Of a DNA stretch of 64,000 nt, positions 1-64,000 are shown one piece after another. Made by a program: the position numbers and the translations under genes. The DNA lies in the NCBI GenBank assembly GCA_041690595.1, contig JAWLHB010000005.1, positions 1-64,000 of the forward strand, given 5' to 3'. The notes beneath the pieces are model-generated. The model was not told where the DNA came from, did not search any database, and was given only the letters and a program-made list of their open reading frames with translations. Every line of letters begins with the position of its first letter. Position 1 is the first letter of the stretch. This stretch comes from Lentisphaeria bacterium (GTDB lineage: Bacteria; Verrucomicrobiota; Lentisphaeria; JABSQK01; JAWLHB01).

Positions 1-241
1 CTCGGCGGGCGGTCGCCAGCGGCTCCAACCAGACCGCCGCGGGCATTCGCGATGAACTTGAGGCTATCCGTCCAAATAAATAATCAAATACCATCAGGGC
101 ATTCCTGGCGAATCCGTGGGGGGGGATTGGAGGCTTCGCAGAGCTTGGCGTCGTCTCCGTCGAGATCGCGCTCACTCTTCGTCACGCTCAAAGCAGGTAT
201 TGGAACGGCGCGGGATGCCGCGTAGCGGCAAGGCCTCAGCA

Positions 242-883
242 TCACCTGGCTGCGTGCTCCAGGGTCAGGTTGTCGATATAGAAGAGGTGGCCGGCGGGGG
301 CGCTGAGTTTAAAGCGCCCGAAGGAGTCACCGGTGTCCAGAGCAGGCAGCGCTTTGCAGGTGGCTACTTCGGGCTCCTGCCGAGGGCGATGACGCTGGAG
401 TTCCAGGTCGAACGTGGCGGCCTCGGGGCCGGCAAGGTGCAGAATGACGCGGTGCCAGACGTGCGGCTCGAGCGGTGCCACCTGGCGCTGCTCCCGCCGG
501 CCGGTCTGTACACCCAGCCCGTCAGCCGCCGAAAAAATGAGGGTGGTGTAGGAGGCGCGGCTGCCCAAGTGGAGTTGAAGGCTGCCGCCCCCGCCTGCGG
601 GCACCATCACGTCCAGCGTCAGGCAGACAGGGCCTGCGGTCTCGGGGAAGTCGAGCAGGGCCCAGCCGTTGTCGCGGTTCGGGGCGCGGTAAAAGGCGTA
701 GGCCTGGAGGCCGCCGGCGAAGGGTGAAGCGGTGGCGGCAGTGACGCCGGCCGAGGAATCGCCGACCAGGGTCTGGTAATCCATCCAGCCGCAGCGTTCC
801 CCCCTGGCTTCTCGTTCGTAATCCTGGTGCACCACCGGACCGCTCACGGCCAGCAGCGGCGCCAACAGCCAGAACAGCCTCAT
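242..883 (-). CDS. Secreted hypothetical protein, possible beta-sandwich/lectin-like fold
   Basis: 213 aa ORF with signal-peptide-like N-terminus ([14 protein letters not shown]); start overlaps the stop of the upstream gene (ATGA). Confidence 0.65.
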   Translation of the reverse strand: MRLFWLLAPLLAVSGPVVHQDYEREARGERCGWMDYQTLVGDSSAGVTAATASPFAGGLQAYAFYRAPNRDNGWALLDFPETAGPVCLTLDVMVPAGGGGSLQLHLGSRASYTTLIFSAADGLGVQTGRREQRQVAPLEPHVWHRVILHLAGPEAATFDLELQRHRPRQEPEVATCKALPALDTGDSFGRFKLSAPAGHLFYIDNLTLEHAAR

Positions 884-3800
884 TTCGTGCGCTCCAGAGC
901 AATGAGCATGAACTCGTTGGGATCCATGGTGAGGGAGAGGACATTGTCGCCGGTGATCGGGATCTCCAGGGCGCCGAGCGATTCCGCGTCGGTGGCGCGA
1001 AACTTGGCCGGCTCCAAGCCGAGCTGCCCGAGATCGAGGACCAGCTCATAGCCGTGCTTGCCCTCCCTTGCGAGGCGGCCGGGGTTGCGGCTGTAGCCGG
1101 AGTTGTTGAGGGTGGCGATAAGCACCTTGCCTTGGTCGCGCTTTACCCAACAGCTGGAGCGATCCGCCCAGCCGGTGGTCGCCGCCGGCTTTGTCGCATA
1201 GTGCGGCAGGTACTCGACATCGGCATCCGCCAAGCCCCACCAGTCCGTGGCGGTCATGATCATCTGGCTATACGCGCCGAGATTGACGGCGTGGACGTCG
1301 TCCACCATGAAGCGGGCATAGGCGAGGCGATGCCAGCTGGAGAAGTTGCTCATGGTGCCTTTCTGGTCGAGCGCGCGTCGGGTGACCCAGCGGGTGTCGA
1401 TGGTGGGGACGAGTCCGAGCGCCTTGTAGTTGAGCAGGAAGCGGGTCTTGTCGTCGGTGAGGCCGGCGGTGAGGCCCTTGGTGTTGATGGCATGGGTGAT
1501 GTCGCTCCAGCCCATGAACTCGCCGTCGTAGATGGTGGTGCTGTGGGAGAGCACCGGGAGGAAGAGGCTGGTGGCAGGGTGGATCATCAGCGCACCCTCC
1601 GGCTTGTGCTGGAGGCGCAGCGCGTAGATGCGCCGCATGAGTTCGCGGCCGGCCAGGATCGGGTAGGTGGGGCGGATGGTGCCGCTGCGGTCGCGATAGC
1701 CGAAGCCGGCCTTAAGGTTGGCCGAGGCGTACTTGCCCGCATAGCCGTCGAAGTAGAGCCCCTGGCAGGCCGGCCAGCCGCTGAAGAGTTGCTGCACCTC
1801 CCAGGCGTAGCGGTCGACGAAGCTGGGGGCAGGATTGATGACGATCTGGTTCCAGTCGCCGGGCTTGCCCAGGTTGACCAGTTCCGGCAGGGAGCGCCAC
1901 TCCGGTGCAAACTGCTGCCAGATGGGCAGGTAACGAGTCAACTCCTTTTCGCTGAAGGCGCGCATGCCGCGGAAGGTGGTGGAGGTGAAGGGTAGCCAGA
2001 GCGCGCCGCCGGTGCCGCGCGGATCGCGCACTTGGGGATCACGCTGGTTGGGGATCAGCCAGCCTGGCGAGACGGACCACCAGGAATAGTCCAGCGCCAT
2101 CGGCTTGTAGGTCTCCAGATGGCCGAGCCGGTACTTGGTAGGGGTGCCCCAGCCTCGCCAGTGGACGGGGCGGGGACGCACCGGCGATGCCATCAGCCCG
2201 AAGCCGAACGTAAATTCGGCCGGCATCTCGACGGGATCGCGGACGATGGCCAACCGGAGCAGGAAGTGGTCGCCTTCCTTCACCACCTGGATGGCGCGCC
2301 CGGCCTCCTTGCCATGCCACCACTGGTCGGATTCGGCGTACCACTGCAGGCCCACCGTGTCGTTGCCCACGAAGATATACGGCTGGAAGTCGCTGGCCCA
2401 GTCGGCTTTCTTCGGGAACCAGCAGTCGCGCCGCGTGGGGTACTGCAGGAAGGTGCAGGCTGCGGCCGTCAGGGGGATGTCCACCCGCAGGGACTGGAGC
2501 TGCCGCGGTTGGTCCGCCCGAAAGCGGAAGGTGCTCCAGGTGAAGCCATCGTACTCGACGCGGGTCTCGCCGTTGACCGCGTAGCCACCGGCCGTCGCCT
2601 GGGACGTAAGCACGGCGCGAGTGGGAGTCTGGCTTTCCACCTTGAGTTCGCTCCAGGCGATGGGCGCTTGGTCGGCGTGCCAGCGAACCGGTCCGGCCAG
2701 GAGCGCCCGCCCCTGGGACTCGATCTGATCGGGCAGCGGACCAGTGAAGCGATAGGTCCGCCCCCAGACCTCCACCTGCAGCGCATCTTGCTGTACGAGC
2801 GTCACCGGCGTCCAGGGATCGAGGACGACATCGGCCTTGCCGTGGTTGTTCCCCAGCCAATCGGGGATGACACGCTCGAAGGGCTGCCATTCCGTCTGGA
2901 AGCCGCTGGCCATGGCGCCGCGAACCCGATAGGCGCCGGGAGCCAGCTCCGGCATGGCCAACTCCACCAGGCGCAGCGTCTCGCCGGCCGGCACTTGGAT
3001 TGCCTCACGGCGGACGGGCTGGCCCTCGGCGGTCTCGATCTCCAGAGCGACGTCCTTGGGCTGGCTGCCGGGGGCGATGAGCTGGACGGCGAGTTCAGCG
3101 CGCGTCTGGTAGAACTCCGCTTCGATGGCGAGTGCGGACGGCTCGGCTCGGCGGGCAAACTCCACGGCGCCGTATTCGTGGATTTTTGCGGCTTCGTGGG
3201 GGAAGATGAAGGCGCTGAGGATGGTGACGTCGTCCAGCAGGCTGGTCCAGTTTTTGGCGGCGAGCGGCGCGGCGGGATCGTCGCAGCCAGGGTCCCAGAA
3301 AATGCGGCCGGTCTCGCGATCCCAGCCGAGGATCAGGCGGTCGCCCAGGTGGCGCAACCGGATGCCGGGGAGGCGCGCTTGGTTCATCAGCTTGCCGTTG
3401 AGATAGATGGCCTGATAGCCGTCCCGCCAGGTGATCAGGTAGTGGTACCAGTAGCCGGACTTGAGGACGTTCTCCAGATCCTCGCCCTGCTTGAGCGGCG
3501 CGGTGCAGGAGCGCCCTGCCGGAAAGCCGCCGATGAGCTGACCCGCATCGTAGAGCGGCATGAAGAGGCTGCCCCACGGCCAGAGCGTCTGTACCACCAG
3601 CTGCTGATCGCCGCCGTTGGTGTGCAGGAGGACCTGCAAAGCGTCGCCTTTGGAGCCATCCCAATCGACGGCGGAGAGGTGGAACGAGATGGCGCCCTGG
3701 GCCGGCGTCAGATTGCCCGGTAATTCGAAGACCAGGGCATCCTTGCCACTGCGTAGCTGGAGCACCTGCCCGTCGCGCCCGGGAGCGGTGACCAACTCGG

Positions 3801-3966
3801 GCTGCCCCAACACCTGGATGGGCACGCCCGAACCGCGGCTGAGATCGGCTTCGCGGCCCTGCTCGAAGGAGTGGTGGAAGGCGACGTGCTCGAGCGTCAG
3901 GCTCCATACGGAGCAGGCCGTCAGGAGCAGAGAGGCGAAAAGGCTTTTACTTGGTATAGGTGTCAT
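880..3966 (-). CDS. Secreted LamG-like domain + glycoside-hydrolase-like (DUF6067/GH123-like) protein
   Basis: Signal peptide; LamG motif [16 protein letters not shown]; VxDPWTPV, EYDG and GLYFDG motifs typical of PVC DUF6067 proteins; ATG at 3966 (MTPIPSK). Confidence 0.7.
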
Positions 3967-4630
3967 AGACCACAAAGGGGGCTTTGCTGTTGCCGGTGCC
4001 GGGGTTGTTCTTCATGTAGGGGATCAAGCGCCCCGCGGTGTCGTTGTAGTGCGAGACATGCCCATCGAACCAGGCGACGTTGTAGGTACTGCCATGGGGC
4101 ATGAGCTTGGCGATATCGTTGGTCCACTGCATGAGATCGCTCATCCAGGATCTCGCGGCGAAGGCCGGGTCCGACAGGCGAAAGACGCCGGTGTAGCCGC
4201 TCACCGGCGCATTATCCACCCGGGATTGGTAGGAGGCGTAGACCGCCGCGCTGAAGGCCAGCCAGCGCGATTGGTTGTCGCCTTCGTAGCGTTGGAACTT
4301 GCTGGACGGGCAGTAGTAGATTTCGATGCTGTTGTGGTAGGGATAGATCAGGCCCATCGTCAGCAGCGTGTTTTTCGGGTAGGGGTTGTAGTTGGCGATG
4401 GTGTGGGTGTGGCCATTGGTAGTGGTGACGGGACCGTGGGTCCAGTCATCGTTTTCTTCGGCATACATGTGTCCGGCCAGGGCCAGTTGTTTGAGCTGAT
4501 TGGCGCAGCTGATCTGTTGGGCCTTGGCACGGGCGCGGGAGAGCGCCGGCAGCAGCATGCTGGCGAGAATGGCGATAATCGCGACGACGACCAACAGCTC
4601 GATTAAGGTGAAGCGTCTAAGGCGTGGCAT
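3947..4630 (-). CDS. Prepilin-type N-terminal cleavage/methylation protein with C-terminal H-X9-DG motif (DUF1559-like)
   Basis: [30 protein letters not shown]...SCANQLKQ and [21 protein letters not shown] upstream; alternative start at 4639. Confidence 0.9.
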
Positions 4631-7526
4631 GGGAGGCATCTCCTTCGGGTGGGGGTTGGTAGAAGAGCTGGACATCGGTGGCGGGCTGGCCCTCGGCGGT
4701 GGTGAGCTTGGCCCACCAGCCGGTGTTGCCGCCGCCGGCGGAGAAGACTTTGGCCAGCAGCAGGTGGCGGCGGCCGGGCTGCAGCGTCACGGCGAAGTCC
4801 AGTGGCTGATCTTTCCGCTGATAAAGGGCCTGGCCGATCTTGTCGCCGTCCAGGTAGAGATGGTGACCGCGCTCGGTGCGCAGGTGCAGGTTGTAGGTGC
4901 CGCCGGTCTCGCTCTGCAGATAGATCGCGAGGTAGAAGAGCAGCCGCCGCTCCGGTTCCTCATAGAAATCGGCTGCGTAGAAGCGGGCGCCGCCAGTGAA
5001 CAGCGGCCGCCAGGCAAGTGTTTCACCGGTGGTGGCCGTCTCGCGCTTGAAGGGTGCCGGCCGCAGGGAGGGCGCGCCGTCCGCCAGGTGCACCGCAGGC
5101 AGGGCGGCTTCCTCCTGCTCGAGCCAGCCGCCGGGCGACTGATCGGGCAGCTCCAGCGGCCCCAGGAAGAGCCAGTGGCGCAGCTTGCCGTTGGCCAGCA
5201 GGGGAAGGGGGCCCGCCGGCGGTGACTGGGTCATCGCTTCCAGGCGCTGACGTTGGCGCCGCTCCACTGCGGTAAGCCGGGCGAGAATCTCCTGGTCCAG
5301 CGCCTCGCGAATCTCCGCCAGCTCTGCCTGCGGATCGCCCAGGTAATAGAGGTGATTGCTGAGCGCCGCCATCGGAATCTCGTAGGCTTGCTGACCGCGG
5401 CCGACGAAACGCTCCTCGTACAGATCGTACAGGTCTGCCGGTTGGGGCAGCTCGAGACGGCGCATCCCCTCCTGGCGGGTGTGGATGTTCAGCAGCTTGC
5501 CTCCGGCGTAGACCACATCGTCGCTCTCGGGCAGGTACGAGTGCACCCCCGCTGCAGCCACCAAGTTGCGCAGGAAGGGCGCGGAGACCCGCAGCGAGGA
5601 GACGTAGACGCCAGTCCAGGCATCGTGGCGTTTGAGCGCGGCGGCGACCTGGCCATCGGGCCAGGTGGCGAGGGGGATGGCGTCGGCGTCGTCCACGCGC
5701 GTCCAGGCGGTGGGTCGGGAGTTGCGCGGAATGTCATCCGCGGGATCCGCCAAGGCGGCGCCGGCCGGCAGACCCACGGGGTTGTCGGCCACGGCGGTCA
5801 TGATGGCTTGCCGGCGATCGCCCTGCTTGGGCGCCAGGCCGATGCCATGGAAGGCGGTGGAGTTGGCCAGGGTAAAGGGCGTGTCGGCCTCGGGCCACCA
5901 TGCGCCGGCTGGGCGGAAGGCGACGATCCAGGCGCCGTTGGCCTGCACGTGGCGGCGCAGGAAGTCGCGCTGGGTAGTGGTGAGAGTGGGGGTGCCCATG
6001 AAGAGGTAAAGCTTGTAGGGCAAGGTGGCCGGATCGGCGGCCACCAGCGTCTCCAGGTGCAGGGTGTGGTAGGGCGCGCCGAGGCGGGAGAGTACATTGG
6101 TGCGCAGGTCGCCGGTGCCCTGACCGATGGCGCCGCTGTCCTCACTGAAGAGGACAGCGATCTCCGCGGGGACAGCCCGGCTCTCCCGCGCTGCCAGTTC
6201 GCTGATCTCCGCCTGCCGTCGGAAGAGCCGCCAGATGGCGGGATGGCGGTAAGTGGCGCTGCGGAACTCGTACCAGTAGCCACCGACGCCTTCGGTGGTG
6301 ATCTGAGCGTGGGTCCGCTGCAGCACGCTCAGCGTCTTCTCCAGTGTCTCCACGGCGAACTGCTCGCCGCCGTAGTAGAGGGTGCGCATGTCCATCTCTT
6401 CGAAGAACCATTTGCCATGGCGGCGAAGGTTCTCGCCGGTGAAGTCCAGCCGTCGGTGGTTGCCAGGCTCGCGATAGAAGTAGGTGCCTGGCCCGGAGCC
6501 GAAATCCACGTACGGCGAGGTGATCAGGTGGCGATGGCCGCCGTCACCCACGGCCCACATAGCGCCGCAGAGCAGCCGCCCGCCGGAGGCTTCCTTGGCG
6601 GAGCGGCACCAGGCGACAATGGTCTCGTGCGGCTGCGCGCCGTGGAAGCGCCGGTAATCCACCACGGCCCGATGCGCGGCGGCATCGGTGAAGCCGGTGG
6701 CGGGGTCGCGTGGTGCATCGAGGCCCGGGATGGCAACCGTGTCGAAGGTGGCCTCGTCGTCGCACCAAGCCTGCCGCAGGTGCTGGACGTCGTCGCCGTA
6801 GGCATCACGCAACCATTGGCGGAAGTGAGCCAGGGAATCGGCGCTCCAGTCGCCGCCGTTGCCGCCAGGCCAGCCTTCGCCGCCGAACCAGTGGTCGAAC
6901 TCCCCGGTATGTCCGGCGCTGAAGTTGATGCCGATGATCTGGCCGGCGTAGGGCTGCGCGGCGATATAGGCGACCAAGGCGCGGATCTCCGCGTCGCACC
7001 AGCGCCGCCAGTTGAGGCTGGCCCAGGAGGGGCGCTGCTGTGGGACGTCGAGGAAGTAGCGATTGAAGCGCTCCTGGAAGACCTGCTCGCCGTTGGCGCC
7101 GGTGACCCAGGAGCCGGGATGGCTGTCCAAGAACTCACGGGTGGGCTGGATGTTGAGGCGGATGACGATCCAGGCATCGGGGATGGCATCCAGGATCTTG
7201 GCGATCGACCAGTCCAGCTCGCCGTAGCTCTCCTCGCGCATGGCTGGACCGCCGATGGCGAGCGCCCGCGTCTTCACCAGGCGCATGCCGCAGTCCACCT
7301 TCTCTGCCAGCGAGCCACCGTGGTCGCTGGTGCTGGCGATGCCGATACGTACCACGGCCTCTCCATTCACCAAGGGCGTACCGGCGCCATGCAGGTTTCG
7401 CAGCTCTGCCTGCGGCAGACGGTCTGCTCCGGGAACCGGGCCGGCGGTGTCGCCCGGCCAGACCACGTACTCCGCCAGCAGCGGCCAGGCCAGCAGGCCA
7501 AGAATGAGCGTGAGGATGGTTTTCAT
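4617..7526 (-). CDS. Secreted clan GH-A (GH42/beta-galactosidase-like) glycoside hydrolase with C-terminal PA14-like domain
   Basis: Signal peptide; GHTGEF candidate acid/base; FRQWLR..YG....LRQAW motif of GH42-like proteins; FFEEMD candidate nucleophile; C-terminal WLFLGP...LLAKV domain. Confidence 0.65.
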
Positions 7527-8578
7527 CGGATGATCTCCTGCAGGCGGTAGGGGACTTCGTGGGTCTGGTAAGGCTCGGTTGGTTGCGCCAGGCGCGTCAT
7601 CAGCAGATCGATCATCTCATCGACCACCTCGAGCGGATCGATCAGCAGGCGGTGGCAGCCGCAGAACAGTTCGGACAACTGGCCGAGCTGCCCTCCCACG
7701 GCCAGCTGCAGATCCCCGGGAATGCGAATGCCGGCGGCGCGCACCTGCTGGTAAAAGCTGATGGCCATCCAGTCGTCCGGGATCACCACGCCACCGGGGC
7801 GCTCGTCCACGCGTGTCTGCAGCCATTCATCGGCCAGTTGTCGGCCGGTGCGGCTGATTTCGGAGAAGTCCGCGTCTATATGGCGCCAGATCACCTCCAC
7901 CCCCTCCACCTGGTGGGGCGGCGTCTTGCCCGTGGAGAGAACGAGGATGCGGCGGCAGCCGGCGCAGACGAGCGCCTGCACGCCGTCGCGGTGGAGGCCA
8001 TCCCAACCCGTGGTGACCAGCGGGCCGTCCTGGTCGTGGGAAAAGACCACGAATGGAATCTGGCGCCCCTCCAGCCAGTCGTTGACCTGCCGGCTCTCCT
8101 TGTGAGGCGAGACGAACACGCCGCAGATTTCGTTGCGGGCGAGGTCCCCCAGCATGGAGGGCGGCAGCACCTGCGCGATATCGTCGGCCGGTTCACCCAT
8201 CACGTAGACACGGGGGGCGTTTTCATGGTAGACGGCGCGCTGCATGAGAAGGTTCACGATGCTCTGCCGGTAGGAATCGCCAAGACCATGGAGGGAACTC
8301 TGCCGCAGCAGGATACCCATGCACTGGTGGCGCGGGCCGCTGGTCACGATGGTGCCGTGTGCCCGCCGTACCCGCACCAGCCCCTCTGCCTGCAACTGGC
8401 GGTACGCCTGCAGCACGATCGGCTGGCTGGCATTGGTGATCTGGTCTGCCGGCGGCAGCAGATCGCCCTCGCGCAGCACGTCACGCTGGATCAGCTCGCG
8501 AAAATGCGTTGCCACCTGCTCGGCCAGCGGCAGCTTCGACGCGGCATTGGTCGTGATAGTCGGCACTCTGCCCCTCAT
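7523..8578 (-). CDS. GntR-family HTH regulator with LacI/periplasmic-binding-like effector domain
   Basis: LREGDLLP...VLQAYRQLQAEGLV...HGTIV winged HTH; C-terminal DDWMA..GIRIPGDL LacI-like motif; alternative GTG start at 8566. Confidence 0.85.
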   Translation of the reverse strand: MRGRVPTITTNAASKLPLAEQVATHFRELIQRDVLREGDLLPPADQITNASQPIVLQAYRQLQAEGLVRVRRAHGTIVTSGPRHQCMGILLRQSSLHGLGDSYRQSIVNLLMQRAVYHENAPRVYVMGEPADDIAQVLPPSMLGDLARNEICGVFVSPHKESRQVNDWLEGRQIPFVVFSHDQDGPLVTTGWDGLHRDGVQALVCAGCRRILVLSTGKTPPHQVEGVEVIWRHIDADFSEISRTGRQLADEWLQTRVDERPGGVVIPDDWMAISFYQQVRAAGIRIPGDLQLAVGGQLGQLSELFCGCHRLLIDPLEVVDEMIDLLMTRLAQPTEPYQTHEVPYRLQEIIR

Positions 8579-8596
8579 TTTTGTTTTGTTAGCTTT

Positions 8597-8625
8597 AGTT
8601 TATGCAGCAATCAGTCGCATGTCAA
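8597..8625 (-). promoter_or_regulatory. Sigma70-type promoter for the GntR locus
   Basis: Minus strand TTGACA-17 nt-TAAACT just upstream of the GntR start. Confidence 0.7.
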
Positions 8626-8778
8626 GCCCCCCATTTTTGAAAATGAGCCAGAAAATCGGCAGTCGCTGCCATTAAGGGGAGGATAGAGTATTTTCAGGTC
8701 AGTTCCCTTTTCGGCAATGGAATGGGGAGGGTTCGCGTGGCCGCCGCGCCACGTCGGGCGGATCAGTCACGGCGCGAG

Positions 8779-8895
8779 TTAACAGCCGACGGCGGTCAGG
8801 CGGTCTGCCAGCAGGTGGTTGAACTGCTCACCGGTCGCGTCACGGATGTTGAGCAGGCGCTGGTGGACAGATTTGACGATGCTCTCGGCACTCAT
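8779..8895 (-). pseudogene. abiEii: Truncated AbiEii (type IV TA nucleotidyltransferase toxin), N-terminal remnant
   Basis: ATGA-coupled to the antitoxin; encodes MSAESIVKSVHQRLLNIRDATGEQFNHLL, resembling the AbiEii N-terminus (SV..RLLN.....GE.F..LL), then stops after 38 aa. Confidence 0.7.
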
Positions 8896-9482
8896 GGAAC
8901 CATCTCCAAGTAGGGACGCATGACGCGGGCCATCCGGCAGCACGTGGCGAATCGCCAGATTTCGTCGCGGGTGGCCTTCTTCTGCTGAAGCGCGTCGCGC
9001 AGCGCCTCGCGAGCCACGTCCAGCCCGATTCGGTTGCGGAACTTGAAGCAGTCGACGACCGTCTTGGCAGGCGAGTAGACACGAATGGCGATGCTGTCGG
9101 CGTCATGTTCCTCGATTCCCTCGCAGAAGGCGGGACCGGTGAGCGTCACGACCTGGAGGTCAATCCCCTTGCAGGTCGGCATGCGCGTGCCGCGCTTGAT
9201 CGCGATCCAGGTTTCCATCGGCATCTGGGTGGTGATCTCGTGAAACTGGAGGGCAGACAGCAGACAGATGATCCCATGTGGTACAGCGGCCGCCGCCGCG
9301 AGAAGCGTCTCATGCTCCGGCTGGTAGTCGGCCAGGGCATAGGCTCCCCGGCTGACACGCCGAAGCTCCCCCTTGTCAGCAAGATAAGGGAGCAGTGTCC
9401 GACTCGCTCCGGCCTCTTCGACATCGGCGGCCCGAATGACACCGCGCTTCCGCGCCAGGTCAATGATTCTCTCGGTCTGCAT
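8892..9482 (-). CDS. abiEi: Type IV TA antitoxin AbiEi
   Basis: N-terminal wHTH (LRRVSRGAY), ICLLSALQFHEITTQMP, VYSPAKTVVDCFKFRNRIGLDVAREAL; start placed at MQTER, downstream of the promoter. Confidence 0.88.
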   Translation of the reverse strand: MQTERIIDLARKRGVIRAADVEEAGASRTLLPYLADKGELRRVSRGAYALADYQPEHETLLAAAAAVPHGIICLLSALQFHEITTQMPMETWIAIKRGTRMPTCKGIDLQVVTLTGPAFCEGIEEHDADSIAIRVYSPAKTVVDCFKFRNRIGLDVAREALRDALQQKKATRDEIWRFATCCRMARVMRPYLEMVP

Positions 9483-9515
9483 GCCAGTGGTTCCGTGTTG
9501 ACGTTTCGAATCCAT

Positions 9516-9543
9516 ATAATAATAAGTGCTCCCGATTTGTCAA
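9516..9543 (-). promoter_or_regulatory. Sigma70-type promoter of abiEi
   Basis: Minus strand TTGACA-16 nt-TATTAT. Confidence 0.6.
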
Positions 9544-10020
9544 TCACAAAAACCAGAGCACCGGGTCATCAATTCGCGATTGGACTCCGCGTGATCGCGG
9601 ATTCAACAAGCCAACCCGCTGCACAACAGGCGGTTCCGAATCCCGGCGCACGCGGCGGCTTTCTCGGCGATGCCTGCATCGGAGCCCGAAGGCGGGCGGT
9701 CGTCTAATCAGCGGTCAAAAACGGTCACCGACCGTGGGCGGAGATGCCTGATTTCGGGCTTCGCGGGATAGCGTAGATGTTCGCTCTGGATAGAATCCCA
9801 GCGCTCTTGGGAAGGGTGAGGGTTGCTTTACTTGGATTCCGACGGTCAACACCAGATCAGTTTTTCAGGCCGTAGCAAAGGCATCAGCACAATATTTTCC
9901 GTTTACGCACGTTCATAGGCAAGAAGCTCCTTGTCTAACGTACATCTGCCGAGTGAGTTCCGCTGGCTCGCTTCTGACAGGTTGAGTGCGCAGCAACCGC
10001 CACGATGAACTGGAGATGGC

Positions 10021-13000
10021 GTGATGCAAAATCCCGTGGACCATGCCTATGCAAAGATAACAATGCTGGTTCTGGTGCTGGTTGCTTGGCTTGCCCCAGC
10101 CGCAGTTGCCAATGACGGCGGCGTGGCGGCTGCTGGAGCCGGGGCGGGCGTGTACAAACCTCAGCCCCGACCATTCACGGTGGAGACGAGTGGGGAGATC
10201 ATCCTGCGGGACACGCGCCGCAACAAGCTCCTGCCTGTTTATGCGACCTGGCCGAAAGGCGACGGACCGTTCCCGGTCATTGTCTACTCGCATGGGGCCT
10301 TCGGTTCGGGCGACATGGTCATGGGCGGGCTGCCAGCATACTGGTCGAGCTACGGCTACGTGTGCCTCATGCCAACGCACGGCGACTCCATGAAGCAGTT
10401 GCGGGCCCGTGGACTCGACCGCCGACAGGCGCTCGCGGCGGTCAGGCCATCGCCGGAGACCGGCTGGAGCCCCATCTGGAGTGAAAGACCGGCGGACATG
10501 ACTTTCCTCCTCGACGCCCTGGATCAGCTAGAGGAGAAGCTCCCGGCATTGCAGGGGAAGATGGACCGAAGTTGCATCGGCGCGGGCGGACATTCCCTCG
10601 GCGCATATACCGCTCAACTGGTCGGTGGGGCGACCGTGGACACGCCTGGCGGCAAGGCACAGAGCTTCACCGACAAGCGCGTATCGGCCATTCTGCTGCT
10701 CTCGGGTCAAGGCAGCGGCCAACAGGGCCTCGCCGGAGACTCGTGGAACAGCTTCTTGAAGCCATTGATGACGATGACGGGCTCGCAGGACCGTGGCGCG
10801 CAGCGGCAGGGGCCGGAGTGGAAACGGGAGCCGTTCGAGCGCAGTCCGGCCGCAAACAAGTACCACGTCTTCATCGAAGGCGCCCACCATGGTTCGTTCA
10901 ACGGGCGGATGCGCTCGGCCGCTCAGCAGCTGATCTTCGGCTATGTGCAGATGGCCACCCTGGCTTTTTGGGACGCGCATCTCAAGGATGATACGGCTGG
11001 CAAAGACTGGCTGCGGTCAGGCGCGCTGAACGAGGACAGCAAAGGTGCAGTTACGGTCTTCTGGAAGGATGCGGACGGCGAGATCGTATCCGCAAACATG
11101 GGACCGGCACGCGACCTTGCCGAACCCGTCGATTCGCAAGACGACGTTCCCGACAGCGTCAGCTCCACCGTGCCGCCGCAGGCTGGTCAAGCACGGGTGG
11201 GGTCCGACGATTCCCCCCGCCGGTTCCCCCGTCGCAGACAGCTGCCCGAGACCGGTACGGTCTTTGCAACCGGCGTGGACGAGGTGCGGGGCATCTACGT
11301 TCGTTTTCAGCAACTCGATCCCGTTTCGAAAACCGAAGACCTGACCTATGCGAAGGTCTATGCGCCCGCGGCTGCGGATGGCAAGCTGCCGGTGATTGTG
11401 GTGGTGCCGGGTGGCGGCGGCAGTGCTGACGCATTCAGGTGGGCCGGACAGAACCTGGCGCGCGCCGGCTACCTCGTCTTCTGCGTGCAGGTGGTGCCGC
11501 ACAATGGCGAAGGCGAGAACCCGATGTTCCCGGACCCGAACGCCTGGTCGTTCGTAGCCGCGGCCAGCGGAGCGATGGACGGCGCCGCTGACGAGAACCG
11601 CAACCCATGGCACCGCCTCGCCGACATGTCGCGGCTCGGCGTCACGGGCTTTTCCCAGGGGTCGCGCGCCATGTCCCATGCCGTGGCTTACGACAAGCGC
11701 ATCCGCGCCGCCGTCATCTACGACAACTTTCAGGTCAGCATCCGGGGCGACAACGGCAGTGCCACGATCGGGCGGTATCCGACGCCGCCGGAAGCAGATT
11801 GGATCAAGCCCCGCATCCCTGTACTCGGGATCGCTTCCGACCAGGGCAACTTCGCGGATCCCGACGTCAAGAAGACGGCATTCAATCACTATCGCGCCAA
11901 CGGCATCGACACCATGCTCCTGGTCATGGAAGGCTGGCGACATATGCGTGACTTCACCGAGGGCAGGCAGGGACTGGCAGAAGCCAACAAGCGTTTCCTG
12001 TCACACTACACCATCGCATGGTTCGACCACTACCTGAAAGGCATAGATCGACGGGAAGCGCTTCTCACCCGGAAACCGCCGGGTGCCGGGGACGGCGACC
12101 TGGCGGACATGCTCGATCAGCGCTACCGATCCGGCGTCTTCCTCAAGGGCATTATAGACACCGGGGATTGGCGTCAACATCTGAACGAACCGCAGGCAGC
12201 AGTTCCCGAGGACACGGCCCCGCGATTCTGGTGGGCGCAGGCCATCACCGGGCCCGCGGATGCCGCCACCACCGCGGGCCGTGGCCGCGGCATCATGCAG
12301 CTGCCCCGCATCGCCCGAGGCGTAAGTGCAGATGGAAATGGTGGCGTTTTCATTGCGGGTTCCTTCGAGCAGCGATGCACGCTCGGAGACATGATGCTCG
12401 AGAGCGCTGGCGCGGCGGACGTCCTGCTTGGGCGCATGGGGCCCGAAGGAAATCCTCGATGGTTCAAGAGCTTCGGTGCCAGCGGCGGGGACTACGCCTT
12501 CGATGTGGCGACCGACAGCGAAGGCGATGTCCTGGTCACCGGCATGTGTGCCGCGAAGACGCATTTCGACGACATCGTGCCGCGGATCGCAGGTAGAAGC
12601 GACGCCTTCACCGCGAAGTTCACGAAGGCAGGAAAGGTGCTCTGGGTTCAGACGGTCGGCGGGGCCGCGCTCGATGGCGGTAACGAAATTTGTGCCGACG
12701 CCAAGAACAACGCGCTCGTCATCGGCAATACCTACGGATCGATAACCGTTGGCGCCAAGGAGTTCCGGCACCGCGGCGGCATGGATGCCTTCGTCTTGAA
12801 GTACGCTGCCGACGGCACTCTGCTGTGGGCGCGTCAGCTCGCGGGAACGGGCAACGAGCAGGGACGCGGCCTTGCCGCGGCTCCGGACGGCAGCGTCCTG
12901 GTGACCGGGGAGTTCTCGGGCAGCATGGGATTGGGCGAGACCACCCTGGAGTCGGTGGGTGATGCCCGCGATATCTTTGTGGGCAAGTTCTCTGCCACAG

Positions 13001-13617
13001 GGGAACCGGTGTGGGCCCGGCGCTTCGGATCGACCGGCGAAGATTACGGACGGGGCATCGGCGCGGACGCCCGGGGCAACATCTACCTCTCCGGGGTGTT
13101 CAGCGGCAAGGTCAACTTCGAAGGGCAGCTTCTCGACAGTGGTCAGGGGAAGGGCATCTTCTTCATCAAACTCGATCCCCTTGGCCGTGTCCAATGGGCG
13201 CGGTCGATGTCAGGCGCAGCTTGGGCGGAAGGTGCCGAGATCGAGGTTGACAACCAGGGCCGCAGCTTCGTATCAGGGACCTTCGTGGGCACGCTCGGGA
13301 TCGGGGCCAGGAAGATCGGCGTACCAGGCAAGGCGGGCATGTTCGTCGCCTCTTTCGGCGCCGACGGCGAGTTGCTTTGGTTGAAAGAGCCCCGTGGCAA
13401 TGCCCGCAGCGCGAATTACGCCATTGCCCTGGACAACCAAGACCGCTTGACCGTCGTCGGTTCCTTTGCCGGACAGCTCGATTTCGACGGCCACCTGCTC
13501 GAATCCGGCGCCGACGAGGCCTGCTTCATCTCGCAACTGGAACTGGGACATCGGAGATCCTTGCGCGGTACCCCTTCGAGTCCGAGCAGTAACTCCGCGG
13601 TGCGGTCAGGTGATTGA
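10021..13617 (+). CDS. Secreted protein with two alpha/beta-hydrolase domains and a C-terminal SBBP-like beta-propeller
   Basis: Signal peptide; nucleophile elbows GHSLG and GFSQG with downstream Asp/His candidates; repeated D..GN....G.F.G / D.F..K....G...W propeller blades. Confidence 0.8.
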   Translation: MMQNPVDHAYAKITMLVLVLVAWLAPAAVANDGGVAAAGAGAGVYKPQPRPFTVETSGEIILRDTRRNKLLPVYATWPKGDGPFPVIVYSHGAFGSGDMVMGGLPAYWSSYGYVCLMPTHGDSMKQLRARGLDRRQALAAVRPSPETGWSPIWSERPADMTFLLDALDQLEEKLPALQGKMDRSCIGAGGHSLGAYTAQLVGGATVDTPGGKAQSFTDKRVSAILLLSGQGSGQQGLAGDSWNSFLKPLMTMTGSQDRGAQRQGPEWKREPFERSPAANKYHVFIEGAHHGSFNGRMRSAAQQLIFGYVQMATLAFWDAHLKDDTAGKDWLRSGALNEDSKGAVTVFWKDADGEIVSANMGPARDLAEPVDSQDDVPDSVSSTVPPQAGQARVGSDDSPRRFPRRRQLPETGTVFATGVDEVRGIYVRFQQLDPVSKTEDLTYAKVYAPAAADGKLPVIVVVPGGGGSADAFRWAGQNLARAGYLVFCVQVVPHNGEGENPMFPDPNAWSFVAAASGAMDGAADENRNPWHRLADMSRLGVTGFSQGSRAMSHAVAYDKRIRAAVIYDNFQVSIRGDNGSATIGRYPTPPEADWIKPRIPVLGIASDQGNFADPDVKKTAFNHYRANGIDTMLLVMEGWRHMRDFTEGRQGLAEANKRFLSHYTIAWFDHYLKGIDRREALLTRKPPGAGDGDLADMLDQRYRSGVFLKGIIDTGDWRQHLNEPQAAVPEDTAPRFWWAQAITGPADAATTAGRGRGIMQLPRIARGVSADGNGGVFIAGSFEQRCTLGDMMLESAGAADVLLGRMGPEGNPRWFKSFGASGGDYAFDVATDSEGDVLVTGMCAAKTHFDDIVPRIAGRSDAFTAKFTKAGKVLWVQTVGGAALDGGNEICADAKNNALVIGNTYGSITVGAKEFRHRGGMDAFVLKYAADGTLLWARQLAGTGNEQGRGLAAAPDGSVLVTGEFSGSMGLGETTLESVGDARDIFVGKFSATGEPVWARRFGSTGEDYGRGIGADARGNIYLSGVFSGKVNFEGQLLDSGQGKGIFFIKLDPLGRVQWARSMSGAAWAEGAEIEVDNQGRSFVSGTFVGTLGIGARKIGVPGKAGMFVASFGADGELLWLKEPRGNARSANYAIALDNQDRLTVVGSFAGQLDFDGHLLESGADEACFISQLELGHRRSLRGTPSSPSSNSAVRSGD

Positions 13618-13702
13618 GCAGGTGGATGACTTTCTCCAGCACCTCCGGGCGAAAGCCGGTTGCCTCGGACTCATTCATCAGACGTTCACGGGAGAGTCTC
13701 AT
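13526..13702 (-). pseudogene. abiEii: Second truncated AbiEii toxin remnant
   Basis: ATGA-coupled to the antitoxin; MRLSRERLMNESEATGFRPEVLEKVIHLL resembles AbiEii N-termini (GF....LEK), but similarity ends near 13613, before the KGGTA nucleotidyltransferase motif. Confidence 0.7.
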
Positions 13703-14499
13703 ATTTCGCCCTCCCACGACCGGGTCAGCACCTGTTCCGGCACGATCAGGTTCCAGTCGGCGACCAGGCGACCGGGTGCGCTTCGATCCATGTAGTGCGG
13801 CTGGCGCGAGCGGGCTTTTCGCAGCCTGTCGAGTTGGCTGTCCTCCGCCATCAACTGCTCCTGGTGCTGTTCGAGAAAGAAGCCGACCTTCGCGGCGGTC
13901 GTGGCATTCCGCAGGAGCAACGCATAGTCCACCACCTGTTGGATGTCGTAGTATTCCACTGATTCGGCGGAACGCCAGATCTCCTCCCAGCCGCCCCCGA
14001 GGTCCGGGCGGTCGAGCACGTCGACCAGCGACCGTTCCAGTGACGCGACACGTACATCTTGACCAAGCCGGTCAACCGTCTCGATGCTGAACTGCTCCTG
14101 GTCTGTCTCCCGTATTGCCTTCGGCGGGGAGACGCGACGGAAGCTGCAGCCTCGGAACTCCTTGGCCCGCACGGACCGGCTACTGACGAACACGTACTCG
14201 CTGGACACCGTGTATGCACGTCCGTGGAACTGGAACGCCGAGTGGTAGGCGATTGCGGCATCCTCGGTCAGCTTCGCGGCGACCAGCCAAGGGTCGGGTA
14301 CGAAGGAAGCCGGATCGCTCCCGGCGGGCACACTGGCATAGAGACCCCGCTGGATCTGGATCACATGCCCGGCACGGACATGATGGGCCAGCCGTGCGTT
14401 GACGGCACTTTGGTCAGTGGAGTAATCCGCCTGAAGCGTATCCTTCAACTCATCCCGCGTGAAAACGGGGTGTTTCGCCAAGAATGTCCGCATGTCCAT
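13699..14499 (-). CDS. abiEi: Type IV TA antitoxin AbiEi-family transcriptional regulator
   Basis: HPVFT, QIQRGLYA wHTH, IAYHSA..HG, SLERSLVDVLDRPDLGGG, WNLIVP; start placed at MDMRTF. Confidence 0.85.
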   Translation of the reverse strand: MDMRTFLAKHPVFTRDELKDTLQADYSTDQSAVNARLAHHVRAGHVIQIQRGLYASVPAGSDPASFVPDPWLVAAKLTEDAAIAYHSAFQFHGRAYTVSSEYVFVSSRSVRAKEFRGCSFRRVSPPKAIRETDQEQFSIETVDRLGQDVRVASLERSLVDVLDRPDLGGGWEEIWRSAESVEYYDIQQVVDYALLLRNATTAAKVGFFLEQHQEQLMAEDSQLDRLRKARSRQPHYMDRSAPGRLVADWNLIVPEQVLTRSWEGEI

Positions 14500-15014
14500 C
14501 GGTATAACCCTGACTTGATGATATCTGCGCCAACTGTAGGAAAACATAACACTTGAGGCGCTTGTCATCAAGTCGAACTGCCGTTCAGCCGGGGCACGGT
14601 TCGGCAACGCCGGAATGCGGTGGGGCCGGATTTTGCCGTTTTTCCGGTCGAACACGGCATAGAGAATGGTGAACGGCGTTGCGGGCCACCTGTCGTGCTC
14701 GTGCGTGGAGGGCTCCGACGTCGGGATGATGCGGGGGTGTCAGAAGCCAGCGTTAAGCAGACCGCGGGCGGGATGGGGGGAATGGGGCGAACCGCTGATT
14801 CTTGGGGGGAGAGAGCCGGGAATAGAGTTTTCCGGGCCGTAGAAACGGAGAGTCAACTGAGAGTCCGAGCGAGAGAAGGCGGTTCCAGGGCAGGGGTGCG
14901 CCCTGAACGAGGGGGCGGATAGAGTGCGGAGGCGGTCACCGTTGGCCGTCATGTCGTCGCCGCCGGAGTCGCAAATGCCTTTGGGACAGCGGGATTTGCG
15001 TGCCAGGAAACGAA

Positions 15015-15067
15015 ACAGCCCCCGCGAACGGGGGCTGTAAACGAAAAGGCCCCGATGTCTCGGGGCC
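15015..15067 (-). terminator. Tandem rho-independent terminators at the end of the defence operon
   Basis: Perfect hairpins ACAGCCCCCG-CGAA-CGGGGGCTGT (15015-15038) and GGCCCCGA-TGTC-TCGGGGCC (15048-15067), each followed by a T-rich tract on the minus strand. Confidence 0.7.
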
Positions 15068-15289
15068 GAAAGGAAATGGCTCCGGACTTTTTCTCGGCGT
15101 CGTAGATTGCCAAAGAGTGAACGGTAGCAGGGATCGGAGCGGTTTCCGTCCTTTCCCATGCGAATCCTCGCCAGCCTCCGACCTTTCCCACCAGGACAAC
15201 TCTCGAACCGGGTCACTCTGTGACCGCCGGGGGTCTGCGCGGCTTTGAGCCAGGCCAGCGCCGGGCGCTTAACGCTCTCCACACCGAGG

Positions 15290-17524
15290 TCATGTGGCCG
15301 GGGCAGTCTCACTATCGTCCTCAACCATAGCCTGGATCTCGACCAGCAAACGCTCTTCGGTAGACGTCAGACTGAACTCGTACTCGCGCAACGCCCGGCG
15401 TCGTTCTTCTCCAGTTGGCAGAGGCATGTCGAGTGCTCTTAACGCTGACGTGACGTCATGGGCTTGTCGTTCCAGCATGTCTTGGGGTTGAGGGTTGCCA
15501 CTCTTCTCGATGGTAACCCGGGCGAGTTGCGCCATGAGCAGAGACACGCACAGATGGCCGGGCACGTTGGCCTCACTCAGCCGTTCCCGCAACAGGTCCA
15601 TGTCGCTTTCGTAATTCCGCGTCAGGATCGGGAGATAGCCGATGTCCTCGTGGTCGTCCCCATCCTGGTCGCGCCATCGCTTCACACGCAGTGTTGTATT
15701 GAGGTTTTCGATGATCAGCCCCACGGCCATGGGCGCTTTGACCAGCCCCCTAACGTAGTACTCGAACACCCGGCTGTTGACCGCCACGAAGATGTCTATG
15801 TAGTTCCGCAACCCATAGATATTGCCCTTGCGCACATGGCGTTCGAGTCTCTGGTTGCGGTGCCGTTCCGCGAAATCCTGGACGGCCTTCTGGACCATCT
15901 GCTGATCTGCCTCAGATGGCTGTTCCGGCACTTCCTGCTGGGGGTCGTCAGACCGGAAAGGATCACGCTTCCGGGGAATGCCACGATGTCGCCCGAAGAA
16001 CTGACGGGGCTGGTCACTGAAATGGATTGTGTGCTCGCGCAACCAGCGCACCAGGCCCTCGAGACCGTCTTCCTCTTCTATCTCTGCCAACAAGAAGGCA
16101 AGTCCACGACCGCTCTCAATGACCTCACGCTCCGTCTTTGTGCGTTGGTCTCCTTCCCCCGGCACATGAGTAAGAGCGTCCTGCTGCACGAGCCAAGTCC
16201 GGTGACTCATCACGCGTGCGCCGTCAACCGTCGTGCAGAGCTCGCACGCGACGGCGTGACGCATTTCCGATGAGTCGGCTACGGTGAGCGTGGCCTGGCC
16301 TCGTTTCTTGGCCGGTACGCTCATAGGCGGCAGCGGGTCAATGCGCCCGGATGGGTATAGGCGAAGGGTCACATCGCAGCCCAAGAGGTCGTCGTCCATT
16401 CCGTATTCAATCTTGATCTTCCCGCCCGATTCAAGAACCGCTTCGCTCAGGTAGAGCCTGCCGCCCTCTGTGTGCGGTTCCGGCGTCGGGGGCTCTTCCG
16501 TACCTGGGACGAAGTCTCCAGGGGCTATCGCGACGAGCTTGAGTTCGTCATCGAACAGCAGATCGTCAACGCTCTCTCCGGTGTCCCATACGAAGCAGAC
16601 CTCAACGTTGATCCCATCCCAAGCCTCGCGCGTGAAGTTCGCACTGCCTGCCACGATGATGGTTCGCGCAGTCGTCTCGATGACCACCATCTTTGCATGC
16701 AGCCGCCGCTCCTGATGTCCACTCAAGGCAAAGAGTGCCGGTTGGGGCGTGATTCCTGCCAGCACGTGTGTTGGGAGATTGCTCGTATGCTGCTGGGCTG
16801 CGATGCGGAATTCGCAGTCAGGCCATGCGCGCTGCATGGTCTTGAGCACTGCCAGTTCGCGGTCGAAGAATGGCGAGAGCGCCGTGACGCGCTTCACCTC
16901 TTCGTCGCCGATACGGCTCTGGATCGCGTCCCAGAGCGGCTTGTCCAGATTGTGATGCAACTGCAGGTTGCCATCGATTCTACGCTGTCGCCTGGCGACT
17001 TGCAGCCAAGGGAGGGACTCCTTCAGGTCATCCACCCATTCCCTCGCCAGGGCTGCACTTCGGCGTTCACTTGCCGCCAAGGCGGTTTCAAAGAAGGCCA
17101 GTGCCTGTTGTGCCAGCGCAACGCTGGGAGGGGGCCTCTCCCCATCCTCAAGCTGAAACTGAACCGAGTTGAGCATTTCCAGGTTGTGCGTGCATCCAGG
17201 CTGGGTGAGATTGCAGCTCCCGCAGAAGACCATGGCGGCCTTCGTGGAAGCCAACAGGTGCAGCTTGGGATGGAACACGCCGGTCCTGCGGAAGATGGGA
17301 ACGAGAAGATAACGATGGTTCAGATGCCGCGTCGGCTCCCCGTCCTTCTGCAATTGCCGGTACTGATTCCCGTCCATCAGCACGACGATCCGCGTGGCAC
17401 TGGCCAGCGCGCGGGAGTTCAGCAGGCTCCGTTCGAAGTAGGTCGGCTGGAACGCGTATGTCGAGAAGAGCGCGATCTCCGCCGGGCATCGGTCCAGGAG
17501 TGTGCGGAAATCGGCGCTCCTCAT
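15290..17524 (-). CDS. Phospholipase D-superfamily protein (two HxK motifs), putative nuclease
   Basis: FHPKLHL...GSCNLT and LHAKMV...GSANFT, plus SPFFD; ATGA overlap with the upstream gene. Confidence 0.8.
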   Translation of the reverse strand: MRSADFRTLLDRCPAEIALFSTYAFQPTYFERSLLNSRALASATRIVVLMDGNQYRQLQKDGEPTRHLNHRYLLVPIFRRTGVFHPKLHLLASTKAAMVFCGSCNLTQPGCTHNLEMLNSVQFQLEDGERPPPSVALAQQALAFFETALAASERRSAALAREWVDDLKESLPWLQVARRQRRIDGNLQLHHNLDKPLWDAIQSRIGDEEVKRVTALSPFFDRELAVLKTMQRAWPDCEFRIAAQQHTSNLPTHVLAGITPQPALFALSGHQERRLHAKMVVIETTARTIIVAGSANFTREAWDGINVEVCFVWDTGESVDDLLFDDELKLVAIAPGDFVPGTEEPPTPEPHTEGGRLYLSEAVLESGGKIKIEYGMDDDLLGCDVTLRLYPSGRIDPLPPMSVPAKKRGQATLTVADSSEMRHAVACELCTTVDGARVMSHRTWLVQQDALTHVPGEGDQRTKTEREVIESGRGLAFLLAEIEEEDGLEGLVRWLREHTIHFSDQPRQFFGRHRGIPRKRDPFRSDDPQQEVPEQPSEADQQMVQKAVQDFAERHRNQRLERHVRKGNIYGLRNYIDIFVAVNSRVFEYYVRGLVKAPMAVGLIIENLNTTLRVKRWRDQDGDDHEDIGYLPILTRNYESDMDLLRERLSEANVPGHLCVSLLMAQLARVTIEKSGNPQPQDMLERQAHDVTSALRALDMPLPTGEERRRALREYEFSLTSTEERLLVEIQAMVEDDSETAPAT

Positions 17525-19296
17525 GGTTCCGCCTCCATCGCGGCAAGCTCACGTTCGAGGCATTCAATCCCATCCGCCGTAAGCGCCAGAATGCCGTCCT
17601 CCTGCTTTTGCATCCATCCGAGGTCTAGGAGTACCTGGATGGCACTGCGGAACCGGGGGTTCGTCACGCCAATGGCATCGTACGGGATGCCGCGTCCTAT
17701 GATCCGCCCGCGCTCCGTGTGGAACAGGATCTTCCCGCCGGAGCGGCTCTTGTCATAGGCCAGCGTCTCGTGTTGCCGAACGACGAATCGCTGAATCAGT
17801 CGTTTCCCCAGTTCGCGGAAGGGAACGCCCAACCAGTTGTCGTAGTGCGTGACGAGATCCTGCAGGACCAGGGGCACGGTGATGTCTTCGGACGCATCGT
17901 AGACGTTGTTCAGCAGCCAATCCGACTGGGGCTGGTCTCGCCAACCCGCAAACCGAGCCGTGACGACCGCCGACAATAGCAGAGATAACGCGATTCCCTC
18001 TGGGGTGTGAAGAATGTTCCGGTCGCGAAGCAGCGACTCGATTCCTGTCTCGGAGAGCGCATGACCAAGCCTGGCCAGCACGTCGAGGGAATCGTTCCAC
18101 TCGGGATGCGTGCCATCGGTCGCAATGCCGACGGCATGCGCAACGTCGGCCAGTGAAAGATCGATGAACAAGCCCGACAACTGACAACCCAAGTGCTCGC
18201 TCAGTCTCTCGGCGACATGACGACTGTCGAGAGGACTGATCAGGTCGTCCAGTGTGAAGCCGCCGAGTCCCGCATCGAGACCCTCGCGGACGACGCTCAC
18301 AAACAGCCCTTCCAGCGCCACCGACAGGTAGTAGTGGGCATGGAACAACCGCCACCTCCTGACGATGTCGTCCAGTGCTGCGGGCCACTCGATGTCAATG
18401 ACCGTTCCGTCGGGGCCATACGCCTGATTGAAGTAGGTTGTCGTGGCGAACGTAACCTCGTCCAGGATGATCTCCTGCGAGGCCAATCCGGATGCGAGAA
18501 ACAGGAATGCGATAATTGAGTCGTGCCGGAACCGGTGCGAATTGCGGCTGTTGCCGCCGACCCTCAAGAACATCGTCCGCAGCTCCTGCAACTCCGGCGC
18601 ACGTCCCGCAGCCAGGGCGCACAGCCCGGCCGCCTTGCCCCACCCGTCCAGTTCCTCAGGTGTCACTTCAGGACGAGACCGGGTAACGGCCGAGGCAACA
18701 GACGCTCCCGACACTGCCGTCCCGAAGAGTCGAGCCAACTCCGCGCCCGCCGGGGAAAGCAACAGGTCGTCTTCGGTGAGTTGCTCCGCGTCAGGGGATT
18801 TATCTGTCTCCTCATCTTCAGCGCCATCAGCCTCGGGTGCTGCACCGGCGAACAGGTCCAATCCTGCCAGCGATCCCTTGTAGGCATCCCAGGCCAGGTT
18901 CTTGCTCAGCTCAACCTTGTCGAGCCGCAGTGCATCCCCAGCGTTCGCCGCGACGACGTGCGCCGCTTCGCGTGATCCGATCAAGCCTCCCCCTTCACAG
19001 GGCTGGCCGCCATGGTCGAATGCACACCCAAGAGTCAGGGCGCGTTCACGAAGAAGGAGTGCCATCCGGAGACCGCCGTCGAGTGCGGTGCCTTTGACGC
19101 GGTCGAGGTAGTCCGCCACACACCAGGTCAGGAAGGAGTAGTAACGAGCCCGCGGGGTGATGGAGGTGATGCAGTAGAGAAGCTGGGCACCCAGCCGTGC
19201 CCCGACCCGCAGGTTCAACCCCAATGGGTCCTGCTCGGACGGGTTGGCCGTCTTCTCGCTCCAGTGGAGTAGAACTGTATCACCAGACTCAGCCAT
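17521..19296 (-). CDS. Hypothetical defence-associated protein with DPLG...TSITPRARYYSF motif (possibly DUF6361-related)
   Basis: 591 aa; N-terminal QDPLGL and ITSITPRARYYSF; C-terminal wHTH-like RFRSAIQVLLDLGW...LTADG; overlaps both neighbours. Confidence 0.6.
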   Translation of the reverse strand: MAESGDTVLLHWSEKTANPSEQDPLGLNLRVGARLGAQLLYCITSITPRARYYSFLTWCVADYLDRVKGTALDGGLRMALLLRERALTLGCAFDHGGQPCEGGGLIGSREAAHVVAANAGDALRLDKVELSKNLAWDAYKGSLAGLDLFAGAAPEADGAEDEETDKSPDAEQLTEDDLLLSPAGAELARLFGTAVSGASVASAVTRSRPEVTPEELDGWGKAAGLCALAAGRAPELQELRTMFLRVGGNSRNSHRFRHDSIIAFLFLASGLASQEIILDEVTFATTTYFNQAYGPDGTVIDIEWPAALDDIVRRWRLFHAHYYLSVALEGLFVSVVREGLDAGLGGFTLDDLISPLDSRHVAERLSEHLGCQLSGLFIDLSLADVAHAVGIATDGTHPEWNDSLDVLARLGHALSETGIESLLRDRNILHTPEGIALSLLLSAVVTARFAGWRDQPQSDWLLNNVYDASEDITVPLVLQDLVTHYDNWLGVPFRELGKRLIQRFVVRQHETLAYDKSRSGGKILFHTERGRIIGRGIPYDAIGVTNPRFRSAIQVLLDLGWMQKQEDGILALTADGIECLERELAAMEAEP

Positions 19297-22036
19297 CTGG
19301 AAGAATCACCTCGTCTGTCCGCTCAATTCGCTCCGATATCGTCTGCCGAAACTTCTCATTGTCGCAGCAGTCCAGCGCTTCCTGCCAACACTCTCTGGCA
19401 TCCGAGATCTGACCAGACCGTTCCAGAATTCCTGCCTTGCAGTCAAGGTAGGCCGCTCTGTATTTGCGCTGTGTCATGTCCAGAGCAAGGTCAATGTCCT
19501 TGAGCGCAGATGAAAAGTCGCCAGTCAGAGCATACGCCTGGGCGCACCGATGACGGAAGAAGGCGTTCCTTGAGGCTTCGTCTATTCCATCCAGAATGCT
19601 GAGTGCCCGTTCTCCGTCTTCCCGGAGAATCCAGTACTCGCCTGCCATCGTGGCACAGAAAGCTCTGCTCGTATCAACCAGTTCGTAGTATGCTTCTGCT
19701 TGTTCTAGCCACTGTTTCGCCTTCGCTGCGTCCCCGCTTTCAAGTAGCGCCTTACCGATGTTCTTCATCGTCTCCGCGACGCCAAAAGCGGTCTTGGAAT
19801 CGAGAAGCCGTGGTGCTGGTAGAGCGAGCGTTCTGGCAACGTCTAAGAGTGCATCAGAATTGCTGTACCACAATGAACGGGAAACAGCCGCCAGAGTGGT
19901 GAAGGGTTGACCGTATCCCTCACACTGCGCCATGGCGATTGCCTCCAAAGACAACTGCAGAAGTGTCTCGACAGGCATGATCACCTTCATGTCCCGCAGG
20001 GTTCCCGCGACCTCGATGGCGGCCAAAACCACTGTGATGGCCACGGAATCTGGGTCGGAGCTGAACTGTTCTAGAATCACTCGCAGGTGCTCTGCCTGCT
20101 CAGCTCCCTCGGTCAGGCGTGACAACTGGAGGCGAGTGTGGGGAGCGGAAGGACAGATCTGCAGTGCCTTTTGAAGCGCCGTCCTGGCCTCCTCTTCTTG
20201 CCCCAATCGGCGGTGAGCTTTGCCTTGGTGGTGTAATAGGCTGTGCTTTGTCAGTTCGGGCAATTGGAGCCTGTCCAGCGCCGCCACCTGATCGACTGTT
20301 ACTCGGTCCAATTGGCCCTGATCATCTCCGCCCAGGTGAAGGTGTCGCCATACTTCCCGCGCCTCAAATATGCACTCAATCGCTGTTCGGTCAGCTCCAT
20401 AGTCTCCCAGGTCCGCTTGCGCCAGATCACGAACGACTGAGGTGTCTCTCTCGGGCAGATCAAGTAGCAAGTACAGATAATGCAGCAAGTCTGGCTGTGT
20501 GCGGTTCGCCTTTACAAGGCTTGCCACTCTTGTGGCGCTTGTGTGAAGCGCCCGCTGGAAATGGTAGTCAGCAACATCAAGTCGCTGCTGAAAGAAGCGC
20601 AAAAAGCGTTCACCAAGGCTATGCGCATCCGCCTCATGCGTCCATCTGCGCAAGCATAAAACAACAGTGTCGTGCAGCCGGAGCAAACCGAAACTGTCGT
20701 CCGTTACAAGGCTTCGTCTTCTGAGCTTCGCCAGTCCGTGTCTACCGAACATGCTGACAGCAAGTTCGCCATCCAACAACTTCGAGTCCATCCATTTCGC
20801 CGCCGCGAGCTCGTCTCTAACGCTGCCAGCATGGCTTTGGAAGAGTCGGTCGAGAATCATAGACTGCGTCTGCAGGTCCTCGTAAGCTGGCCAATTCGCA
20901 GAGTCGCTGGCGACCTCCTGCATGGGGGCATCTCCGTGGGCAACGAGTCCCCGGATGATTGCCATCAGGAGTGGATGCCCCCCAGCACGCTCTACAATGA
21001 CGTCGACTGCTTGTGAGTCCTCAGGTGTCAGATCGTTCAGCCCAAGTGTGAGAATCTCTTTTGCGCAAGTTGGATTGGTGTCGGTAAGCGGAAACCCATG
21101 AACGGTAGGCATAGGAGCCAATTGAGATGAGACAACGATCTGGCTGCCACGCTCGAAACCCGGCTGCAGCTCACCAAAGCGTGACCGATCAATGGCTTCA
21201 TCCCATCCATCGACGACAAGCAGTGTCCGTGTGTTGTTGAACTGGCCCGCAAGATTGAATGACATTCCTAGCCTGCTGACGGTTACAGAAGCAAAAGAAC
21301 CGGCTGTCTCTGGGATGTCATCTCCGCTAAGCCAGACGACGTTTTCAAAGCCATCCAGTTTCTGAAGTGCTGAGCGTAGTAGGTACGATTTGCCGATGCC
21401 GCTAATGCCATAGACCACGACAACCGACTCGCTCTGCACGGCGCGAAGAAAGCTGTTCTCGCGGTCTGCGTCAATGACATAGTCTGATGGAGGCGAAGGC
21501 CGGTTATAGGCAAAACTATAGTCCCGCCACACTGCCGCCAGCGATGGAAGCAAATAAGCGAATCCCTCATACAACGTTGTCTTGGCAATGACTTGATCAT
21601 AGATCAATCGTGCAACACGCAAAAGGTCATATACCTCGATCTGGATCGTTCGTGGCTTGCATGCCTCTTCGGCTGCATGGATGGCGGCTTCCCAACGCGA
21701 ATTCGGGCATCCCTCATTGCTAAGCAGATACAGACGCTGCATAGCGGCGACCTGAGAGCAAGCGTGCTTGGCATCGTTCTCAATCTTGGTAAAAGGTGTG
21801 CTGAAGTAGCCGCCTTCTGTGGAGTATTCTGCAACGACTTGGCGCTCCCCATCAAAGGTGTCCACTGTGTACCCAACTGGCTGGGCGTTGGAGTTCAGCC
21901 CTCGATGAAGTAGAGGTCTGCCCTCGATAGCACTTACCAGCATATGTCCGACAATCTCAAACTCGGTCGCGTTGAGACTGGCAAGATCTCCGGCCAGCTT
22001 CTGAACAGCTACTCTCCTAAGGCGTTCGTTTGTCAT
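19289..22036 (-). CDS. STAND (NB-ARC-like) NTPase with N-terminal restriction-endonuclease-like domain and C-terminal TPRs (Avs/NLR-like)
   Basis: Walker A GISGIGKS, Walker B LLVVDGWD, GxP motif GGHPL, LHD motif, several TPR-like repeats; N-terminal FE..G / TVD / EYS Mrr-like pattern. Confidence 0.75.
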   Translation of the reverse strand: MTNERLRRVAVQKLAGDLASLNATEFEIVGHMLVSAIEGRPLLHRGLNSNAQPVGYTVDTFDGERQVVAEYSTEGGYFSTPFTKIENDAKHACSQVAAMQRLYLLSNEGCPNSRWEAAIHAAEEACKPRTIQIEVYDLLRVARLIYDQVIAKTTLYEGFAYLLPSLAAVWRDYSFAYNRPSPPSDYVIDADRENSFLRAVQSESVVVVYGISGIGKSYLLRSALQKLDGFENVVWLSGDDIPETAGSFASVTVSRLGMSFNLAGQFNNTRTLLVVDGWDEAIDRSRFGELQPGFERGSQIVVSSQLAPMPTVHGFPLTDTNPTCAKEILTLGLNDLTPEDSQAVDVIVERAGGHPLLMAIIRGLVAHGDAPMQEVASDSANWPAYEDLQTQSMILDRLFQSHAGSVRDELAAAKWMDSKLLDGELAVSMFGRHGLAKLRRRSLVTDDSFGLLRLHDTVVLCLRRWTHEADAHSLGERFLRFFQQRLDVADYHFQRALHTSATRVASLVKANRTQPDLLHYLYLLLDLPERDTSVVRDLAQADLGDYGADRTAIECIFEAREVWRHLHLGGDDQGQLDRVTVDQVAALDRLQLPELTKHSLLHHQGKAHRRLGQEEEARTALQKALQICPSAPHTRLQLSRLTEGAEQAEHLRVILEQFSSDPDSVAITVVLAAIEVAGTLRDMKVIMPVETLLQLSLEAIAMAQCEGYGQPFTTLAAVSRSLWYSNSDALLDVARTLALPAPRLLDSKTAFGVAETMKNIGKALLESGDAAKAKQWLEQAEAYYELVDTSRAFCATMAGEYWILREDGERALSILDGIDEASRNAFFRHRCAQAYALTGDFSSALKDIDLALDMTQRKYRAAYLDCKAGILERSGQISDARECWQEALDCCDNEKFRQTISERIERTDEVILPDG

Positions 22037-22095
22037 TCAGAACTCCCATAACTACCATGTCGCCAAGGTCTGCCCTAGTTCAATTCTCGGCGGCT

Positions 22096-24075
22096 TCACT
22101 CCTCACCGCCTATCCCATCCCACGCCACCGGGACCAGCTTCGTACCTTCCCGCCAGCGTTCTACGACGCAGTCCTGGAACCACTGCTGGTTGATGTTCGC
22201 GTGGTCGGTCACGATGATCTGAAACTGGCCGCCCAGCATCTGGACAACGTCGTATGCCAGCTGGTACATGCGCTCCACCTTCTGCCTGTCCTCACCGATT
22301 CCAGGCGTGCCATTCTCCTGGCGCTGCCAGTCCTCGTCCTCCGGGAAATAGACCTGTGAAGGCTGATCGATGAAGATGAAGCGTGGCACGGGACGATTGC
22401 GGTTCACGAACCATCGGTGCAGGGCAAAGTGAGTGATGAGATGGTAGCCGACCCAGTTCTCGCCGCTCCCCATCTGATCCATCGGGATCGGATGCCCATC
22501 GACTCCATCCGCGACCACGGTCAGCCGCCGAAGGTCGAGGCGAAGCGGCAATTCAGAGTGCTCGAGCTGGAGTATCGCTGCCCAGGCATTCATGTCCCGG
22601 GCGATGTATGAGAGTGCCGACTGTACGCGTTCCTCGACTGTGTCGTCATTCAGTTCGTCCTCGAGCGTGTTCACTTGCGCCTGCAGGTCGGCAACTTGTC
22701 GCTGCAACTCGCTGCTATCTTCGAGCTGTGGAACACTCTCCAGGTAGAGGCTGACCCGGCCCATTATGTGTGCGCGTCGGGCGTTCTGGTCTCTATACTC
22801 CTGCAACCTGGCGTTTTCCCGCTGGATCGCCTCGAGTCGTTCCTTGTTGTCCCGAAGGCGCGACTTGATTTCGGCTTCCTTCTCCTCCAAGCCGGTAACG
22901 ACGGCCTGCATCTGGGGTGCGCGGTCTTCGACATGCCGGACCTGGGCTTCGAGTTGAGCAAGTGAGTTCTGAACGTCTTGTACTGAGGGAGCCACGTCCT
23001 CTGCTGGCAAGACCCGCTGGCACAGTGGGCAGGCGGTATGCCTGTTCGAATCCTCGTGTTGAGCGTCAAACAACTCAATACTCTTCAAGCGAAGAACCTG
23101 GGCGTGAGCTTCATGAGAGAAACCTCGACGATCCGTTGCCAGGGCACGGGCGGCCTCGAGCTGGTCCCGCGTTACCCGCAATTCCTGCGTCAACTCATCC
23201 CGCTCTGCCTGTAATCTGCGGAACTCGTCGCCCTCGACGGCTGCCTGCTCCTCGTCGGGAACGGCGACTGCCTGGCTCAGATCGCGGAGGGCCTGCAGGC
23301 AGGCGTCCCAGGCCTCCGGCATCGGTAGTCCGGCACGCAGCCCCAAGTCGGTGGCTTCGGAAAGCAGGCCCTGCGCAACGGTGACGCCTTCGCCCCTGAC
23401 TGCATTGTACTCCGCGAGTTTGCGCTCGACTCGCCGTAATTCCCGGCGGAGCCGTCGCAACTCCGCCATTCGGGTGACGTAGTCATCGTCAACAGCTCCC
23501 AGAAAATACGGGATGGTGTCCTTGATAGCTTGAGGCAACCACTGGTCGCTCTGCTTGTGAAAGAGGTGACGATTACTGTCAATTTCGGTCTGGTGCTGGA
23601 AGCAGTAGATCAGGGCATGGGCAATACCGGCCTGCAGCGGTTGTCGCGTTTGTCCCGGCGGTGGGTCATGACGATTCTGGCCGATGCCTGCGTGCGCGGC
23701 GAGCAGTCCTTCGAGAGCATTAGGGTTAGTTGTCTGCATGAGCTGATCGGCCCGTGGCAGGGGGACCTGCTGCCCGACAACGTAGTGGACGTCTGTTGAT
23801 GAGTTGCGCCCCGAGTCTGGCAGCCTCCTGGCAATAAACGCTTCCCCAGCGGGGACGGCCAATCGTACTCCTGCCCAAGCGACGGCTCGACGCATGATCC
23901 CAGCGGGTATGTGGCATTCCGTTGAACCGAAACAGTACTCAAGCACGGATATCAGCGCCGTCTTCCCGGTCTTGGAGGAACCCGTGATGATGTTAAGCCG
24001 TCCGGGCGCGAATTCGAGCCGCCGCATTTCACCATTGTGTGAGTAGAGGACAATATCCTTGATCTGAAAACTCAT
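22096..24075 (-). CDS. lmuB: Lamassu/ABC-three-component SMC-like ATPase (DUF3732)
   Basis: Walker [11 protein letters not shown], coiled coil with CPLC hook, MGSGENW and [13 protein letters not shown] at 24075 overlaps the upstream stop. Confidence 0.88.
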
Positions 24076-24569
24076 GGGCGAATCCCCCAAAGTGCCATTA
24101 ATGTCTCTGTCGATGCGCTCGTGCCGAACCACTTCCCCAGGAAGCGCGCACGAGACACGCATTCCTGCGCATCGCCGTCGAGCGACCGGATGGCCCGATT
24201 GATCTGGTTCCCGGTGACCACGCACCGAATGAGGCCCGAGTCTCCCATAGCCATCCAATCGAAGACGAGGCCATAACGCAACGCCTCTCGGGTGTGAGGC
24301 TTGAGGGCCATGAGGCGCTCGTGGAAACCAACTCTTACTTCGGCATGGTCCTGCAACCAGGCCGGAACGGAAGTCCGGGTGTTGCGAGGCAGGGATTCCC
24401 GAGTGTGTTTATGCAAGACGATTGGCAAGACCATGAAAGCCACGGCAAACGGTAGCGGCTGGTCGTTTGGCTCGCTGAAACCGGCGCAGGCTGAGCTCAG
24501 TGTCACACAGCAGAATGGCGGATTCAGAAGGTGGGCTTCTTCTCGCGTTCGTTCGGGCCACGGCTTCAT
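24072..24569 (-). CDS. lmuC: Lamassu/ABC-3C middle component
   Basis: [16 protein letters not shown]...R..LP, LGKWF, terminal LWGIRP; sits between the effector and the ATPase. Confidence 0.82.
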
Positions 24570-25771
24570 GAGCTTGCCTCCGCGTTTGAGAGGAGTTCCT
24601 GAAGTCGTTCGCGGAAGTCGAGATGCCACCCCACCCGCAGGTCATCCGCCAGCATCTGGTAGGTACCACGCGCTATCGCAGGTTCCGTAACGCCGCGCCG
24701 AATGGGCTTGTGCGCGCCTGTTTCAACCCACTTGTAGAGAATTTGGGCTGCACGAGTCATCTCATCTTCCGCGGCGGTGTCGCCAAGGTCGTCACGCATC
24801 TGCTGGAAGAGCAGATCCCACTCCTCGATCAACCGCTCTTCATAGCGGTCGAGCTCACCAACGTACAGGAGATCCTCGCGCATCCAGCGGGAACGGTGCT
24901 CTCGGGCTCGATAGTAGTTTCGGATGGCGTGAAGCACTCGGTTCGGGTTCACCCCTATGATATTCAATTGCTCCACGAAAGGCCTGTCCATATAGCCGCT
25001 GGCATCGACTGTCGCCCGCATAATGTCATCATCAACGGGAAGGCTTTCGTCGCTGAGCTGAGCACGAATCCGATTCGCCTCGGACTCAAGCTCCTCGCCC
25101 AGAATGGGAGCGGCAGAGCCGTCAGTCAAGTGGCGCAGAACCCGCCCGTACCACCACCCCTCCAGCCGCTGAAGATAGGAATCCAAGAAGCGTCGCTCGA
25201 CGGCAAAGAACACCGCTTGCCGAAGTCGATCATCCAGTTGTCCGATGGATGGCGAACCATCCAGAACCAACACTGCCTTCGCAAGACGCAGTCGCCCACT
25301 ATCGTCAAGCGACGAGAAGGCTCGGTACGCCGGGGCATTCGTGTCGCTGGTTGAGGTCGAGGCCGTGGCCGCGAGGCGTTCAAGCGCCTTCTTTTCGTCT
25401 CTGCCCTCAGGACGGAGATAGGCCGCTGCTGTGCCGTCTGGACAAGCCGCCGTAGTCACCATGAAGAACTGCGCATCCCTGGGAATCGTCCCGTCGGCTT
25501 GACCTTCAATCCAGATCCGGAGCGTCTTCCACAGGTCCGGGGATGCATCCGTGAGACTGGCTTCAGCATTGATGTGGTGCTTTGTCTGCAGAACGTCCAC
25601 GGCCGAGCCGTCTGTCTCGAACACCACGTCGTCAAGGGTCTCGATGCCGACGCAGATCCGTTCTCCCTCGGGAAGGCGACGCAATATCTCAAGCAATGCA
25701 TATCGGCACTGGTAGAAGTAGCCCAGTGCCGCTGGTGCCGCCGAATACTGACCCCGTTCTCCAGTACTCAC
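24566..25771 (-). CDS. lmuA: Lamassu effector with Cap4-like PD-(D/E)xK nuclease and ABC-3C C-terminal domain
   Basis: SA...ALGY.YQ..YAL, ETLDDV, QTKHH, DLWKTL..W; C-terminal RGTYQMLAD..VGWH. Confidence 0.82.
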   Translation of the reverse strand: MSTGERGQYSAAPAALGYFYQCRYALLEILRRLPEGERICVGIETLDDVVFETDGSAVDVLQTKHHINAEASLTDASPDLWKTLRIWIEGQADGTIPRDAQFFMVTTAACPDGTAAAYLRPEGRDEKKALERLAATASTSTSDTNAPAYRAFSSLDDSGRLRLAKAVLVLDGSPSIGQLDDRLRQAVFFAVERRFLDSYLQRLEGWWYGRVLRHLTDGSAAPILGEELESEANRIRAQLSDESLPVDDDIMRATVDASGYMDRPFVEQLNIIGVNPNRVLHAIRNYYRAREHRSRWMREDLLYVGELDRYEERLIEEWDLLFQQMRDDLGDTAAEDEMTRAAQILYKWVETGAHKPIRRGVTEPAIARGTYQMLADDLRVGWHLDFRERLQELLSNAEASS

Positions 25772-25956
25772 GATGCCGCCTCTTCATAGGTTACGCCGAA
25801 GATCGTGTCCGCCAGCCATTTCTTGAAGTCCGGGTTGTCGCTGAACTGCTTGAACAGCTCCGTGTGGTCGGAGAGCATGCCGATTACCGCTTTCCCCATT
25901 GCCCGGTCGTGCTCCATCATGCTCCTGTTGGGAATTGTCGGTCGGGTCTTTTTCAT
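25768..25956 (-). pseudogene. 62-aa mini-ORF matching the extreme C-terminus of a different type I HsdR
   Basis: EHDRAMGKAVIGMLSDHTELFKQFSDNPDFKKWLADTIFGVTY resembles a common HsdR C-terminal tail; coupled by 4-nt overlaps to both neighbours. Confidence 0.65.
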
Positions 25957-26684
25957 GTTCCCTCCCTGCCGTCTCGCTCCTCGACCTCGAATGCGACATA
26001 GCAGTGCCACTCGCGCTCCAACTCGGCTTCGCGGCTCTTGCAGTCGGGCATGGCCTCCTCCAAAATCTGCCAGAACCGTTGCGAGTGATTCCGCTCAAGG
26101 CGATGACCCAGCTCGTGAGCAACGATGTAGTCAATGAGGTGAACGGGGAGTTGAAGCACCCGCCAGTTGAAATGCAGGGAGCCGCTCTTGCCGCATGATC
26201 CCCAGCGAAAACCAAGATCCCGAACGTCAACGACGGCATTGCCCCCACCGATTTTCGGAAGAAGAGCCGGAACTCTCTCCGCAAGCCATTCACGCCCGGC
26301 TTGGATGAACCACTTCCGGAAGAGGGCTGTAGCCCCCGGCTGATCCGCACGTCGCAGCGTGAACCACTCTCCATCGAATTGAAGAGGCTGGTCTTGGTCG
26401 CCCACGAGCTTCAGACGATAGCTCTGGCCGAGATAGAAGATGCTCTCGCCGGTCACGAACTCCAGGGGGCGTCGCCGGGGGCGAAGATCCTCCTTCTCGG
26501 CCAGCTTCCTGTGAACCCAGAGCAGTTTCTTGCCAATCCATTTTCGCAGCTGCTGATCGTCGGTCGCCTCGGGCGCGTGGACTACCAGTTCTCCGGCACG
26601 ATCCACAGTCAGGCCGAATGTCTTGCGACGTGCGCTGCGGCGAACTTCGAAATCCAGGTCTGCAATGTGCAGTATCTCAGTCAT
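25953..26684 (-). CDS. M48/YgjP-like (DUF45) zinc metallopeptidase associated with type I R-M
   Basis: RWGSC, FNWR, DYIVAHELGH...NHSQRFW; directly after hsdR. Confidence 0.9.
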   Translation of the reverse strand: MTEILHIADLDFEVRRSARRKTFGLTVDRAGELVVHAPEATDDQQLRKWIGKKLLWVHRKLAEKEDLRPRRRPLEFVTGESIFYLGQSYRLKLVGDQDQPLQFDGEWFTLRRADQPGATALFRKWFIQAGREWLAERVPALLPKIGGGNAVVDVRDLGFRWGSCGKSGSLHFNWRVLQLPVHLIDYIVAHELGHRLERNHSQRFWQILEEAMPDCKSREAELEREWHCYVAFEVEERDGREGT

Positions 26685-29600
26685 TCCCGTACCAGGCTCT
26701 CGTGGTTTTCTTTCGCCAAAGCGACCAATCTCTGTGCAAGATCCCGCTCTTTCCCCGGAGGGCAGATCCCGGATGCGTCAAGGTCACGCACAAGCTGCCG
26801 AGTCAGGAGTTCCCTCATGGGCGTATTTTTCCAGAAGCCGACCTTCCGTACTTCCTGCCGGACTCGTTCGACCATCTCAAGTGTGGTGCCAATGACCGCC
26901 TTGCGGCGCTTTTCGTCCTCTGCACCGTCAGCCAAGCAGACCTCAAGGACCAAGCGCACGAATGGAACCTGAACCCTTGGGTCGAGCCCCGGGAAATCGG
27001 CGGTGTCACCACGTCTCAGTTCGTCAATGAACTTCCGAAGTTCACGCTCAAGTGCATCCCAATCGTCCTTGAAGCGCTGAAGGATCTCTTCCAGTTTCTC
27101 GCTCATTTTGCGGGCGAATGCCGGGTTATGATTCGCGAAACCGATGATGTGGTAGCGGGCCGCGTGCTGCATCTGCGCCGCACGCGCTCGACTGCTATTC
27201 TGGGCCTGAAGGACGCGCTCGAATTCTGCATCTGTGATCGTCGTCGGCGGGATTTTCGGATCGACGCCCCTGGCTGAAATGTGCGCATCGATCAGGGCTT
27301 TGACTTTCTCAGCGACCCCCAGCAAGTTGAGCGCCGGATCACGGTAGAGGTTCGCAGCCACCTTGTTGATGAAGCCCAGCAACTTGGCGTCGCGGAACAC
27401 ATCAACGGGCACCTCCGGCCGGTGTTCGAGGATGTTCAGAGTCTCGTAGAACATCCTCAACTTGTTGATGAACTCCGCGCGCGTCTTGAGGTCGGCCAAA
27501 AGGTCCACGCATTCCTGGACTTCGCTGAACAGGTCGGTCACACCTCGGTCTGTGAATACTGCCACAGCTCGGTCCCGCCTGGCTAGGAGTTTGGGCAACT
27601 CCACGCTGATATCGATCAACGCGCCCTCCGTGTCTTCGCCGTCGTAGTCCTCAAGCGCCTTGTTCAGGTGCCTGGCAACCCCGATGTAATCCACCACATA
27701 GCCACATTTCTTGCCCGCGCCGGTACGGTTGACGCGCGCGATGGCCTGCAACAGATCGTGTGCGACGATCTTCCGATCCAGATACATCACCTGTTCGACC
27801 GGAGCATCGAAGCCGGTGATGAGCATGTTGTTCACGACGAGAATGCAGAGCGGGTCGGTCTTTTCTGTTCGCGCCGCCGCTAACCTCCGCTTGAACCTTG
27901 CCGTGAATTGCTTCTGTTTCTCTTTGTCCGTCCAGTCCCACCAGGATTCGGGATCATTGTGGTCACCCGAGATGACCACCGCCACATCCATGGCTGTGAG
28001 CGTCGGCAGCAGAGGGTGTGTCCGCACCAGAAACTGCGTCTCTGCGTCAAGACGCGACAGTTCATCATCGTCCATCGTGAGCGTTGCGCCCGGCAGTGCT
28101 TCCAGTTGACCGACCAGGATGTCCCGGGCCTCCAGGAGCTTGTCCCGATAGACCACCGCTGCCCGACGGCTGGTGGCGACGACCTGTGCTTTGAAGCCCT
28201 CCGGCATCACCACGCCGACGTAATGGCGCAGCATGTCTTCCGCCTTCCTGGCAATCAGCATGGGAGCTTCCAGAACATCCCCTTCTGTACCGTACTTCGC
28301 CTTGATAACGGCCAACTCGTCTGCCGTGTAGTCTCGGAACATATCTTCGAAGAGCTGATCCAGGCTGTCGGCATCCTTGACCATTCCATCGGCTGTTCGC
28401 CCTTCGTATAGAATTGGGACCGTCGCTCCGTCCAACTCGGCATCTTGCAGCAGGTACTTGTCGATGAAATCGCCGAAAATCTCCCTCGTCTCGGTTTTGT
28501 CCTTGCTGAGGATGGGCGTGCCAGTGAAACCAATGATGGCGGCGTTCGGCAGAGCCCGGCGCAGATTACGGTGGAGACTGCGGGTATGGGAACGGTGTGC
28601 TTCATCGACGAGCACCAGGATCTCCTCGCTCTCGTTCAAGACGGGGAACTCCTCGAACCGAATTGTCTCCTCGAATGTCACCTCGCGTTCTACGACAGGC
28701 TCCTCGCGTCCAGGGCGTTTCTCTTTGCGTACGATGGTCATGGCGACGCGGTCGTCACTCGAGAGCTGTCGGTTGCGGTCCTGGTACTTCTGAAGCATAG
28801 CGAAGACGATATCGGGCGTCGGTTCGCTGAGTATTCTCTGCGTGAGGGCCGTCGGGGATTCCCTCCCGCCGCGTTCCCGATCCGTTGGGCGCACGGCTTC
28901 GCCGCTGAGAGCAGCGGTCTCGCGAAGCTGTCCCTCCAAGTCCGTACGGTCTGTAACCGCTACTACTTTGAAGCGTTTTAGACGCTCCAGCGTCCGCATC
29001 TTGCGCACCAGAAACACCATACTGAGGCTCTTGCCCGAGCCTTGGGTATGCCAGATGATGCCGCCCCGCTCGTCGCGCTCAGCTCCTTGCAGTTTCGTGC
29101 GACCCTCCTGAAGCTGCTTCACGGCCCTATGGACGGCCCGGAATTGCTGGTAGCGGGCCACGACCTTACGCGTTTTTCCATCAACCTGCCGGAAGGTCGA
29201 GAAGCTACGGACGATGTCCAACAGATGCTCCGGTCGCAGCATCCCGGCGACCAGCACCTGCTGGCTGGCAAGCTGCGAGGCCCCATCGCCTCGGAGTGAC
29301 TCAGGTCGCTTGCCAGGCTCTCGGAAGAAAATCGGTGTACCGGCACGCCCTGTCTCCTCCGGGCCGATGGCAGCAAGGGCATCTGCCGCTTCTGGTTCTG
29401 CTGTAGGCCGCTCAAGCAGGCCGAGTTCACCTGCCACGGTGCTCATGGCGACAGGTGAGGTGTCCGCCCATTCCAGGTAGACCTCTGGCGGTGCCCCGAT
29501 TGTCCCAACCCGGGCTTCGAAGAAATCGCTGGCGATCAGCAGTTGGTTGGTGTGGAATAGGCGTTCGACTCCTTCGTTGTCTTGATAGAGCGTCGGCCAC

Positions 29601-30175
29601 ACTTCGCGGCGTTGGTTTGAGTAGCGTAGAAGCTGATTTATGGCCTGACTGAGAGGATTCTCGATTGCCGGGCTCTTGAACTCGGCCACGACGAGGGGGA
29701 TGCCATTGATGAAGCATACGGCATCGGGAATCACGTGCCCGCGCCCGCTGGTCAGCTCGACCTTGAACTGGTTGATGACAAGGAAGTCGTTGGTCCCCGT
29801 CTTTTCCCAGTCGATGTAGCGTACGGGCTGAGGACGGCCATGGTCCCAATCAGGCAGGCCATCGACGACCGTTCCCTTCAAGAGGAGGCGTGTGGCCCCC
29901 TGGTTGATCTCCATCAGCCTGTGTCCGGCCGCCTGTTCCAGATCACGGATGGCCTTGGCGATACGAACATCGTCCAACCACGGCTTGCCATCCCGCAGGT
30001 TGATGCGCCTAAGTGCCTCTGCCAGTCGGGAGCGGAGCAGAACGTCCCGCGAGGTCGCGCGCTCTGTCGTCTCAGGCAGGTCGGGATCACCCTCGATCCA
30101 CTGCCAGCCCATGGTTTCCAGTTGTTGGCAGAACGGCTTCTCAACGACCTCGTATTCCCATTGGACGGCACTCAT
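26681..30175 (-). CDS. hsdR: Type I restriction endonuclease subunit R
   Basis: PD...NGIPLVVAEFK nuclease, WHTQGSGKS, DEAHRS, FTGTP, ITGFDAP, QAIARVNR. Confidence 0.96.
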   Translation of the reverse strand: MSAVQWEYEVVEKPFCQQLETMGWQWIEGDPDLPETTERATSRDVLLRSRLAEALRRINLRDGKPWLDDVRIAKAIRDLEQAAGHRLMEINQGATRLLLKGTVVDGLPDWDHGRPQPVRYIDWEKTGTNDFLVINQFKVELTSGRGHVIPDAVCFINGIPLVVAEFKSPAIENPLSQAINQLLRYSNQRREVWPTLYQDNEGVERLFHTNQLLIASDFFEARVGTIGAPPEVYLEWADTSPVAMSTVAGELGLLERPTAEPEAADALAAIGPEETGRAGTPIFFREPGKRPESLRGDGASQLASQQVLVAGMLRPEHLLDIVRSFSTFRQVDGKTRKVVARYQQFRAVHRAVKQLQEGRTKLQGAERDERGGIIWHTQGSGKSLSMVFLVRKMRTLERLKRFKVVAVTDRTDLEGQLRETAALSGEAVRPTDRERGGRESPTALTQRILSEPTPDIVFAMLQKYQDRNRQLSSDDRVAMTIVRKEKRPGREEPVVEREVTFEETIRFEEFPVLNESEEILVLVDEAHRSHTRSLHRNLRRALPNAAIIGFTGTPILSKDKTETREIFGDFIDKYLLQDAELDGATVPILYEGRTADGMVKDADSLDQLFEDMFRDYTADELAVIKAKYGTEGDVLEAPMLIARKAEDMLRHYVGVVMPEGFKAQVVATSRRAAVVYRDKLLEARDILVGQLEALPGATLTMDDDELSRLDAETQFLVRTHPLLPTLTAMDVAVVISGDHNDPESWWDWTDKEKQKQFTARFKRRLAAARTEKTDPLCILVVNNMLITGFDAPVEQVMYLDRKIVAHDLLQAIARVNRTGAGKKCGYVVDYIGVARHLNKALEDYDGEDTEGALIDISVELPKLLARRDRAVAVFTDRGVTDLFSEVQECVDLLADLKTRAEFINKLRMFYETLNILEHRPEVPVDVFRDAKLLGFINKVAANLYRDPALNLLGVAEKVKALIDAHISARGVDPKIPPTTITDAEFERVLQAQNSSRARAAQMQHAARYHIIGFANHNPAFARKMSEKLEEILQRFKDDWDALERELRKFIDELRRGDTADFPGLDPRVQVPFVRLVLEVCLADGAEDEKRRKAVIGTTLEMVERVRQEVRKVGFWKNTPMRELLTRQLVRDLDASGICPPGKERDLAQRLVALAKENHESLVRE

Positions 30176-31692
30176 CTACTTGCCCCCTCATCCGAGTCTG
30201 CCCCGGAACGCAAGGAACGGAACAGCTCCTTGCCCCTGGCGGTCAAGCGGTACTTCTGCTTGGGGCTGCGTGGCTTCTCAGGGATGGTCCTCTCGATGAG
30301 GCCCAACTCAAGGGCTGGATCGAGGTAAGCTTCCCGGAAATGCCCCTCGTGGCTCAGTTCGAGAGCAGCCTGAATCTCTACCCGCTTCATCGGTTGAGCA
30401 CACGTAGCCACGAGCTGTCGAACTTGCTCGGTAACTTCCTCGGTGACTTCCCCGGTGACTCCCCCGGTAACTTCCTCGGTAGCTTCCTCGGTAACTTCCT
30501 CGGTGACTTCCCCGGTAAGAGCTGATCCCTCGGGAGCGTAGAAGGTCAAGGTGACGCCCAGCGCAGGGTCGGATTTCCACTCCGGTGCAGGAATGCCGTG
30601 CTTGGCGCACAGGTCCCGTATGAGGAGGCTGCCGCGCCCAACCTTCTCCATCATTCCGTGCAGATATAAGACGTGAGCGATGTCGGGGTTGCGCAACACA
30701 GAGATGTGGCCTTCAGCCAACTTCTCAACGGTAACGCCCTCGGGGAGGCCGCCGGAATTCCGGATCTCCAGCCGCCTGGGGTAGATGTGCACGGCTATGC
30801 CGCCTTTGTAGTCGGCGTAGTCGCGATGCGCGAACGCGTTCACAAGCCCCTCGTCGATGGCGTCAGCCGGATAGAGTGGTTCGTTGCGTCTGTCTTGTTC
30901 GCCCTCGACAAAACGAGCGCGCGAAGCAGTATTGCGGAGCACAAACCGGTACACTTCCCGCTGCACGGAAACGAGGGGGCCGCTGAAGGACTTCATGTCT
31001 CGATACGTAGCGTCCGTCTCATCGGTCGTGAAGCAAACTGCTCGAACTCGCAACTGGGGGTGTCGCGCTTCTGGTTCGGATGTAAACAAGGCGTCCCCGC
31101 CGTTTGTCAGGCGACCGTACTTGACCACATCCAGATCCTGCAGTACCGCCTGCTTGTCGCCTTCGTTGCGGAAGACCATCCGCGCGTTGTCATTGACGGC
31201 AGCGACGACTGCAGACAGGGCATCGCCGTCCAGGTCGCCATCAATGCTGGCTGTTGAAAAGCGTCGTTCCCAACGCTCGGGTTCGGTCTGACGACGAAGA
31301 ACCATGTCTCTGATCGTGTCAATATCCGCCTTCACGGTGCGTGCCGCCTCGCGGATGTAGATCTGGTCCCGGAACGCATAGGGGACATCCATCCCCGCCG
31401 GGACCTCGACGACGATTACCTGCTTCCCCTCGACCTCGTGAAGTTCAACCGAAGCCAGGGCCTTGGGTGAAAGACCCTCCGCGAGTTTGCGCTCGAAGCC
31501 TGGGATTCCCCCGGCGGGACTGCTCCCGACGATCTCCCCTCCATCATCTACTCCGCAGATGACGTACCCCCCGCTTGTATTGAGGAAGGCGCAAACTTCC
31601 CGCCCCACGGTATCCACTCGGCAGTTTGTCTTGAGCTCAATCGTCTGGTCTTCGCCCAGTCGGAGCAGCTCGGCAAGTTCACTTGGGTTCAT
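30172..31692 (-). CDS. Schlafen/AlbA_2 domain + HATPase_c_4 + C-terminal HTH protein
   Basis: GEDQTIELK, CAFLNTSGG...GVDD.G, EGLVNAFAHRDY, RNPDIA..GRG, RTIPEKPRSPKQKYRLT. Confidence 0.85.
   Translation of the reverse strand: MNPSELAELLRLGEDQTIELKTNCRVDTVGREVCAFLNTSGGYVICGVDDGGEIVGSSPAGGIPGFERKLAEGLSPKALASVELHEVEGKQVIVVEVPAGMDVPYAFRDQIYIREAARTVKADIDTIRDMVLRRQTEPERWERRFSTASIDGDLDGDALSAVVAAVNDNARMVFRNEGDKQAVLQDLDVVKYGRLTNGGDALFTSEPEARHPQLRVRAVCFTTDETDATYRDMKSFSGPLVSVQREVYRFVLRNTASRARFVEGEQDRRNEPLYPADAIDEGLVNAFAHRDYADYKGGIAVHIYPRRLEIRNSGGLPEGVTVEKLAEGHISVLRNPDIAHVLYLHGMMEKVGRGSLLIRDLCAKHGIPAPEWKSDPALGVTLTFYAPEGSALTGEVTEEVTEEATEEVTGGVTGEVTEEVTEQVRQLVATCAQPMKRVEIQAALELSHEGHFREAYLDPALELGLIERTIPEKPRSPKQKYRLTARGKELFRSLRSGADSDEGASR
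30421..30516. repeat. 12-bp tandem repeat, 8 imperfect copies, encoding T(E/G)(E/G/Q)(V/A) units
   Basis: Units such as aacttcctcggt and gacttccccggt counted directly. Confidence 0.9.
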
Positions 31693-32342
31693 GATTGTGC
31701 TCCTTCGTTATCGGCGGGCGGGATGGACGCTCGTACCGCACCTTCATCTGCCAGGTTTTCCTGAACAAATCGTTCGACCTCCTGGTATCTGGAAAACTGG
31801 GCCGTCGCGTAGAGGGCTGCATCCTCCGTCGATCTGTATTTCTGCACCCAGTTGCCCTTCCTCTCACGTATGGGCCTGTCTGCAAGGGTGGCCGCCTCGT
31901 ACATGTCAATGACCCGGAGGTCGTTGATCACCGCGTTCTTATTGAGCTGCAATGCACGCCTGGACTCCGCATCACCGTGCCCCAGATTCATCAACAGAGA
32001 GCGGGCGAACACCACGTCGCTGTGAGACAATACCCACCGAGGCTTCTTGAGCTCTATAGCTCGCAGCATCTCTCGATGCGTAATAGAAAGCTCGTCCTTA
32101 GCTTCCTTGCCGCTGCCGTAGTGCGGCGTGATCAACCCGAGGAAGAGGTCACACTTCTCCACAGCTGCCAGGCAATTCTCGAACGCGGTTCGATTGGAGA
32201 ACACTGGAACGGTGCCCTTGTGGGACATCCACACTTCGTAGCCGAAGGCAGTCAGCAATGCATAGACGCGATCCAGCAGCTCCTCAATCCCATACACCGA
32301 GGAGGAAACCATGACCACGAGTTTCGTCTTCTTAGCCATCAC
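31689..32342 (-). CDS. DUF4062 (TIR/SLOG-like nucleotide-related) domain protein
   Basis: VMVSSSV, NCLAAVEKCDLFLGLI..HYGS, SITHREM..A. Confidence 0.8.
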   Translation of the reverse strand: MMAKKTKLVVMVSSSVYGIEELLDRVYALLTAFGYEVWMSHKGTVPVFSNRTAFENCLAAVEKCDLFLGLITPHYGSGKEAKDELSITHREMLRAIELKKPRWVLSHSDVVFARSLLMNLGHGDAESRRALQLNKNAVINDLRVIDMYEAATLADRPIRERKGNWVQKYRSTEDAALYATAQFSRYQEVERFVQENLADEGAVRASIPPADNEGAQS

Positions 32343-33745
32343 GCGTCCTCCCCTTCGCTGGCCGGAAGCATTCCCGCATCCTGTAGGCGGCCTAAGATGT
32401 CACTGTAGTCGATACCGGTGAATTTCTTGGCCTGCAGATCCCGTATCTTCTCAACGAACGCCACCCAGTGGTCCGAGCATTCCTCACGTATGCGCTCAGT
32501 CCTGTCGAAGAGCTGGACCAAGATCTCCGGCATGCCACCGGCATCGTAGGCTTGGCCATTCCCGGTGACGGCTTCAAGTATCTCGCGAACGTTGTCTGGA
32601 CTCAGGATTGCGGAGATTGGCAGAATCTGCGTCTCGTAGTACTTCTCGGCCCCCCTGTACGAACGTACCCCCTTGGCTCCCTCAATGAGTTTGGGAACAA
32701 GCCCGCGCAACTTCGGCAGCAGCTTGGCCACGTTGAGCAGCTTCGACAATGACTCGCTGTCCAAGGCGGCGGTACGTGTCCTTGCGGTCTCCTCGAGATC
32801 AGAGACGCACAATGCGGGGACGATGGCATTGAGAAGGGCGGAGCCTTCCAGTTTGTCCGACTCAAGCAGACGTTTGGCCTTTGCGCGAGCCCCGTCGTCT
32901 GCGGCTTCCCACGTAAGGGGGCAACGCCAGGCAAGATGGATGAAGTGGACCAGCCGGTCGTCAGGAACGGTACTCAGAATCTTCGGAAGCTCGCCCTTCA
33001 GGACTTCCTCTGCTCGGGATCGGTGCAGCTCGACGACCGCGCCCAACGCCGCTGCTACCCGGCGCTTTTCCTCGCCCTTCAGCTCCTCATCAAGAAGAAA
33101 CGCCTTCGAAAGACCGAGAACGAGACTCCGCACGAGTGAGTCCCTGGCACGCGAAAGGGCAAGAGGCCCGCTCCCGAAATGAGCGACGGCCTCCTCTGTG
33201 CTCGTGGGGAAATACTCGGACTTGATCTCGGCCCAGATGCGAGCCAAGGCAGCCTTCCCCTGCACTGGTTCGCGAGCCAGCAGGATCTCGACTGCGTTGC
33301 GGATGTGTGAGCGCGCCAGTTCGGCCGTAGGTTCGTAAACCGTGTCCATGGCCTGCATGCTGGGATGTGCGCAGCGGTTTCGATCCTCCTGGAGCCGGGC
33401 CAAGTCCAGCTTCTCATTGGGTGTGAGCAACTCGAAATCGCTCGCAGCTACGTCAAGAATGCCGCGCTCGAAATCAAGGGCCTCCTTGAGTTTGCTTTCC
33501 CCTCCCGCGACGATCTTCTCAAAGTCATCCAGGTGTTTCCTTGCGTTCTTGTCGCCCGTCAGGTCGAGTTCTCTGAGCTTGTGCAGGATGTCGAATACCA
33601 CTGCGATCCATGCCGCGACGATAGCGGAACGGAAAGCCCCCGATTTGTAGCAAGCGACCGCCTCACGTATGTACTCGCGGGCCTTCTCATCCCTGCAGCA
33701 AAGGACGAGTTCGTCAAGATCGACCATTCTTCCTGCTATGCCCAT
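32339..33745 (-). CDS. HEPN-like domain protein with helical C-terminus, putative RNase toxin
   Basis: YIREAVACY..GAFRSAIV..W and the R-x4-H motif RNRCAH; GGAGG RBS before ATG 33745. Confidence 0.7.
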   Translation of the reverse strand: MGIAGRMVDLDELVLCCRDEKAREYIREAVACYKSGAFRSAIVAAWIAVVFDILHKLRELDLTGDKNARKHLDDFEKIVAGGESKLKEALDFERGILDVAASDFELLTPNEKLDLARLQEDRNRCAHPSMQAMDTVYEPTAELARSHIRNAVEILLAREPVQGKAALARIWAEIKSEYFPTSTEEAVAHFGSGPLALSRARDSLVRSLVLGLSKAFLLDEELKGEEKRRVAAALGAVVELHRSRAEEVLKGELPKILSTVPDDRLVHFIHLAWRCPLTWEAADDGARAKAKRLLESDKLEGSALLNAIVPALCVSDLEETARTRTAALDSESLSKLLNVAKLLPKLRGLVPKLIEGAKGVRSYRGAEKYYETQILPISAILSPDNVREILEAVTGNGQAYDAGGMPEILVQLFDRTERIREECSDHWVAFVEKIRDLQAKKFTGIDYSDILGRLQDAGMLPASEGEDA

Positions 33746-33848
33746 GACCGATTCGCCTCCGGAATCACACGTCTTTCGTCGCCGCAATAGGCCATCGCTT
33801 TTCTGCAGTGCCGCGAAGCCGCAAGTTGTTGTGGGAGCAACTTCAACC

Positions 33849-36449
33849 TCAGCGCCCCCCCAATTCCGACAACTTGCGGGCGCAAGCCTTGGCCATAATG
33901 GCATTCGGAGTCAGGCCGTTTGTCACATAGGCCTCCTTGGCCTCTGCACGCCACGCCAGATCACCCGAGCCCGGGAAAGCCCGACACAAGTGCCGAATGA
34001 CCGTCAGGGCGTTACCCGCCCAGTCCCGAAAGTCGTCAACGCTCCAGAAATGGACACCGACAGCAAGGGGTATTGCGCTTGTTTCGAGTCGTTCCACAGG
34101 GGAGACAATCACCGGCGCAAAAGACACGCCCGCCAGGCCTTCCTTGGACTTCAGCCACTCGGGATGTCCTTTTGCCTGCCGGACTTTGCTCGTGCTGATG
34201 ACTGGGTCCGACGACGTGCAGTCTGTGTAGTCCTCGAAGACGATTCCGCGCTCACCATCCAGGACCCACCAAGGGTCTGGGCCGCTGTCCTCGTTGGTAT
34301 TGTCAGCCGGGTAACCCAGCAGGCTTCCCAGAAGTACCTGTGCTCTCTCAAATCCAGTTGCAGTTGTCTGATTCAAGCCTTTCAGAATCTCCTTCACGCG
34401 ACGCTCAAAGCGGCCGCTGTGCACGGTGCCAAGATCCTCAAGCTCCCGTTCCAGATGCTCTATGGCGGCATCGAGCCCCGCGTTGGCTTCGTCACTGGCC
34501 CCGCCATCTGGTTGCCCAAGGCGAGACAGTTTGTGTAGCCAAGGCAATCCCGCGGCGGACGCCTGAGATGCCCGGGAGAAACACTCGCGGGCCTGCGCTT
34601 CCAATGCACCGGCTCCCACCGCAGCAGCAAGCCAGGCAGCGCTTCCGGCAAGGTAGTTCCAGAAAGCCCTATAACCCCTCAGATCATCGCCAGATAGATG
34701 CGCAAGCACATCCTTACAGGCAGCGTATGCACCAGCGTAGTCGCCCTGCCACATGGCGTACTGGTAGGACACCTCTTCGGGGACGGCGGCCACGAATCGC
34801 TCCACACAAGGAAGGTCTTGGCGATCAAGCTCGTCGCGCTCGGCAACGATCACCTCATCGGCCTCATCCCACTGTTCTCCGTGGTCCAGGAATATCTCCA
34901 GGTTCTTCAGAAAGTCGGGAGTGCTGCGCTCTTTAGACTCTTCGATGCCGAACGCCAGCTCTGCCTGAAGCTCTGGATGCATGTACTGGCGCTTGTCTCC
35001 CTGAAGGAGGAACTTGCTCAGCTCCTCCCCGACGATCACCACCGCCGCGTAGTCCGTAGCAGAACGCGTGCATCTGCCCGTCGCCTGGACGATGCGAGTC
35101 AGGATTCTGTCGTTGTAGAGAATCGACCCGCCCATGCGTGATATCAGGAAACTCTCCTGGAGGTGGGTGGCTCGGGGGAGTCCCCAAGCCACCAGCAACC
35201 GACACTCGTCCCCAACCAGGTCGATGCCGTCATAGCGATTCGCGATCACTGCCACGGCTCTGTCGGTTTCCACAAACGGCTTCTTCGATGCCTCGATCTC
35301 GTGGGCGCTGAACAGCCGCACACCCGGCAAAGCGTCGCTGATCTCCTCCCTGACCTGGTTTGCCTGCCATTCACTGGGCGTCAGCACAAGCCCGCGCCCA
35401 GTCCGATCAATCATCTGTGTGACCAAGTCCATCGAATCATCTTCGTCAAGTGACCGTGTGGGGAAGAAGAACAGCCTGCGCCCTACGCCCTGTCTTTCCC
35501 AACCCTCGGGCGCGGGTATCCGCGTCAGCGAACGTTTGCCGACCAAACGCTCGAGTTCGCCACCCTCGCCAAGGGTGGCTGACATGTAGACGCGCTGGTT
35601 GGCTCCGGCGAAGGGGCGATGCGATTCCGTCGGGGGCAGCAGCGGACGGATGAGAAAGCCTTCACAGTTGAGGTAGATATGGCATGCGAGCAGGTGGTCA
35701 CGCAGCACACTCCAGCGGTAGGCGAGATCAGAATCACCCGGGATATGCGTTTCAAGGATCTGGAAAAGCTCCCCGTGAAGTTGATGCAGCGCAGGGGTGG
35801 GCAGCTTGTCAACCCAAAGGGCGTCCATTGGGCTTCGTTCGTCCCGGCTTAGGCGCGCGAAATCCGAGACCGAAACGTGGTCCTTGATCGCTGACAGCAA
35901 CACGCCATACAACGTCTCCTGGTCTGATGATCTGCGATCAATGCGCAGTGACCAGAAATCCGCGATGTAATTCTCCGCCGCATGTGCATCGTCCAGAACG
36001 ATGGTCTGGGCGTTATCGAAGAACGGGTTGGTATTGAAGACGCCGCTGTAGGTCGTGACCGCGATGGCCTCCGCAGTCTGGTACTCGGTCTTGGCATTCG
36101 TATCGTAGTCGCGCTGTGGGCCGGTCATGGCGTGAGTCCGAAGGCCGTACTTCTCGGATGCCTGCTCGACTACCTGATTGACCAGTTGCTTTGTGGGACA
36201 AAGGAAGATGCTTCTCTCCCGGAACTTGCGCCGCCGCCATTCCGCGATCAGAAGTCCGACCAGCGTTTTTCCGCTGCCCGTTGGCATTTGGAGCGCGACA
36301 TCCGACTCGTCTACATGCTCCATGTAGGTCCGAAGCATGTCGGCCTGCTGGGAGAGCAGGCCTTCGACTTTGCGGTTCCTGAGGTCGCGGAACAGCGCCT
36401 CGGGTGTATCTGGAGCGCTTCCGCCTCGTCTTGTTAATCGAAATCCCAT
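33849..36449 (-). CDS. SF2 helicase with C-terminal PD-(D/E)xK-like domain (Hna-like defence protein)
   Basis: PTGSGKT, DDAH, MSAT, RYDGIDL, QATGRCTR; C-terminal FE....LG..LG...PDPWW....FED. Confidence 0.75.
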   Translation of the reverse strand: MGFRLTRRGGSAPDTPEALFRDLRNRKVEGLLSQQADMLRTYMEHVDESDVALQMPTGSGKTLVGLLIAEWRRRKFRERSIFLCPTKQLVNQVVEQASEKYGLRTHAMTGPQRDYDTNAKTEYQTAEAIAVTTYSGVFNTNPFFDNAQTIVLDDAHAAENYIADFWSLRIDRRSSDQETLYGVLLSAIKDHVSVSDFARLSRDERSPMDALWVDKLPTPALHQLHGELFQILETHIPGDSDLAYRWSVLRDHLLACHIYLNCEGFLIRPLLPPTESHRPFAGANQRVYMSATLGEGGELERLVGKRSLTRIPAPEGWERQGVGRRLFFFPTRSLDEDDSMDLVTQMIDRTGRGLVLTPSEWQANQVREEISDALPGVRLFSAHEIEASKKPFVETDRAVAVIANRYDGIDLVGDECRLLVAWGLPRATHLQESFLISRMGGSILYNDRILTRIVQATGRCTRSATDYAAVVIVGEELSKFLLQGDKRQYMHPELQAELAFGIEESKERSTPDFLKNLEIFLDHGEQWDEADEVIVAERDELDRQDLPCVERFVAAVPEEVSYQYAMWQGDYAGAYAACKDVLAHLSGDDLRGYRAFWNYLAGSAAWLAAAVGAGALEAQARECFSRASQASAAGLPWLHKLSRLGQPDGGASDEANAGLDAAIEHLERELEDLGTVHSGRFERRVKEILKGLNQTTATGFERAQVLLGSLLGYPADNTNEDSGPDPWWVLDGERGIVFEDYTDCTSSDPVISTSKVRQAKGHPEWLKSKEGLAGVSFAPVIVSPVERLETSAIPLAVGVHFWSVDDFRDWAGNALTVIRHLCRAFPGSGDLAWRAEAKEAYVTNGLTPNAIMAKACARKLSELGGR

Positions 36450-36453
36450 GCTC

Positions 36454-37791
36454 CTAATGCTCCCCTTGTATCATTGGATTGTCTGGCACGCCCACGCGCC
36501 CCGTGAGTAGGTCAGATGTGAGGCCGGACTTCAGAAGGCGAAGCTTGGAGAGCGTTGTCGCCTCTGACTCCAGTTGCGTCGAGCAACACTCGTAGAGCTC
36601 CGCACAACGTTCCTGCTCGGAAATCGGCGGTATGGGCACCAAAAGGGGGCGCAGGAATGTGAGGTTGATGTTCTTCTGGGCCGATTGGGGCGCCAGCGCA
36701 TCCAAGTGTCTTTTGGCCCTTCTTAACGACAACTCAAGCCACCTAATGCAGTTCCCATCTTTGGCGACCACACCGACAACGCTATCGGGGAAGTACATTG
36801 GGCGAGCGAGTATGGCAGTATCCCCAATGTTGGCGGCAATGGTGACTGCTATTGTGCCAGCGGGAAACTCCTTGCTTACCGATGCTCCCAAGTCACTCAG
36901 GGTCTGACTCGCGTCTGAGATTGCGTTACCGGCGGCATCCGCAATATCCCCTGTCTGTATGAACGGGTGGATACCACCGTAGTAGGGAGGATCATTGCGA
37001 GGCCGATGGGTGAACTTCCCCCTGTCCACCGCGGCAACTGACTCCAGTGTTGTGACCTCCCACTCCCTCGGGATTGGCCCCAGCAGTGACGGCTTGTAAA
37101 GCTGTGGTGCCTGATCGTGCGGGGGGCGAAGCTCGCCGTGAAGGCCGACGCCACGAGTCAGCAGATCCTGGAAAAGCCCGGCGCGGACACATTTCAGTTT
37201 GGCAACAACGGCCTCAGTCTTCGCAATCGCAGTATCCAGAGACCGGACGGTGCGACCCGCTGTCCGTTGCTCTTCAATGGATGGCAAGTGCAGCGGAACA
37301 TTCGCGATTGCGCCTGTCGAGAGGCCATATCGCGTCGTGCCATTGGCCTGCCGCCCGAAGTACCGGGCAATCCGCCAGTGTCCCAACTGTTTGGCCAGAA
37401 AAGTCGGATCGATTTCACCTTGGCTCGGGCGAATCAACGCCAAGTGGTAACCGCAAACTAAGTCGGGTGCCGTGCTGTCGATCACGGTCGGTATGCCGAT
37501 GTCATCGGGAGTCTCCGAATCCTTCGTGACGACAACATCCCCCTCCAGCAGGCCAAACTTCTCGATTTCTGTTCGGCTCGCCGTGGCTCGCATGAAGTCC
37601 ATGTCCGCCGTGACGTAGTCGTTGTTGTAGACGTCCGTGTAATTGCAGAGGCGGACAGGGCGTTCGCCGGACTCGGATTTCTTATCGACATTACTGAAAC
37701 GGATGTCGGCAACTGAGGCCAAATTTATCTCACGCCAGCCAGCGGCCAGCTGACAAGGATCGTGTTGACTGTGTTTCGTGTCAGCCGACAT
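36454..37791 (-). CDS. hsdS: Type I R-M specificity subunit
   Basis: Two TRDs with conserved repeats LPSIEEQ / IPPISEQ and GL..DLLT. Confidence 0.93.
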   Translation of the reverse strand: MSADTKHSQHDPCQLAAGWREINLASVADIRFSNVDKKSESGERPVRLCNYTDVYNNDYVTADMDFMRATASRTEIEKFGLLEGDVVVTKDSETPDDIGIPTVIDSTAPDLVCGYHLALIRPSQGEIDPTFLAKQLGHWRIARYFGRQANGTTRYGLSTGAIANVPLHLPSIEEQRTAGRTVRSLDTAIAKTEAVVAKLKCVRAGLFQDLLTRGVGLHGELRPPHDQAPQLYKPSLLGPIPREWEVTTLESVAAVDRGKFTHRPRNDPPYYGGIHPFIQTGDIADAAGNAISDASQTLSDLGASVSKEFPAGTIAVTIAANIGDTAILARPMYFPDSVVGVVAKDGNCIRWLELSLRRAKRHLDALAPQSAQKNINLTFLRPLLVPIPPISEQERCAELYECCSTQLESEATTLSKLRLLKSGLTSDLLTGRVGVPDNPMIQGEH

Positions 37792-40438
37792 ACCTGAGCC
37801 CTTTCATGACTGTCGTGAGACCTTGCATCAATGCGTCGCGTTCACTGGTGAGCTGCGTCAGTGGTGCCTTGTACTTGCTCCAGAGACTCTCCGTGAACCG
37901 CACGAGTGCTTCTTCTCTGGCGGCGACGGCTACGTTGAGCCCTGCCCGGATGTCCTGCACGAACAGCTCGAGCACGGTTGCCTTCTTCTCGTCTTCGGTC
38001 ATCCCCCCACAGCGCAGCTTGAGTTCTGTGACGAAGTACCCAATCAACTCGCGGTAGCGGGCCCGCGAATCAGAGAGGTCGCTCTTGATCTGCTCGTAGG
38101 GGGCCAGTTCTGCCTCAAGTGTTTCAAGCTGAACCAGCACAGGGCGAAGATCTGCTTCCGCAACCTGGAACGCGCGTCGGTCATCGTCGGTTGCTTTCTT
38201 CTTGGACGCCGCACGCTCGAGCTTCTTCAGTTCCCGCAGTTCAGACCGATTGTCTCGTTTCAGCTCCTTGGTTTGGCCGTCCAGATCCTTGGCGTAATTC
38301 CAGGAACTCAGTTCCTCCTCGTCTGCATCGTCGGGTGGGTTGGATTGCTCGAACTCCTCCTTTTCGCCCTTCAGCCGGGCAATGTCCGCCTTGGCATCAT
38401 CGATCTGCTGAAGGTAGTCCGGCATGATCCGGAGCACGAGCTTGTGGGCGAATGGGTCAAACGCGGGGCCCACGTTGTCCTCGTCCTCGACCGCATCGGC
38501 AATCGCATCGACCCAGCCATCGATAACCCCGGCGAATCCATTCTCGATCAAGGTTTTGAAATCAGCCAGGGCATCTGTCCACCAGGTAGCGACCACTCCA
38601 GCCAGCTTGAATCGATCCAGCACGCCCAGAGGCAGGAGGGCCTGCGTAAAACTGGTCAGCATGTCGGCCCGGGCCGTATTCAGGTCGCGCCCACCGCCGG
38701 GAAGCTCTGCAACACGGGCAGCATGCTCGTTCCACCATGTCATCAGCGTTTCGCCCAAGGCTTCCCGCCGGGCCTTCACACCGTCGTCCTCGGCGATCAT
38801 GGCGGCGATGGCGGTCCGATCGGCCAGCTCTGGAGCGAAGTCGTAATAGCCAGGATCGTCTGCGCGATGCACGAAGGCCCGCTCAGGATCGAATCCGACG
38901 GCCTCAAAGAGATCCTGCTTGGCTGCGATCTCCGCAGTGGGCACTCCCCCCACCAGGTGAGCCCGTACATCGTGAGGTTCCGGCGGCGGGGAATTGTCCA
39001 CATAGCGCCGGACGTTCAGGTTGAAGTCGTTCGTGCCGTCAGCGATTTCGTCCAGCGACACACGGCGGGCATAGCCCGGAATGTCCTGATAGCGTTCGAA
39101 GGTAGAGGCAATTTTCTCGATGTGCTCCGGCAGGAGGTAGTTCTGAGCCCGACCGTCGAAATACTCGGCATCGGCGTTGATGAACAGGACATGGCCCTGC
39201 CTCTCGGCGGGCTTGTTCGGATTGGGGAAGCGGGTCAGTAGATTGGGGCGCATGACCAGGAGGCATGCCGGTATGCCCGCCCCGTAGAAAAGGTTCGGCG
39301 GGAGACTGATAACAGCCTCGATGAGGTCCTCCTTCAGGAACTTCGTGCGGATTTCCTTCTCTGCCCCGCCCCTGAACAGGACGCCGTGCGGCATGACCGT
39401 GCAGACCATGCCCCGGTCCTTACACACCGCCAGCATGTGCTGGGCGAACATAAGGTCGCCCTTCTTGCCACTGGTCGGGCACCAACCCCAGCGAAAACGT
39501 TCCTTGAATTCCATACCATCGCCGCGCGAGTAATTCTGGCTGAAAGGGGGATTGGCGATAACTCGGTCAAAGCGTTCCAGTTCGCCCGCTTCCCGGTGCA
39601 TCGGGTGCAGCAACGTGTCCTGGAGCTGGATGTCCGCGCCCCGGATGCCGTGCAACAGCATGTTGAGGCGACAGATCGACCAGGCCGACGGATCGATGAC
39701 TTGTCCGCACATCCGCAGATTCGTCGCATCGCCGCCCGACTGCTCAACGTATTCCCTGGTGATGATCAGCATGCCGCCCGAGCCACACGTGGGGTCGTAT
39801 ACACTCATTCCGGACTTGGGATCGAGCATACGAACCATCAGCCGGATGACGTCGCGAGGAGTGTAGAAGTCGCCCCCCTTCTTGCCTGCCGACTCCGCGA
39901 ACATGTTGATCAGGTATTCGTAGGCCGAGCCAAGCAAATCGGAGAACTGGAAGTCCTCGTTCCGCAGCCGGTAGCGCCCGAAGTGGCGAACGAGTTCCCG
40001 GCAGGCTTCATCCGACACAACGCGCTTGTTGCCCTGCGTACGCATGAAGCTGATGTGGTCGAGTACGTGCTGCAGCGATTCGTTGCTCTCGCTCAGACCG
40101 CCAAGCGCCTTGTCCAGGACAGCTCCGTACGGTTCAGCGCTGTCGTTGAGATGCTCCTGGAGATATGGCCAACGGGCCCGTTCTGGCACAAAGAACGTGT
40201 CGAAGAAATCCGGGTTCTCGCCATACTCCGTCTCGGCCGCTTCCTGGACGACGCCCTGAGCGACCTTCCGGCCGACGACAGACTCCCGCTCAGCAGCAAA
40301 CACGTCGGAGCACCGTTTCAGAAACAGCAAGCCGAAGATGTAATCCTTGTATGTCGCGGCATCCATCCCTTCGCGGCGCAGGATGTCCGCCGCCCCGTAC
40401 AGGTGCCGTTCAAGTTTGGCTAATGAGAGTCTTGCCAT
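37781..40438 (-). CDS. hsdM: Type I R-M N6-adenine methyltransferase with long C-terminal extension
   Basis: AADILR, GDFYTPR, YDPTCGSGGML, ANPPFS, PHGVLFRG. Confidence 0.96.
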   Translation of the reverse strand: MARLSLAKLERHLYGAADILRREGMDAATYKDYIFGLLFLKRCSDVFAAERESVVGRKVAQGVVQEAAETEYGENPDFFDTFFVPERARWPYLQEHLNDSAEPYGAVLDKALGGLSESNESLQHVLDHISFMRTQGNKRVVSDEACRELVRHFGRYRLRNEDFQFSDLLGSAYEYLINMFAESAGKKGGDFYTPRDVIRLMVRMLDPKSGMSVYDPTCGSGGMLIITREYVEQSGGDATNLRMCGQVIDPSAWSICRLNMLLHGIRGADIQLQDTLLHPMHREAGELERFDRVIANPPFSQNYSRGDGMEFKERFRWGWCPTSGKKGDLMFAQHMLAVCKDRGMVCTVMPHGVLFRGGAEKEIRTKFLKEDLIEAVISLPPNLFYGAGIPACLLVMRPNLLTRFPNPNKPAERQGHVLFINADAEYFDGRAQNYLLPEHIEKIASTFERYQDIPGYARRVSLDEIADGTNDFNLNVRRYVDNSPPPEPHDVRAHLVGGVPTAEIAAKQDLFEAVGFDPERAFVHRADDPGYYDFAPELADRTAIAAMIAEDDGVKARREALGETLMTWWNEHAARVAELPGGGRDLNTARADMLTSFTQALLPLGVLDRFKLAGVVATWWTDALADFKTLIENGFAGVIDGWVDAIADAVEDEDNVGPAFDPFAHKLVLRIMPDYLQQIDDAKADIARLKGEKEEFEQSNPPDDADEEELSSWNYAKDLDGQTKELKRDNRSELRELKKLERAASKKKATDDDRRAFQVAEADLRPVLVQLETLEAELAPYEQIKSDLSDSRARYRELIGYFVTELKLRCGGMTEDEKKATVLELFVQDIRAGLNVAVAAREEALVRFTESLWSKYKAPLTQLTSERDALMQGLTTVMKGLRYVG

Positions 40439-40537
40439 TGCTTACCTTGTCTCGTCCATAAGTTCTTCTCGTTCGAGCGCCTGCCCGCTAACACGCGCCA
40501 CAGCCACTCCGGGAGCGCAACGGTGTGGCGTTCCCCG

Positions 40538-40747
40538 TCATTCCTCTTCGGCCTCCTGGCCATCGCCGTCCCCGCCGCTTCCGGCGCGGACCCATTCGTC
40601 GATCTCCGACAGCTTGAAGCGGAACAGACGACCGACCTTGTGTGCTGGCAGGCCCTTGGCCTCGATCCAGCGATAGACCGACTCGCGCCGCACGCCCAAA
40701 TGTGTCGCGGCCTCGCCGACATCAACCCAGCGCTCTTCAGTGCTCAT
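40538..40747 (-). CDS. Excisionase-like HTH regulator leading the defence operon
   Basis: RWVDV.EAA.HLGV.RESVYRWI...LPAHKVGRLFRF...EIDEWV. Confidence 0.88.
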   Translation of the reverse strand: MSTEERWVDVGEAATHLGVRRESVYRWIEAKGLPAHKVGRLFRFKLSEIDEWVRAGSGGDGDGQEAEEE

Positions 40748-40801
40748 GTGTCAATTTTCCTTTGCCTGCTGGGACATTGGGAGTCATCGAAAGTCTATCA
40801 A

Positions 40802-40829
40802 AATATATTACGCGCATGCTCAATGTCAA
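40802..40829 (-). promoter_or_regulatory. Sigma70-type promoter for the HTH-hsdM operon
   Basis: Minus strand TTGACA-16 nt-TATATT. Confidence 0.6.
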
Positions 40830-41131
40830 TGCCCTGGGAACCAGGGCGTGTCCGCCTTGGGCCGCCTAGGATTCAACTGACAGCAGGTGTTGGAAGCGGA
40901 GAGGGCGGAGAGGGGGCGGGGCAATGGCGGGGGATGAGCGGATGCGACACCTGACACCTTCAAGATTTCGTGTCGAAACGCTCAGCGCATAGCGCCGTAG
41001 TCGCATACATGCTCTCAATAGCTGGATGAGGAGAGGCAATCACCGCGAGACAAGGACCAATATAGTGACACCGACCACGGTCGTCATGAAACTGAGCATG
41101 CACAAATATGCAACACGTGTCCAAACACCGG

Positions 41132-42697
41132 TCAGGCGCGCCCTCTTCTGATGAGTTCTTCCTTGATCTTGCCGTTTATTCCGAGAATGCGCGTAGCCTT
41201 TTGGGCGACATCCCAGTTCCGATCAAGAACTAACGCGAAGGCCATTGGGTGACTGTTTACATAGCCCTTAAAACGGCCGTTGGTACCCAAGTGGTCATCT
41301 ACGTCCTTAAGTTGCCATTTTCGCTTGGACGGGCACTGCTCTAATAGCTTAATGCAGACCCGAATGTACTCCCGTATCTTCCCGAAATCCGCACCCATCT
41401 CGTGGAAGCTATCAGGGCACACAAGCTCCTGGCTCCCGCTCTGTTCAGTGTCTACTGATGGTACGACAGGTAGATGGCTCACGGACAGCTTAAGGCGACC
41501 TTCAGCCGCTGCCCTCGGGAGGGCATAGTCCATCAGCAGCCCCCTAAGGTCCCGAACTCCCCCATCCTCGAAATCCCAAGTCTCAAGTGCGTGTATCGCG
41601 GAGTTTCCAAGCGTGATCTCTGTGCCTCTTTTCGAGTTCCATTCTTGCACAAAGCACTCCGCCAGAAGAATAATGTCCTCTCGTCTCTCAGCAAGGCTCG
41701 GAACGGTGAATTGGAGTGTCTTTATGCGACTGTAAAGGTCACTTCGGAATCGCCCTGCTTTAACAAGCTCATCTAGGTTTCGATGCGTTGCAAGAATGAA
41801 CATCGACTGGGTCGATCTCTGTTTCGCCTCCCCAACCCGGCGATATGTTCCGTTATTCAAAACACTCAACAAAACCCCCTGGACGTCAAGCGGGAAGTCC
41901 GCAATCTCATCAAGCAGAACAGTCCCTCCGTTGGATTCCTCTATGGCCCCCGTTCGGTCTTCATTCGCGCCAGTAAACGCGCCCTTGACGTGTCCGAAGA
42001 GCTGAGATCGAATCAAGTTAGGGTCAGTCTCAGTCAATGTGACGTTGCGAAACTCACCAGAAGTAAGCTCAAGATTCATCCTTGCCCGATGTAGGGCCTC
42101 GGCAAGATATGTCTTCCCTGAGCCGATTTTCCCTCCCAGGACTACAACTCTAGAATCAACATGGGGGGATAGCTCCGATAGAAACTGTTGCATGGCTAAC
42201 GAACGGGTCGGGATTTGAGCAATCAGTTCTTTGACGTAACCGTGCCGTTCCCCCGCACACTTCCGCAACTGCGTCAGAACAGCACTCTTCAAATCATCGA
42301 TTACAGAGGCTCCTTCAAGGTCCCCTTTTTCAGCGAAGACGATCCGATCGAAATGCTCTCTACGCAGATGATTGTAGGCCTCATCAACTCTTGTTCCTGC
42401 TCTGCTGTCGTAAACTTCTCCCTCAAATGCCGTTGTCACGAAGACCACCGCAGAGTCGCTTTTTGCCAGAATCCAGCTAGCGTATCCGACACCATCACCA
42501 TCATCCAGCTTGTGGTCTACAATGGCAATGTCGACAGACCTATTTTCGCTTAGTGCCTTAGCTTTTTTCTCTCCAGATGCTTCCAGGATATCCAGGGATA
42601 GGTCGGGAACAGTCGTAGCCCATAGTTGAAATTGGCTTCTCCAAGCGAAACGCAAGCTCGCGTTGTTCTCCAAAATCATCACAGTGGTATTCGGCAT
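41132..42697 (-). CDS. Sigma54-dependent response regulator (REC + AAA+ bEBP)
   Basis: REC with IVDHKL; Walker A GKIGSGKT, LFGHVKGAFTGA, LDEIAD, ATHRNL, GRFRSDLY. Confidence 0.9.
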   Translation of the reverse strand: MPNTTVMILENNASLRFAWRSQFQLWATTVPDLSLDILEASGEKKAKALSENRSVDIAIVDHKLDDGDGVGYASWILAKSDSAVVFVTTAFEGEVYDSRAGTRVDEAYNHLRREHFDRIVFAEKGDLEGASVIDDLKSAVLTQLRKCAGERHGYVKELIAQIPTRSLAMQQFLSELSPHVDSRVVVLGGKIGSGKTYLAEALHRARMNLELTSGEFRNVTLTETDPNLIRSQLFGHVKGAFTGANEDRTGAIEESNGGTVLLDEIADFPLDVQGVLLSVLNNGTYRRVGEAKQRSTQSMFILATHRNLDELVKAGRFRSDLYSRIKTLQFTVPSLAERREDIILLAECFVQEWNSKRGTEITLGNSAIHALETWDFEDGGVRDLRGLLMDYALPRAAAEGRLKLSVSHLPVVPSVDTEQSGSQELVCPDSFHEMGADFGKIREYIRVCIKLLEQCPSKRKWQLKDVDDHLGTNGRFKGYVNSHPMAFALVLDRNWDVAQKATRILGINGKIKEELIRRGRA

Positions 42698-42701
42698 CTA
42701 T

Positions 42702-44363
42702 TTACCTCCCTTCATTGAGTGGAAACGAAAAGCGCACATTCGCCCTGAATGCCTCAAAAGGATCGCCAAGCCAAAGCTCGCCTCCGAGCAAGCGTTCAGA
42801 AAGGTAACGACATATCCAGATACCTCGCCCTGTTGTCGGAGGATCACTCTCGAGTTCAGCTTCGAAGAACTGCTTCTTCTTATCATCATCAATGGGACAT
42901 TCACTCAAGCAACCAAACTCAACGCGACAATCTTCGAGCACAACCTCGAGGCGAAGGGAACGGTTCTCAGGTTGGGCAATTGCATTGCGCATTAGGTTTG
43001 CCATCACAATGTGACATGGCCACAACTCAGGGATGTCGGAGTCATCGTCCCATGGTCCAATAAACTCACAGGACTCAACCTGTGCAATTTTCCAACAATT
43101 TCCAAATGCTCTTGCCATTTTCCGGAGTGTGTTTCTCTCGTTTGGCCAGCACTCCCTTCGAGGGTCCCAGAGAACATCCATGCTGTTGGCCATCATCGAA
43201 AGGAGGGTGTCTGCGCGAACACTAAGCAAGGCTCGTCGGACCAAAGCGTCAGCCGAGTTGCCGTCAGTCGGCACAAGCTCAAGAGCCAATCGCACTTGCG
43301 ATTGCACGCTTTCAGCCAGATTCTTGAGGTCATGCCGCAGCACAGCATGCCCCAGGCGCGCCATCGTGGCACGGCGAACAAAACTGGCTACGTTGTAGCC
43401 GACCTGACTGTTCACCAAGGAGACGACAATACGCAGAATGCTCTCAACACGCAAGGTGATATGGGCCGCTTCCTCTATGTTGTTATCCTCAACTTGTATC
43501 GCAAGAAACACTTCGGTCATGAAGCGTTCAGAGCCACATGCATAAAACATGGGCACTCGTGCATAGAAGTTACACTTGACCGCTCTGCCTGGATCAGGAA
43601 GACCTGGGAACTCCTCTGCCCGTCTCAAGCGGACAAGGTCGCTGAAGGTCTTGAATCTGCTGCCCGCAGTGCTCTCATCCTCTCCCAGGAGACGCCCCAG
43701 TGTCGTGCACGGTGTATGCGATGCAGTTGCCATCCTCGACGCACATGAGCTGACCACTACGTGGCCATTCGGTAACGGCGAAAAGCACACAAATCGTGTG
43801 ATTTCATTGCTACTTGGCACAAGGCAATGGCTGTGTTGAACTCCGTGTTCGTGGCGTTCAATTGGAGACAAGCGGTAGAGCCAAGCCTTTTCACTGAGGT
43901 CTCCAACAGCCTCGATGTCGCTCCCACGTAAGCGTTGAGCCAGAATTGATGGCGCATATATGTCTGCGATATGTTCTGCGCCGCCCTCGGAGAGCTCTCG
44001 CTCATGAATGGCGTCTATGATATCCGTATCGCCCGTCCTCAGTGCAATCCAGTTGCGCGTCGCCACGGTGTCCATGCTACGGAACGAGATAGGCAGCGAC
44101 AAATGAAACACGATCCATCCCAACGCCTCAAAGTGCTTTTCATTGGGCAAGGAAGCATACAGAAGCGCACCCAACTCCGTCAGGTCGTTTCCTCTACTGT
44201 CGGCCTTGCCAGATGGAGCTTTGAGACACTCCAGAAGCTCATGCGCGGGAACTGTATCACTTCCAACGTTAGATCGTTTGGATTCTGCAGACTCAGCCAA
44301 CTGGCGCTCTATGTGGTAGAGCGCACTGAGAACTGATGACTCAAGCTCTTGCGACATAGACAA
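42702..44363 (-). CDS. Soluble sensor histidine kinase (atypical)
   Basis: H-box RHDLKN, N-box NLMRNA, G2 box GRGIWI; no transmembrane segments; adjacent to the response regulator. Confidence 0.65.
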   Translation of the reverse strand: MSMSQELESSVLSALYHIERQLAESAESKRSNVGSDTVPAHELLECLKAPSGKADSRGNDLTELGALLYASLPNEKHFEALGWIVFHLSLPISFRSMDTVATRNWIALRTGDTDIIDAIHERELSEGGAEHIADIYAPSILAQRLRGSDIEAVGDLSEKAWLYRLSPIERHEHGVQHSHCLVPSSNEITRFVCFSPLPNGHVVVSSCASRMATASHTPCTTLGRLLGEDESTAGSRFKTFSDLVRLRRAEEFPGLPDPGRAVKCNFYARVPMFYACGSERFMTEVFLAIQVEDNNIEEAAHITLRVESILRIVVSLVNSQVGYNVASFVRRATMARLGHAVLRHDLKNLAESVQSQVRLALELVPTDGNSADALVRRALLSVRADTLLSMMANSMDVLWDPRRECWPNERNTLRKMARAFGNCWKIAQVESCEFIGPWDDDSDIPELWPCHIVMANLMRNAIAQPENRSLRLEVVLEDCRVEFGCLSECPIDDDKKKQFFEAELESDPPTTGRGIWICRYLSERLLGGELWLGDPFEAFRANVRFSFPLNEGR

Positions 44364-45141
44364 CCTCCTGGCTTAGGGCGACGTGTTGCGAGGGCATGGC
44401 CGCCATGAACTCAACTGAACGGAATCCGGCTTCCATGAGTAGCGAAAGCATCTCGTCCTGGGTGTAAATCCGTATCGAGTATTCCCGGCTAGTGGCATGC
44501 CCCTCCTTCTCAATCCTCCACGTTCCGTGCAAAACGCCATTAGTCATATCAAAGTCTTCATCAATAAGAAGAATGCCACCATGTGTAAGGTGCCGTACAG
44601 CCCTGTCCCGATATTTTCCTGAGTAGGCCAAGATGGGATTGACGTCTGTGTGCATGAGTAAAGTGCCTCCTTGGGCCAACGAAGAACGAAAGCCCCGCAA
44701 GGCCGCCAGATTCTCGCTGTCGCTTGAGAAGAAACCAAACGACAGAAACATGTTGATGCACAGATCGAAAAGTCCAATCTCGGGAAGTTGACGCATGTCT
44801 GCTTGAATAAATACAGGGGCCTCACGTTTACAGCGTGATGCCGCTGAGCGGGCCTCGTCGAGGAATTGTGGGCAAAGGTCAATACCAGTAACACGGTATC
44901 CCCGTCTTGCCAACTCATTTGAATGTCGACCATAGCCGCATGGACAATCCAGAATCCGGGCCCCCGAACCAGGTTGAGCTATTGCTTCAATCATATCACA
45001 CTCGCGTTTCGTTCGGGTCGTTAGATCTTGGCAAACATCAATCAGGTGTCCCTCCTGCGAATCATCGCCTTTCCGGTATACAGCGGGGAAGAAAGTGTCT
45101 GGCTTAGTGCTGTCCCACCATGGGGATTTTGATCTTGTCAT
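44341..45141 (-). CDS. Class I SAM-dependent methyltransferase
   Basis: ILDCPCGYGRH, TGIDL, ADMRQL, SFGFF; start placed at MTRSKS. Confidence 0.88.
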   Translation of the reverse strand: MTRSKSPWWDSTKPDTFFPAVYRKGDDSQEGHLIDVCQDLTTRTKRECDMIEAIAQPGSGARILDCPCGYGRHSNELARRGYRVTGIDLCPQFLDEARSAASRCKREAPVFIQADMRQLPEIGLFDLCINMFLSFGFFSSDSENLAALRGFRSSLAQGGTLLMHTDVNPILAYSGKYRDRAVRHLTHGGILLIDEDFDMTNGVLHGTWRIEKEGHATSREYSIRIYTQDEMLSLLMEAGFRSVEFMAAMPSQHVALSQEVVYVARA

Positions 45142-45169
45142 ATCGGCGGTATATGCCTTTAATAGTCGG

Positions 45170-46846
45170 TTAGAGTTGCTGCAACAGGATTTTCCCTTCA
45201 CCCACGATATACGTGCGTTCGGCAAGGATAGAGACTCGCATGTCATGCGAGGTCAACAGTATCACCTTTTTGGTGCCCAATGCCCGGAAGAGCGCAGCCA
45301 GTTTCTCAAAGTTTGTCTGGTCCAGGCCTGTTGTTGGCTCATCAGCGAGGACAATTTCCGCTTCCGACAAGATCGCACAATAGAGCGACACACAGTGGGC
45401 CTCGCCCCCAGACAAACATTGAACTGGTTTCAGCCAGAAGGGATCGACTTGGGATTTGATTGGCGAAATGTTCAGCTCTCCGAGCTTTGAAAAGAGCGGC
45501 CCGAGGACGACTTCCGGGTGCATGGCCTGGCGGTGCGCTTTTGCCCCAGACCATGACGCAAACAGGCTCTCCACGACAGAAAGTCCTTCCGGTGCCTGTG
45601 CCTCGCCGTCGACTTTGCTGCTTCCGAGGGTCTCCATTGGATTTTGCAGCAGTATATAGCACGGCCTCCGCTGTGGCGGAAGATGCAAAAAGCTGTCGCC
45701 GTTCGAACTGATGTCGCCGCCTGAAGCATGAATTGTACCCGCGATAGTCTTGAGCAGAGTCGACTTGCCCGTACCATTCGGTCCACGAATAAGGTTGATC
45801 CCTCTGTGAAATTCTGCTGATGCTTGGTCGAAGACAATTCGCCTCTCCGAACCAATGTCATAATGCACTGACAGGTTAACCACGCTAAGAATGTCGTGAC
45901 GCCTGGCTTTGCAGAAAGATAAACTTGCTGTGATCCTGGATAATGATGGCATACGGGCAAGCGATAGCATGAGTAAGACCGCGAAGATCAGTTTCCACAG
46001 CATCGGATTCGGTGACTTAGAAATAGTTATGAAAAGGAGCGTTTCAAAAAAGACAGCTCCAATTAAAGCCAAGACGCTTGGGGAAAGAAGGATTGAGCTC
46101 AAGAGATGCATGCGTGGTGAAAACGACAGAACGCTTGAGGAACTTGATCTTCTAAAAAGGCGCCCGGATAGGCGAATCAGATCAGCTATACGAGCAACAC
46201 AAAGGAAGGAGCACAACGAAACCAGCAGAAACTCAAATGAACCGCCACTTTTTGCCATTCCTTGCGAGTGAGCATAGAGCGATCCCCCTATGCCATAAAG
46301 TGTTCCCGATAGGCAGTAGGCAGCGCATCGCAATAGCGATGACGAATACACAGTATTGACACGGCATCCCGTACCTAGCTTTCTGGCTGCCAAGCCGAAG
46401 CGGCTATTGTATGCAGCGAAGGCCGCTATACCAAGAATTGCAACGAGCACCGGCTGCCACCACTGGACTGTGCCGAATCCCCTGAAGAGCACCGTGTCGG
46501 GCATCACAACGGATTCTCCAATGAGAACTACCGAGACGGAATGTGACGCAAGGCTAAATATCACTCCGGCCATCAAAACGTTGATTCCAAGATGCGCATG
46601 CAGAGTTGAGACAAACAGAGAAAGCAGCGCGCCTGTCGCAGTCCCTGCTGTGATGGACAGAAAGTATGAGCCGGAGGCACGCCACACTATGGCGCATGAT
46701 ATTCCAGACAGAATGGCTATACCGTCTACACTGACATCCAGTTCTCGGAAATATGTGTAGAGAAGTCCCACTCCTAAGACGATAGGGAACCAGAGAAGGC
46801 CATCTGCGAGACCTATACGGAGGATGTCGGTTAGACTACCGGTCAC
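45170..46846 (-). CDS. Fused ABC transporter permease + ATPase
   Basis: N-terminal multi-TM domain (DVSVDG, INVLMAG) of BPD_transp_2 type; C-terminal GPNGTGKST, LSGGE, LADEPT, SHD in the same ORF. Confidence 0.85.
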   Translation of the reverse strand: MTGSLTDILRIGLADGLLWFPIVLGVGLLYTYFRELDVSVDGIAILSGISCAIVWRASGSYFLSITAGTATGALLSLFVSTLHAHLGINVLMAGVIFSLASHSVSVVLIGESVVMPDTVLFRGFGTVQWWQPVLVAILGIAAFAAYNSRFGLAARKLGTGCRVNTVYSSSLLRCAAYCLSGTLYGIGGSLYAHSQGMAKSGGSFEFLLVSLCSFLCVARIADLIRLSGRLFRRSSSSSVLSFSPRMHLLSSILLSPSVLALIGAVFFETLLFITISKSPNPMLWKLIFAVLLMLSLARMPSLSRITASLSFCKARRHDILSVVNLSVHYDIGSERRIVFDQASAEFHRGINLIRGPNGTGKSTLLKTIAGTIHASGGDISSNGDSFLHLPPQRRPCYILLQNPMETLGSSKVDGEAQAPEGLSVVESLFASWSGAKAHRQAMHPEVVLGPLFSKLGELNISPIKSQVDPFWLKPVQCLSGGEAHCVSLYCAILSEAEIVLADEPTTGLDQTNFEKLAALFRALGTKKVILLTSHDMRVSILAERTYIVGEGKILLQQL

Positions 46847-48270
46847 GGGGCCTCCTCCACAGTTGCGTCGCGGATATCAAAGTGTCTCTTCATGGCAATG
46901 GCTTCCTGCCAGACTCGGAAAACCTCTTCCCGGGGCATTTCTTCGAGGTCGAAGACTGGTGGCTCGTTGTACCTGCCCCAGAACTCCCACTGAGGCGTGT
47001 CGGACCAGAATGGAGCGTGGGGAATCAGTCCGTAGTTCTGAGGCGACGAGAACATGGGCAGGCCAGGGTACGGAACAAAAACTGAGCAATCCACATAGTC
47101 CAATAGGTGATTGTCGAAAAGCGACTCCATTAGCTCAAGAGTTTTCTGTGCGCTCGCAGCGGTCTCGCCGGGATAGCCAAACATGAAGAATGCGCCAGTC
47201 TTCAGCCCAGCACTCTTCGCGGTCGCCAGTTTTTCGCGCACGACGAAAGTGGTCTCGCCTTTCCCCATTGAACTCAGCATGCTTTGGTCCGCGGTTTCAA
47301 GTCCTACCCAAACGGCCCTGCCCCCCGCAGCGCGGAACGCTTGCGCGCCAGAAGCAGAGATCATCTGCAAGCGGGTTAGAATGTAAAAGTGCTCATCAAG
47401 CTCGACCTCAGAGAACGCCTGGGAACAGAACGTGGAGAACTCACGATGCCGCATGTCAATGATGCTGTCCCCCAGGCCATATACGCGCACTCCCAAAGCT
47501 CTCAACGCGCGAAGCTCATCATTTACGCAATCAGCCATGCGATGAAAACGAACTCGGTCAGCCTGCCAATAGAGGGATTCGAGACAGAATGGGCAAGAAT
47601 GTGAGCAACCACGGCCAGCCATGACTACTGCCCCATGGTCAGGTTCTATCTGCGAGTGATCACACAGCGAATAGTCAATTGGAGGAGGCGGAACTCCGTT
47701 CGCGCGGGCAGATTGCCCAAACTCGGCTGGACGGCCGGGGGTTGCGATTCCGGGGTAAAGGAAACGCAAACTGCGGTCTTCAAAATGAGCAAGTATATGT
47801 TGTAATTTGGCTTCTCCTGGCCCGAGTATCACAGCGTCAAAAGGACTTGTGGGGTCATGAAGCAGGGACTCAGACATGAAAGATGCGTGGGGCCCTCCGG
47901 TGATAATAGTGACATCATGCTTTGCGGAGCGGCAGCAACGAGCCGCATAAATAGCCCAGTTCGCCATGTTGGTATAAGGAGCGACAATGCATATCAGCAC
48001 AGGGTCCGTTGCGGCAATAGACTCGGTCAGGGTCCGCTCAACACATTGAGCAACACCACGCGAGTTTTGCTCTGAGGGCGGTAGCCTGTGAACTGCTGCG
48101 TCAAGGTTGATTACTTTTGGCAGCAGGCCGGATGACTCGCCCCAATCCCTGATGCAGGTGGCTATCAGGACTGCTGTCCGGGGAAAACCATAAGTGAAGG
48201 AAAAAGCAGGCTCCGCAGAGAGCGTGCCAAATGCCTCCATCGCGATGACTAGAGCGTTTTTCACGAGCAA
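46843..48270 (-). CDS. B12-binding-domain radical SAM enzyme
   Basis: GGPHAS and GPGE cobalamin-domain motifs; GRGCSHSCPFC (CxxxCxxC); GLET, FGYPGET, PYPG. Confidence 0.9.
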   Translation of the reverse strand: MLVKNALVIAMEAFGTLSAEPAFSFTYGFPRTAVLIATCIRDWGESSGLLPKVINLDAAVHRLPPSEQNSRGVAQCVERTLTESIAATDPVLICIVAPYTNMANWAIYAARCCRSAKHDVTIITGGPHASFMSESLLHDPTSPFDAVILGPGEAKLQHILAHFEDRSLRFLYPGIATPGRPAEFGQSARANGVPPPPIDYSLCDHSQIEPDHGAVVMAGRGCSHSCPFCLESLYWQADRVRFHRMADCVNDELRALRALGVRVYGLGDSIIDMRHREFSTFCSQAFSEVELDEHFYILTRLQMISASGAQAFRAAGGRAVWVGLETADQSMLSSMGKGETTFVVREKLATAKSAGLKTGAFFMFGYPGETAASAQKTLELMESLFDNHLLDYVDCSVFVPYPGLPMFSSPQNYGLIPHAPFWSDTPQWEFWGRYNEPPVFDLEEMPREEVFRVWQEAIAMKRHFDIRDATVEEAP

Positions 48271-49326
48271 TCACTCGCCGCCGAAGATGACCGCCCCGTC
48301 GCGTATGTCTCCAGGTAGCGGAGGAAGACCAAGCTTCTGCCAGGAATCGGCGTTGAAGTAGGCACTGGCAGTATCCTGCTGGATGATTGGCATGGTCCTT
48401 GGGTTGGTTCCCTGCATTATCTTGAGGCAGGTTTCTGCTGTTATTCTGCCTATATACCCATAATCGACAGACACACCATATGCAGCTCCGTCTTTTCGAA
48501 CCGTTCCATCGTCCAGCGAAAAGACAGGAACGGGTCCATTCGGGGCTTCCAAGCCAATCTTAACAACGGTGGGCGCCTTCTTTATGACGTATTTGTCGTG
48601 AGGAATGATCAGCAACTGAGCCCCCTCCAACACCAAGTTTCGAGCAACTTTGTCGACATCCTCCTCGCTCGTGACGATGCCATCGATAACTTCTATCCCA
48701 ACTGCTTCGAGCGCCGATGATATTTTCATGGCTGTGTTCTTGGAGTTTATCTCCGCGTTGTTGAACATGACCCCAGCCTTCTTGATGTCCGGAGTGACCC
48801 GCCTGATCAGATCGGCACCAAAACTGTAGGCATCTTGTCGGGGCATGTCGGTCAACACGGCTACGTCTCGGGAGCGCGGAGGATCCAGGCCAATCGCTGT
48901 CAGTTGCTCAACTTTGCTCGGATCTGAGATGCAGGAACTCACTACAGGAGGGAGGCTACCGGCGTACCGCGGTGCCAGTCCCGTGTTAGTGAGCTGAGTT
49001 CCGACCAGAACCAGAACGTCTGGATTCTTGAGAAGGGCAGCGTTGACTACGGTCTGGAAACGAGTTGGGTCACCCTCTGCGCTGAAGTAGCTAACATCGA
49101 CGCCTTCTGCCTCAAGCACCTCCCTGGCTTCCTTCTGGAACTGAAGAAAGGCGTCAACTGTGACGGGAAAGACAGCAGACACTGTGCGCGGACCGGCGGG
49201 TGCGGCGGGTGCGGCGGGGGTAGTTGGCAGTCTCGTTTCGGAAGGTTGCCGCAGTGAAATGAGCAAGCCGATCACGCTTGCAGTAATGATACCAATTAGT
49301 ATGCCGAGTTTTACTTTTCTGCTCAC
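48271..49326 (-). CDS. ABC transporter substrate-binding protein (ABC_sub_bind, aromatic amino acid-binding-like family)
   Basis: N-terminal membrane anchor, Pro/Ala linker, SAEGD, ISDP, N.AE.NS, VDY...G motifs; GTG start. Confidence 0.8.
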   Translation of the reverse strand: MSRKVKLGILIGIITASVIGLLISLRQPSETRLPTTPAAPAAPAGPRTVSAVFPVTVDAFLQFQKEAREVLEAEGVDVSYFSAEGDPTRFQTVVNAALLKNPDVLVLVGTQLTNTGLAPRYAGSLPPVVSSCISDPSKVEQLTAIGLDPPRSRDVAVLTDMPRQDAYSFGADLIRRVTPDIKKAGVMFNNAEINSKNTAMKISSALEAVGIEVIDGIVTSEEDVDKVARNLVLEGAQLLIIPHDKYVIKKAPTVVKIGLEAPNGPVPVFSLDDGTVRKDGAAYGVSVDYGYIGRITAETCLKIMQGTNPRTMPIIQQDTASAYFNADSWQKLGLPPLPGDIRDGAVIFGGE

Positions 49327-49408
49327 GTGCCACTTCCGTTTCTTCTGTTATTTCTCACAACCCCCAACTTCCCTGGTCGCTGCCGACTGGCAAGTCGTTA
49401 CATGGCAT

Positions 49409-49425
49409 AGCAGATCGCGTGCCAA
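49409..49425 (-). promoter_or_regulatory. Sigma54 (-24/-12) promoter
   Basis: Minus strand TTGGCACGCGATCTGCT with exact GG-N10-GC spacing, about 80 nt upstream of the first operon gene. Confidence 0.85.
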
Positions 49426-49512
49426 CCCCGATTGGCTTGCATCAATTCTGGAGTGGCGAGGTCGATGTTGCTGTAAGGTACCACCCACAGTGCATTTCTA
49501 TCGAGATCACAA

Positions 49513-49559
49513 GGTAAGTCCTGACTTACCAAGTGTGTCCTGGTAAGCCTCGACCTACT
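49513..49559. promoter_or_regulatory. Tandem palindromic upstream activator-like sites
   Basis: Perfect GGTAAGTC-CT-GACTTACC (49513-49530) and degenerate GGTAAGCC-TC-GACCTACT (49542-49559), roughly 115-160 bp upstream of the predicted transcription start. Confidence 0.7.
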
Positions 49560-49628
49560 TCCGTAGGTTCAGAGGATCGAGCAGCCATCTCGGAGGGCGG
49601 AGGGATCAGCAGGTTAGGATAGAGCAAT

Positions 49629-50174
49629 TCACCAGTGACCACATCGAAGTCGTCTGCACAGTGAGGCGCATTCCATGTGGTAGACCCAGGCGGCTTCGAC
49701 GCCCGTGTTGGCTCTGACGGCCACCAGGGTGCGACGGTAAAGTCCATGGCCATCCGGGCGGAACCCCTCGAGGCGGTCCAGCGGCGGCAGGTCGCGTTCC
49801 GGGTCCGGAAAGGTGATCAGCTCGCCGTGGACGGTGTCCCAGCCATCGGCGGCCTCCGGTATGACCAGCTCGCGCGCCGCGAACTCGGCCTGCGTTTCTG
49901 TATCCGCCAGCGGGTCGCCGGTGCCGACGGCCAGGACCGTCTCCTCGGGAATCTCCAGCGCCGGGAACCCGGCGGGCAGATCATAGAGGCGTCCGATAAT
50001 AGTGGCAAGACGGATGTCGATGGCGTGACGACAGAACCTGTCGTGGTTTGTTGCGCCCTGCCTGCGGCAGTGGCGGCCTTCGGCCAAGCCTGCGGCTTGC
50101 TCTCCGTTCGCTTCGCGAGCCGTAGTCCACCGCCCGCTTTTCAAGGTTCCGTAAACAAACAGTGTGATGGTCAT
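49629..50174 (-). CDS. Gamma-glutamylcyclotransferase (AIG2-like) with in-frame insertion
   Basis: LFVYGTLK, VHGEL, LDRLEG....LYRR, AWVY. Confidence 0.88.
   Translation of the reverse strand: MTITLFVYGTLKSGRWTTAREANGEQAAGLAEGRHCRRQGATNHDRFCRHAIDIRLATIIGRLYDLPAGFPALEIPEETVLAVGTGDPLADTETQAEFAARELVIPEAADGWDTVHGELITFPDPERDLPPLDRLEGFRPDGHGLYRRTLVAVRANTGVEAAWVYHMECASLCRRLRCGHW
50049..50126. repeat. 78-bp multi-hairpin palindromic element inserted in frame in the GGCT gene
   Basis: Four consecutive triloop hairpins: CTGCC-TGC-GGCAG, GGCC-TTC-GGCC, AAGCC-TGC-GGCTT, TCGC-TTC-GCGA. Confidence 0.7.
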
Positions 50175-50983
50175 GGGGTGATTCCTTTCGTTACGATAGT
50201 GCGCTGGCGTGACTGCGCGACAAAGGCGAGCCGGTGGGCTTCCGGGGCGAAAACGTCCTCGTGGCGGAAGACCAGCATGGTCATGGGGTCAACGACCATC
50301 GGCCGCCAGTCGTGCGGCTCGCGGTAGCTGGCGTCGATGGCGTCGTCGAGAACCGCCGCGTCGGTGGCATAGGCCACGGCGCGATGTCGGCGGCTGTAGC
50401 GGAACTCGAGCGGCTTGTTGCCCTTGAGTACCACCACCCGGCCCGGCGCGCCCACGGCGGCCAACACGGCCCCGATCTGGCCCCGGCACGGCGCGACCAA
50501 CCGCAGGAACGTTTCCGCATCGAGCATCCCGTCGCGAACGGCGGCATCGGCCAACCGGAAGAGCAGCTCGCTGTCCACCTCCGCCCCGCGCATCAGGCGC
50601 AGCCGCCGGAACAGGTCGTCGGCATTGTAGATGGTGCCGTTGTGCGTTCCGATGACCTGCCCGGCGCGGATCGGGTGGTTGTTCCGGTTGTTCTTCTCGG
50701 TGCCCCGCGTCCGCCAGCGGTTGTGGCCGATGATCGCCGTGGCCTTGTTGTCGAACCTGGTCAGCGCCTCGAAGAAGGCCTCGTGGTCGATGAACCGCCG
50801 GGCGGGCAGCGGGCGCTTGGCGATGGCGTGGTTGCCGTCGTCGCGCAGGACGGCGACCCCGGTGGCATGGGGCCCGCCGCGTTCCGAGCGCCAGAGCATC
50901 TCGGTGAAGATGTCCAGCAGGATGTCGTGCTCGGGAAAGCGGCGGCGCTTCCGGCCGAGAATTACACCTACCTGTCTGCACAT
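50171..50983 (-). CDS. Class II (Ntn) glutamine amidotransferase
   Basis: MC N-terminus after AAGGAGG RBS; G.HATG, GHNRWRT.G, NNHP, HNG.I.N, EVDSE. Confidence 0.88.
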   Translation of the reverse strand: MCRQVGVILGRKRRRFPEHDILLDIFTEMLWRSERGGPHATGVAVLRDDGNHAIAKRPLPARRFIDHEAFFEALTRFDNKATAIIGHNRWRTRGTEKNNRNNHPIRAGQVIGTHNGTIYNADDLFRRLRLMRGAEVDSELLFRLADAAVRDGMLDAETFLRLVAPCRGQIGAVLAAVGAPGRVVVLKGNKPLEFRYSRRHRAVAYATDAAVLDDAIDASYREPHDWRPMVVDPMTMLVFRHEDVFAPEAHRLAFVAQSRQRTIVTKGITP

Positions 50984-51114
50984 GATGCGTCCTCCTTCAG
51001 TTGATGGTTGGAGATGCAGCCAGGTCGGATGATGCCTAGTTGCCGCTCTCCCGCCGAGGCGGGATCGCTGCGGCCTGTGGCCGCCCGTCTCACTTCGTTC
51101 GGCTGCCTGCACAT
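50968..51114 (-). pseudogene. Interrupted duplicate of the GATase 5' end containing a 63-bp palindromic insert
   Basis: GAGGAG RBS then MCRQ-[insert 51040-51102]-LGII, paralleling MCRQVGVI of the intact gene; stops after 48 aa. Confidence 0.55.
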
Positions 51115-51428
51115 ACGGTGGTCTCCTCTGTTTCCGCTGGCTCCGGCAGCATGTCGTCGGGCAGGAACTCGATGCGCCCGTGCTGGGCCAGACGGGTCAG
51201 GAACTCGATGTCGGCGGTTTCCGCGTTATCGGGAAGCGGCCTGCGTTCCGGGCCTTCGGCATGCAGAAGGACCTCGTCGCGGTATTCGGCGACGGGCAGT
51301 TCCCCGCTGAACGGGGTCTGCAGGCGCATCAGCTCGACGATGGCGGACGGGGTTTCGGCGGCGATGATCGTCCCGCTGCCGGGGATCGATTTGCCGTCGG
51401 TTGTCTCGGGGTGGATCTGGATTCTCAT
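51090..51428 (-). CDS. Hypothetical protein of the amidoligase module
   Basis: 112 aa, GAGG RBS, located between the amidoligase and the GATase. Confidence 0.65.
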   Translation of the reverse strand: MRIQIHPETTDGKSIPGSGTIIAAETPSAIVELMRLQTPFSGELPVAEYRDEVLLHAEGPERRPLPDNAETADIEFLTRLAQHGRIEFLPDDMLPEPAETEETTVCAGSRTK

Positions 51429-51489
51429 GGCGTTGTCCTCTCGTTTGGGGCGAAGCGGGCGCGTTGGCCCGCCCCGCCCGGTTGTTGGT

Positions 51490-52395
51490 TCAGGCGTTGG
51501 CGTTGGCTGCCGTCTCGGGGCGTCCGTTCTTCCAGGCGGCGCTTCCCGGCATGTTGGCCATCAGGTGGAGGCGCGCGGTCTTGAACTCGTCGCCGATCAG
51601 CCCGAGGCGCAGGAGCCAGCATCGGAAATCGTACTTGGCGCTGGTGGCGCTGAATTCGCGCTTCTTGCTGGAGGCGGCGCGGGCGGTCAGGGCCTTGGCG
51701 GCGATGGCCAGGCAGAATTGGATGTAGGCCTTGACCTTCCCGGCGTGGAGCGTGGATTCGAAGTAGCGGAACTCGACCGTGCCCCGGTACCAGACATTGT
51801 GCAGGTTGACCCCGTGGTACCTCGAGCTGTCGTAGTGGTGCGGGTTGCTGTTGTGGTACCCGTACCAGAGGCGGTTGAGTTCGTCGGTCGTGGTCGGGCG
51901 GCTGGCCTCGATCTGGCGGATCAGGTGGTCTTCAACCGGGCGGGTGTAGCGGCGCTGGCGCGCGTCGCTGACCCCGAGGGCGTGGAGGATCAGGGGCTCC
52001 TGCTTGTAGACCATCTTGGCGAGGTTGCCCAGGCGTCGCCCGTCGAAGGGGGCGGCGTCGATGTGGATGTGAATCCCGCAGGTGGAATCCACCCGCGCCC
52101 CGGCGCGGCGAATGGCGCGAACGACCTCCTGGAGTTGCGCGATGTCGTCATATCCGAGAACCGGGCTTACAACCTCGGCCTGCAGGTTGCGCGGTACGTT
52201 GGTCAGGGAGGCGTCGGCCATCACCTTCCAGGTCCGCCCGCGCAGGTCGGTGATGTGCCAGGGATCGTAGCAGGCGGGCGTTCCGGCGTGGGTTACGGTT
52301 CCGCCGACCACCGAGTGGATCGCGTAGGCGACCTCGCGGCGGGTCTTCTTTACGGTCTCTACTTCAAGTCCGAATCTGATCTCGCGCAGGTCCAT
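51490..52395 (-). CDS. Phage-associated amidoligase (COOH-NH2 ligase, Amidoligase_2)
   Basis: [45 protein letters not shown]. Confidence 0.92.
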
Positions 52396-52635
52396 TTTCT
52401 TACTCCTTGTTGTGTTGCAAGTTGTTGATCGGGAGTCGGTTGTATGTGTTTCTGTTCACGTTGACACCTTCGCTCCACACGGGCACACAGCAAGGCGTTC
52501 AGGCACACTTTCTTCGAGATTTCGAGAGATTTATCCTGTTTATAGAGAATGAGTTGCGAAACATGGCCGACAGTCCCGCCAGGACGCGGAGACACCCCTC
52601 GCGCGGACCGGAAAGACGGGCTGCCGAATCGGGGA

Positions 52636-55600
52636 TCAGCGGGCGAGCTGGTTGACCGGACTGGCGGGCGGCGCGCTGGCCCAGTCGAGGAAGATCTCGG
52701 CTTCCGGCCCCATGCCATCGGCATCGAACGCGGCGACGGCCAGGTGGAGCGGCCCGCTCTGCGTGAAGGCATGGAGATAGCTGCCGCGTCCGGCCGAGAA
52801 CGGCACGGTGGCCAACGGCTGTCCCGTGGTGTCGACCGGCGACGTGGCCCCGGTCCAGATGCCGAACTGGAAGACCTGCGGCAGCAACTCGGCGGCGATC
52901 TCCCAGCGCACCACCCGGCGTTGGTTGAGGATCTCCCCGCGAAGATTGAGGATGGCGGGCAGCCCGGCGTGAAGGATGCGGCCGTCCCGGATGCTGACGC
53001 TGGATGCTGCGCGGCCCCGGCAGTCGGTCCAGAACCATTCGGCGGGTCGAGGCTCGATCTGCCAGTCGCCGTCCGGCAGCGCCACGTCCACGAGCGTACC
53101 GCCCGCTGCGTCATTACCGGCGGGCACGAAGCCAAGGTCCAGTTCCTGTCCGGTCAAGGCATTGCGGGCGACCAGTCGCCAGCCCGCCTGGATGAAGGCA
53201 TCATGTCGGGACTGAACGGCGGCGGTCTGCGGGGCGCGAAGCGTGAGGCGCACGCGGTGCAGCGCGTCCTGCCGGGCCCGAGCCAGGTAAGGAATCGGGG
53301 TGCGGCTGCCGGTCGTGTCTCTGGCACTGGTAAGGTGCGGGATCGTCCAGACGAGCAGCTTCCGCGCACCGGGATGCTCCCCGGTGGTTACCCGGTTCAC
53401 GGCGCGGATATCGAAGAGGTCGCCGGAGGCGGTGAAGGTGGCCTTCGTTCCCGCCCCGAGACGCACGCCGTGGTCGGCATGCAGGCGCTCGACCAGCGCT
53501 TTCAGAAAGGCGGCACCGACAGTCGTCGTGGCGGAACGGGCATCGAAGCCGAGCACCGTGCGGGCGCAGTTGACTGCGTCCATGTCCCGCCGGACTCCGG
53601 CTCGAACGACACTCAGGACACGGGTCAACGCGATGATGTACTCGGCGTCCGCCCGGACCACTCGCAGCAGGCGATGCTGTGCCCGGGCATCGGCCCATGC
53701 CGCCGTGTTTGTCTCGGTGGTGTACCGGGTCGCCAGAGCGCGGGCCGGGGTGGCGGATCGCGCCAATTCCTGGTCCGCCGTCATTCTGGCACCGGCGGCC
53801 ATGCGCGTATCGGCTCGCAGGTCGCCTCGTGCCGCGATGGCCGCGCGTTGCCGGGGATCGATGTGCAGGAAGGTTCCCTGTCCGGCGTTCCAGAGCGCGG
53901 CGGCGAACACGTCCGGGTTCTCTGGGGCGGCATTCCAGACACAGGTTTCGTCGATCAACCCGTCCCAGGAGTTGCCGTAGCCGTAGGTGTCGTGCTCGTA
54001 GTCATAGGCCTGGCCGCAGCCCAGAGTGAATGGTGAGTATGGCTGTGCCAGGCCGCCGTTGCCGCTGTAGGTGCTGCCAGTCCCCGCAAGAACACCATTC
54101 AGATACAGGCGGACGTTGCCGCTGGCGTCATAGGTGAAGAAGACGTGATACCACTGCCCCGTCGCCAGGCTGCCGCTCTGCACGTAGGCGTTGTCCCAGT
54201 CGGGCGTCATGATGTTCAGGTAGAGACGGTTCTGGTAGCCGGTCGTGAGCATCCATGACCCCATGCCGCCCATCTCGTCGATGAAGCCGAGGACGCTCCG
54301 GTAGCCGAGGGAGTCGGCATGGAGCCAGGTCGAGACGCTGAGTTCGGCGTCCGGGCCGTGGCTGCCCAAACGTCCCAGGTCTTCCATGTCCCGGAAGAGC
54401 CCGTTGGCCTGCGCGTTCGAGAAGCGGTTGGCCTGGCCATCACGACCGGGCGCGGCGGCCGGAGCGTTGTGGGGCGTCAGGTGTTCGCCGGAGATCGCAT
54501 CGATCCGCTCGCCCGCGTCCTCCTCGAGCTTCCAGCAGGCGACCAGGTGCTCACCGATGGCATCGAGGATGGGGTTGCCGAACACCGTGCCGGGAAGCTG
54601 GCGGGCGGCGGGACGCACCGCGACGGCGGCACGGGTGGGATCGATGCCGAAAACGAAGTCGAAGCCGACCGGCGTGCGGGCAAGCGTCGGAACCCGCGCG
54701 GCGGGACGCGGCCCGGTCCCCTGGTAGTTGCGATAGGCGATGGCCTCGAAGCGGGCGGCAATGCCGGTCAGGACGGTATCCGCCAGCGCCACGATGCGAC
54801 GGCCATTGATGGCGATGGTGGAATGCCTGGCTGAAGCGTGCGCGTCGGTTCCTGCGGAAGCCAGGGCAATCCGTCGCACGACGGCCCGATGGGCAACCGC
54901 CGTCCGCACCGGGTTCAGATTCAGTGCGGAGATGCTCCTGAAGACGTCCACACGGTTGTGCCTGGCGATTGCCCTGGCCGTTGTTCTCGCCGCTGGAGAG
55001 CTTCGAACCAGGCGGGCGACCGCGTCAAGGCGGACAGCCGTTCCGGTCATAGTCTGTTCCATCATTGCCTGGAAGCGCTCCAGACGCGGTGTGGCTGTGG
55101 TCTGCCTTGCCGCCACGGCCATTCCAAAGGTGGCCCGGCGCGTCGTGTCGATCCGATAAAATGCGCCCCGGCCGCCATTCCAGAGGGCCGCCGCGAAGGC
55201 GTCGGGATCGGTCGGCGCGGTCTTCCAGACACAGGTCTCGTCGATGAGGCCATCCCAGGAGTTCCCGAAGCCGGTGGTGTCGTGCTCGTAGTCGTAGACC
55301 TGTCCGCAACCCAGCGTGAAGGGCGCGTACGGCTCGGCCAAGCCGCCGGTCCCGCCGTAGGTGTCGCCCGTCGCGGCCAGCGCCCCGTTTACGTAGAGCC
55401 GGAGATGGCCCGTGCTGGAGAAGGTGAAGACGAGGTTGTACCATTGCCCGGCGCTGATGCTGCCGGTCTGGACATAGGCGGAATCGTTCCAGTTGTCGGT
55501 GTTGATGTTGAGGTAGATGCGGTTCTGGTAGCCCAGCGACAGCGACCACGGTCCCATGCCGCCCATCTCGTCGATGAATCCGGCGATGCTGCGGTAGCCG

Positions 55601-57408
55601 ACCGAGTCCGCATACAGCCAGGTCGAGAAGGCGAGTTCAGCATCGGGACCGTGGCTGCCCAGGGGGCCAAGGGTCTCAAGCGCCCGGAAGAGCCCGTCTG
55701 ACTGGGCGTTCGAGAAGCGGTTGGCCTGGCCATTCATGCCCGGATCACTGATCGGCGCATTGTGCGGCGTCAGGTTTTCACCGGTGACCGCGTCGATCCG
55801 CTTGCCGGTGTTCTCTTCGAGCTTCCAGCAACAGACCAAATCGCCGCCAAGCAGATCGAGGATCGGACTCCCGAAGCCGCTGCCGGTCAGCAGGCGGGCA
55901 TCCGCACGATGGGCGAAGCCAGCATGGGACGGATTCAGGCCGAAAATGGACTCCAGGGTTTCTGTCCGGCGATAGTCCGTCCTCTTTCGGGCCGAGCTTC
56001 GCACGGCTGGGTGTGCCCGGACCAGGCGGGCCACGGCATCGAAGCGGGCGGTGGTGCCCGTCATCGCCAGGTTGGCTGTCGCCTCCAACCGCTCCCGTCG
56101 CAGGATGTCCATGTGCTGCCGCGCCGTGGCGGCGATGCCCGAGACAGTCCGGCGCGTGGTGTCGATGCGGTAGAATGCGCCACGTCCGCCGTTCCAGAGA
56201 GCGGCGGCGAAGGCGTCGGGATCGGCGGGGACCGCGTTCCAGACACAGGTTTCGTCAATCAGGCCGTCCCAGGAGTTCCCGAAGCCGGTGGTGTCGTGCT
56301 CGTAATCGTAGACCTGTCCGCAGCCGAGGGTGAAGGGCGAATAGGGTTCGGCCAGGCCGCCGGTCCCGCCGTAAGTGTCGCCCGTGGCTGCAAGCGTTCC
56401 GTTCACGTAGAGCCGGAGATGGCCGGTGCTGGAGAAGGTGAAGACGATGTTGTACCACTGCCCGGCGCTGATGCCGACGGTCTGGGCGTAGGCGTAGTCG
56501 TTCGAGTTGTATGTGTTGATGTTGAGATAGATGCGGTTCTGGTAGCCGAGCGACAGCGACCATGGCCCCATGCCGCCCATCTCGTCGATGAATCCGGCGA
56601 TGCTCCGGTAGCCGACCGTGTTGGCATAGAGCCATGTCGAGAATGCGATCTCCGTATCCGTTTCGTGCGCGCCCAGCGGCCCGAGAAGGGTCTGATCGCG
56701 ATACAGTCCGTGGGACGAGGCATTGACGAAGACACAGGCCTGGCCGTCCTTCCCGGCAGCGTTCGCGGGACCGTTGTGGGCCGACAGGTCTTCGCCCGAA
56801 ATCGCGTCGATGCGCGTGCCCGTGCCCTCTTCCAGCTTCCAGACGCACACCAGGTTGGGCTGCAGCGAATCGAGAGTGGGGTTGCCGAAGCCGGTCAATG
56901 CGGGTTGGCGACTGGCGAAGCGGGCGGCGACGATGCTCCGGTGAATGGGCTTGTCGACCGTCAGACGCACAACGGTGGATGTGCGGGAACGATCCGGGTC
57001 CGGCGCGAGCATCGTGGCGGCGGAAAGCGCCTGCTGAAGCTGTCGGACGGACGGACGGCAGCCGCTTCCGGTGCGCACCACCGGCATGCTTTCGGGCTCG
57101 AAGGCGATGCCGTGAAAGGTGAATCCGGCCGCGCCGTCGACGCCGTTGATCAGCGCGCAGTCGTTCCACCATTCATAGGTGTTGCCGTCGAAGAAGTGCC
57201 AGTCGTCGGGCATGTAGCCGAAGATCTCATACATCCCGGCGTACTGCGGATCGCGCGGCAGGTAGCCTTCGCAATAGGCCCCGGGCCCCGATCCGCCCGC
57301 CTGGTCCGGGGTGTAGTCGAAGACGACGAGCTGGCCGCCCAGCGTCGCCATCACCGCCTCCGGGAAGTTGGCGGTGGCCCCGCACATGGATGTGTTGAGA
57401 GTGATCAT
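52636..57408 (-). CDS. Large phage tail/adhesin-like protein with three LamG domains
   Basis: 1590 aa; three repeats of WKLEE...STW...WY....F.....LY.NG...GLIDE; lies at the end of the tail gene cluster. Confidence 0.8.
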   Translation of the reverse strand: MITLNTSMCGATANFPEAVMATLGGQLVVFDYTPDQAGGSGPGAYCEGYLPRDPQYAGMYEIFGYMPDDWHFFDGNTYEWWNDCALINGVDGAAGFTFHGIAFEPESMPVVRTGSGCRPSVRQLQQALSAATMLAPDPDRSRTSTVVRLTVDKPIHRSIVAARFASRQPALTGFGNPTLDSLQPNLVCVWKLEEGTGTRIDAISGEDLSAHNGPANAAGKDGQACVFVNASSHGLYRDQTLLGPLGAHETDTEIAFSTWLYANTVGYRSIAGFIDEMGGMGPWSLSLGYQNRIYLNINTYNSNDYAYAQTVGISAGQWYNIVFTFSSTGHLRLYVNGTLAATGDTYGGTGGLAEPYSPFTLGCGQVYDYEHDTTGFGNSWDGLIDETCVWNAVPADPDAFAAALWNGGRGAFYRIDTTRRTVSGIAATARQHMDILRRERLEATANLAMTGTTARFDAVARLVRAHPAVRSSARKRTDYRRTETLESIFGLNPSHAGFAHRADARLLTGSGFGSPILDLLGGDLVCCWKLEENTGKRIDAVTGENLTPHNAPISDPGMNGQANRFSNAQSDGLFRALETLGPLGSHGPDAELAFSTWLYADSVGYRSIAGFIDEMGGMGPWSLSLGYQNRIYLNINTDNWNDSAYVQTGSISAGQWYNLVFTFSSTGHLRLYVNGALAATGDTYGGTGGLAEPYAPFTLGCGQVYDYEHDTTGFGNSWDGLIDETCVWKTAPTDPDAFAAALWNGGRGAFYRIDTTRRATFGMAVAARQTTATPRLERFQAMMEQTMTGTAVRLDAVARLVRSSPAARTTARAIARHNRVDVFRSISALNLNPVRTAVAHRAVVRRIALASAGTDAHASARHSTIAINGRRIVALADTVLTGIAARFEAIAYRNYQGTGPRPAARVPTLARTPVGFDFVFGIDPTRAAVAVRPAARQLPGTVFGNPILDAIGEHLVACWKLEEDAGERIDAISGEHLTPHNAPAAAPGRDGQANRFSNAQANGLFRDMEDLGRLGSHGPDAELSVSTWLHADSLGYRSVLGFIDEMGGMGSWMLTTGYQNRLYLNIMTPDWDNAYVQSGSLATGQWYHVFFTYDASGNVRLYLNGVLAGTGSTYSGNGGLAQPYSPFTLGCGQAYDYEHDTYGYGNSWDGLIDETCVWNAAPENPDVFAAALWNAGQGTFLHIDPRQRAAIAARGDLRADTRMAAGARMTADQELARSATPARALATRYTTETNTAAWADARAQHRLLRVVRADAEYIIALTRVLSVVRAGVRRDMDAVNCARTVLGFDARSATTTVGAAFLKALVERLHADHGVRLGAGTKATFTASGDLFDIRAVNRVTTGEHPGARKLLVWTIPHLTSARDTTGSRTPIPYLARARQDALHRVRLTLRAPQTAAVQSRHDAFIQAGWRLVARNALTGQELDLGFVPAGNDAAGGTLVDVALPDGDWQIEPRPAEWFWTDCRGRAASSVSIRDGRILHAGLPAILNLRGEILNQRRVVRWEIAAELLPQVFQFGIWTGATSPVDTTGQPLATVPFSAGRGSYLHAFTQSGPLHLAVAAFDADGMGPEAEIFLDWASAPPASPVNQLAR
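53851..56853 (-). repeat. Three ~700-bp LamG-coding repeats (about 56149-56853, 55135-55839, 53851-54546)
   Basis: Near-identical stretches such as GFIDEMGGMG, YQNR.YLNI and YDYEHDT.G.GNSWDGLIDETCVW, visible at both DNA and protein level. Confidence 0.9.
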
Positions 57409-57425
57409 GCGTCAGCCCCCGGCGC

Positions 57426-57878
57426 TCAATCCCGGTCGAAGAACGCCTTGAAGCCGAACTCGCGCACCAGCCGCACGTAGCGCCGGGCCTCGCGTCGCCG
57501 CAGCTCGGTCAGCCACTGCGGTCCATGCGCGCTGCGGATGATCGAGTCCAGGTTGTCCCGGAGCCGGTCGTCGGCCTCGATCTTCCCGGCGGGCGTGTGC
57601 GGCAGATGGGCGTAATCCCAATCGTGGATGTCGAAGGCCTGGCGGCAGTCCAGTGCCCAGAGGCGGTCGGCGAAGAGACGCACCCAGCGCAGCCACCAAG
57701 GCAGAAAGCGGTCCAGCCAGCGCGGCCCCGCCCCGTTGCACATCCGGGCGCGCTCCTCCGGCGAAGCGTCCCAGTAGGAACGCAGCGCCCAGAGCCCGTC
57801 GGTGCCGGGCACGTCGCGCCGTTCGGCGATGTCCGCGTCCCGGTCGATGAGCGTCATGTCGTTCATCGGTTCGGTCAT
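57426..57878 (-). CDS. Phage protein with CNG.G / HD..Y / EAD motifs (phospholipase A2-like)
   Basis: MCNGAGP...C...FDIHDWDY...EAD..L. Confidence 0.6.
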   Translation of the reverse strand: MTEPMNDMTLIDRDADIAERRDVPGTDGLWALRSYWDASPEERARMCNGAGPRWLDRFLPWWLRWVRLFADRLWALDCRQAFDIHDWDYAHLPHTPAGKIEADDRLRDNLDSIIRSAHGPQWLTELRRREARRYVRLVREFGFKAFFDRD

Positions 57879-57914
57879 GGTGTCCTGCCTGTTCGGTTGA
57901 GGGTTGAAGGAGAT

Positions 57915-57963
57915 GCCTCCGCCACGGCCCGGAAGGAGGACGGAAAGAAACCGTGGCGGAGGC
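57915..57963. other. Intergenic 13-bp inverted repeat with a purine-rich loop
   Basis: GCCTCCGCCACGG ... CCGTGGCGGAGGC. Confidence 0.6.
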
Positions 57964-57969
57964 GTGGGA

Positions 57970-58743
57970 TCACTCGCCGCCCCCTCCGGCCGCAGCCGAC
58001 GGGAGGGTTCGGAACGGTTCGGTCACGGTCGCCGGGATCTGCCGACCGTCGGCATCCAGCAGCACCTCGACGGCCGCCAGTCCGGCTCCGGCGGGTGTGG
58101 CCCGGTAGACCTCCCGCAGGATGCCGTGGGCGGCTTCGCCGGTGGCCGTGATGCCCTCGACGATCATGCCCTTCCTGGCCTCGAGCGCCTTGCGCACCGC
58201 CTCGGCCGCAGCCGCCTTTTCGGCAGCGGGTGCCTCGGCCCAGACGGCGGCAAACTCGCTGTTGACCGTGCTGTCCACACCCCCGCCGGTGACGTAGGTG
58301 AACATCCCGTCGAGCGTCGCGTCGCGGCTGACTTCGCCGGTGAGCGGGTTGCGGGCCCAGCCGCCCAGCACCAGCCAGGCCTGGTCGACGTTGCCGAAGT
58401 CGCGCATGGAGTTCAGCAGGCCCACAGCCACGCCGCCTTCCATCGCGGGTTGGCCGTCGGGCAGGATCAGCGGCGTCCCGTCCGGGTTGCGCACCACGCG
58501 CTTGACCTGGGTGTACCCCGCCGCGCCGCTCTTCGGCACGTTGCCGAGGAAGTCGGCCACCACCGGTGAACCGCTGCGCACCTGCTCGAGTCTGACCGCC
58601 TCGGTCAGCGTGGCCAGGCGCGCCTGCATTTCGGTCTGGCTGAGGGTCTGCGTGCTCTGGCAGCCCGTCGCCGCCAGCATCAGCATTCCGGCACCGGCGA
58701 TCACCAGCGCCGCCATTCGATTCATCGTGTTCAGTTTCATCAT
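57970..58743 (-). CDS. Putative lipoprotein
   Basis: GAGGTG RBS; signal peptide ending in the lipobox-like AATG-C. Confidence 0.7.
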   Translation of the reverse strand: MMKLNTMNRMAALVIAGAGMLMLAATGCQSTQTLSQTEMQARLATLTEAVRLEQVRSGSPVVADFLGNVPKSGAAGYTQVKRVVRNPDGTPLILPDGQPAMEGGVAVGLLNSMRDFGNVDQAWLVLGGWARNPLTGEVSRDATLDGMFTYVTGGGVDSTVNSEFAAVWAEAPAAEKAAAAEAVRKALEARKGMIVEGITATGEAAHGILREVYRATPAGAGLAAVEVLLDADGRQIPATVTEPFRTLPSAAAGGGGE

Positions 58744-58838
58744 GCACCTCGCTTGTCTGTTGTTGGGTTTCGGTTCGTTGTCATCCGGTCGGGGGTCGGT
58801 GTGGTTCATGGTCCCATGGTTTGTTCTCCCTTCCGTGG

Positions 58839-60359
58839 TTACGCCCAGAAGTAGACCGCGTCGGCGATGATCTCCTTGCGGGCCCGGTGGTTGTCCATGA
58901 TCCACTCGCGCCGCCAGACGCCGCGCATGTCGCCCGAGGCCAGGTCGCCCATGTAGAGGGCGTCCTCTTCGTCGGTGGGCGCGGAGAACGCGAGTCCCGC
59001 GGGCGCGATGCTCTCCCCGGCGGGGTTCTCGAACTGGTCGCTGCCGTCGGGCGCATCGAGGGCCAGGTCGATGTCGGGCATGACCTGGAGGTGATCCCCG
59101 GCGCTCCAGTTGGCGGCGACGTGGTCACGCAGCCCCTTCACGTCCACGCCGTTGGCCAGGGCGAAGACGATGCCGGAGTTCTGCAGGTTCTCGTTGTCGA
59201 CGAAGTCGCCGGTGACGGTGGAGAGGCAGAGGTAGCCCGCCGCGTCGGACGTGCCCCAGCTCCCGGAGTTGACCTGGATGGAGACCACGCGCCCGGTCGC
59301 CCCGGAGGCGGCCCCGTCGATCATGTCTCCGATGGAGGGCTCGTTGGTGCCGTTGTCGAAGGCGACCCTGGTCCAGTCGCTGGCCGCCTCGCAGTACAGC
59401 GTCGGGCCGGAGCGGTACTTCACATAACGGCAGTCTCCCGCGCCTGCGTTCACGTCGGTGTTCCTGACCCAGAACGAGCGGCCCGGCCAGTCCGCGCCAC
59501 CGTCGATGTCGATGGTGCCCGCGTCCGGCGTCAGGCTCTGCCCGGCGGCGATGGTGGTGGTCAGGCCGCCTGGACTGACCGTGTGGACGCACAGATCGAC
59601 CATGGTGTCGGCGGGATCGGTGTTGCGGCACACCTCCAGGCGATAGCGGATTTTGCCTTCGCCGCCGGTCTCGTAGCCCTCGTAGTCCGGGCAGAAGTAC
59701 CCGCGCGGATAGGCGAGCGTGAACACCTCCTGGGCGTTGGCTCCGGGCAGACTCGCGTTCACGACGTCGACGATGATGTAGCCCTGGTCGTCGGCCGCAT
59801 GGATCGCCTCGCCGGTCACATCAGCGGAGACATCGAGAGCCGGGCCCGGACTGCCCGCCGCGCCGACCTGGACGGTGATCTCTTGGCGGCTCTGGTCGTA
59901 ATCGATGTAGAGATCGTTCGCGCCGAGCCGGGCGGAGGCCTTGTGGATGGTCAGCCCGGTGATGTTGGCGCAGGCGACGGGCGTGAACTCGGGCATGTCG
60001 CCGCCCACGACCATGCCGAAGGTTTCCCGGCCGGACCGGCGGTTGCCGCCCAGCGCCAGGCGGAAGGTGTCCCCGGCCTGGGGCACGGCGGGCAGGTCGC
60101 GCGACAGGGTCAGCGTGTCGGTGCCGCCGTCGAAGGTCTGGACGTGGAAGACCGCGCCCTGCAGTTCCGGCGTAGGCGTGTCGGGGTCGAACCAGCCGAC
60201 CGCCCCGTCCCAGTAGCCGGACGCCTCGGTGAGCGCGGCGTCCACGAGCGTGCGCACGGTGGCGCTGTCGACCGTGTACTGGTTCAGGGCGTTGCCGTCG
60301 GCGGTGAGGTAGCGCGAGGCATAGAAGGTTCTGAGTTTGTCTGCGGTTGGGGTAGGCAT
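58839..60359 (-). CDS. Phage tail-associated structural protein
   Basis: 506 aa, acidic Gly/Thr/Asp-rich beta-type composition; AGGAG RBS; in the tail cluster. Confidence 0.6.
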   Translation of the reverse strand: MPTPTADKLRTFYASRYLTADGNALNQYTVDSATVRTLVDAALTEASGYWDGAVGWFDPDTPTPELQGAVFHVQTFDGGTDTLTLSRDLPAVPQAGDTFRLALGGNRRSGRETFGMVVGGDMPEFTPVACANITGLTIHKASARLGANDLYIDYDQSRQEITVQVGAAGSPGPALDVSADVTGEAIHAADDQGYIIVDVVNASLPGANAQEVFTLAYPRGYFCPDYEGYETGGEGKIRYRLEVCRNTDPADTMVDLCVHTVSPGGLTTTIAAGQSLTPDAGTIDIDGGADWPGRSFWVRNTDVNAGAGDCRYVKYRSGPTLYCEAASDWTRVAFDNGTNEPSIGDMIDGAASGATGRVVSIQVNSGSWGTSDAAGYLCLSTVTGDFVDNENLQNSGIVFALANGVDVKGLRDHVAANWSAGDHLQVMPDIDLALDAPDGSDQFENPAGESIAPAGLAFSAPTDEEDALYMGDLASGDMRGVWRREWIMDNHRARKEIIADAVYFWA

Positions 60360-60377
60360 CGTGTGTTTCTCCTGTGA

Positions 60378-60953
60378 CTATGGGTTGACGGTGATCTCGA
60401 ACAGGCCGGGGCTCGTGCCGTCGGCGATCTCGATTCGGGACGGGAGTTCGGGCGGCTCCACGGTGAAGCAGCGCCAGGCGCGGCGGGTGGATTCGTTGCC
60501 GTATTCGTCGACGGCCTCCACCCGCAGGAAATGCCAGACGCCGCCGACACCGTTCAGCTCGACAGGCGCATCGATGCTGATGGGCAGTCCCCGGAAGTCG
60601 CTGGCAGCGCGGTCGAACACGCGCCGTTCGCTGCCGTTCCCCTCCCGGTGATAGAGCCGGTAGCGCTGCGCGCCGGGGAGCGGGTTCCATTGGATCGTGG
60701 GCATCGTGGTCGGCGTCTCGAAGACCGGCGTCGCGATCTCCTCCGGCGGCATGTCGTGGACTTCCACAGACAGGCATTCGCCGGTGGCCAGCGGCACGGG
60801 CACGGAGCGCTCGACCGTGTCGAGCAGCAGCGGCCCGTAGAGCTTGACGCCGTTGACGAACACCCAGCTTTCCAGGGCGGCGTCGGCGCTCGTCCAGGAG
60901 AGCAGGCTCTGGCGCGCGCCGTCGGCGATCAGGTTGGTGTGTTCGTTCAGCAT
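60378..60953 (-). CDS. Phage hypothetical protein, FN3-like
   Basis: IQWNP.PGA..YRLY...RVEAVDEYGNES pattern. Confidence 0.6.
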   Translation of the reverse strand: MLNEHTNLIADGARQSLLSWTSADAALESWVFVNGVKLYGPLLLDTVERSVPVPLATGECLSVEVHDMPPEEIATPVFETPTTMPTIQWNPLPGAQRYRLYHREGNGSERRVFDRAASDFRGLPISIDAPVELNGVGGVWHFLRVEAVDEYGNESTRRAWRCFTVEPPELPSRIEIADGTSPGLFEITVNP

Positions 60954-61702
60954 CAGCGGTAATCCTCGTAGAGGTTGCAGGTCAGGTTCAGCCAGCGTTC
61001 ACCGCCGAAGCGGTATTCCCGCCAGGGGATGCGCGGCAGCGGAGCAAGCGGATCGGGGGTGAAGGTCCCGCCGTCGTCGAGCCACTGCTCGAATGGATCG
61101 ATGCCGGGGGTCATCGTCGAGCGGGTCATCGAGCCGGACGAGTCGATGCAGATCAGCACCTCGCGCGGATGCGGCAGCGTCGGATCGCCCTTGCAGTCCT
61201 CGTAAGCGGTCACCAACTCGGTGGCCGACGGGTTGCGGCTGATCGTGCTGTACCCGATCTCCGGCGGGCAGGTCCGGTCCGGCGGGATGATGTCCAGCGT
61301 CGGATGGCCCGCAACCTTGTGGACGGCGGCGAAGTCCGGCGGCCCGTTGGCGGTCACCAGGTTGTTCCAGCGCACCACGTCCGCGTCCCAGTTGGCCTGG
61401 CCATAGGTGGGGTTGTAGCTGTTGAAGTAGACCGAACTGGCCTCGTCGATGAAGATCAGGATCATGCCGGGGGCCATGCCGCCCTTGAGCGGCACGACCA
61501 CCGAATCCGCCGCCATGGCGATGGGCCCGGACTGATCGCGCTTGGTCATCGAGGCGACCTTGAGCGCCACGTCCACGCCGTCGGCGGCCATTCCGGCGAT
61601 GGTGAGCATGCCGGACTTCGAGGGCGAACCGAGCCGGTAGGCGACGATGTTGCCGTCGACGCCCATCAGCGGGACCAGTGTGCTGCCTGATTTGATGGGC
61701 AT
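60953..61702 (-). CDS. Phage protein with vWA/MIDAS-like motif
   Basis: VLICIDSSGSM (DxSxS); tightly spaced with neighbours. Confidence 0.55.
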   Translation of the reverse strand: MPIKSGSTLVPLMGVDGNIVAYRLGSPSKSGMLTIAGMAADGVDVALKVASMTKRDQSGPIAMAADSVVVPLKGGMAPGMILIFIDEASSVYFNSYNPTYGQANWDADVVRWNNLVTANGPPDFAAVHKVAGHPTLDIIPPDRTCPPEIGYSTISRNPSATELVTAYEDCKGDPTLPHPREVLICIDSSGSMTRSTMTPGIDPFEQWLDDGGTFTPDPLAPLPRIPWREYRFGGERWLNLTCNLYEDYR

Positions 61703-61704
61703 GG

Positions 61705-62736
61705 TCAGGCCTCCGGGATCACGTCGAGGGTGAAGGACGATCCCACCATGCCGCCGTTGCTATCGACATGGCGGACGCTGATGGTGTGGGAATAGGTGTT
61801 CTCGTCGCTGACCGCTTTCAGGACGGGCGGCACGCCGGAGTAACGGGCGTAGGCGTAGTAGCCGCTGGCATACTCGGTGCCCATGACCAGGAACCCGAAG
61901 CGGTTGGCGGTGAGCGACCACGAGCCGTTGCGGGTGCCGATGAAGTCGCCGGGACCGAGGGCGCTGGTGTCCACGCGGAAGCGCATCACGTCCCCGATCC
62001 GCAGGGCGGCGGTCTCGCCCTCCGGCAGGTCCGGGCCGGTGTAGGCGATCACCTGGAGGCGGCTGTCGCCGTCGGGCTTCTTGACCCGCACCTTCCAGGG
62101 CTCGCCCGTGCTCGAGTCGATCATGCAGGCGTAGCCGTCCCGGATCGTTTCGCCGCTGGCGTTCTCGATCAGCAGCCGGGGCGCGTCGTTGACCGGAAAA
62201 TGCACGACCGCCCACTTCTCGCCCGTTCCCGCCTGCTTCCAGAGGATGCGGCAGGAACCGGTCCAGCCGCTGCGCTGTTTGGCGGTCAGGGTCGGGTTGG
62301 GATCAGCGTAGTCGTGTGCCTCGACCGTGACGTCGAGCTTCACCGGCGTCACGCCGAAGAGCATGGCGTGGCCGACCTTGCCGTCCTTCAGCGGCTCCTG
62401 GAGCACCACGTAGCGGCACTCGTGGCGATTGGCGACGGCGATGTCGGCAAAGAGCTTCACGTCGAAGACGGGCGCGCGGGTGCGGAAGCGTTGCTCGCTG
62501 GCGGGATCGTCCGGGCGGATGGCCAGGTCGTCGATCCACAGCGTCGAGAACTGGTTCTGGTCGGCCCCGGACTGGTTGCGCACCAGGACGATGCCCTGCC
62601 GGTAGGTGCTCAGCATAGACCGCGCGCCGAAGCTGTTCTGGCGCTGGCGATGGTCCATGGCGGCATCGACGAAGGCATTCCAGTCATCGGCCCGGGGCCG
62701 GAAGCTCTGTCCGCTGGCGACTTTCTTGAGGGTCAT
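61705..62736 (-). CDS. Phage tail-region protein
   Basis: MTLKKV..G......A..WNAFVDAA, VRN.SG, ILWK..GTG.KWAVV, a pattern recalled from PVC prophage tail clusters; AGGAGG RBS. Confidence 0.65.
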   Translation of the reverse strand: MTLKKVASGQSFRPRADDWNAFVDAAMDHRQRQNSFGARSMLSTYRQGIVLVRNQSGADQNQFSTLWIDDLAIRPDDPASEQRFRTRAPVFDVKLFADIAVANRHECRYVVLQEPLKDGKVGHAMLFGVTPVKLDVTVEAHDYADPNPTLTAKQRSGWTGSCRILWKQAGTGEKWAVVHFPVNDAPRLLIENASGETIRDGYACMIDSSTGEPWKVRVKKPDGDSRLQVIAYTGPDLPEGETAALRIGDVMRFRVDTSALGPGDFIGTRNGSWSLTANRFGFLVMGTEYASGYYAYARYSGVPPVLKAVSDENTYSHTISVRHVDSNGGMVGSSFTLDVIPEA

Positions 62737-62749
62737 GGCCGCATCCTCC

Positions 62750-63559
62750 TTATATCCCCAGGCTGCCGAAGTTGGTGCCGTAGTAGACCTTCTCGATGTA
62801 GACGGCCACCGGCTTCTTCACGACCTGCTTGACGGTGTCGTCCACCTCGTCGGCATAGCGGACCCACATGTAGTCCCAGCCCAGTTTGGTGGCGACGGAG
62901 ATGCCGCCGACGGTGAAGCTCGAACGGTTCGGCGAGACGGCGAAGCGGTAGGTGATCTCCCAGAGGTCGTCGCGACCGTCCCCGCGGCGGACGCCGCTCG
63001 CGCCGAGGAACAGGACCTCGCCGGGATCGAAGCCCCGGAACGCGTCGTTGTTGTACATGCCGGTCTTGCGGGCCAGGCGGGCGCGGAAGGTCTCGGTCAC
63101 CGTCGTGCGCGGCAGGAAGTGGGTCTCGGTGAAGTTGTAGACCGGCTGGATGATATCGACGCCCACCACGTTGTCGCCGTCGTAGCCGACGGCCCCCTCG
63201 TAGTCCGGAGCGCTGGCCGGGTAGCGGTTGCGGGTCGAGATCGACTGGGTGATGTGCTGGGTGCCGCCGCCGGTGTCGAAGGTGTAGACCGTCTCGGGAT
63301 CGTCGCCATCCTCGGTGGTGTTGTGCTGCTGGTAGCGGACGATGACCTTGAAGGTGTCCTCGTTGATCCGCTCCTCGACCTCGACGGCGTCCCGGCGCAG
63401 GCCGCTGAACCACTCGCTGCTGGTGCCGTGAACGGCCAGGATCGCATCGTCCTCGTCCAGCGCGTCGAAGACGAAATACGGCACGTCGGCGGTGACGTAG
63501 TTGCCGTAGTTGTTCATCGACTGCGTGCGGTCGAAGAATGCCTGTTCCACTCGGGCCAT
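62750..63559 (-). CDS. Phage tail protein following the tape measure gene
   Basis: FDTGGGTQHITQS, GEVLFLGASG, WEITYRFA.SPN, K.GWDY.WVRY. Confidence 0.7.
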   Translation of the reverse strand: MARVEQAFFDRTQSMNNYGNYVTADVPYFVFDALDEDDAILAVHGTSSEWFSGLRRDAVEVEERINEDTFKVIVRYQQHNTTEDGDDPETVYTFDTGGGTQHITQSISTRNRYPASAPDYEGAVGYDGDNVVGVDIIQPVYNFTETHFLPRTTVTETFRARLARKTGMYNNDAFRGFDPGEVLFLGASGVRRGDGRDDLWEITYRFAVSPNRSSFTVGGISVATKLGWDYMWVRYADEVDDTVKQVVKKPVAVYIEKVYYGTNFGSLGI

Positions 63560-63573
63560 CGTTCACATTTCTC

Positions 63574-64000
63574 CTACAGGAAGGCCAGGCCGGAGTCGTT
63601 CTGCTCGTCCAGCTTCTGGTTGGTTCGTTTCTGCTGCCGGACCATCTCGGCGGTGTTGGCCGCGACGGTGTCCGAGGCACCGGCGGCGGCCAGGGCCCGC
63701 AGGTCCGACAGGTTGAATGCGCCCTGTACCTCGATCCTGCCGCCCGCCCCGGCAACGGCGGGCGCGGCGGCCCGGACGCGGTCGATCAGGGCTTCGATGC
63801 GGCTGGCGTCGGGCTTGCCGGATTCCCCGTCGCGAGCCTCGCCCCGCTTGCGAGAGGCCTCGGCAATGGCCGCTTTCCACTCGCCTCTGGCGTCGGCCAG
63901 CGCCTGTGCGGAGGCCTTCAGATCGGCGGCGGCCTTTTCGTCGAGCGCGGAACGCTCGGCTTCGGCGGCCGCATCCGTGTCATGTCGCGCCTGCTCCATC
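63574..64000 (-). CDS. C-terminal part of a probable tail tape measure protein (runs off the window)
   Basis: Ala-rich helical sequence ending VQGAFN...A.NT...RTN..L; located upstream of the tail genes. Confidence 0.6.
   Translation of the reverse strand, partial: MEQARHDTDAAAEAERSALDEKAAADLKASAQALADARGEWKAAIAEASRKRGEARDGESGKPDASRIEALIDRVRAAAPAVAGAGGRIEVQGAFNLSDLRALAAAGASDTVAANTAEMVRQQKRTNQKLDEQNDSGLAFL

Follow-up and report, generated by a model that had tools for sequence, protein, structure and literature searches.

The locus considered here lies in the first 64,000 nucleotides of contig JAWLHB010000005.1 from a Lentisphaeria bacterium (assembly GCA_041690595.1), a stretch to which we refer as the window. 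It contains three genes on the minus strand, termed the STAND gene, gene A and gene B, in the following surroundings:

22096..25771, minus strand: Lamassu LmuA-LmuC-LmuB, context lying upstream on the same strand
19289..22036, minus strand: STAND gene, 915 aa, Avs-like and apart from the A-B pair
17521..19296, minus strand: gene A, 591 aa, by sequence a remote ZacA/DUF6361 relative
15290..17524, minus strand: gene B, 744 aa, a double-HxK PLD protein
15073..19278, minus strand: block common to the window and the locus L001 at 96% DNA identity, consisting exactly of gene A (starting near its codon 7), gene B and a 3' trailer
15067-15048 and 15038-15015, minus strand: two terminator-like hairpins with T tails, from a hairpin scan

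An earlier note on this DNA had described three ORFs overlapping stop-to-start at the end of a defence operon, and these are present as claimed, the ORF map of the window giving an overlap of 8 nt between the STAND gene and A and of 4 nt between A and B. The defence setting is likewise confirmed by PADLOC matches upstream of the trio to Lamassu LmuA, LmuC and LmuB, a type I RM system, PD-T7-3 and PDC-S28. Of the tandem terminator that was said to close the operon, the two hairpins with T tails do exist, but the scan as a whole returned 8 hits against a shuffle mean of 9.1, i.e. chance level; since this total is not above that of the shuffles, the terminator pattern is by itself weak. The hairpins are missing in the 96%-identical locus L001, where the block common to both stops at 15073. 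The junction between the STAND gene and A is spanned by a contig from another sample (run X7, 19241-19404, with 7 differences), and its presence in this second sample indicates that the arrangement does not stem from misassembly. Among copies of the A-B pair, the closest comes from a Victivallales genome bin.

The earlier note had raised the possibility that the trio is a new three-component system or, alternatively, two stacked systems, one of them poorly described. Neighbourhood analysis of homologues contradicts the former and supports the latter. Neither phmmer nor tblastn recovered a STAND homologue in any of 140 loci carrying the A-B pair, 78 of them extending 3 kb or more beyond the start of A, and a STAND-family profile gave only partial P-loop or TPR matches in three of the 140 (L022 with its duplicate L116, and L043). 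Neither A nor B occurs at the seven loci fetched for full-length homologues of the STAND protein (one genome and six plasmids, a count that excludes the three closest homologues, P0122-P0124, at 51-63% identity). L001 matches the window from 19278 to 15073 at 96% identity and has nothing in common with it upstream. Contigs of runs X1, X2 and X9 track the pair up to 19276-19278 and then diverge, the upstream letters of X1 being those of L001 and those of X9 being different; run X1 may be the source of L001. No STAND gene intervenes in L061, where only 21 bp separate the end of an LmuB orthologue (77-84% identical) from A; L061 is one contig of 3.5 kb, and its A is frameshifted. A contig joint skipping the STAND gene was not seen among the run contigs. 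The STAND gene has an SD-like GGGAG of its own, and its GC3 is 0.58 as against 0.66-0.74 in 12 neighbours. Searches for its close homologues gave one full-length match in 400 other genomes of the phylum, and none in 320 other genomes of the class or in phage records. Taken together, we consider it highly likely that the STAND gene is independent of the A-B pair, which it precedes in this lineage only. The block 15073-19278 common to L001 marks a mobile unit, and the locus is a clean instance of cassette stacking, in which Lamassu and the pair flank an Avs-like gene and overlapping codons imitate a single system.

The 915-aa STAND protein displays a Walker A motif (GISGIGKS at 210-217), a Walker B D276, a GxP and an HD at 455-456, all of them invariant in the 12 aligned homologues. 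Its Pfam matches to NACHT, NB-ARC and AAA_16 are weak and below cut-off, and TPR families are found above cut-off in its C-terminal region. The N-terminus is REase-like, with atlas feature matches to Mrr_cat clusters at 0.93; E27 and D59 of the motif are invariant, E70 is found in 11 of the 12 homologues, and the motif ends in E-x-S, Ser72 replacing the usual Lys in all 12. Avs3 and Avs4 are antiviral STANDs with an N-terminal nuclease. By its domain composition the 915-aa protein is most likely a single-gene, Avs-type phage sensor. It is like the Avs proteins in its putative effector-STAND-TPR layout and single-gene behaviour, and differs from them in its E-x-S motif ending and in matching no Avs model of PADLOC (2023 version), where three of its homologues also went without a match. 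Six STAND homologue accessions are absent from the 7 supplementary files of PMC13581612, and the family may nonetheless belong to a clade described there. Three mutually 74-76% identical STAND homologues, from plasmids of Pseudomonas (L154:5906-10721), Sphingomonas (L156:5888-10706) and Burkholderia (L157:5779-10703), lie directly after a dTMP kinase gene, along with a divergent radical SAM gene, and these two genes match PDC-M51B and PDC-M51A weakly; possibly, a viperin-like module is linked to this STAND subfamily.

The 140 pair loci were fetched with an alignment of 132 gene A homologues obtained by word search, 60 of the loci coming from genomes and 80 from metagenomes. They span Verrucomicrobiota, Planctomycetota, Alphaproteobacteria, Acidobacteriota, Chloroflexota and other lineages, and clustering the 138 in which an A ORF was called, at 90% identity, yields 117 groups. 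A locus is informative if the match reaches the A C-terminus and at least 600 bp lie beyond it; of 96 such loci, 94 have a B homologue whose start is no more than 500 bp downstream of A. A without a following B was encountered in the remaining two, L011 and L018, and also in L168 and L172. Clustering of all ORFs from the 140 loci revealed no third conserved gene, the most frequent neighbour family being an integrase in 10/140, and no methyltransferase as a fixed neighbour family; MTase-like ORFs occur at varying distance in 15 of 64 loci by motif scan. Compared with L001, A and B show dN/dS values of 0.16 and 0.13, respectively (NG86 count). The mirror-tree correlation of the two genes is 0.97, which we do not count as evidence because kin share both of them. 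The adjacent same-strand gene carries a defence-type Pfam domain (for instance TIR, HsdM, HsdS, Mrr, GmrSD, BrxL, AbiEii or HEPN) in 26 of 65 loci, a count over 88 proteins that was judged by Pfam names with no background rate, and many pair loci have non-defence neighbours. The viral contigs searched held no gene A relative. A and B are, in sum, a conserved two-gene cassette. As for the A-like genes that lack a PLD gene after them in L168:7387-12289 and L172:6078-11700, the latter locus has a PLD-like ORF upstream instead.

Across 107 homologues of A the DPLG and TPRARY motifs are invariant or nearly so. While A itself has no direct match in Pfam, NCBIfam or PADLOC, ZacA/DUF6361 included, 49 of 53 distant full-length homologues match ZacA within its first ~115 positions (E<=0.01), and hhalign comparison of the A family with ZacA gives 84% (A1) and 97% (A4). 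The superfamily behind A amounts to 1605 clusters at 50% identity (E<=0.001), with true ZacA among them. These profile matches mark A as a remote relative of ZacA having the N-terminal ~135 aa in common with it. The structural model of A has a pLDDT of 90.6 and no PDB match in Foldseek, which is no proof of a new fold. A helix at ~250-273 together with residues 547-591 resembles a PadR-type winged helix (Z 10.0, rmsd 2.8 over 87 residues), and A is hence predicted to possess a split winged-helix domain; a sequence motif and secondary structure suggest a second winged helix at 135-195. Twelve basic positions are conserved in A, and C42, H95, C100 and C226 may constitute a Zn site. A likeness of A to the nickase N.BspD6I, extending over 208 residues (Z 7.4, rmsd 5.8), was within background.

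The model of B (pLDDT 86.6) comprises a two-lobed PLD domain (1-335), an FnIII/Ig-like domain (355-450) and a helical C-terminal domain (460-740). B has the features of the two-lobed PLD superfamily, namely the PLD fold and two HxK motifs, H85-x-K87 and H276-x-K278, each with a GSxN; all 70 full-length B proteins compared keep both HxK and both SxN unaltered, 67 of the 70 have G102, and both motifs are without the HKD aspartate. B matches ZacB with E 8e-20 over 79-323 only (69 bits vs 487-562 for true ZacB), and hhalign aligns it to the ZacB profile at 99.1% over 311 columns. Its best sequence matches in the PDB are weak, and are to BfiI (E 0.0035), SauUSI and NucT. The fold neighbours found with VIA-align (Z 19-22) are vaccinia F13, a PLD, Tdp1 (Z 19.2) and PLD4 (Z 19.1), and the closest folds include lipases; given these neighbours, the fold leaves the substrate unfixed. 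The modelled fold and its motifs would thus fix the chemistry of B as being of the PLD type, and not its substrate.

Structure prediction for A 8-559 with B 1-448, a segment that ends before the C-terminal domain of B, gave a complex score of 0.68, whereas none of 3 controls scored above 0.00; of pairs used as a benchmark, 116 of 157 solved and 2 of 215 mismatched ones attain this mark. Between runs, 91% or more of the contacts recur, and partner pLDDT is 84 or higher. A and B are accordingly predicted to bind each other. The surest of the predicted contacts link A 9-13, part of an N-terminal LLHWS peptide with the conserved W12, to the B strand 117-119, and A 460-536 is predicted to touch B at ~104-122 and 270-279, beside the catalytic motifs.

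Both the ZacB match of B and the ties of A to ZacA through its homologues bear out the link to the Azaca system that the earlier note had suggested. Azaca was reportedly described originally by Millman et al. in 2022. As set out in a bioRxiv preprint (10.1101/2025.07.10.664194), it consists of ZacA (DUF6361), ZacB (PLD) and ZacC (SF2 helicase), protects against T4 more than a million-fold with all three subunits required, and cuts T4 DNA preferentially in a manner that depends on ZacA, ZacB, ZacC and the Walker A of ZacC. According to the same source, the role of ZacA is not known and its conserved residues are dispensable for cleavage. The pair is like Azaca in its gene order, with an A gene followed by the PLD gene in stop/start overlap, in its defence-island setting, in the remote homology of the N-terminal ~135 aa of A, and in the homology of the two-lobed PLD domain. 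It is unlike Azaca in that A is without a direct ZacA/DUF6361 match, in the size of its proteins (510-610 aa vs ~400 aa for A, and 710-940 aa vs ~620 aa for B), and in that the pairs of the type seen in the window are without ZacC.

The earlier note had also stated that such a pair usually travels with a helicase and that none adjoins the trio here. The latter is correct, and the former holds for true Azaca but not for the longer family to which this locus belongs. A reverse profile search with the A homologues retrieved short proteins (355-445 aa) in genomes, and 12 of these 14 short-match control loci are complete Azaca operons (ZacA, PLD and ZacC). By comparison, nine of 14 longer-match loci have a long A and then a long PLD, two of the nine ending soon after, and they show no ZacC-sized gene thereafter with the exception of a UvrD-like gene in L167; as to the other five, L168 and L172 are without a following PLD, L173 is of another type, and L163 and L171 had no ORF and were dropped. 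A search for ZacC near the pair gave three weak partial helicase matches only in the 140 loci, and in 10 whole genomes carrying the pair the ZacC matches reach at most 44 bits, as in control genomes, against at least 886 for true ZacC. In the window B is followed by terminator-like hairpins and not by ZacC. Helicase-domain genes of differing families adjoin the pair in 5 of 65 loci and in L167, and one lies two genes off in L158. A quick unrooted tree of 40 PLD domains sets 31 long forms (SH-aLRT 88) apart from 8 ZacB (99); being unrooted, it does not order helicase gain versus loss. The pair thus falls outside Azaca on the helicase. By analogy it probably works like the Azaca nuclease core, and given that cleavage by Azaca needs ZacC and its Walker A, a helicase-free form needs another route of activation.

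Two further arrangements were noticed around A-like genes. The locus L173:3071-9929 represents a third Azaca-like type, with a 440-aa A-like protein, a 704-aa PLD protein and a 1143-aa helicase that is nearer to PDC-M27C than to ZacC, while an operon on a Sphingobium plasmid (L158:2979-11967) encodes a DrmD-like SNF2 helicase, a 587-aa unknown protein, the A-like gene product and an 822-aa PLD protein.

Among other known systems, the PADLOC candidate PDC-M27 (components A, B and C, compared by HMM names) is matched weakly by B (PDC-M27B, E 1e-8), whereas A has no PDC-M27A match and PDC-M27C, which is matched by helicases, has no such counterpart beside the pair; our literature search found no paper on PDC-M27. 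With BfiI, NgoAVII, SauUSI and related PLD-winged-helix fusions, as treated in PMC11037411, the pair has in common the predicted PLD nuclease chemistry and a putative DNA-binding module. In the enzymes covered there nuclease and recognition reside in one chain, whereas here the predicted winged helix is on a separate subunit, and the pair differs further from PLD restriction enzymes in having two HxK motifs in one chain and no cognate methyltransferase. The methyltransferase that stands beside the nuclease in type II/IIS restriction-modification was, likewise, not found for the pair; its absence would be consistent with modification-dependent cutting as in type IV restriction. A description of the A-B pair was not found in a literature search by titles and the starts of abstracts, to which subscription journals contributed little. 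The pair is in these terms an undescribed variant of the Azaca kind, and the STAND gene an unnamed Avs-like gene.

The reading that we favour, by a modest degree, is that A and B form an Azaca-related, helicase-free cassette whose products bind each other and serve, against phages or plasmids, as a DNase that needs no ATP, the STAND gene being stacked separately. Of its parts, a role of the pair in defence is likely, and cleavage of DNA by the A-B complex is slightly better than an even bet. Under this scheme A would bind DNA and position or gate B, the W12 peptide of A and its residues 460-536 packing on the PLD domain beside the catalytic motifs, and B would cut through a phospho-histidine intermediate with neither metal nor ATP. 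As there is no cognate methyltransferase, self must be spared in some other way, most likely by the target being a non-host feature such as modified bases; recognition of modified bases would fit both the T4 preference of Azaca and the ability of wH domains to read modified DNA, as reported in PMC11037411. A bolder version, which we advance only tentatively and regard as somewhat improbable, is a two-subunit restriction enzyme free of both motor and methyltransferase, in which a double-winged-helix reader is clamped by its N-terminal peptide on a double-HxK PLD and reads modified phage DNA.

These readings have to be weighed against several others. A true trio, with the STAND-TPR protein as the sensor of a phage protein and, instead of the helicase, as the activator of the A-B nuclease, would account for the 8-nt overlap and the apparent single operon, seen also across the junction in run X7, and the Ser in place of Lys in the nuclease motif of all 12 STAND homologues might mean that this protein needs an outside effector. 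It is nonetheless highly improbable in view of the absence of STAND homologues from the 140 pair loci, including the 78 with sufficient upstream sequence, the 7 STAND loci without the pair, the different upstream DNA carried by pair copies that are more than 90% identical, and the differing GC3. The pair often comes last in operons of the RM, BREX, DISARM or Lamassu type, as would be expected of an accessory nuclease that borrows a motor or sensor from a neighbouring or host system, be it one of these or UvrD, in the way of DrmC in DISARM; the helicase-domain genes near the pair in 5 of 65 loci and in L158 and L167, and the helicase requirement of Azaca as given in the preprint, point in the same direction. 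Against this, no neighbour family exceeds 10 of the 140 loci, none is a helicase family in a fixed position, and many loci have the pair by itself, next to integrases or housekeeping genes; we deem such a borrowing unlikely.

Comparably unlikely is a role in defence in which the PLD does not attack intact DNA but works by Tdp1-like removal of protein-DNA or end adducts, as an end-directed exonuclease, or through membrane lipid hydrolysis leading to abortive infection. The nearest folds (F13, a PLD, Tdp1 and PLD4) and the lack of the HKD aspartate in both motifs would suit such a substrate, but the homologous ZacB cuts DNA within the Azaca complex, according to the preprint (10.1101/2025.07.10.664194), BfiI, SauUSI and NucT rank first by sequence profile, though weakly, and the partner A has a predicted winged helix. 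A yet smaller chance is given to a function outside defence, either as mobile-element cargo for DNA repair or as a toxin-antitoxin-like module with A restraining B: the patchy distribution, the integrase and resolvase neighbours and the predicted covering by A of surfaces beside the catalytic motifs of B are compatible with it, whereas a tested anti-phage system contains relatives of both genes, defence-type genes adjoin the pair in 26 of 65 loci, and the pair here ends a defence operon. Should the bolder version, the two-subunit restriction enzyme, be true, the pair would represent Azaca reduced to a minimal core, from which one could learn both what the helicase contributes and how ZacA-like proteins read their targets. 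The natural two-gene form of the pair over many phyla makes target recognition and ATP-free switching of a PLD testable with two proteins, and a modification-dependent ATP-free cutter, if real, would be a useful reagent.

The remainder of the window offers some additional observations. Two AbiEi antitoxin-like genes are found at 8892-9515 and 13699-14655, with no AbiEii among the scanned ORFs; the former has a counterpart of 87% identity in L001, at 600 bp past the pair, and in the window 5.5 kb, including a gene for a 1198-aa hydrolase/beta-propeller protein, separate it from the pair. The short intergenic stretch before LmuA (25778-25916) is matched by many unrelated contigs from four runs, and is possibly a repeated mobile-element or recombination site. 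Beyond Lamassu, at 26681-40438, lies the type I RM system, whose HsdM-HsdS are split from HsdR by a PDC-S28 helicase and by PD-T7-3-like, DUF4062 and AlbA2/RecG-like genes; this region consists of further stacked cassettes. The AlbA2/RecG-like protein contains a short tandem peptide repeat (EVTEEVTEEATEEVTGGVTGEVTEEVTEQ) at 30400-30520. A segment of low GC (0.50-0.55) at 41132-49326 codes for a substrate-binding protein, a B12 radical SAM protein, an ABC ATPase, a methyltransferase, a histidine kinase-like protein and a sigma-54 regulator.

Follow-up and report, generated by a model that had tools for sequence, protein, structure and literature searches.

A rare six-gene cassette in a Lentisphaeria genome couples a predicted importer and two SAM enzymes to a sigma54 two-component pair

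Sigma54 circuits that activate their own transcription are already known, glnA-ntrBC and zraSR among them. In such NtrB/NtrC-type systems, a kinase with DHp and CA domains is paired with a REC-AAA+ activator carrying GAFTGA, the promoter is of the -24/-12 type with palindromes upstream, and the regulators are encoded inside their target operon. Aromatic amino acid importers of the PF04392 type (TrpX, CD0873 of C. difficile, VC_1101 and SP1069) are defined by a shared family of binding proteins. Class B radical SAM enzymes (QCMT/MgmA, structure 9CCB, TokK, TsrM, CysS and PhpK) have a B12-binding-type Rossmann domain and a CxxxCxxC core in common with AprD4. Finally, NmbA is presented with structure 9RI2 as N-methyl-bacillithiol synthase, and the amino group of the cysteinyl moiety is given there as its target. 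Here we describe a gene cassette that combines relatives of all of these in a stretch of 64,000 nucleotides from a Lentisphaeria bacterium (contig JAWLHB010000005.1), referred to below as the window.

The cassette (41132–49326; Table 1) consists of six tightly packed genes, all on the minus strand. A preliminary description had listed these genes with their domains, and ORF and Pfam checks recovered all of the domains and all ORFs as placed. Junctions measure 0, -4, -77, -23 and +4 nt in upstream to downstream order. The GC content of the cassette is 52.8%, below that of both flanks, as had been claimed (59.3% on the left and 67.0% on the right), and that of the whole genome is 61.5%; in three loci the cassette is AT-richer than neighbouring DNA. 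The left flank is a defence island (type I R-M, ABC-3C CTD7/DUF3732, PLD and AbiEi), and the right flank carries phage-type genes (amidoligase phrog_2443, E 1.8e-92; GATase; GGACT). The cassette was thus correctly placed beside a defence island, whereas on its other side, where a prophage module had been reported, phage-type genes were found. Composition and context fit horizontal acquisition, but a search for mobility genes inside the cassette and for repeats flanking it, which bears on the suggested carriage by a mobile element, found neither.

Table 1. Positions of the cassette genes and upstream elements, counted from the first letter of the window.
Feature	Position	Strand	Remarks
PF04392 substrate-binding protein, N-terminal membrane anchor	48271-49326	-	PF04392 78 bits, E 9.4e-22
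Radical SAM enzyme, N-terminal B12-binding-type domain, class-B-like	46843-48270	-	
Fused permease (BPD_transp_2-like) and ABC ATPase	45170-46846	-	ABC_tran
Class I SAM methyltransferase	44341-45246	-	Methyltransf_25
Soluble histidine kinase: N-terminal domain of ~300 residues, then DHp and CA	42702-44363	-	
REC-AAA+ sigma54 activator	41132-42697	-	Sigma54_activat E 5.4e-44, GAFTGA intact
Sigma54 -24/-12 promoter TGGCACGCGATCTGCT	49409-49424	-	Start 98 nt upstream of binding-protein start; TGGCACGCGATCTGC at 49410-49424
GAATTGATG element	49440-49448	-	15 nt upstream of TGGCAC
Two overlapping palindromes	49513-49547	-	Candidate enhancer for activator, ~90-120 nt upstream of -24 element
Palindrome CTTACCAGGACACACTTGGTAAG	49525-49547	-	
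Palindrome GGTAAGTCAGGACTTACC	49513-49530	-	

A synteny survey returned 11 metagenome loci with relatives of the radical SAM enzyme. In the four with a close relative (40–60% identity; L006, L007, L008 and L009), the binding-protein gene lies directly upstream and the transporter gene directly downstream of the radical SAM gene. Methyltransferase and then kinase genes follow the transporter in L007, L008 and L009, and L007 has a sigma54 activator gene as well. L008 has the same sequence as L009, so that three of these loci are independent. The gene set is absent from the remaining seven (radical SAM 21–25% identical), which yielded one weak ABC match and one weak methyltransferase match. Two distant loci, L020 and L021, keep the binding protein, transporter and methyltransferase and lack the radical SAM gene, which is outside the widest conserved core. 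Identity ranks L006 > L007 > L009 > L020 > L021 for every gene, as expected if the genes are inherited together. Among billions of proteins, the families are also of similar size: the radical SAM enzyme has ~15 close relatives that form their own clade, always beside the transporter wherever context is readable; the transporter has 17, with a sharp drop beyond; and the kinase has 23 in 1.84 billion representatives. Moreover, five radical SAM/transporter pairs have equal longest contigs (28199, 36536, 31423, 14050 and 6633). Co-occurrence of the genes elsewhere with promoter and upstream motifs, which had been put forward as the check on this locus, was found in three independent metagenome loci, and this supports the six genes as one conserved, co-inherited unit. 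A search of 20 related genomes found the transporter in none; the cassette is rare and horizontally moving. Of the proposal that this is a new system, the rare and recurrent gene set holds up, whereas a self-activating sigma54 circuit as such is not new.

The surroundings bear on a conflict or defence function, by which the cassette would deplete or alter a metabolite that phages need, or detoxify an imported antimetabolite. Besides the defence island and phage-type genes that border the cassette in the window, genes for DarT, ADP-ribosylglycohydrolase and a UvrD fragment adjoin it in L007, IS21 adjoins it in L009, and the distant loci adjoin PRTase-CE (L020) and iREC (L021) genes. However, any accessory gene set ends up in such islands, and the PADLOC matches are generic only, mad2/mad3 being called on the folds of the methyltransferase and the ATPase, and RtcR on the AAA+ core. 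A binding-protein-dependent importer is not known as part of any defence system. We consider a defence role quite unlikely, and any link to prophage induction would be speculative.

The binding protein has a single TM-like segment (residues 7–25), which forms its N-terminal anchor, and its PDB relatives are CD0873, VC_1101 and SP1069 (E 4.8e-17 to 6hni). These relatives bind Tyr, Phe and Trp, in agreement with the earlier remark that the family includes aromatic amino acid binders; for the TrpX equivalog, the score is 91 bits and the cut-off 390. All six aligned binding proteins share D272 and Y289. These residues map onto two specificity positions, at which the cassette protein, with an acidic residue and a Tyr, comes closest to the Tyr binder (Glu263/Tyr279). 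This mapping derives from pairwise alignments of weakly similar sequences in which two mappings fitted the spacing, and we used the mapping on which two structures agreed. On the best reading of these residues, the substrate would be an aromatic amino-acid-like compound.

In the transporter, Walker A, LSGGE, Walker B and H-loop motifs of the ATPase can all be read in the sequence, along with 8 TM-like windows, some of which overlap one another. The Pfam search did not find PF02653 on the protein in the window and detected it on orthologues (L021, E 1.1e-5), where the BPD_transp_2-type permease is thus shared with PF04392-type importers. In contrast to those importers, the cassette fuses permease and ATPase in a single chain, which is expected to work as a homodimer, and its operon also encodes the two SAM enzymes and a sigma54 two-component pair of its own.

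The radical SAM enzyme matches the Pfam models Radical_SAM (42.6 bits) and B12-binding (33.3 bits; cut-off 32.1), and all 16 sequences compared retain the cysteines of its CxxxCxxC motif (C222, C226 and C229). Its nearest solved structures are QCMT (9ccb, E 2.2e-20) and AprD4 (6fd2, E 9.2e-20). TsrM, to which the preliminary description had likened it, is far more distant (E 3.2e-8), and we rejected a TsrM-like identity. None of the NCBIfam families reaches its cut-off, the best being PhpK with 72 bits against 600. AprD4, which is not known to need cobalamin, is as close as QCMT, so that cobalamin use by the cassette enzyme is putative. The host does use B12, as judged from two cobalamin riboswitches and 8 B12-binding domains in its 97%-complete genome, in which CobS was not found.

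Homologues of the methyltransferase begin to align at ATG 45141, which is probably the true start; starting there turns the -77 overlap with the transporter into a 28-nt gap. Among solved structures, NmbA (9ri2, E 3.3e-19, residues 86–278) comes nearest, followed by proteins that we take to be mostly amine N-methyltransferases (CypM, OvsM, DesVI, CalS10 and ToxA). The similarity to NmbA and the amine-directed natural-product methyltransferases, its nearest kin, is modest and the acceptor atom is not readable from sequence; the cassette enzyme is probably N-directed. Unlike that comparison set, its gene accompanies that of an ABC importer, at 5 independent loci besides the window.

Two such enzymes could instead belong to a RiPP or natural-product cluster, tailoring an endogenous peptide or metabolite while the ABC protein provides export or immunity. 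QCMT, the nearest solved radical SAM enzyme, methylates a protein residue, and three radical SAM paralogues (P0013–P0015) have an equal contig size, 10644. There are also weak NCBIfam matches to ApyD (E 5.6e-20), a daptide methyltransferase (4.7e-14) and TIGR03975 (7.9e-12), but all of these lie far under the family cut-offs. No supported ORF of precursor size was found within the operon or adjoining it; of its five junctions, four are overlaps or ≤4 nt and one is at most 28 nt. The binding protein and BPD_transp_2-type permease argue for import. This makes a tailoring cluster very unlikely.

The kinase has no TM-like segments. Its HATPase_c match (21.2 bits) is below the Pfam cut-off of 26.4, and the modelled DHp and CA region has a fold match at Z 14.4 and Foldseek E values down to 5.6e-9; ChpT-type phosphotransferases align equally well with this region (4fpp, Z 13.9, 192 residues). 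H344 and N460 are invariant across the aligned relatives. The G1 box reads GCLSE in the alignment and not DxGxG, so ATP binding may be poor. For the N-terminal domain, the best structural match of the model is the LasR ligand-binding domain (Z 6.3), and GAF or LuxR-LBD structures make up most of the 50 matches listed, all with Z under 8, the tool's reliability line. The domain also gave a GAF lead at 0.87 and has 19 invariant positions, many occupied by aromatic or charged residues; domain and homology searches matched no described family. It is predicted to be of ligand-binding type, with a weak resemblance to GAF and LuxR ligand-binding domains. The claim of a kinase lacking membrane segments and suited to cytoplasmic sensing is borne out in that the protein is soluble, with a true DHp and CA fold and a ligand-binding-type N-terminal domain.

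By analogy with transporter-coupled two-component systems, the kinase might instead report flux, docked to the transporter or to an enzyme of the cassette, with no free ligand. It lacks a membrane segment and is always encoded after the transporter and methyltransferase. In L020 and L021 a large protein is encoded after the binding protein, transporter and methyltransferase, with a weak GHKL-like N-box in L020 (hhalign E 0.02, probability 2%) and an H-box-like SHNIGSH string in L021; the similarity of these large proteins is, however, far below significance. The likeness of the N-terminal domain to a pocket for small molecules, in which aromatic and charged residues are invariant, also speaks against flux sensing, which we judge to be rather improbable.

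The REC match of the activator (20.9 bits) is below the cut-off of 30.2, and in the window its acid pocket has E-N in place of D-D, whereas the L007 orthologue has a canonical pocket. Its C-terminal 130 residues have no homologue, no Pfam match and no recognised family, and only a weak HTH_8/HTH_50 lead (0.85–0.86); homologue and Pfam searches detected no DNA-binding domain. The pair thus differs from NtrB/NtrC in an activator without a detectable Fis-type HTH and in a kinase with a sensor domain outside described families and an atypical G1 box, and the NCBIfam equivalogs are all far under their cut-offs.

Directly upstream of the cassette, the sigma54 promoter and two palindromic sites of the preliminary description are present in the window, and upstream motifs are conserved in related loci. 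The promoter is near-consensus (10 of 12 specified positions), and the stricter pattern TGGCAC-N5-YTGCW occurs at only 30 sites on both strands of the 8.1-Mb genome, which has two rpoN genes. L007 carries TGGCACGCTGCTTGCT as a sigma54-type promoter at the equivalent position. The 9-mer GAATTGATG, whose coordinates were counted off from the placed promoter, also occurs in L007, 14 nt upstream of TGGCAC. The palindromes take the forms CTTACCA-N9-TGGTAAG and GGTAAGTC-A-GGACTTACC; the genome has GGTAAG-N4-8-CTTACC at 2 sites, and the other form is unique to this locus. An 80-nt stretch holds three copies of CTTAC/GTAAG where 0.044 would be expected (Poisson P 1.4e-5), and similar motifs lie at equal distance in L007, L009 and L020. 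The syntenic metagenome loci thus likewise combine a sigma54-type promoter and CTTAC/GTAAG sites ~100 nt upstream of it.

Such an arrangement could also serve a quorum-sensing-like module, in which an amino-acid-derived signal is imported, both enzymes convert it into what the LuxR-LBD-like kinase actually binds, and the output is a self-amplifying switch that is regulatory rather than metabolic. The best sensor-domain matches are LasR, RhlR, CepR2, TraR and CviR (Z 5.7–6.3), the regulators are encoded within their own target operon, and the cassette has no obvious downstream catabolic genes. Yet every Z is under the reliability line, a signal synthase is absent, and with GGTAAG-N4-8-CTTACC at one other genomic place only, the genome shows no sign of a regulon extending past the operon. 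The L009 kinase is interrupted by a premature stop and the regulator there is truncated after REC, whereas the enzymes and transporter persist, and the regulators are thus dispensable there. Any quorum-sensing role would be putative, and we regard it as unlikely.

We favour, with about an even chance of being right, a horizontally acquired six-gene operon that imports a small molecule, modifies it and regulates its own transcription. The membrane-anchored PF04392 protein would capture a tyrosine-like aromatic compound with a polar distal group outside the cell and pass it to the fused permease-ATPase homodimer for import. In the cytoplasm, the NmbA-like methyltransferase (probably N-directed) and the class-B-type radical SAM enzyme would modify it; we infer the direction of transport, the identity of the substrate, and the reactions and their order. 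The soluble kinase would bind substrate or product, the putative ligand, in its GAF-like N-terminal pocket, autophosphorylate on His344 and transfer the phosphate to Asp61 of the activator. The activator is predicted to assemble on the GGTAAG/CTTACC palindromes ~100 nt upstream and to open the sigma54 promoter, which would drive all six genes. The regulator genes lie inside the operon that they would activate, so that positive autoregulation of the cassette, with the predicted feedback, is the natural reading.

Judged by gene order, the six genes of the cassette form a real unit, and the chances are about even that this unit is an autoregulated operon for the uptake and modification of an aromatic amino-acid-like compound. 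ORF calls and translations place six ORFs, all on the minus strand, where the preliminary description had put them, and Pfam agrees with its domain assignments for every gene, with HATPase_c and receiver matches that are sub-threshold. From binding protein through radical SAM enzyme, fused permease-ATPase transporter, methyltransferase and histidine kinase to sigma54 activator, the junctions measure 0, −4, −77, −23 and +4 nt; starting the methyltransferase at the ATG at 45141, where alignments of its homologues begin, turns the −77 overlap into a 28-nt gap. These junctions leave no space for a precursor gene, and the only short ORFs, which are without support, coincide with parts of the promoter region or of the 3′ flank. 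A RiPP-type cluster is very unlikely.

A search with a radical SAM profile retrieved 11 metagenome loci. Four of them carry a close relative of the window enzyme (L006, 60% identity; L007, 50%; L008 and L009, 40%), and all four have the binding protein, radical SAM and transporter genes in identical order and orientation. Genes for the methyltransferase and kinase come next in L007, L008 and L009, and the last gene in L007 encodes a sigma54 activator. L008 and L009 are identical in DNA sequence, so the number of independent loci, not counting the window, is three. The synteny that had been proposed as a check is found elsewhere, and it excludes chance juxtaposition. Identity to the window drops in one and the same locus order for every gene, and the other seven loci, with radical SAM proteins only 21–25% identical, are without the gene set.

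The radical SAM, transporter and kinase families resemble one another in their small size. The radical SAM enzyme has 15 relatives at 34–60% identity before scores fall from 314 to 90 bits, the transporter has 17 before scores fall from 279 to 79 bits, and among 1.84 billion representative proteins the kinase has 23. Five radical SAM/transporter pairs have a longest contig of equal size, which is indirect evidence of further co-occurrence. The radical SAM profile found no relative in the species-representative genomes scanned, the transporter profile found two distant loci only in such genomes, and a search of 20 related genomes found the transporter in none of them. Three radical SAM paralogues (P0013, P0014 and P0015; 34–39% identical to that of the window) share a longest contig of 10644, which suggests that they stand in tandem on one contig. 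In the regulator part of the L009 cassette (6045–8050; likewise in L008) a stop cuts the kinase short after codon 469, with the frame still recognisable to codon 529, and the response regulator stops after its receiver; next come an Ldh_2 gene and IS21. Decay thus seems to affect the regulators, with transporter and enzymes intact. Directly after the L007 cassette and on the opposite strand (10863–14006, minus) are genes for an ADP-ribosylglycohydrolase-glyoxalase fusion, a DarT-family ssDNA ADP-ribosyltransferase and a UvrD fragment, a group that resembles toxin-antitoxin or defence modules of the DarTG kind.

The sigma54 promoter and two palindromes described earlier upstream of the first gene are both present (see table). 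The strict promoter pattern occurs at 30 sites in the 8.1 Mb of the host genome, counting both strands, and both palindromes are near-unique genome-wide. The host genome has two rpoN genes (two Sigma54_DBD genes), so that the −24 GG / −12 GC promoter and the genomic rpoN of sigma54-dependent transcription units are both in place. These elements are also conserved with the genes, as the preliminary description had suggested examining. An equivalent promoter site, TGGCACGCTGCTTGCT, lies 77 nt before the binding-protein gene of L007, and L009 has a weaker promoter-like TGGCATGTTTCTCGCT. Inverted repeats of the CTTAC/GTAAG type lie ~100–120 nt upstream of the promoter GG in the window (3 in 80 nt vs 0.044 expected, P = 1.4e-5), in L009 (3 vs 0.083 expected, P = 8.9e-5) and in L007, which has GGTAAC/GTTACC variants instead and only 1 exact match (P = 0.11). 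The window and L007 also have GAATTGATG in common, 14–15 nt before TGGCAC, and in the distant locus L020 four CTTAC copies lie ~100–150 nt upstream of a sigma54-like TGGCTCAGTTTTTGCG. A second TGGCAC-N5-CTGC match, which falls within the radical SAM gene near its 5′ end (48215–48229, minus), is not conserved in L007 and is thus probably due to chance.

Upstream elements of the cassette and distant loci of the wider family
Feature	Source	Position	Strand	Sequence or remark
sigma54 −24 GG / −12 GC promoter	window	49410–49424	−	TGGCACGCGATCTGC; motif read upstream of first gene
sigma54 −24 GG / −12 GC promoter	window	49409–49424	−	TGGCACGCGATCTGCT; same motif
Palindrome	window	49525–49547	−	CTTACCAGGACACACTTGGTAAG
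Palindrome	window	49513–49530	−	GGTAAGTCAGGACTTACC
L020	Acidobacteriota MAG	8961–16853		transporter 35% identity to window
L021	Tannerella MAG	9011–19271		transporter 31% identity to window

The activator has a canonical AAA+ core (Sigma54_activat, PF00158, E = 5.4e-44; E about 1e-37 to the LuxO, FleQ and NtrC structures) with the motifs GHVKGAFTGA, GSGKT (Walker A) and LLDEI (Walker B). It thereby shares the AAA+ sigma54-interaction domain of bacterial enhancer-binding proteins, with the GAFTGA loop intact; the L007 orthologue reads GAFTDA at this position. Response_reg reaches 20.9 bits, under the cut-off of 30.2; D61, T88 and K124 are readable and the acidic pair is E10-N11, where the L007 orthologue has DD in the acid pocket. 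Searched with Sigma54_activat, the genome yields 29 matches, of which the best 23 have E = 3.4e-21 or lower; among the 29, the window activator is one of the most divergent (153 bits vs 195–248 for the 20 best in the genome). Its last 130 residues (385–521) have no homologue and no Pfam match at E up to 10, with a weak HTH_8/HTH_50 lead (0.85–0.86), and binding of the activator to the palindromes is on that account put forward as something it may do.

The binding protein belongs to ABC_sub_bind (PF04392, E = 9.4e-22; 78 bits vs a cut-off of 25.9) and has one anchor helix in a hydropathy scan. A PF04392 binding protein is the feature that the cassette shares with TrpX importers; against the TrpX equivalog NF041285 it reaches 91.3 bits, under the cut-off of 390. 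The family does include binders of aromatic amino acids, as had been stated from the sequence alone: the solved relatives of the window protein are CD0873, which binds Tyr, VC_1101 (Phe) and SP1069 (Trp) (PMC6816091, PMC10443332). Two specificity positions, Glu263/Tyr279 in CD0873 and Ala246/Tyr262 in VC_1101 (PMC6816091), correspond to D272 and Y289 of the window protein in two HMMER alignments, which are pairwise and between weakly similar sequences; both residues are invariant in 6 of 6 aligned binding proteins. The pair closest to D272/Y289 is that of the tyrosine binder CD0873, and the ligand may therefore be tyrosine-like with a polar distal group. An initial mapping of the CD0873 residues to R277/R294 was rejected because it clashes with the VC_1101 alignment, whereas D272/Y289 fits both proteins. 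In the transporter, ABC_tran lies behind a hydrophobic N-terminal half with 8 TM-like windows (hydropathy scan), and the ATPase motifs (Walker A, LSGGE, Walker B, H-loop) are all intact. PF02653 (BPD_transp_2) was detected on orthologues, on which its assignment to the window permease rests, the window's own permease half having no match to it even at E = 10. Together with the presence of a binding protein, this argues for import as the direction of transport.

Two SAM enzymes would act on the imported compound. The methyltransferase (Methyltransf_25 in Pfam) has 9RI2 as its best solved relative (E = 3.3e-19), and the next structure matches are ToxA, CalS10, CypM, OvsM and DesVI, which we take to be mostly N-methyltransferases. 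The 9RI2 paper identifies this structure as NmbA, an enzyme that N-methylates bacillithiol at its cysteinyl amino group. In the radical SAM enzyme the CxxxCxxC cysteines C222, C226 and C229 are invariant, PF04055 (Radical_SAM) scores 42.6 bits vs 29.5 and the N-terminal PF02310 (B12-binding) 33.3 vs 32.1. The enzyme thus shares CxxxCxxC and an N-terminal B12-binding domain with class B radical SAM methyltransferases, features that do not decide cobalamin use from sequence. Its nearest structures are 9CCB (E = 2.2e-20), which is QCMT, and AprD4 (9.2e-20), a cobalamin-independent enzyme as close to it as QCMT is. The identity of 9CCB and the homology of MgmA to QCMT are taken from PMC12931638 and PMC11796369, respectively. 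TsrM, offered earlier as the example enzyme, does not hold up: the profile reaches 6wte at E = 3.2e-8, 12 orders weaker than QCMT or AprD4, and the TsrM family is absent from the 15 NCBIfam matches. No NCBIfam model comes near its cut-off with this enzyme, and we found no support in weak NCBIfam matches for BzaC/BzaD-type benzimidazole methylation (BzaD, 37 bits vs 450), BchM/BchE tetrapyrrole chemistry or PhpK P-methylation. ArsL/ArsM was considered as well and rejected. The host itself uses B12, since its genome carries two cobalamin riboswitches as well as 8 B12-binding domains. A search of this genome, which is 97% complete, did not find CobS (PF02654), and the host may depend on imported corrinoids.

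The kinase has no TM-like window in a hydropathy scan, and its AlphaFold model has a pLDDT of 81. Its DHp+CA core (residues 335–553) aligns with RetS, ThkA and VraS (VIA Z 14.4; Foldseek E = 5.6e-9 to 8e-6 for the core), and 16 sequences without exception keep H344 (in RHDLKN) and N460. HATPase_c scores 21.2 bits, under the cut-off of 26.4; the N and G2 boxes are present, and the G1 position, in an alignment read by eye, is atypical in the window subgroup, with GCLSE, not DxGxG. ChpT-type phosphotransferases align to the modelled core as well as true kinases do, which makes activity as a kinase likely without making it certain. The nearest outgroup of this core, P0167 (1154 aa) and P0173 (1028 aa), consists of a radical SAM/SPASM enzyme fused to a C-terminal histidine-kinase-like domain. 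The N-terminal 300 residues, modelled alone (pLDDT 82.9, pTM 0.84), have no Foldseek match at E ≤ 0.001 and weak VIA matches (best Z 6.3); LuxR-type autoinducer-binding or GAF domains make up most of the 50 VIA rows, in line with an ESM Atlas GAF lead at 0.87. The domain has 19 invariant residues, many aromatic or charged, including W83, F86, H87, R103, N104, W105, H120, Y136, W161, F240, Y267 and R269, and may form a small-molecule pocket.

Other readings of this arrangement take it as a device for sensing. A switch that serves signal processing is unlikely, and sensing of transport through protein contact with the kinase, in place of a ligand, is about equally unlikely. In a further proposal, an external aromatic amino-acid-derived cue would be imported, the two SAM enzymes would add methyl groups to it at N and C positions, and only the converted form would fit the LuxR-LBD/GAF-like pocket of the soluble kinase, driving a sigma54 positive-feedback loop; such a portable import-and-convert switch is a long shot.

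The cassette also has a wider family, represented by the distant loci L020 and L021 retrieved with the transporter profile. Both keep the binding protein, fused transporter and methyltransferase and have no radical SAM gene, which is why the oldest core is, as far as these loci tell, import plus methyltransferase; the radical SAM enzyme, GAF-like kinase and sigma54 activator mark out the subgroup of the window. After the core, each locus encodes a large uncharacterised protein, of 804 residues with a weak GHKL-like N-box in L020 and of 1073 residues with the string SHNIGSH in L021. The similarity of these proteins to the kinase is not significant, and the AAA protein of L020 is not similar to the activator; neither was accepted as a counterpart. 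In L020 the neighbouring genes encode PRTase-CE, the AAA protein and an aminotransferase; the neighbours in L021 are genes for iREC, asparaginase-like and amidase proteins.

The low GC content noted earlier for the cassette is borne out (52.8% vs 59.3% in the left flank, 67.0% in the right flank and 61.5% genome-wide), and in three loci the cassette is AT-richer than neighbouring DNA. We found no mobility genes marking the cassette itself and no convincing insertion-marking direct or inverted repeats around it, short two-copy matches only. Of the setting proposed in the preliminary description, between a prophage module and a defence island, the island on the left stands; the right flank is phage-like, with a whole prophage not demonstrated. 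The dense island (13699–40438) comprises a type I R-M system whose hsdM, hsdS and hsdR are broken up by genes for a DEAD-type helicase, an SLFN/AlbA_2-Fic-like protein and an unknown protein of 521 residues, together with a YgjP-like peptidase, ABC-3C (CTD7, DUF3732), AbiEi and two further proteins, one with TPR and one with a PLD domain. Such a context prompts the reading that the cassette itself has a role in conflict or detoxification. That role is improbable: PADLOC returned no system-specific model match, generic folds only (mad2, mad3, RtcR AAA+ core and PDC-M51A at 1.7e-5), and no matches for the binding protein or kinase. MADS, also considered, is unsupported.

Immediately 5′ of the type I R-M methylase gene, a 69-residue HTH_17 ORF (excisionase/AlpA-like, E = 1.7e-15; 40538–40747, minus) starts the next transcription unit past the cassette, with a near-consensus sigma70 promoter (TTGACA-16-TATATT, 40802–40829, minus). 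On the right, a phage-typical trio on the same strand as the cassette (49629–52395, minus) encodes an amidoligase (PF12224; phrog_2443, E = 1.8e-92), a class II glutamine amidotransferase and a gamma-glutamyl cyclotransferase, its last gene ending only ~80 nt before the cassette palindromes; this flank also encodes a 1590-residue Laminin_G_3 protein.

Each part of the proposed uptake-and-modification operon belongs to a known superfamily, and its circuit logic (a two-component system, sigma54 and regulators in the target operon) is already familiar. Full-text searches, with subscription journals outside their coverage, did not find the gene combination. Within that literature, the conserved combination, the methyltransferase-tied fused PF04392-system transporter, the radical SAM clade and the kinase sensor domain are undescribed. 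The combination that the preliminary description did not recognise is undescribed there, and it is not a near-certain new system.

The cassette is of interest mainly because, if our reading is true, the chemistry of three orphan families would become testable at once, with a single operon and a single ligand screen: the class-B-type radical SAM clade, the fused PF04392-system transporter and the soluble kinase, whose sensor domain is new. It would be unusual for a radical SAM enzyme to act on an imported, not endogenous, substrate, and the conserved promoter and enhancer offer a reporter with which the inducer could readily be sought. The import-and-convert switch, if true, would represent a new class of chemical-signal perception in the cytoplasm, with genomic islands next to phage and defence genes as its carriers. 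More broadly, the pairing of transporter and methyltransferase spans the host organism and one MAG each of Desulfobulbaceae, Acidobacteriota and Tannerella, which hints at a general ‘import then methylate’ strategy as yet undescribed in the searchable literature.
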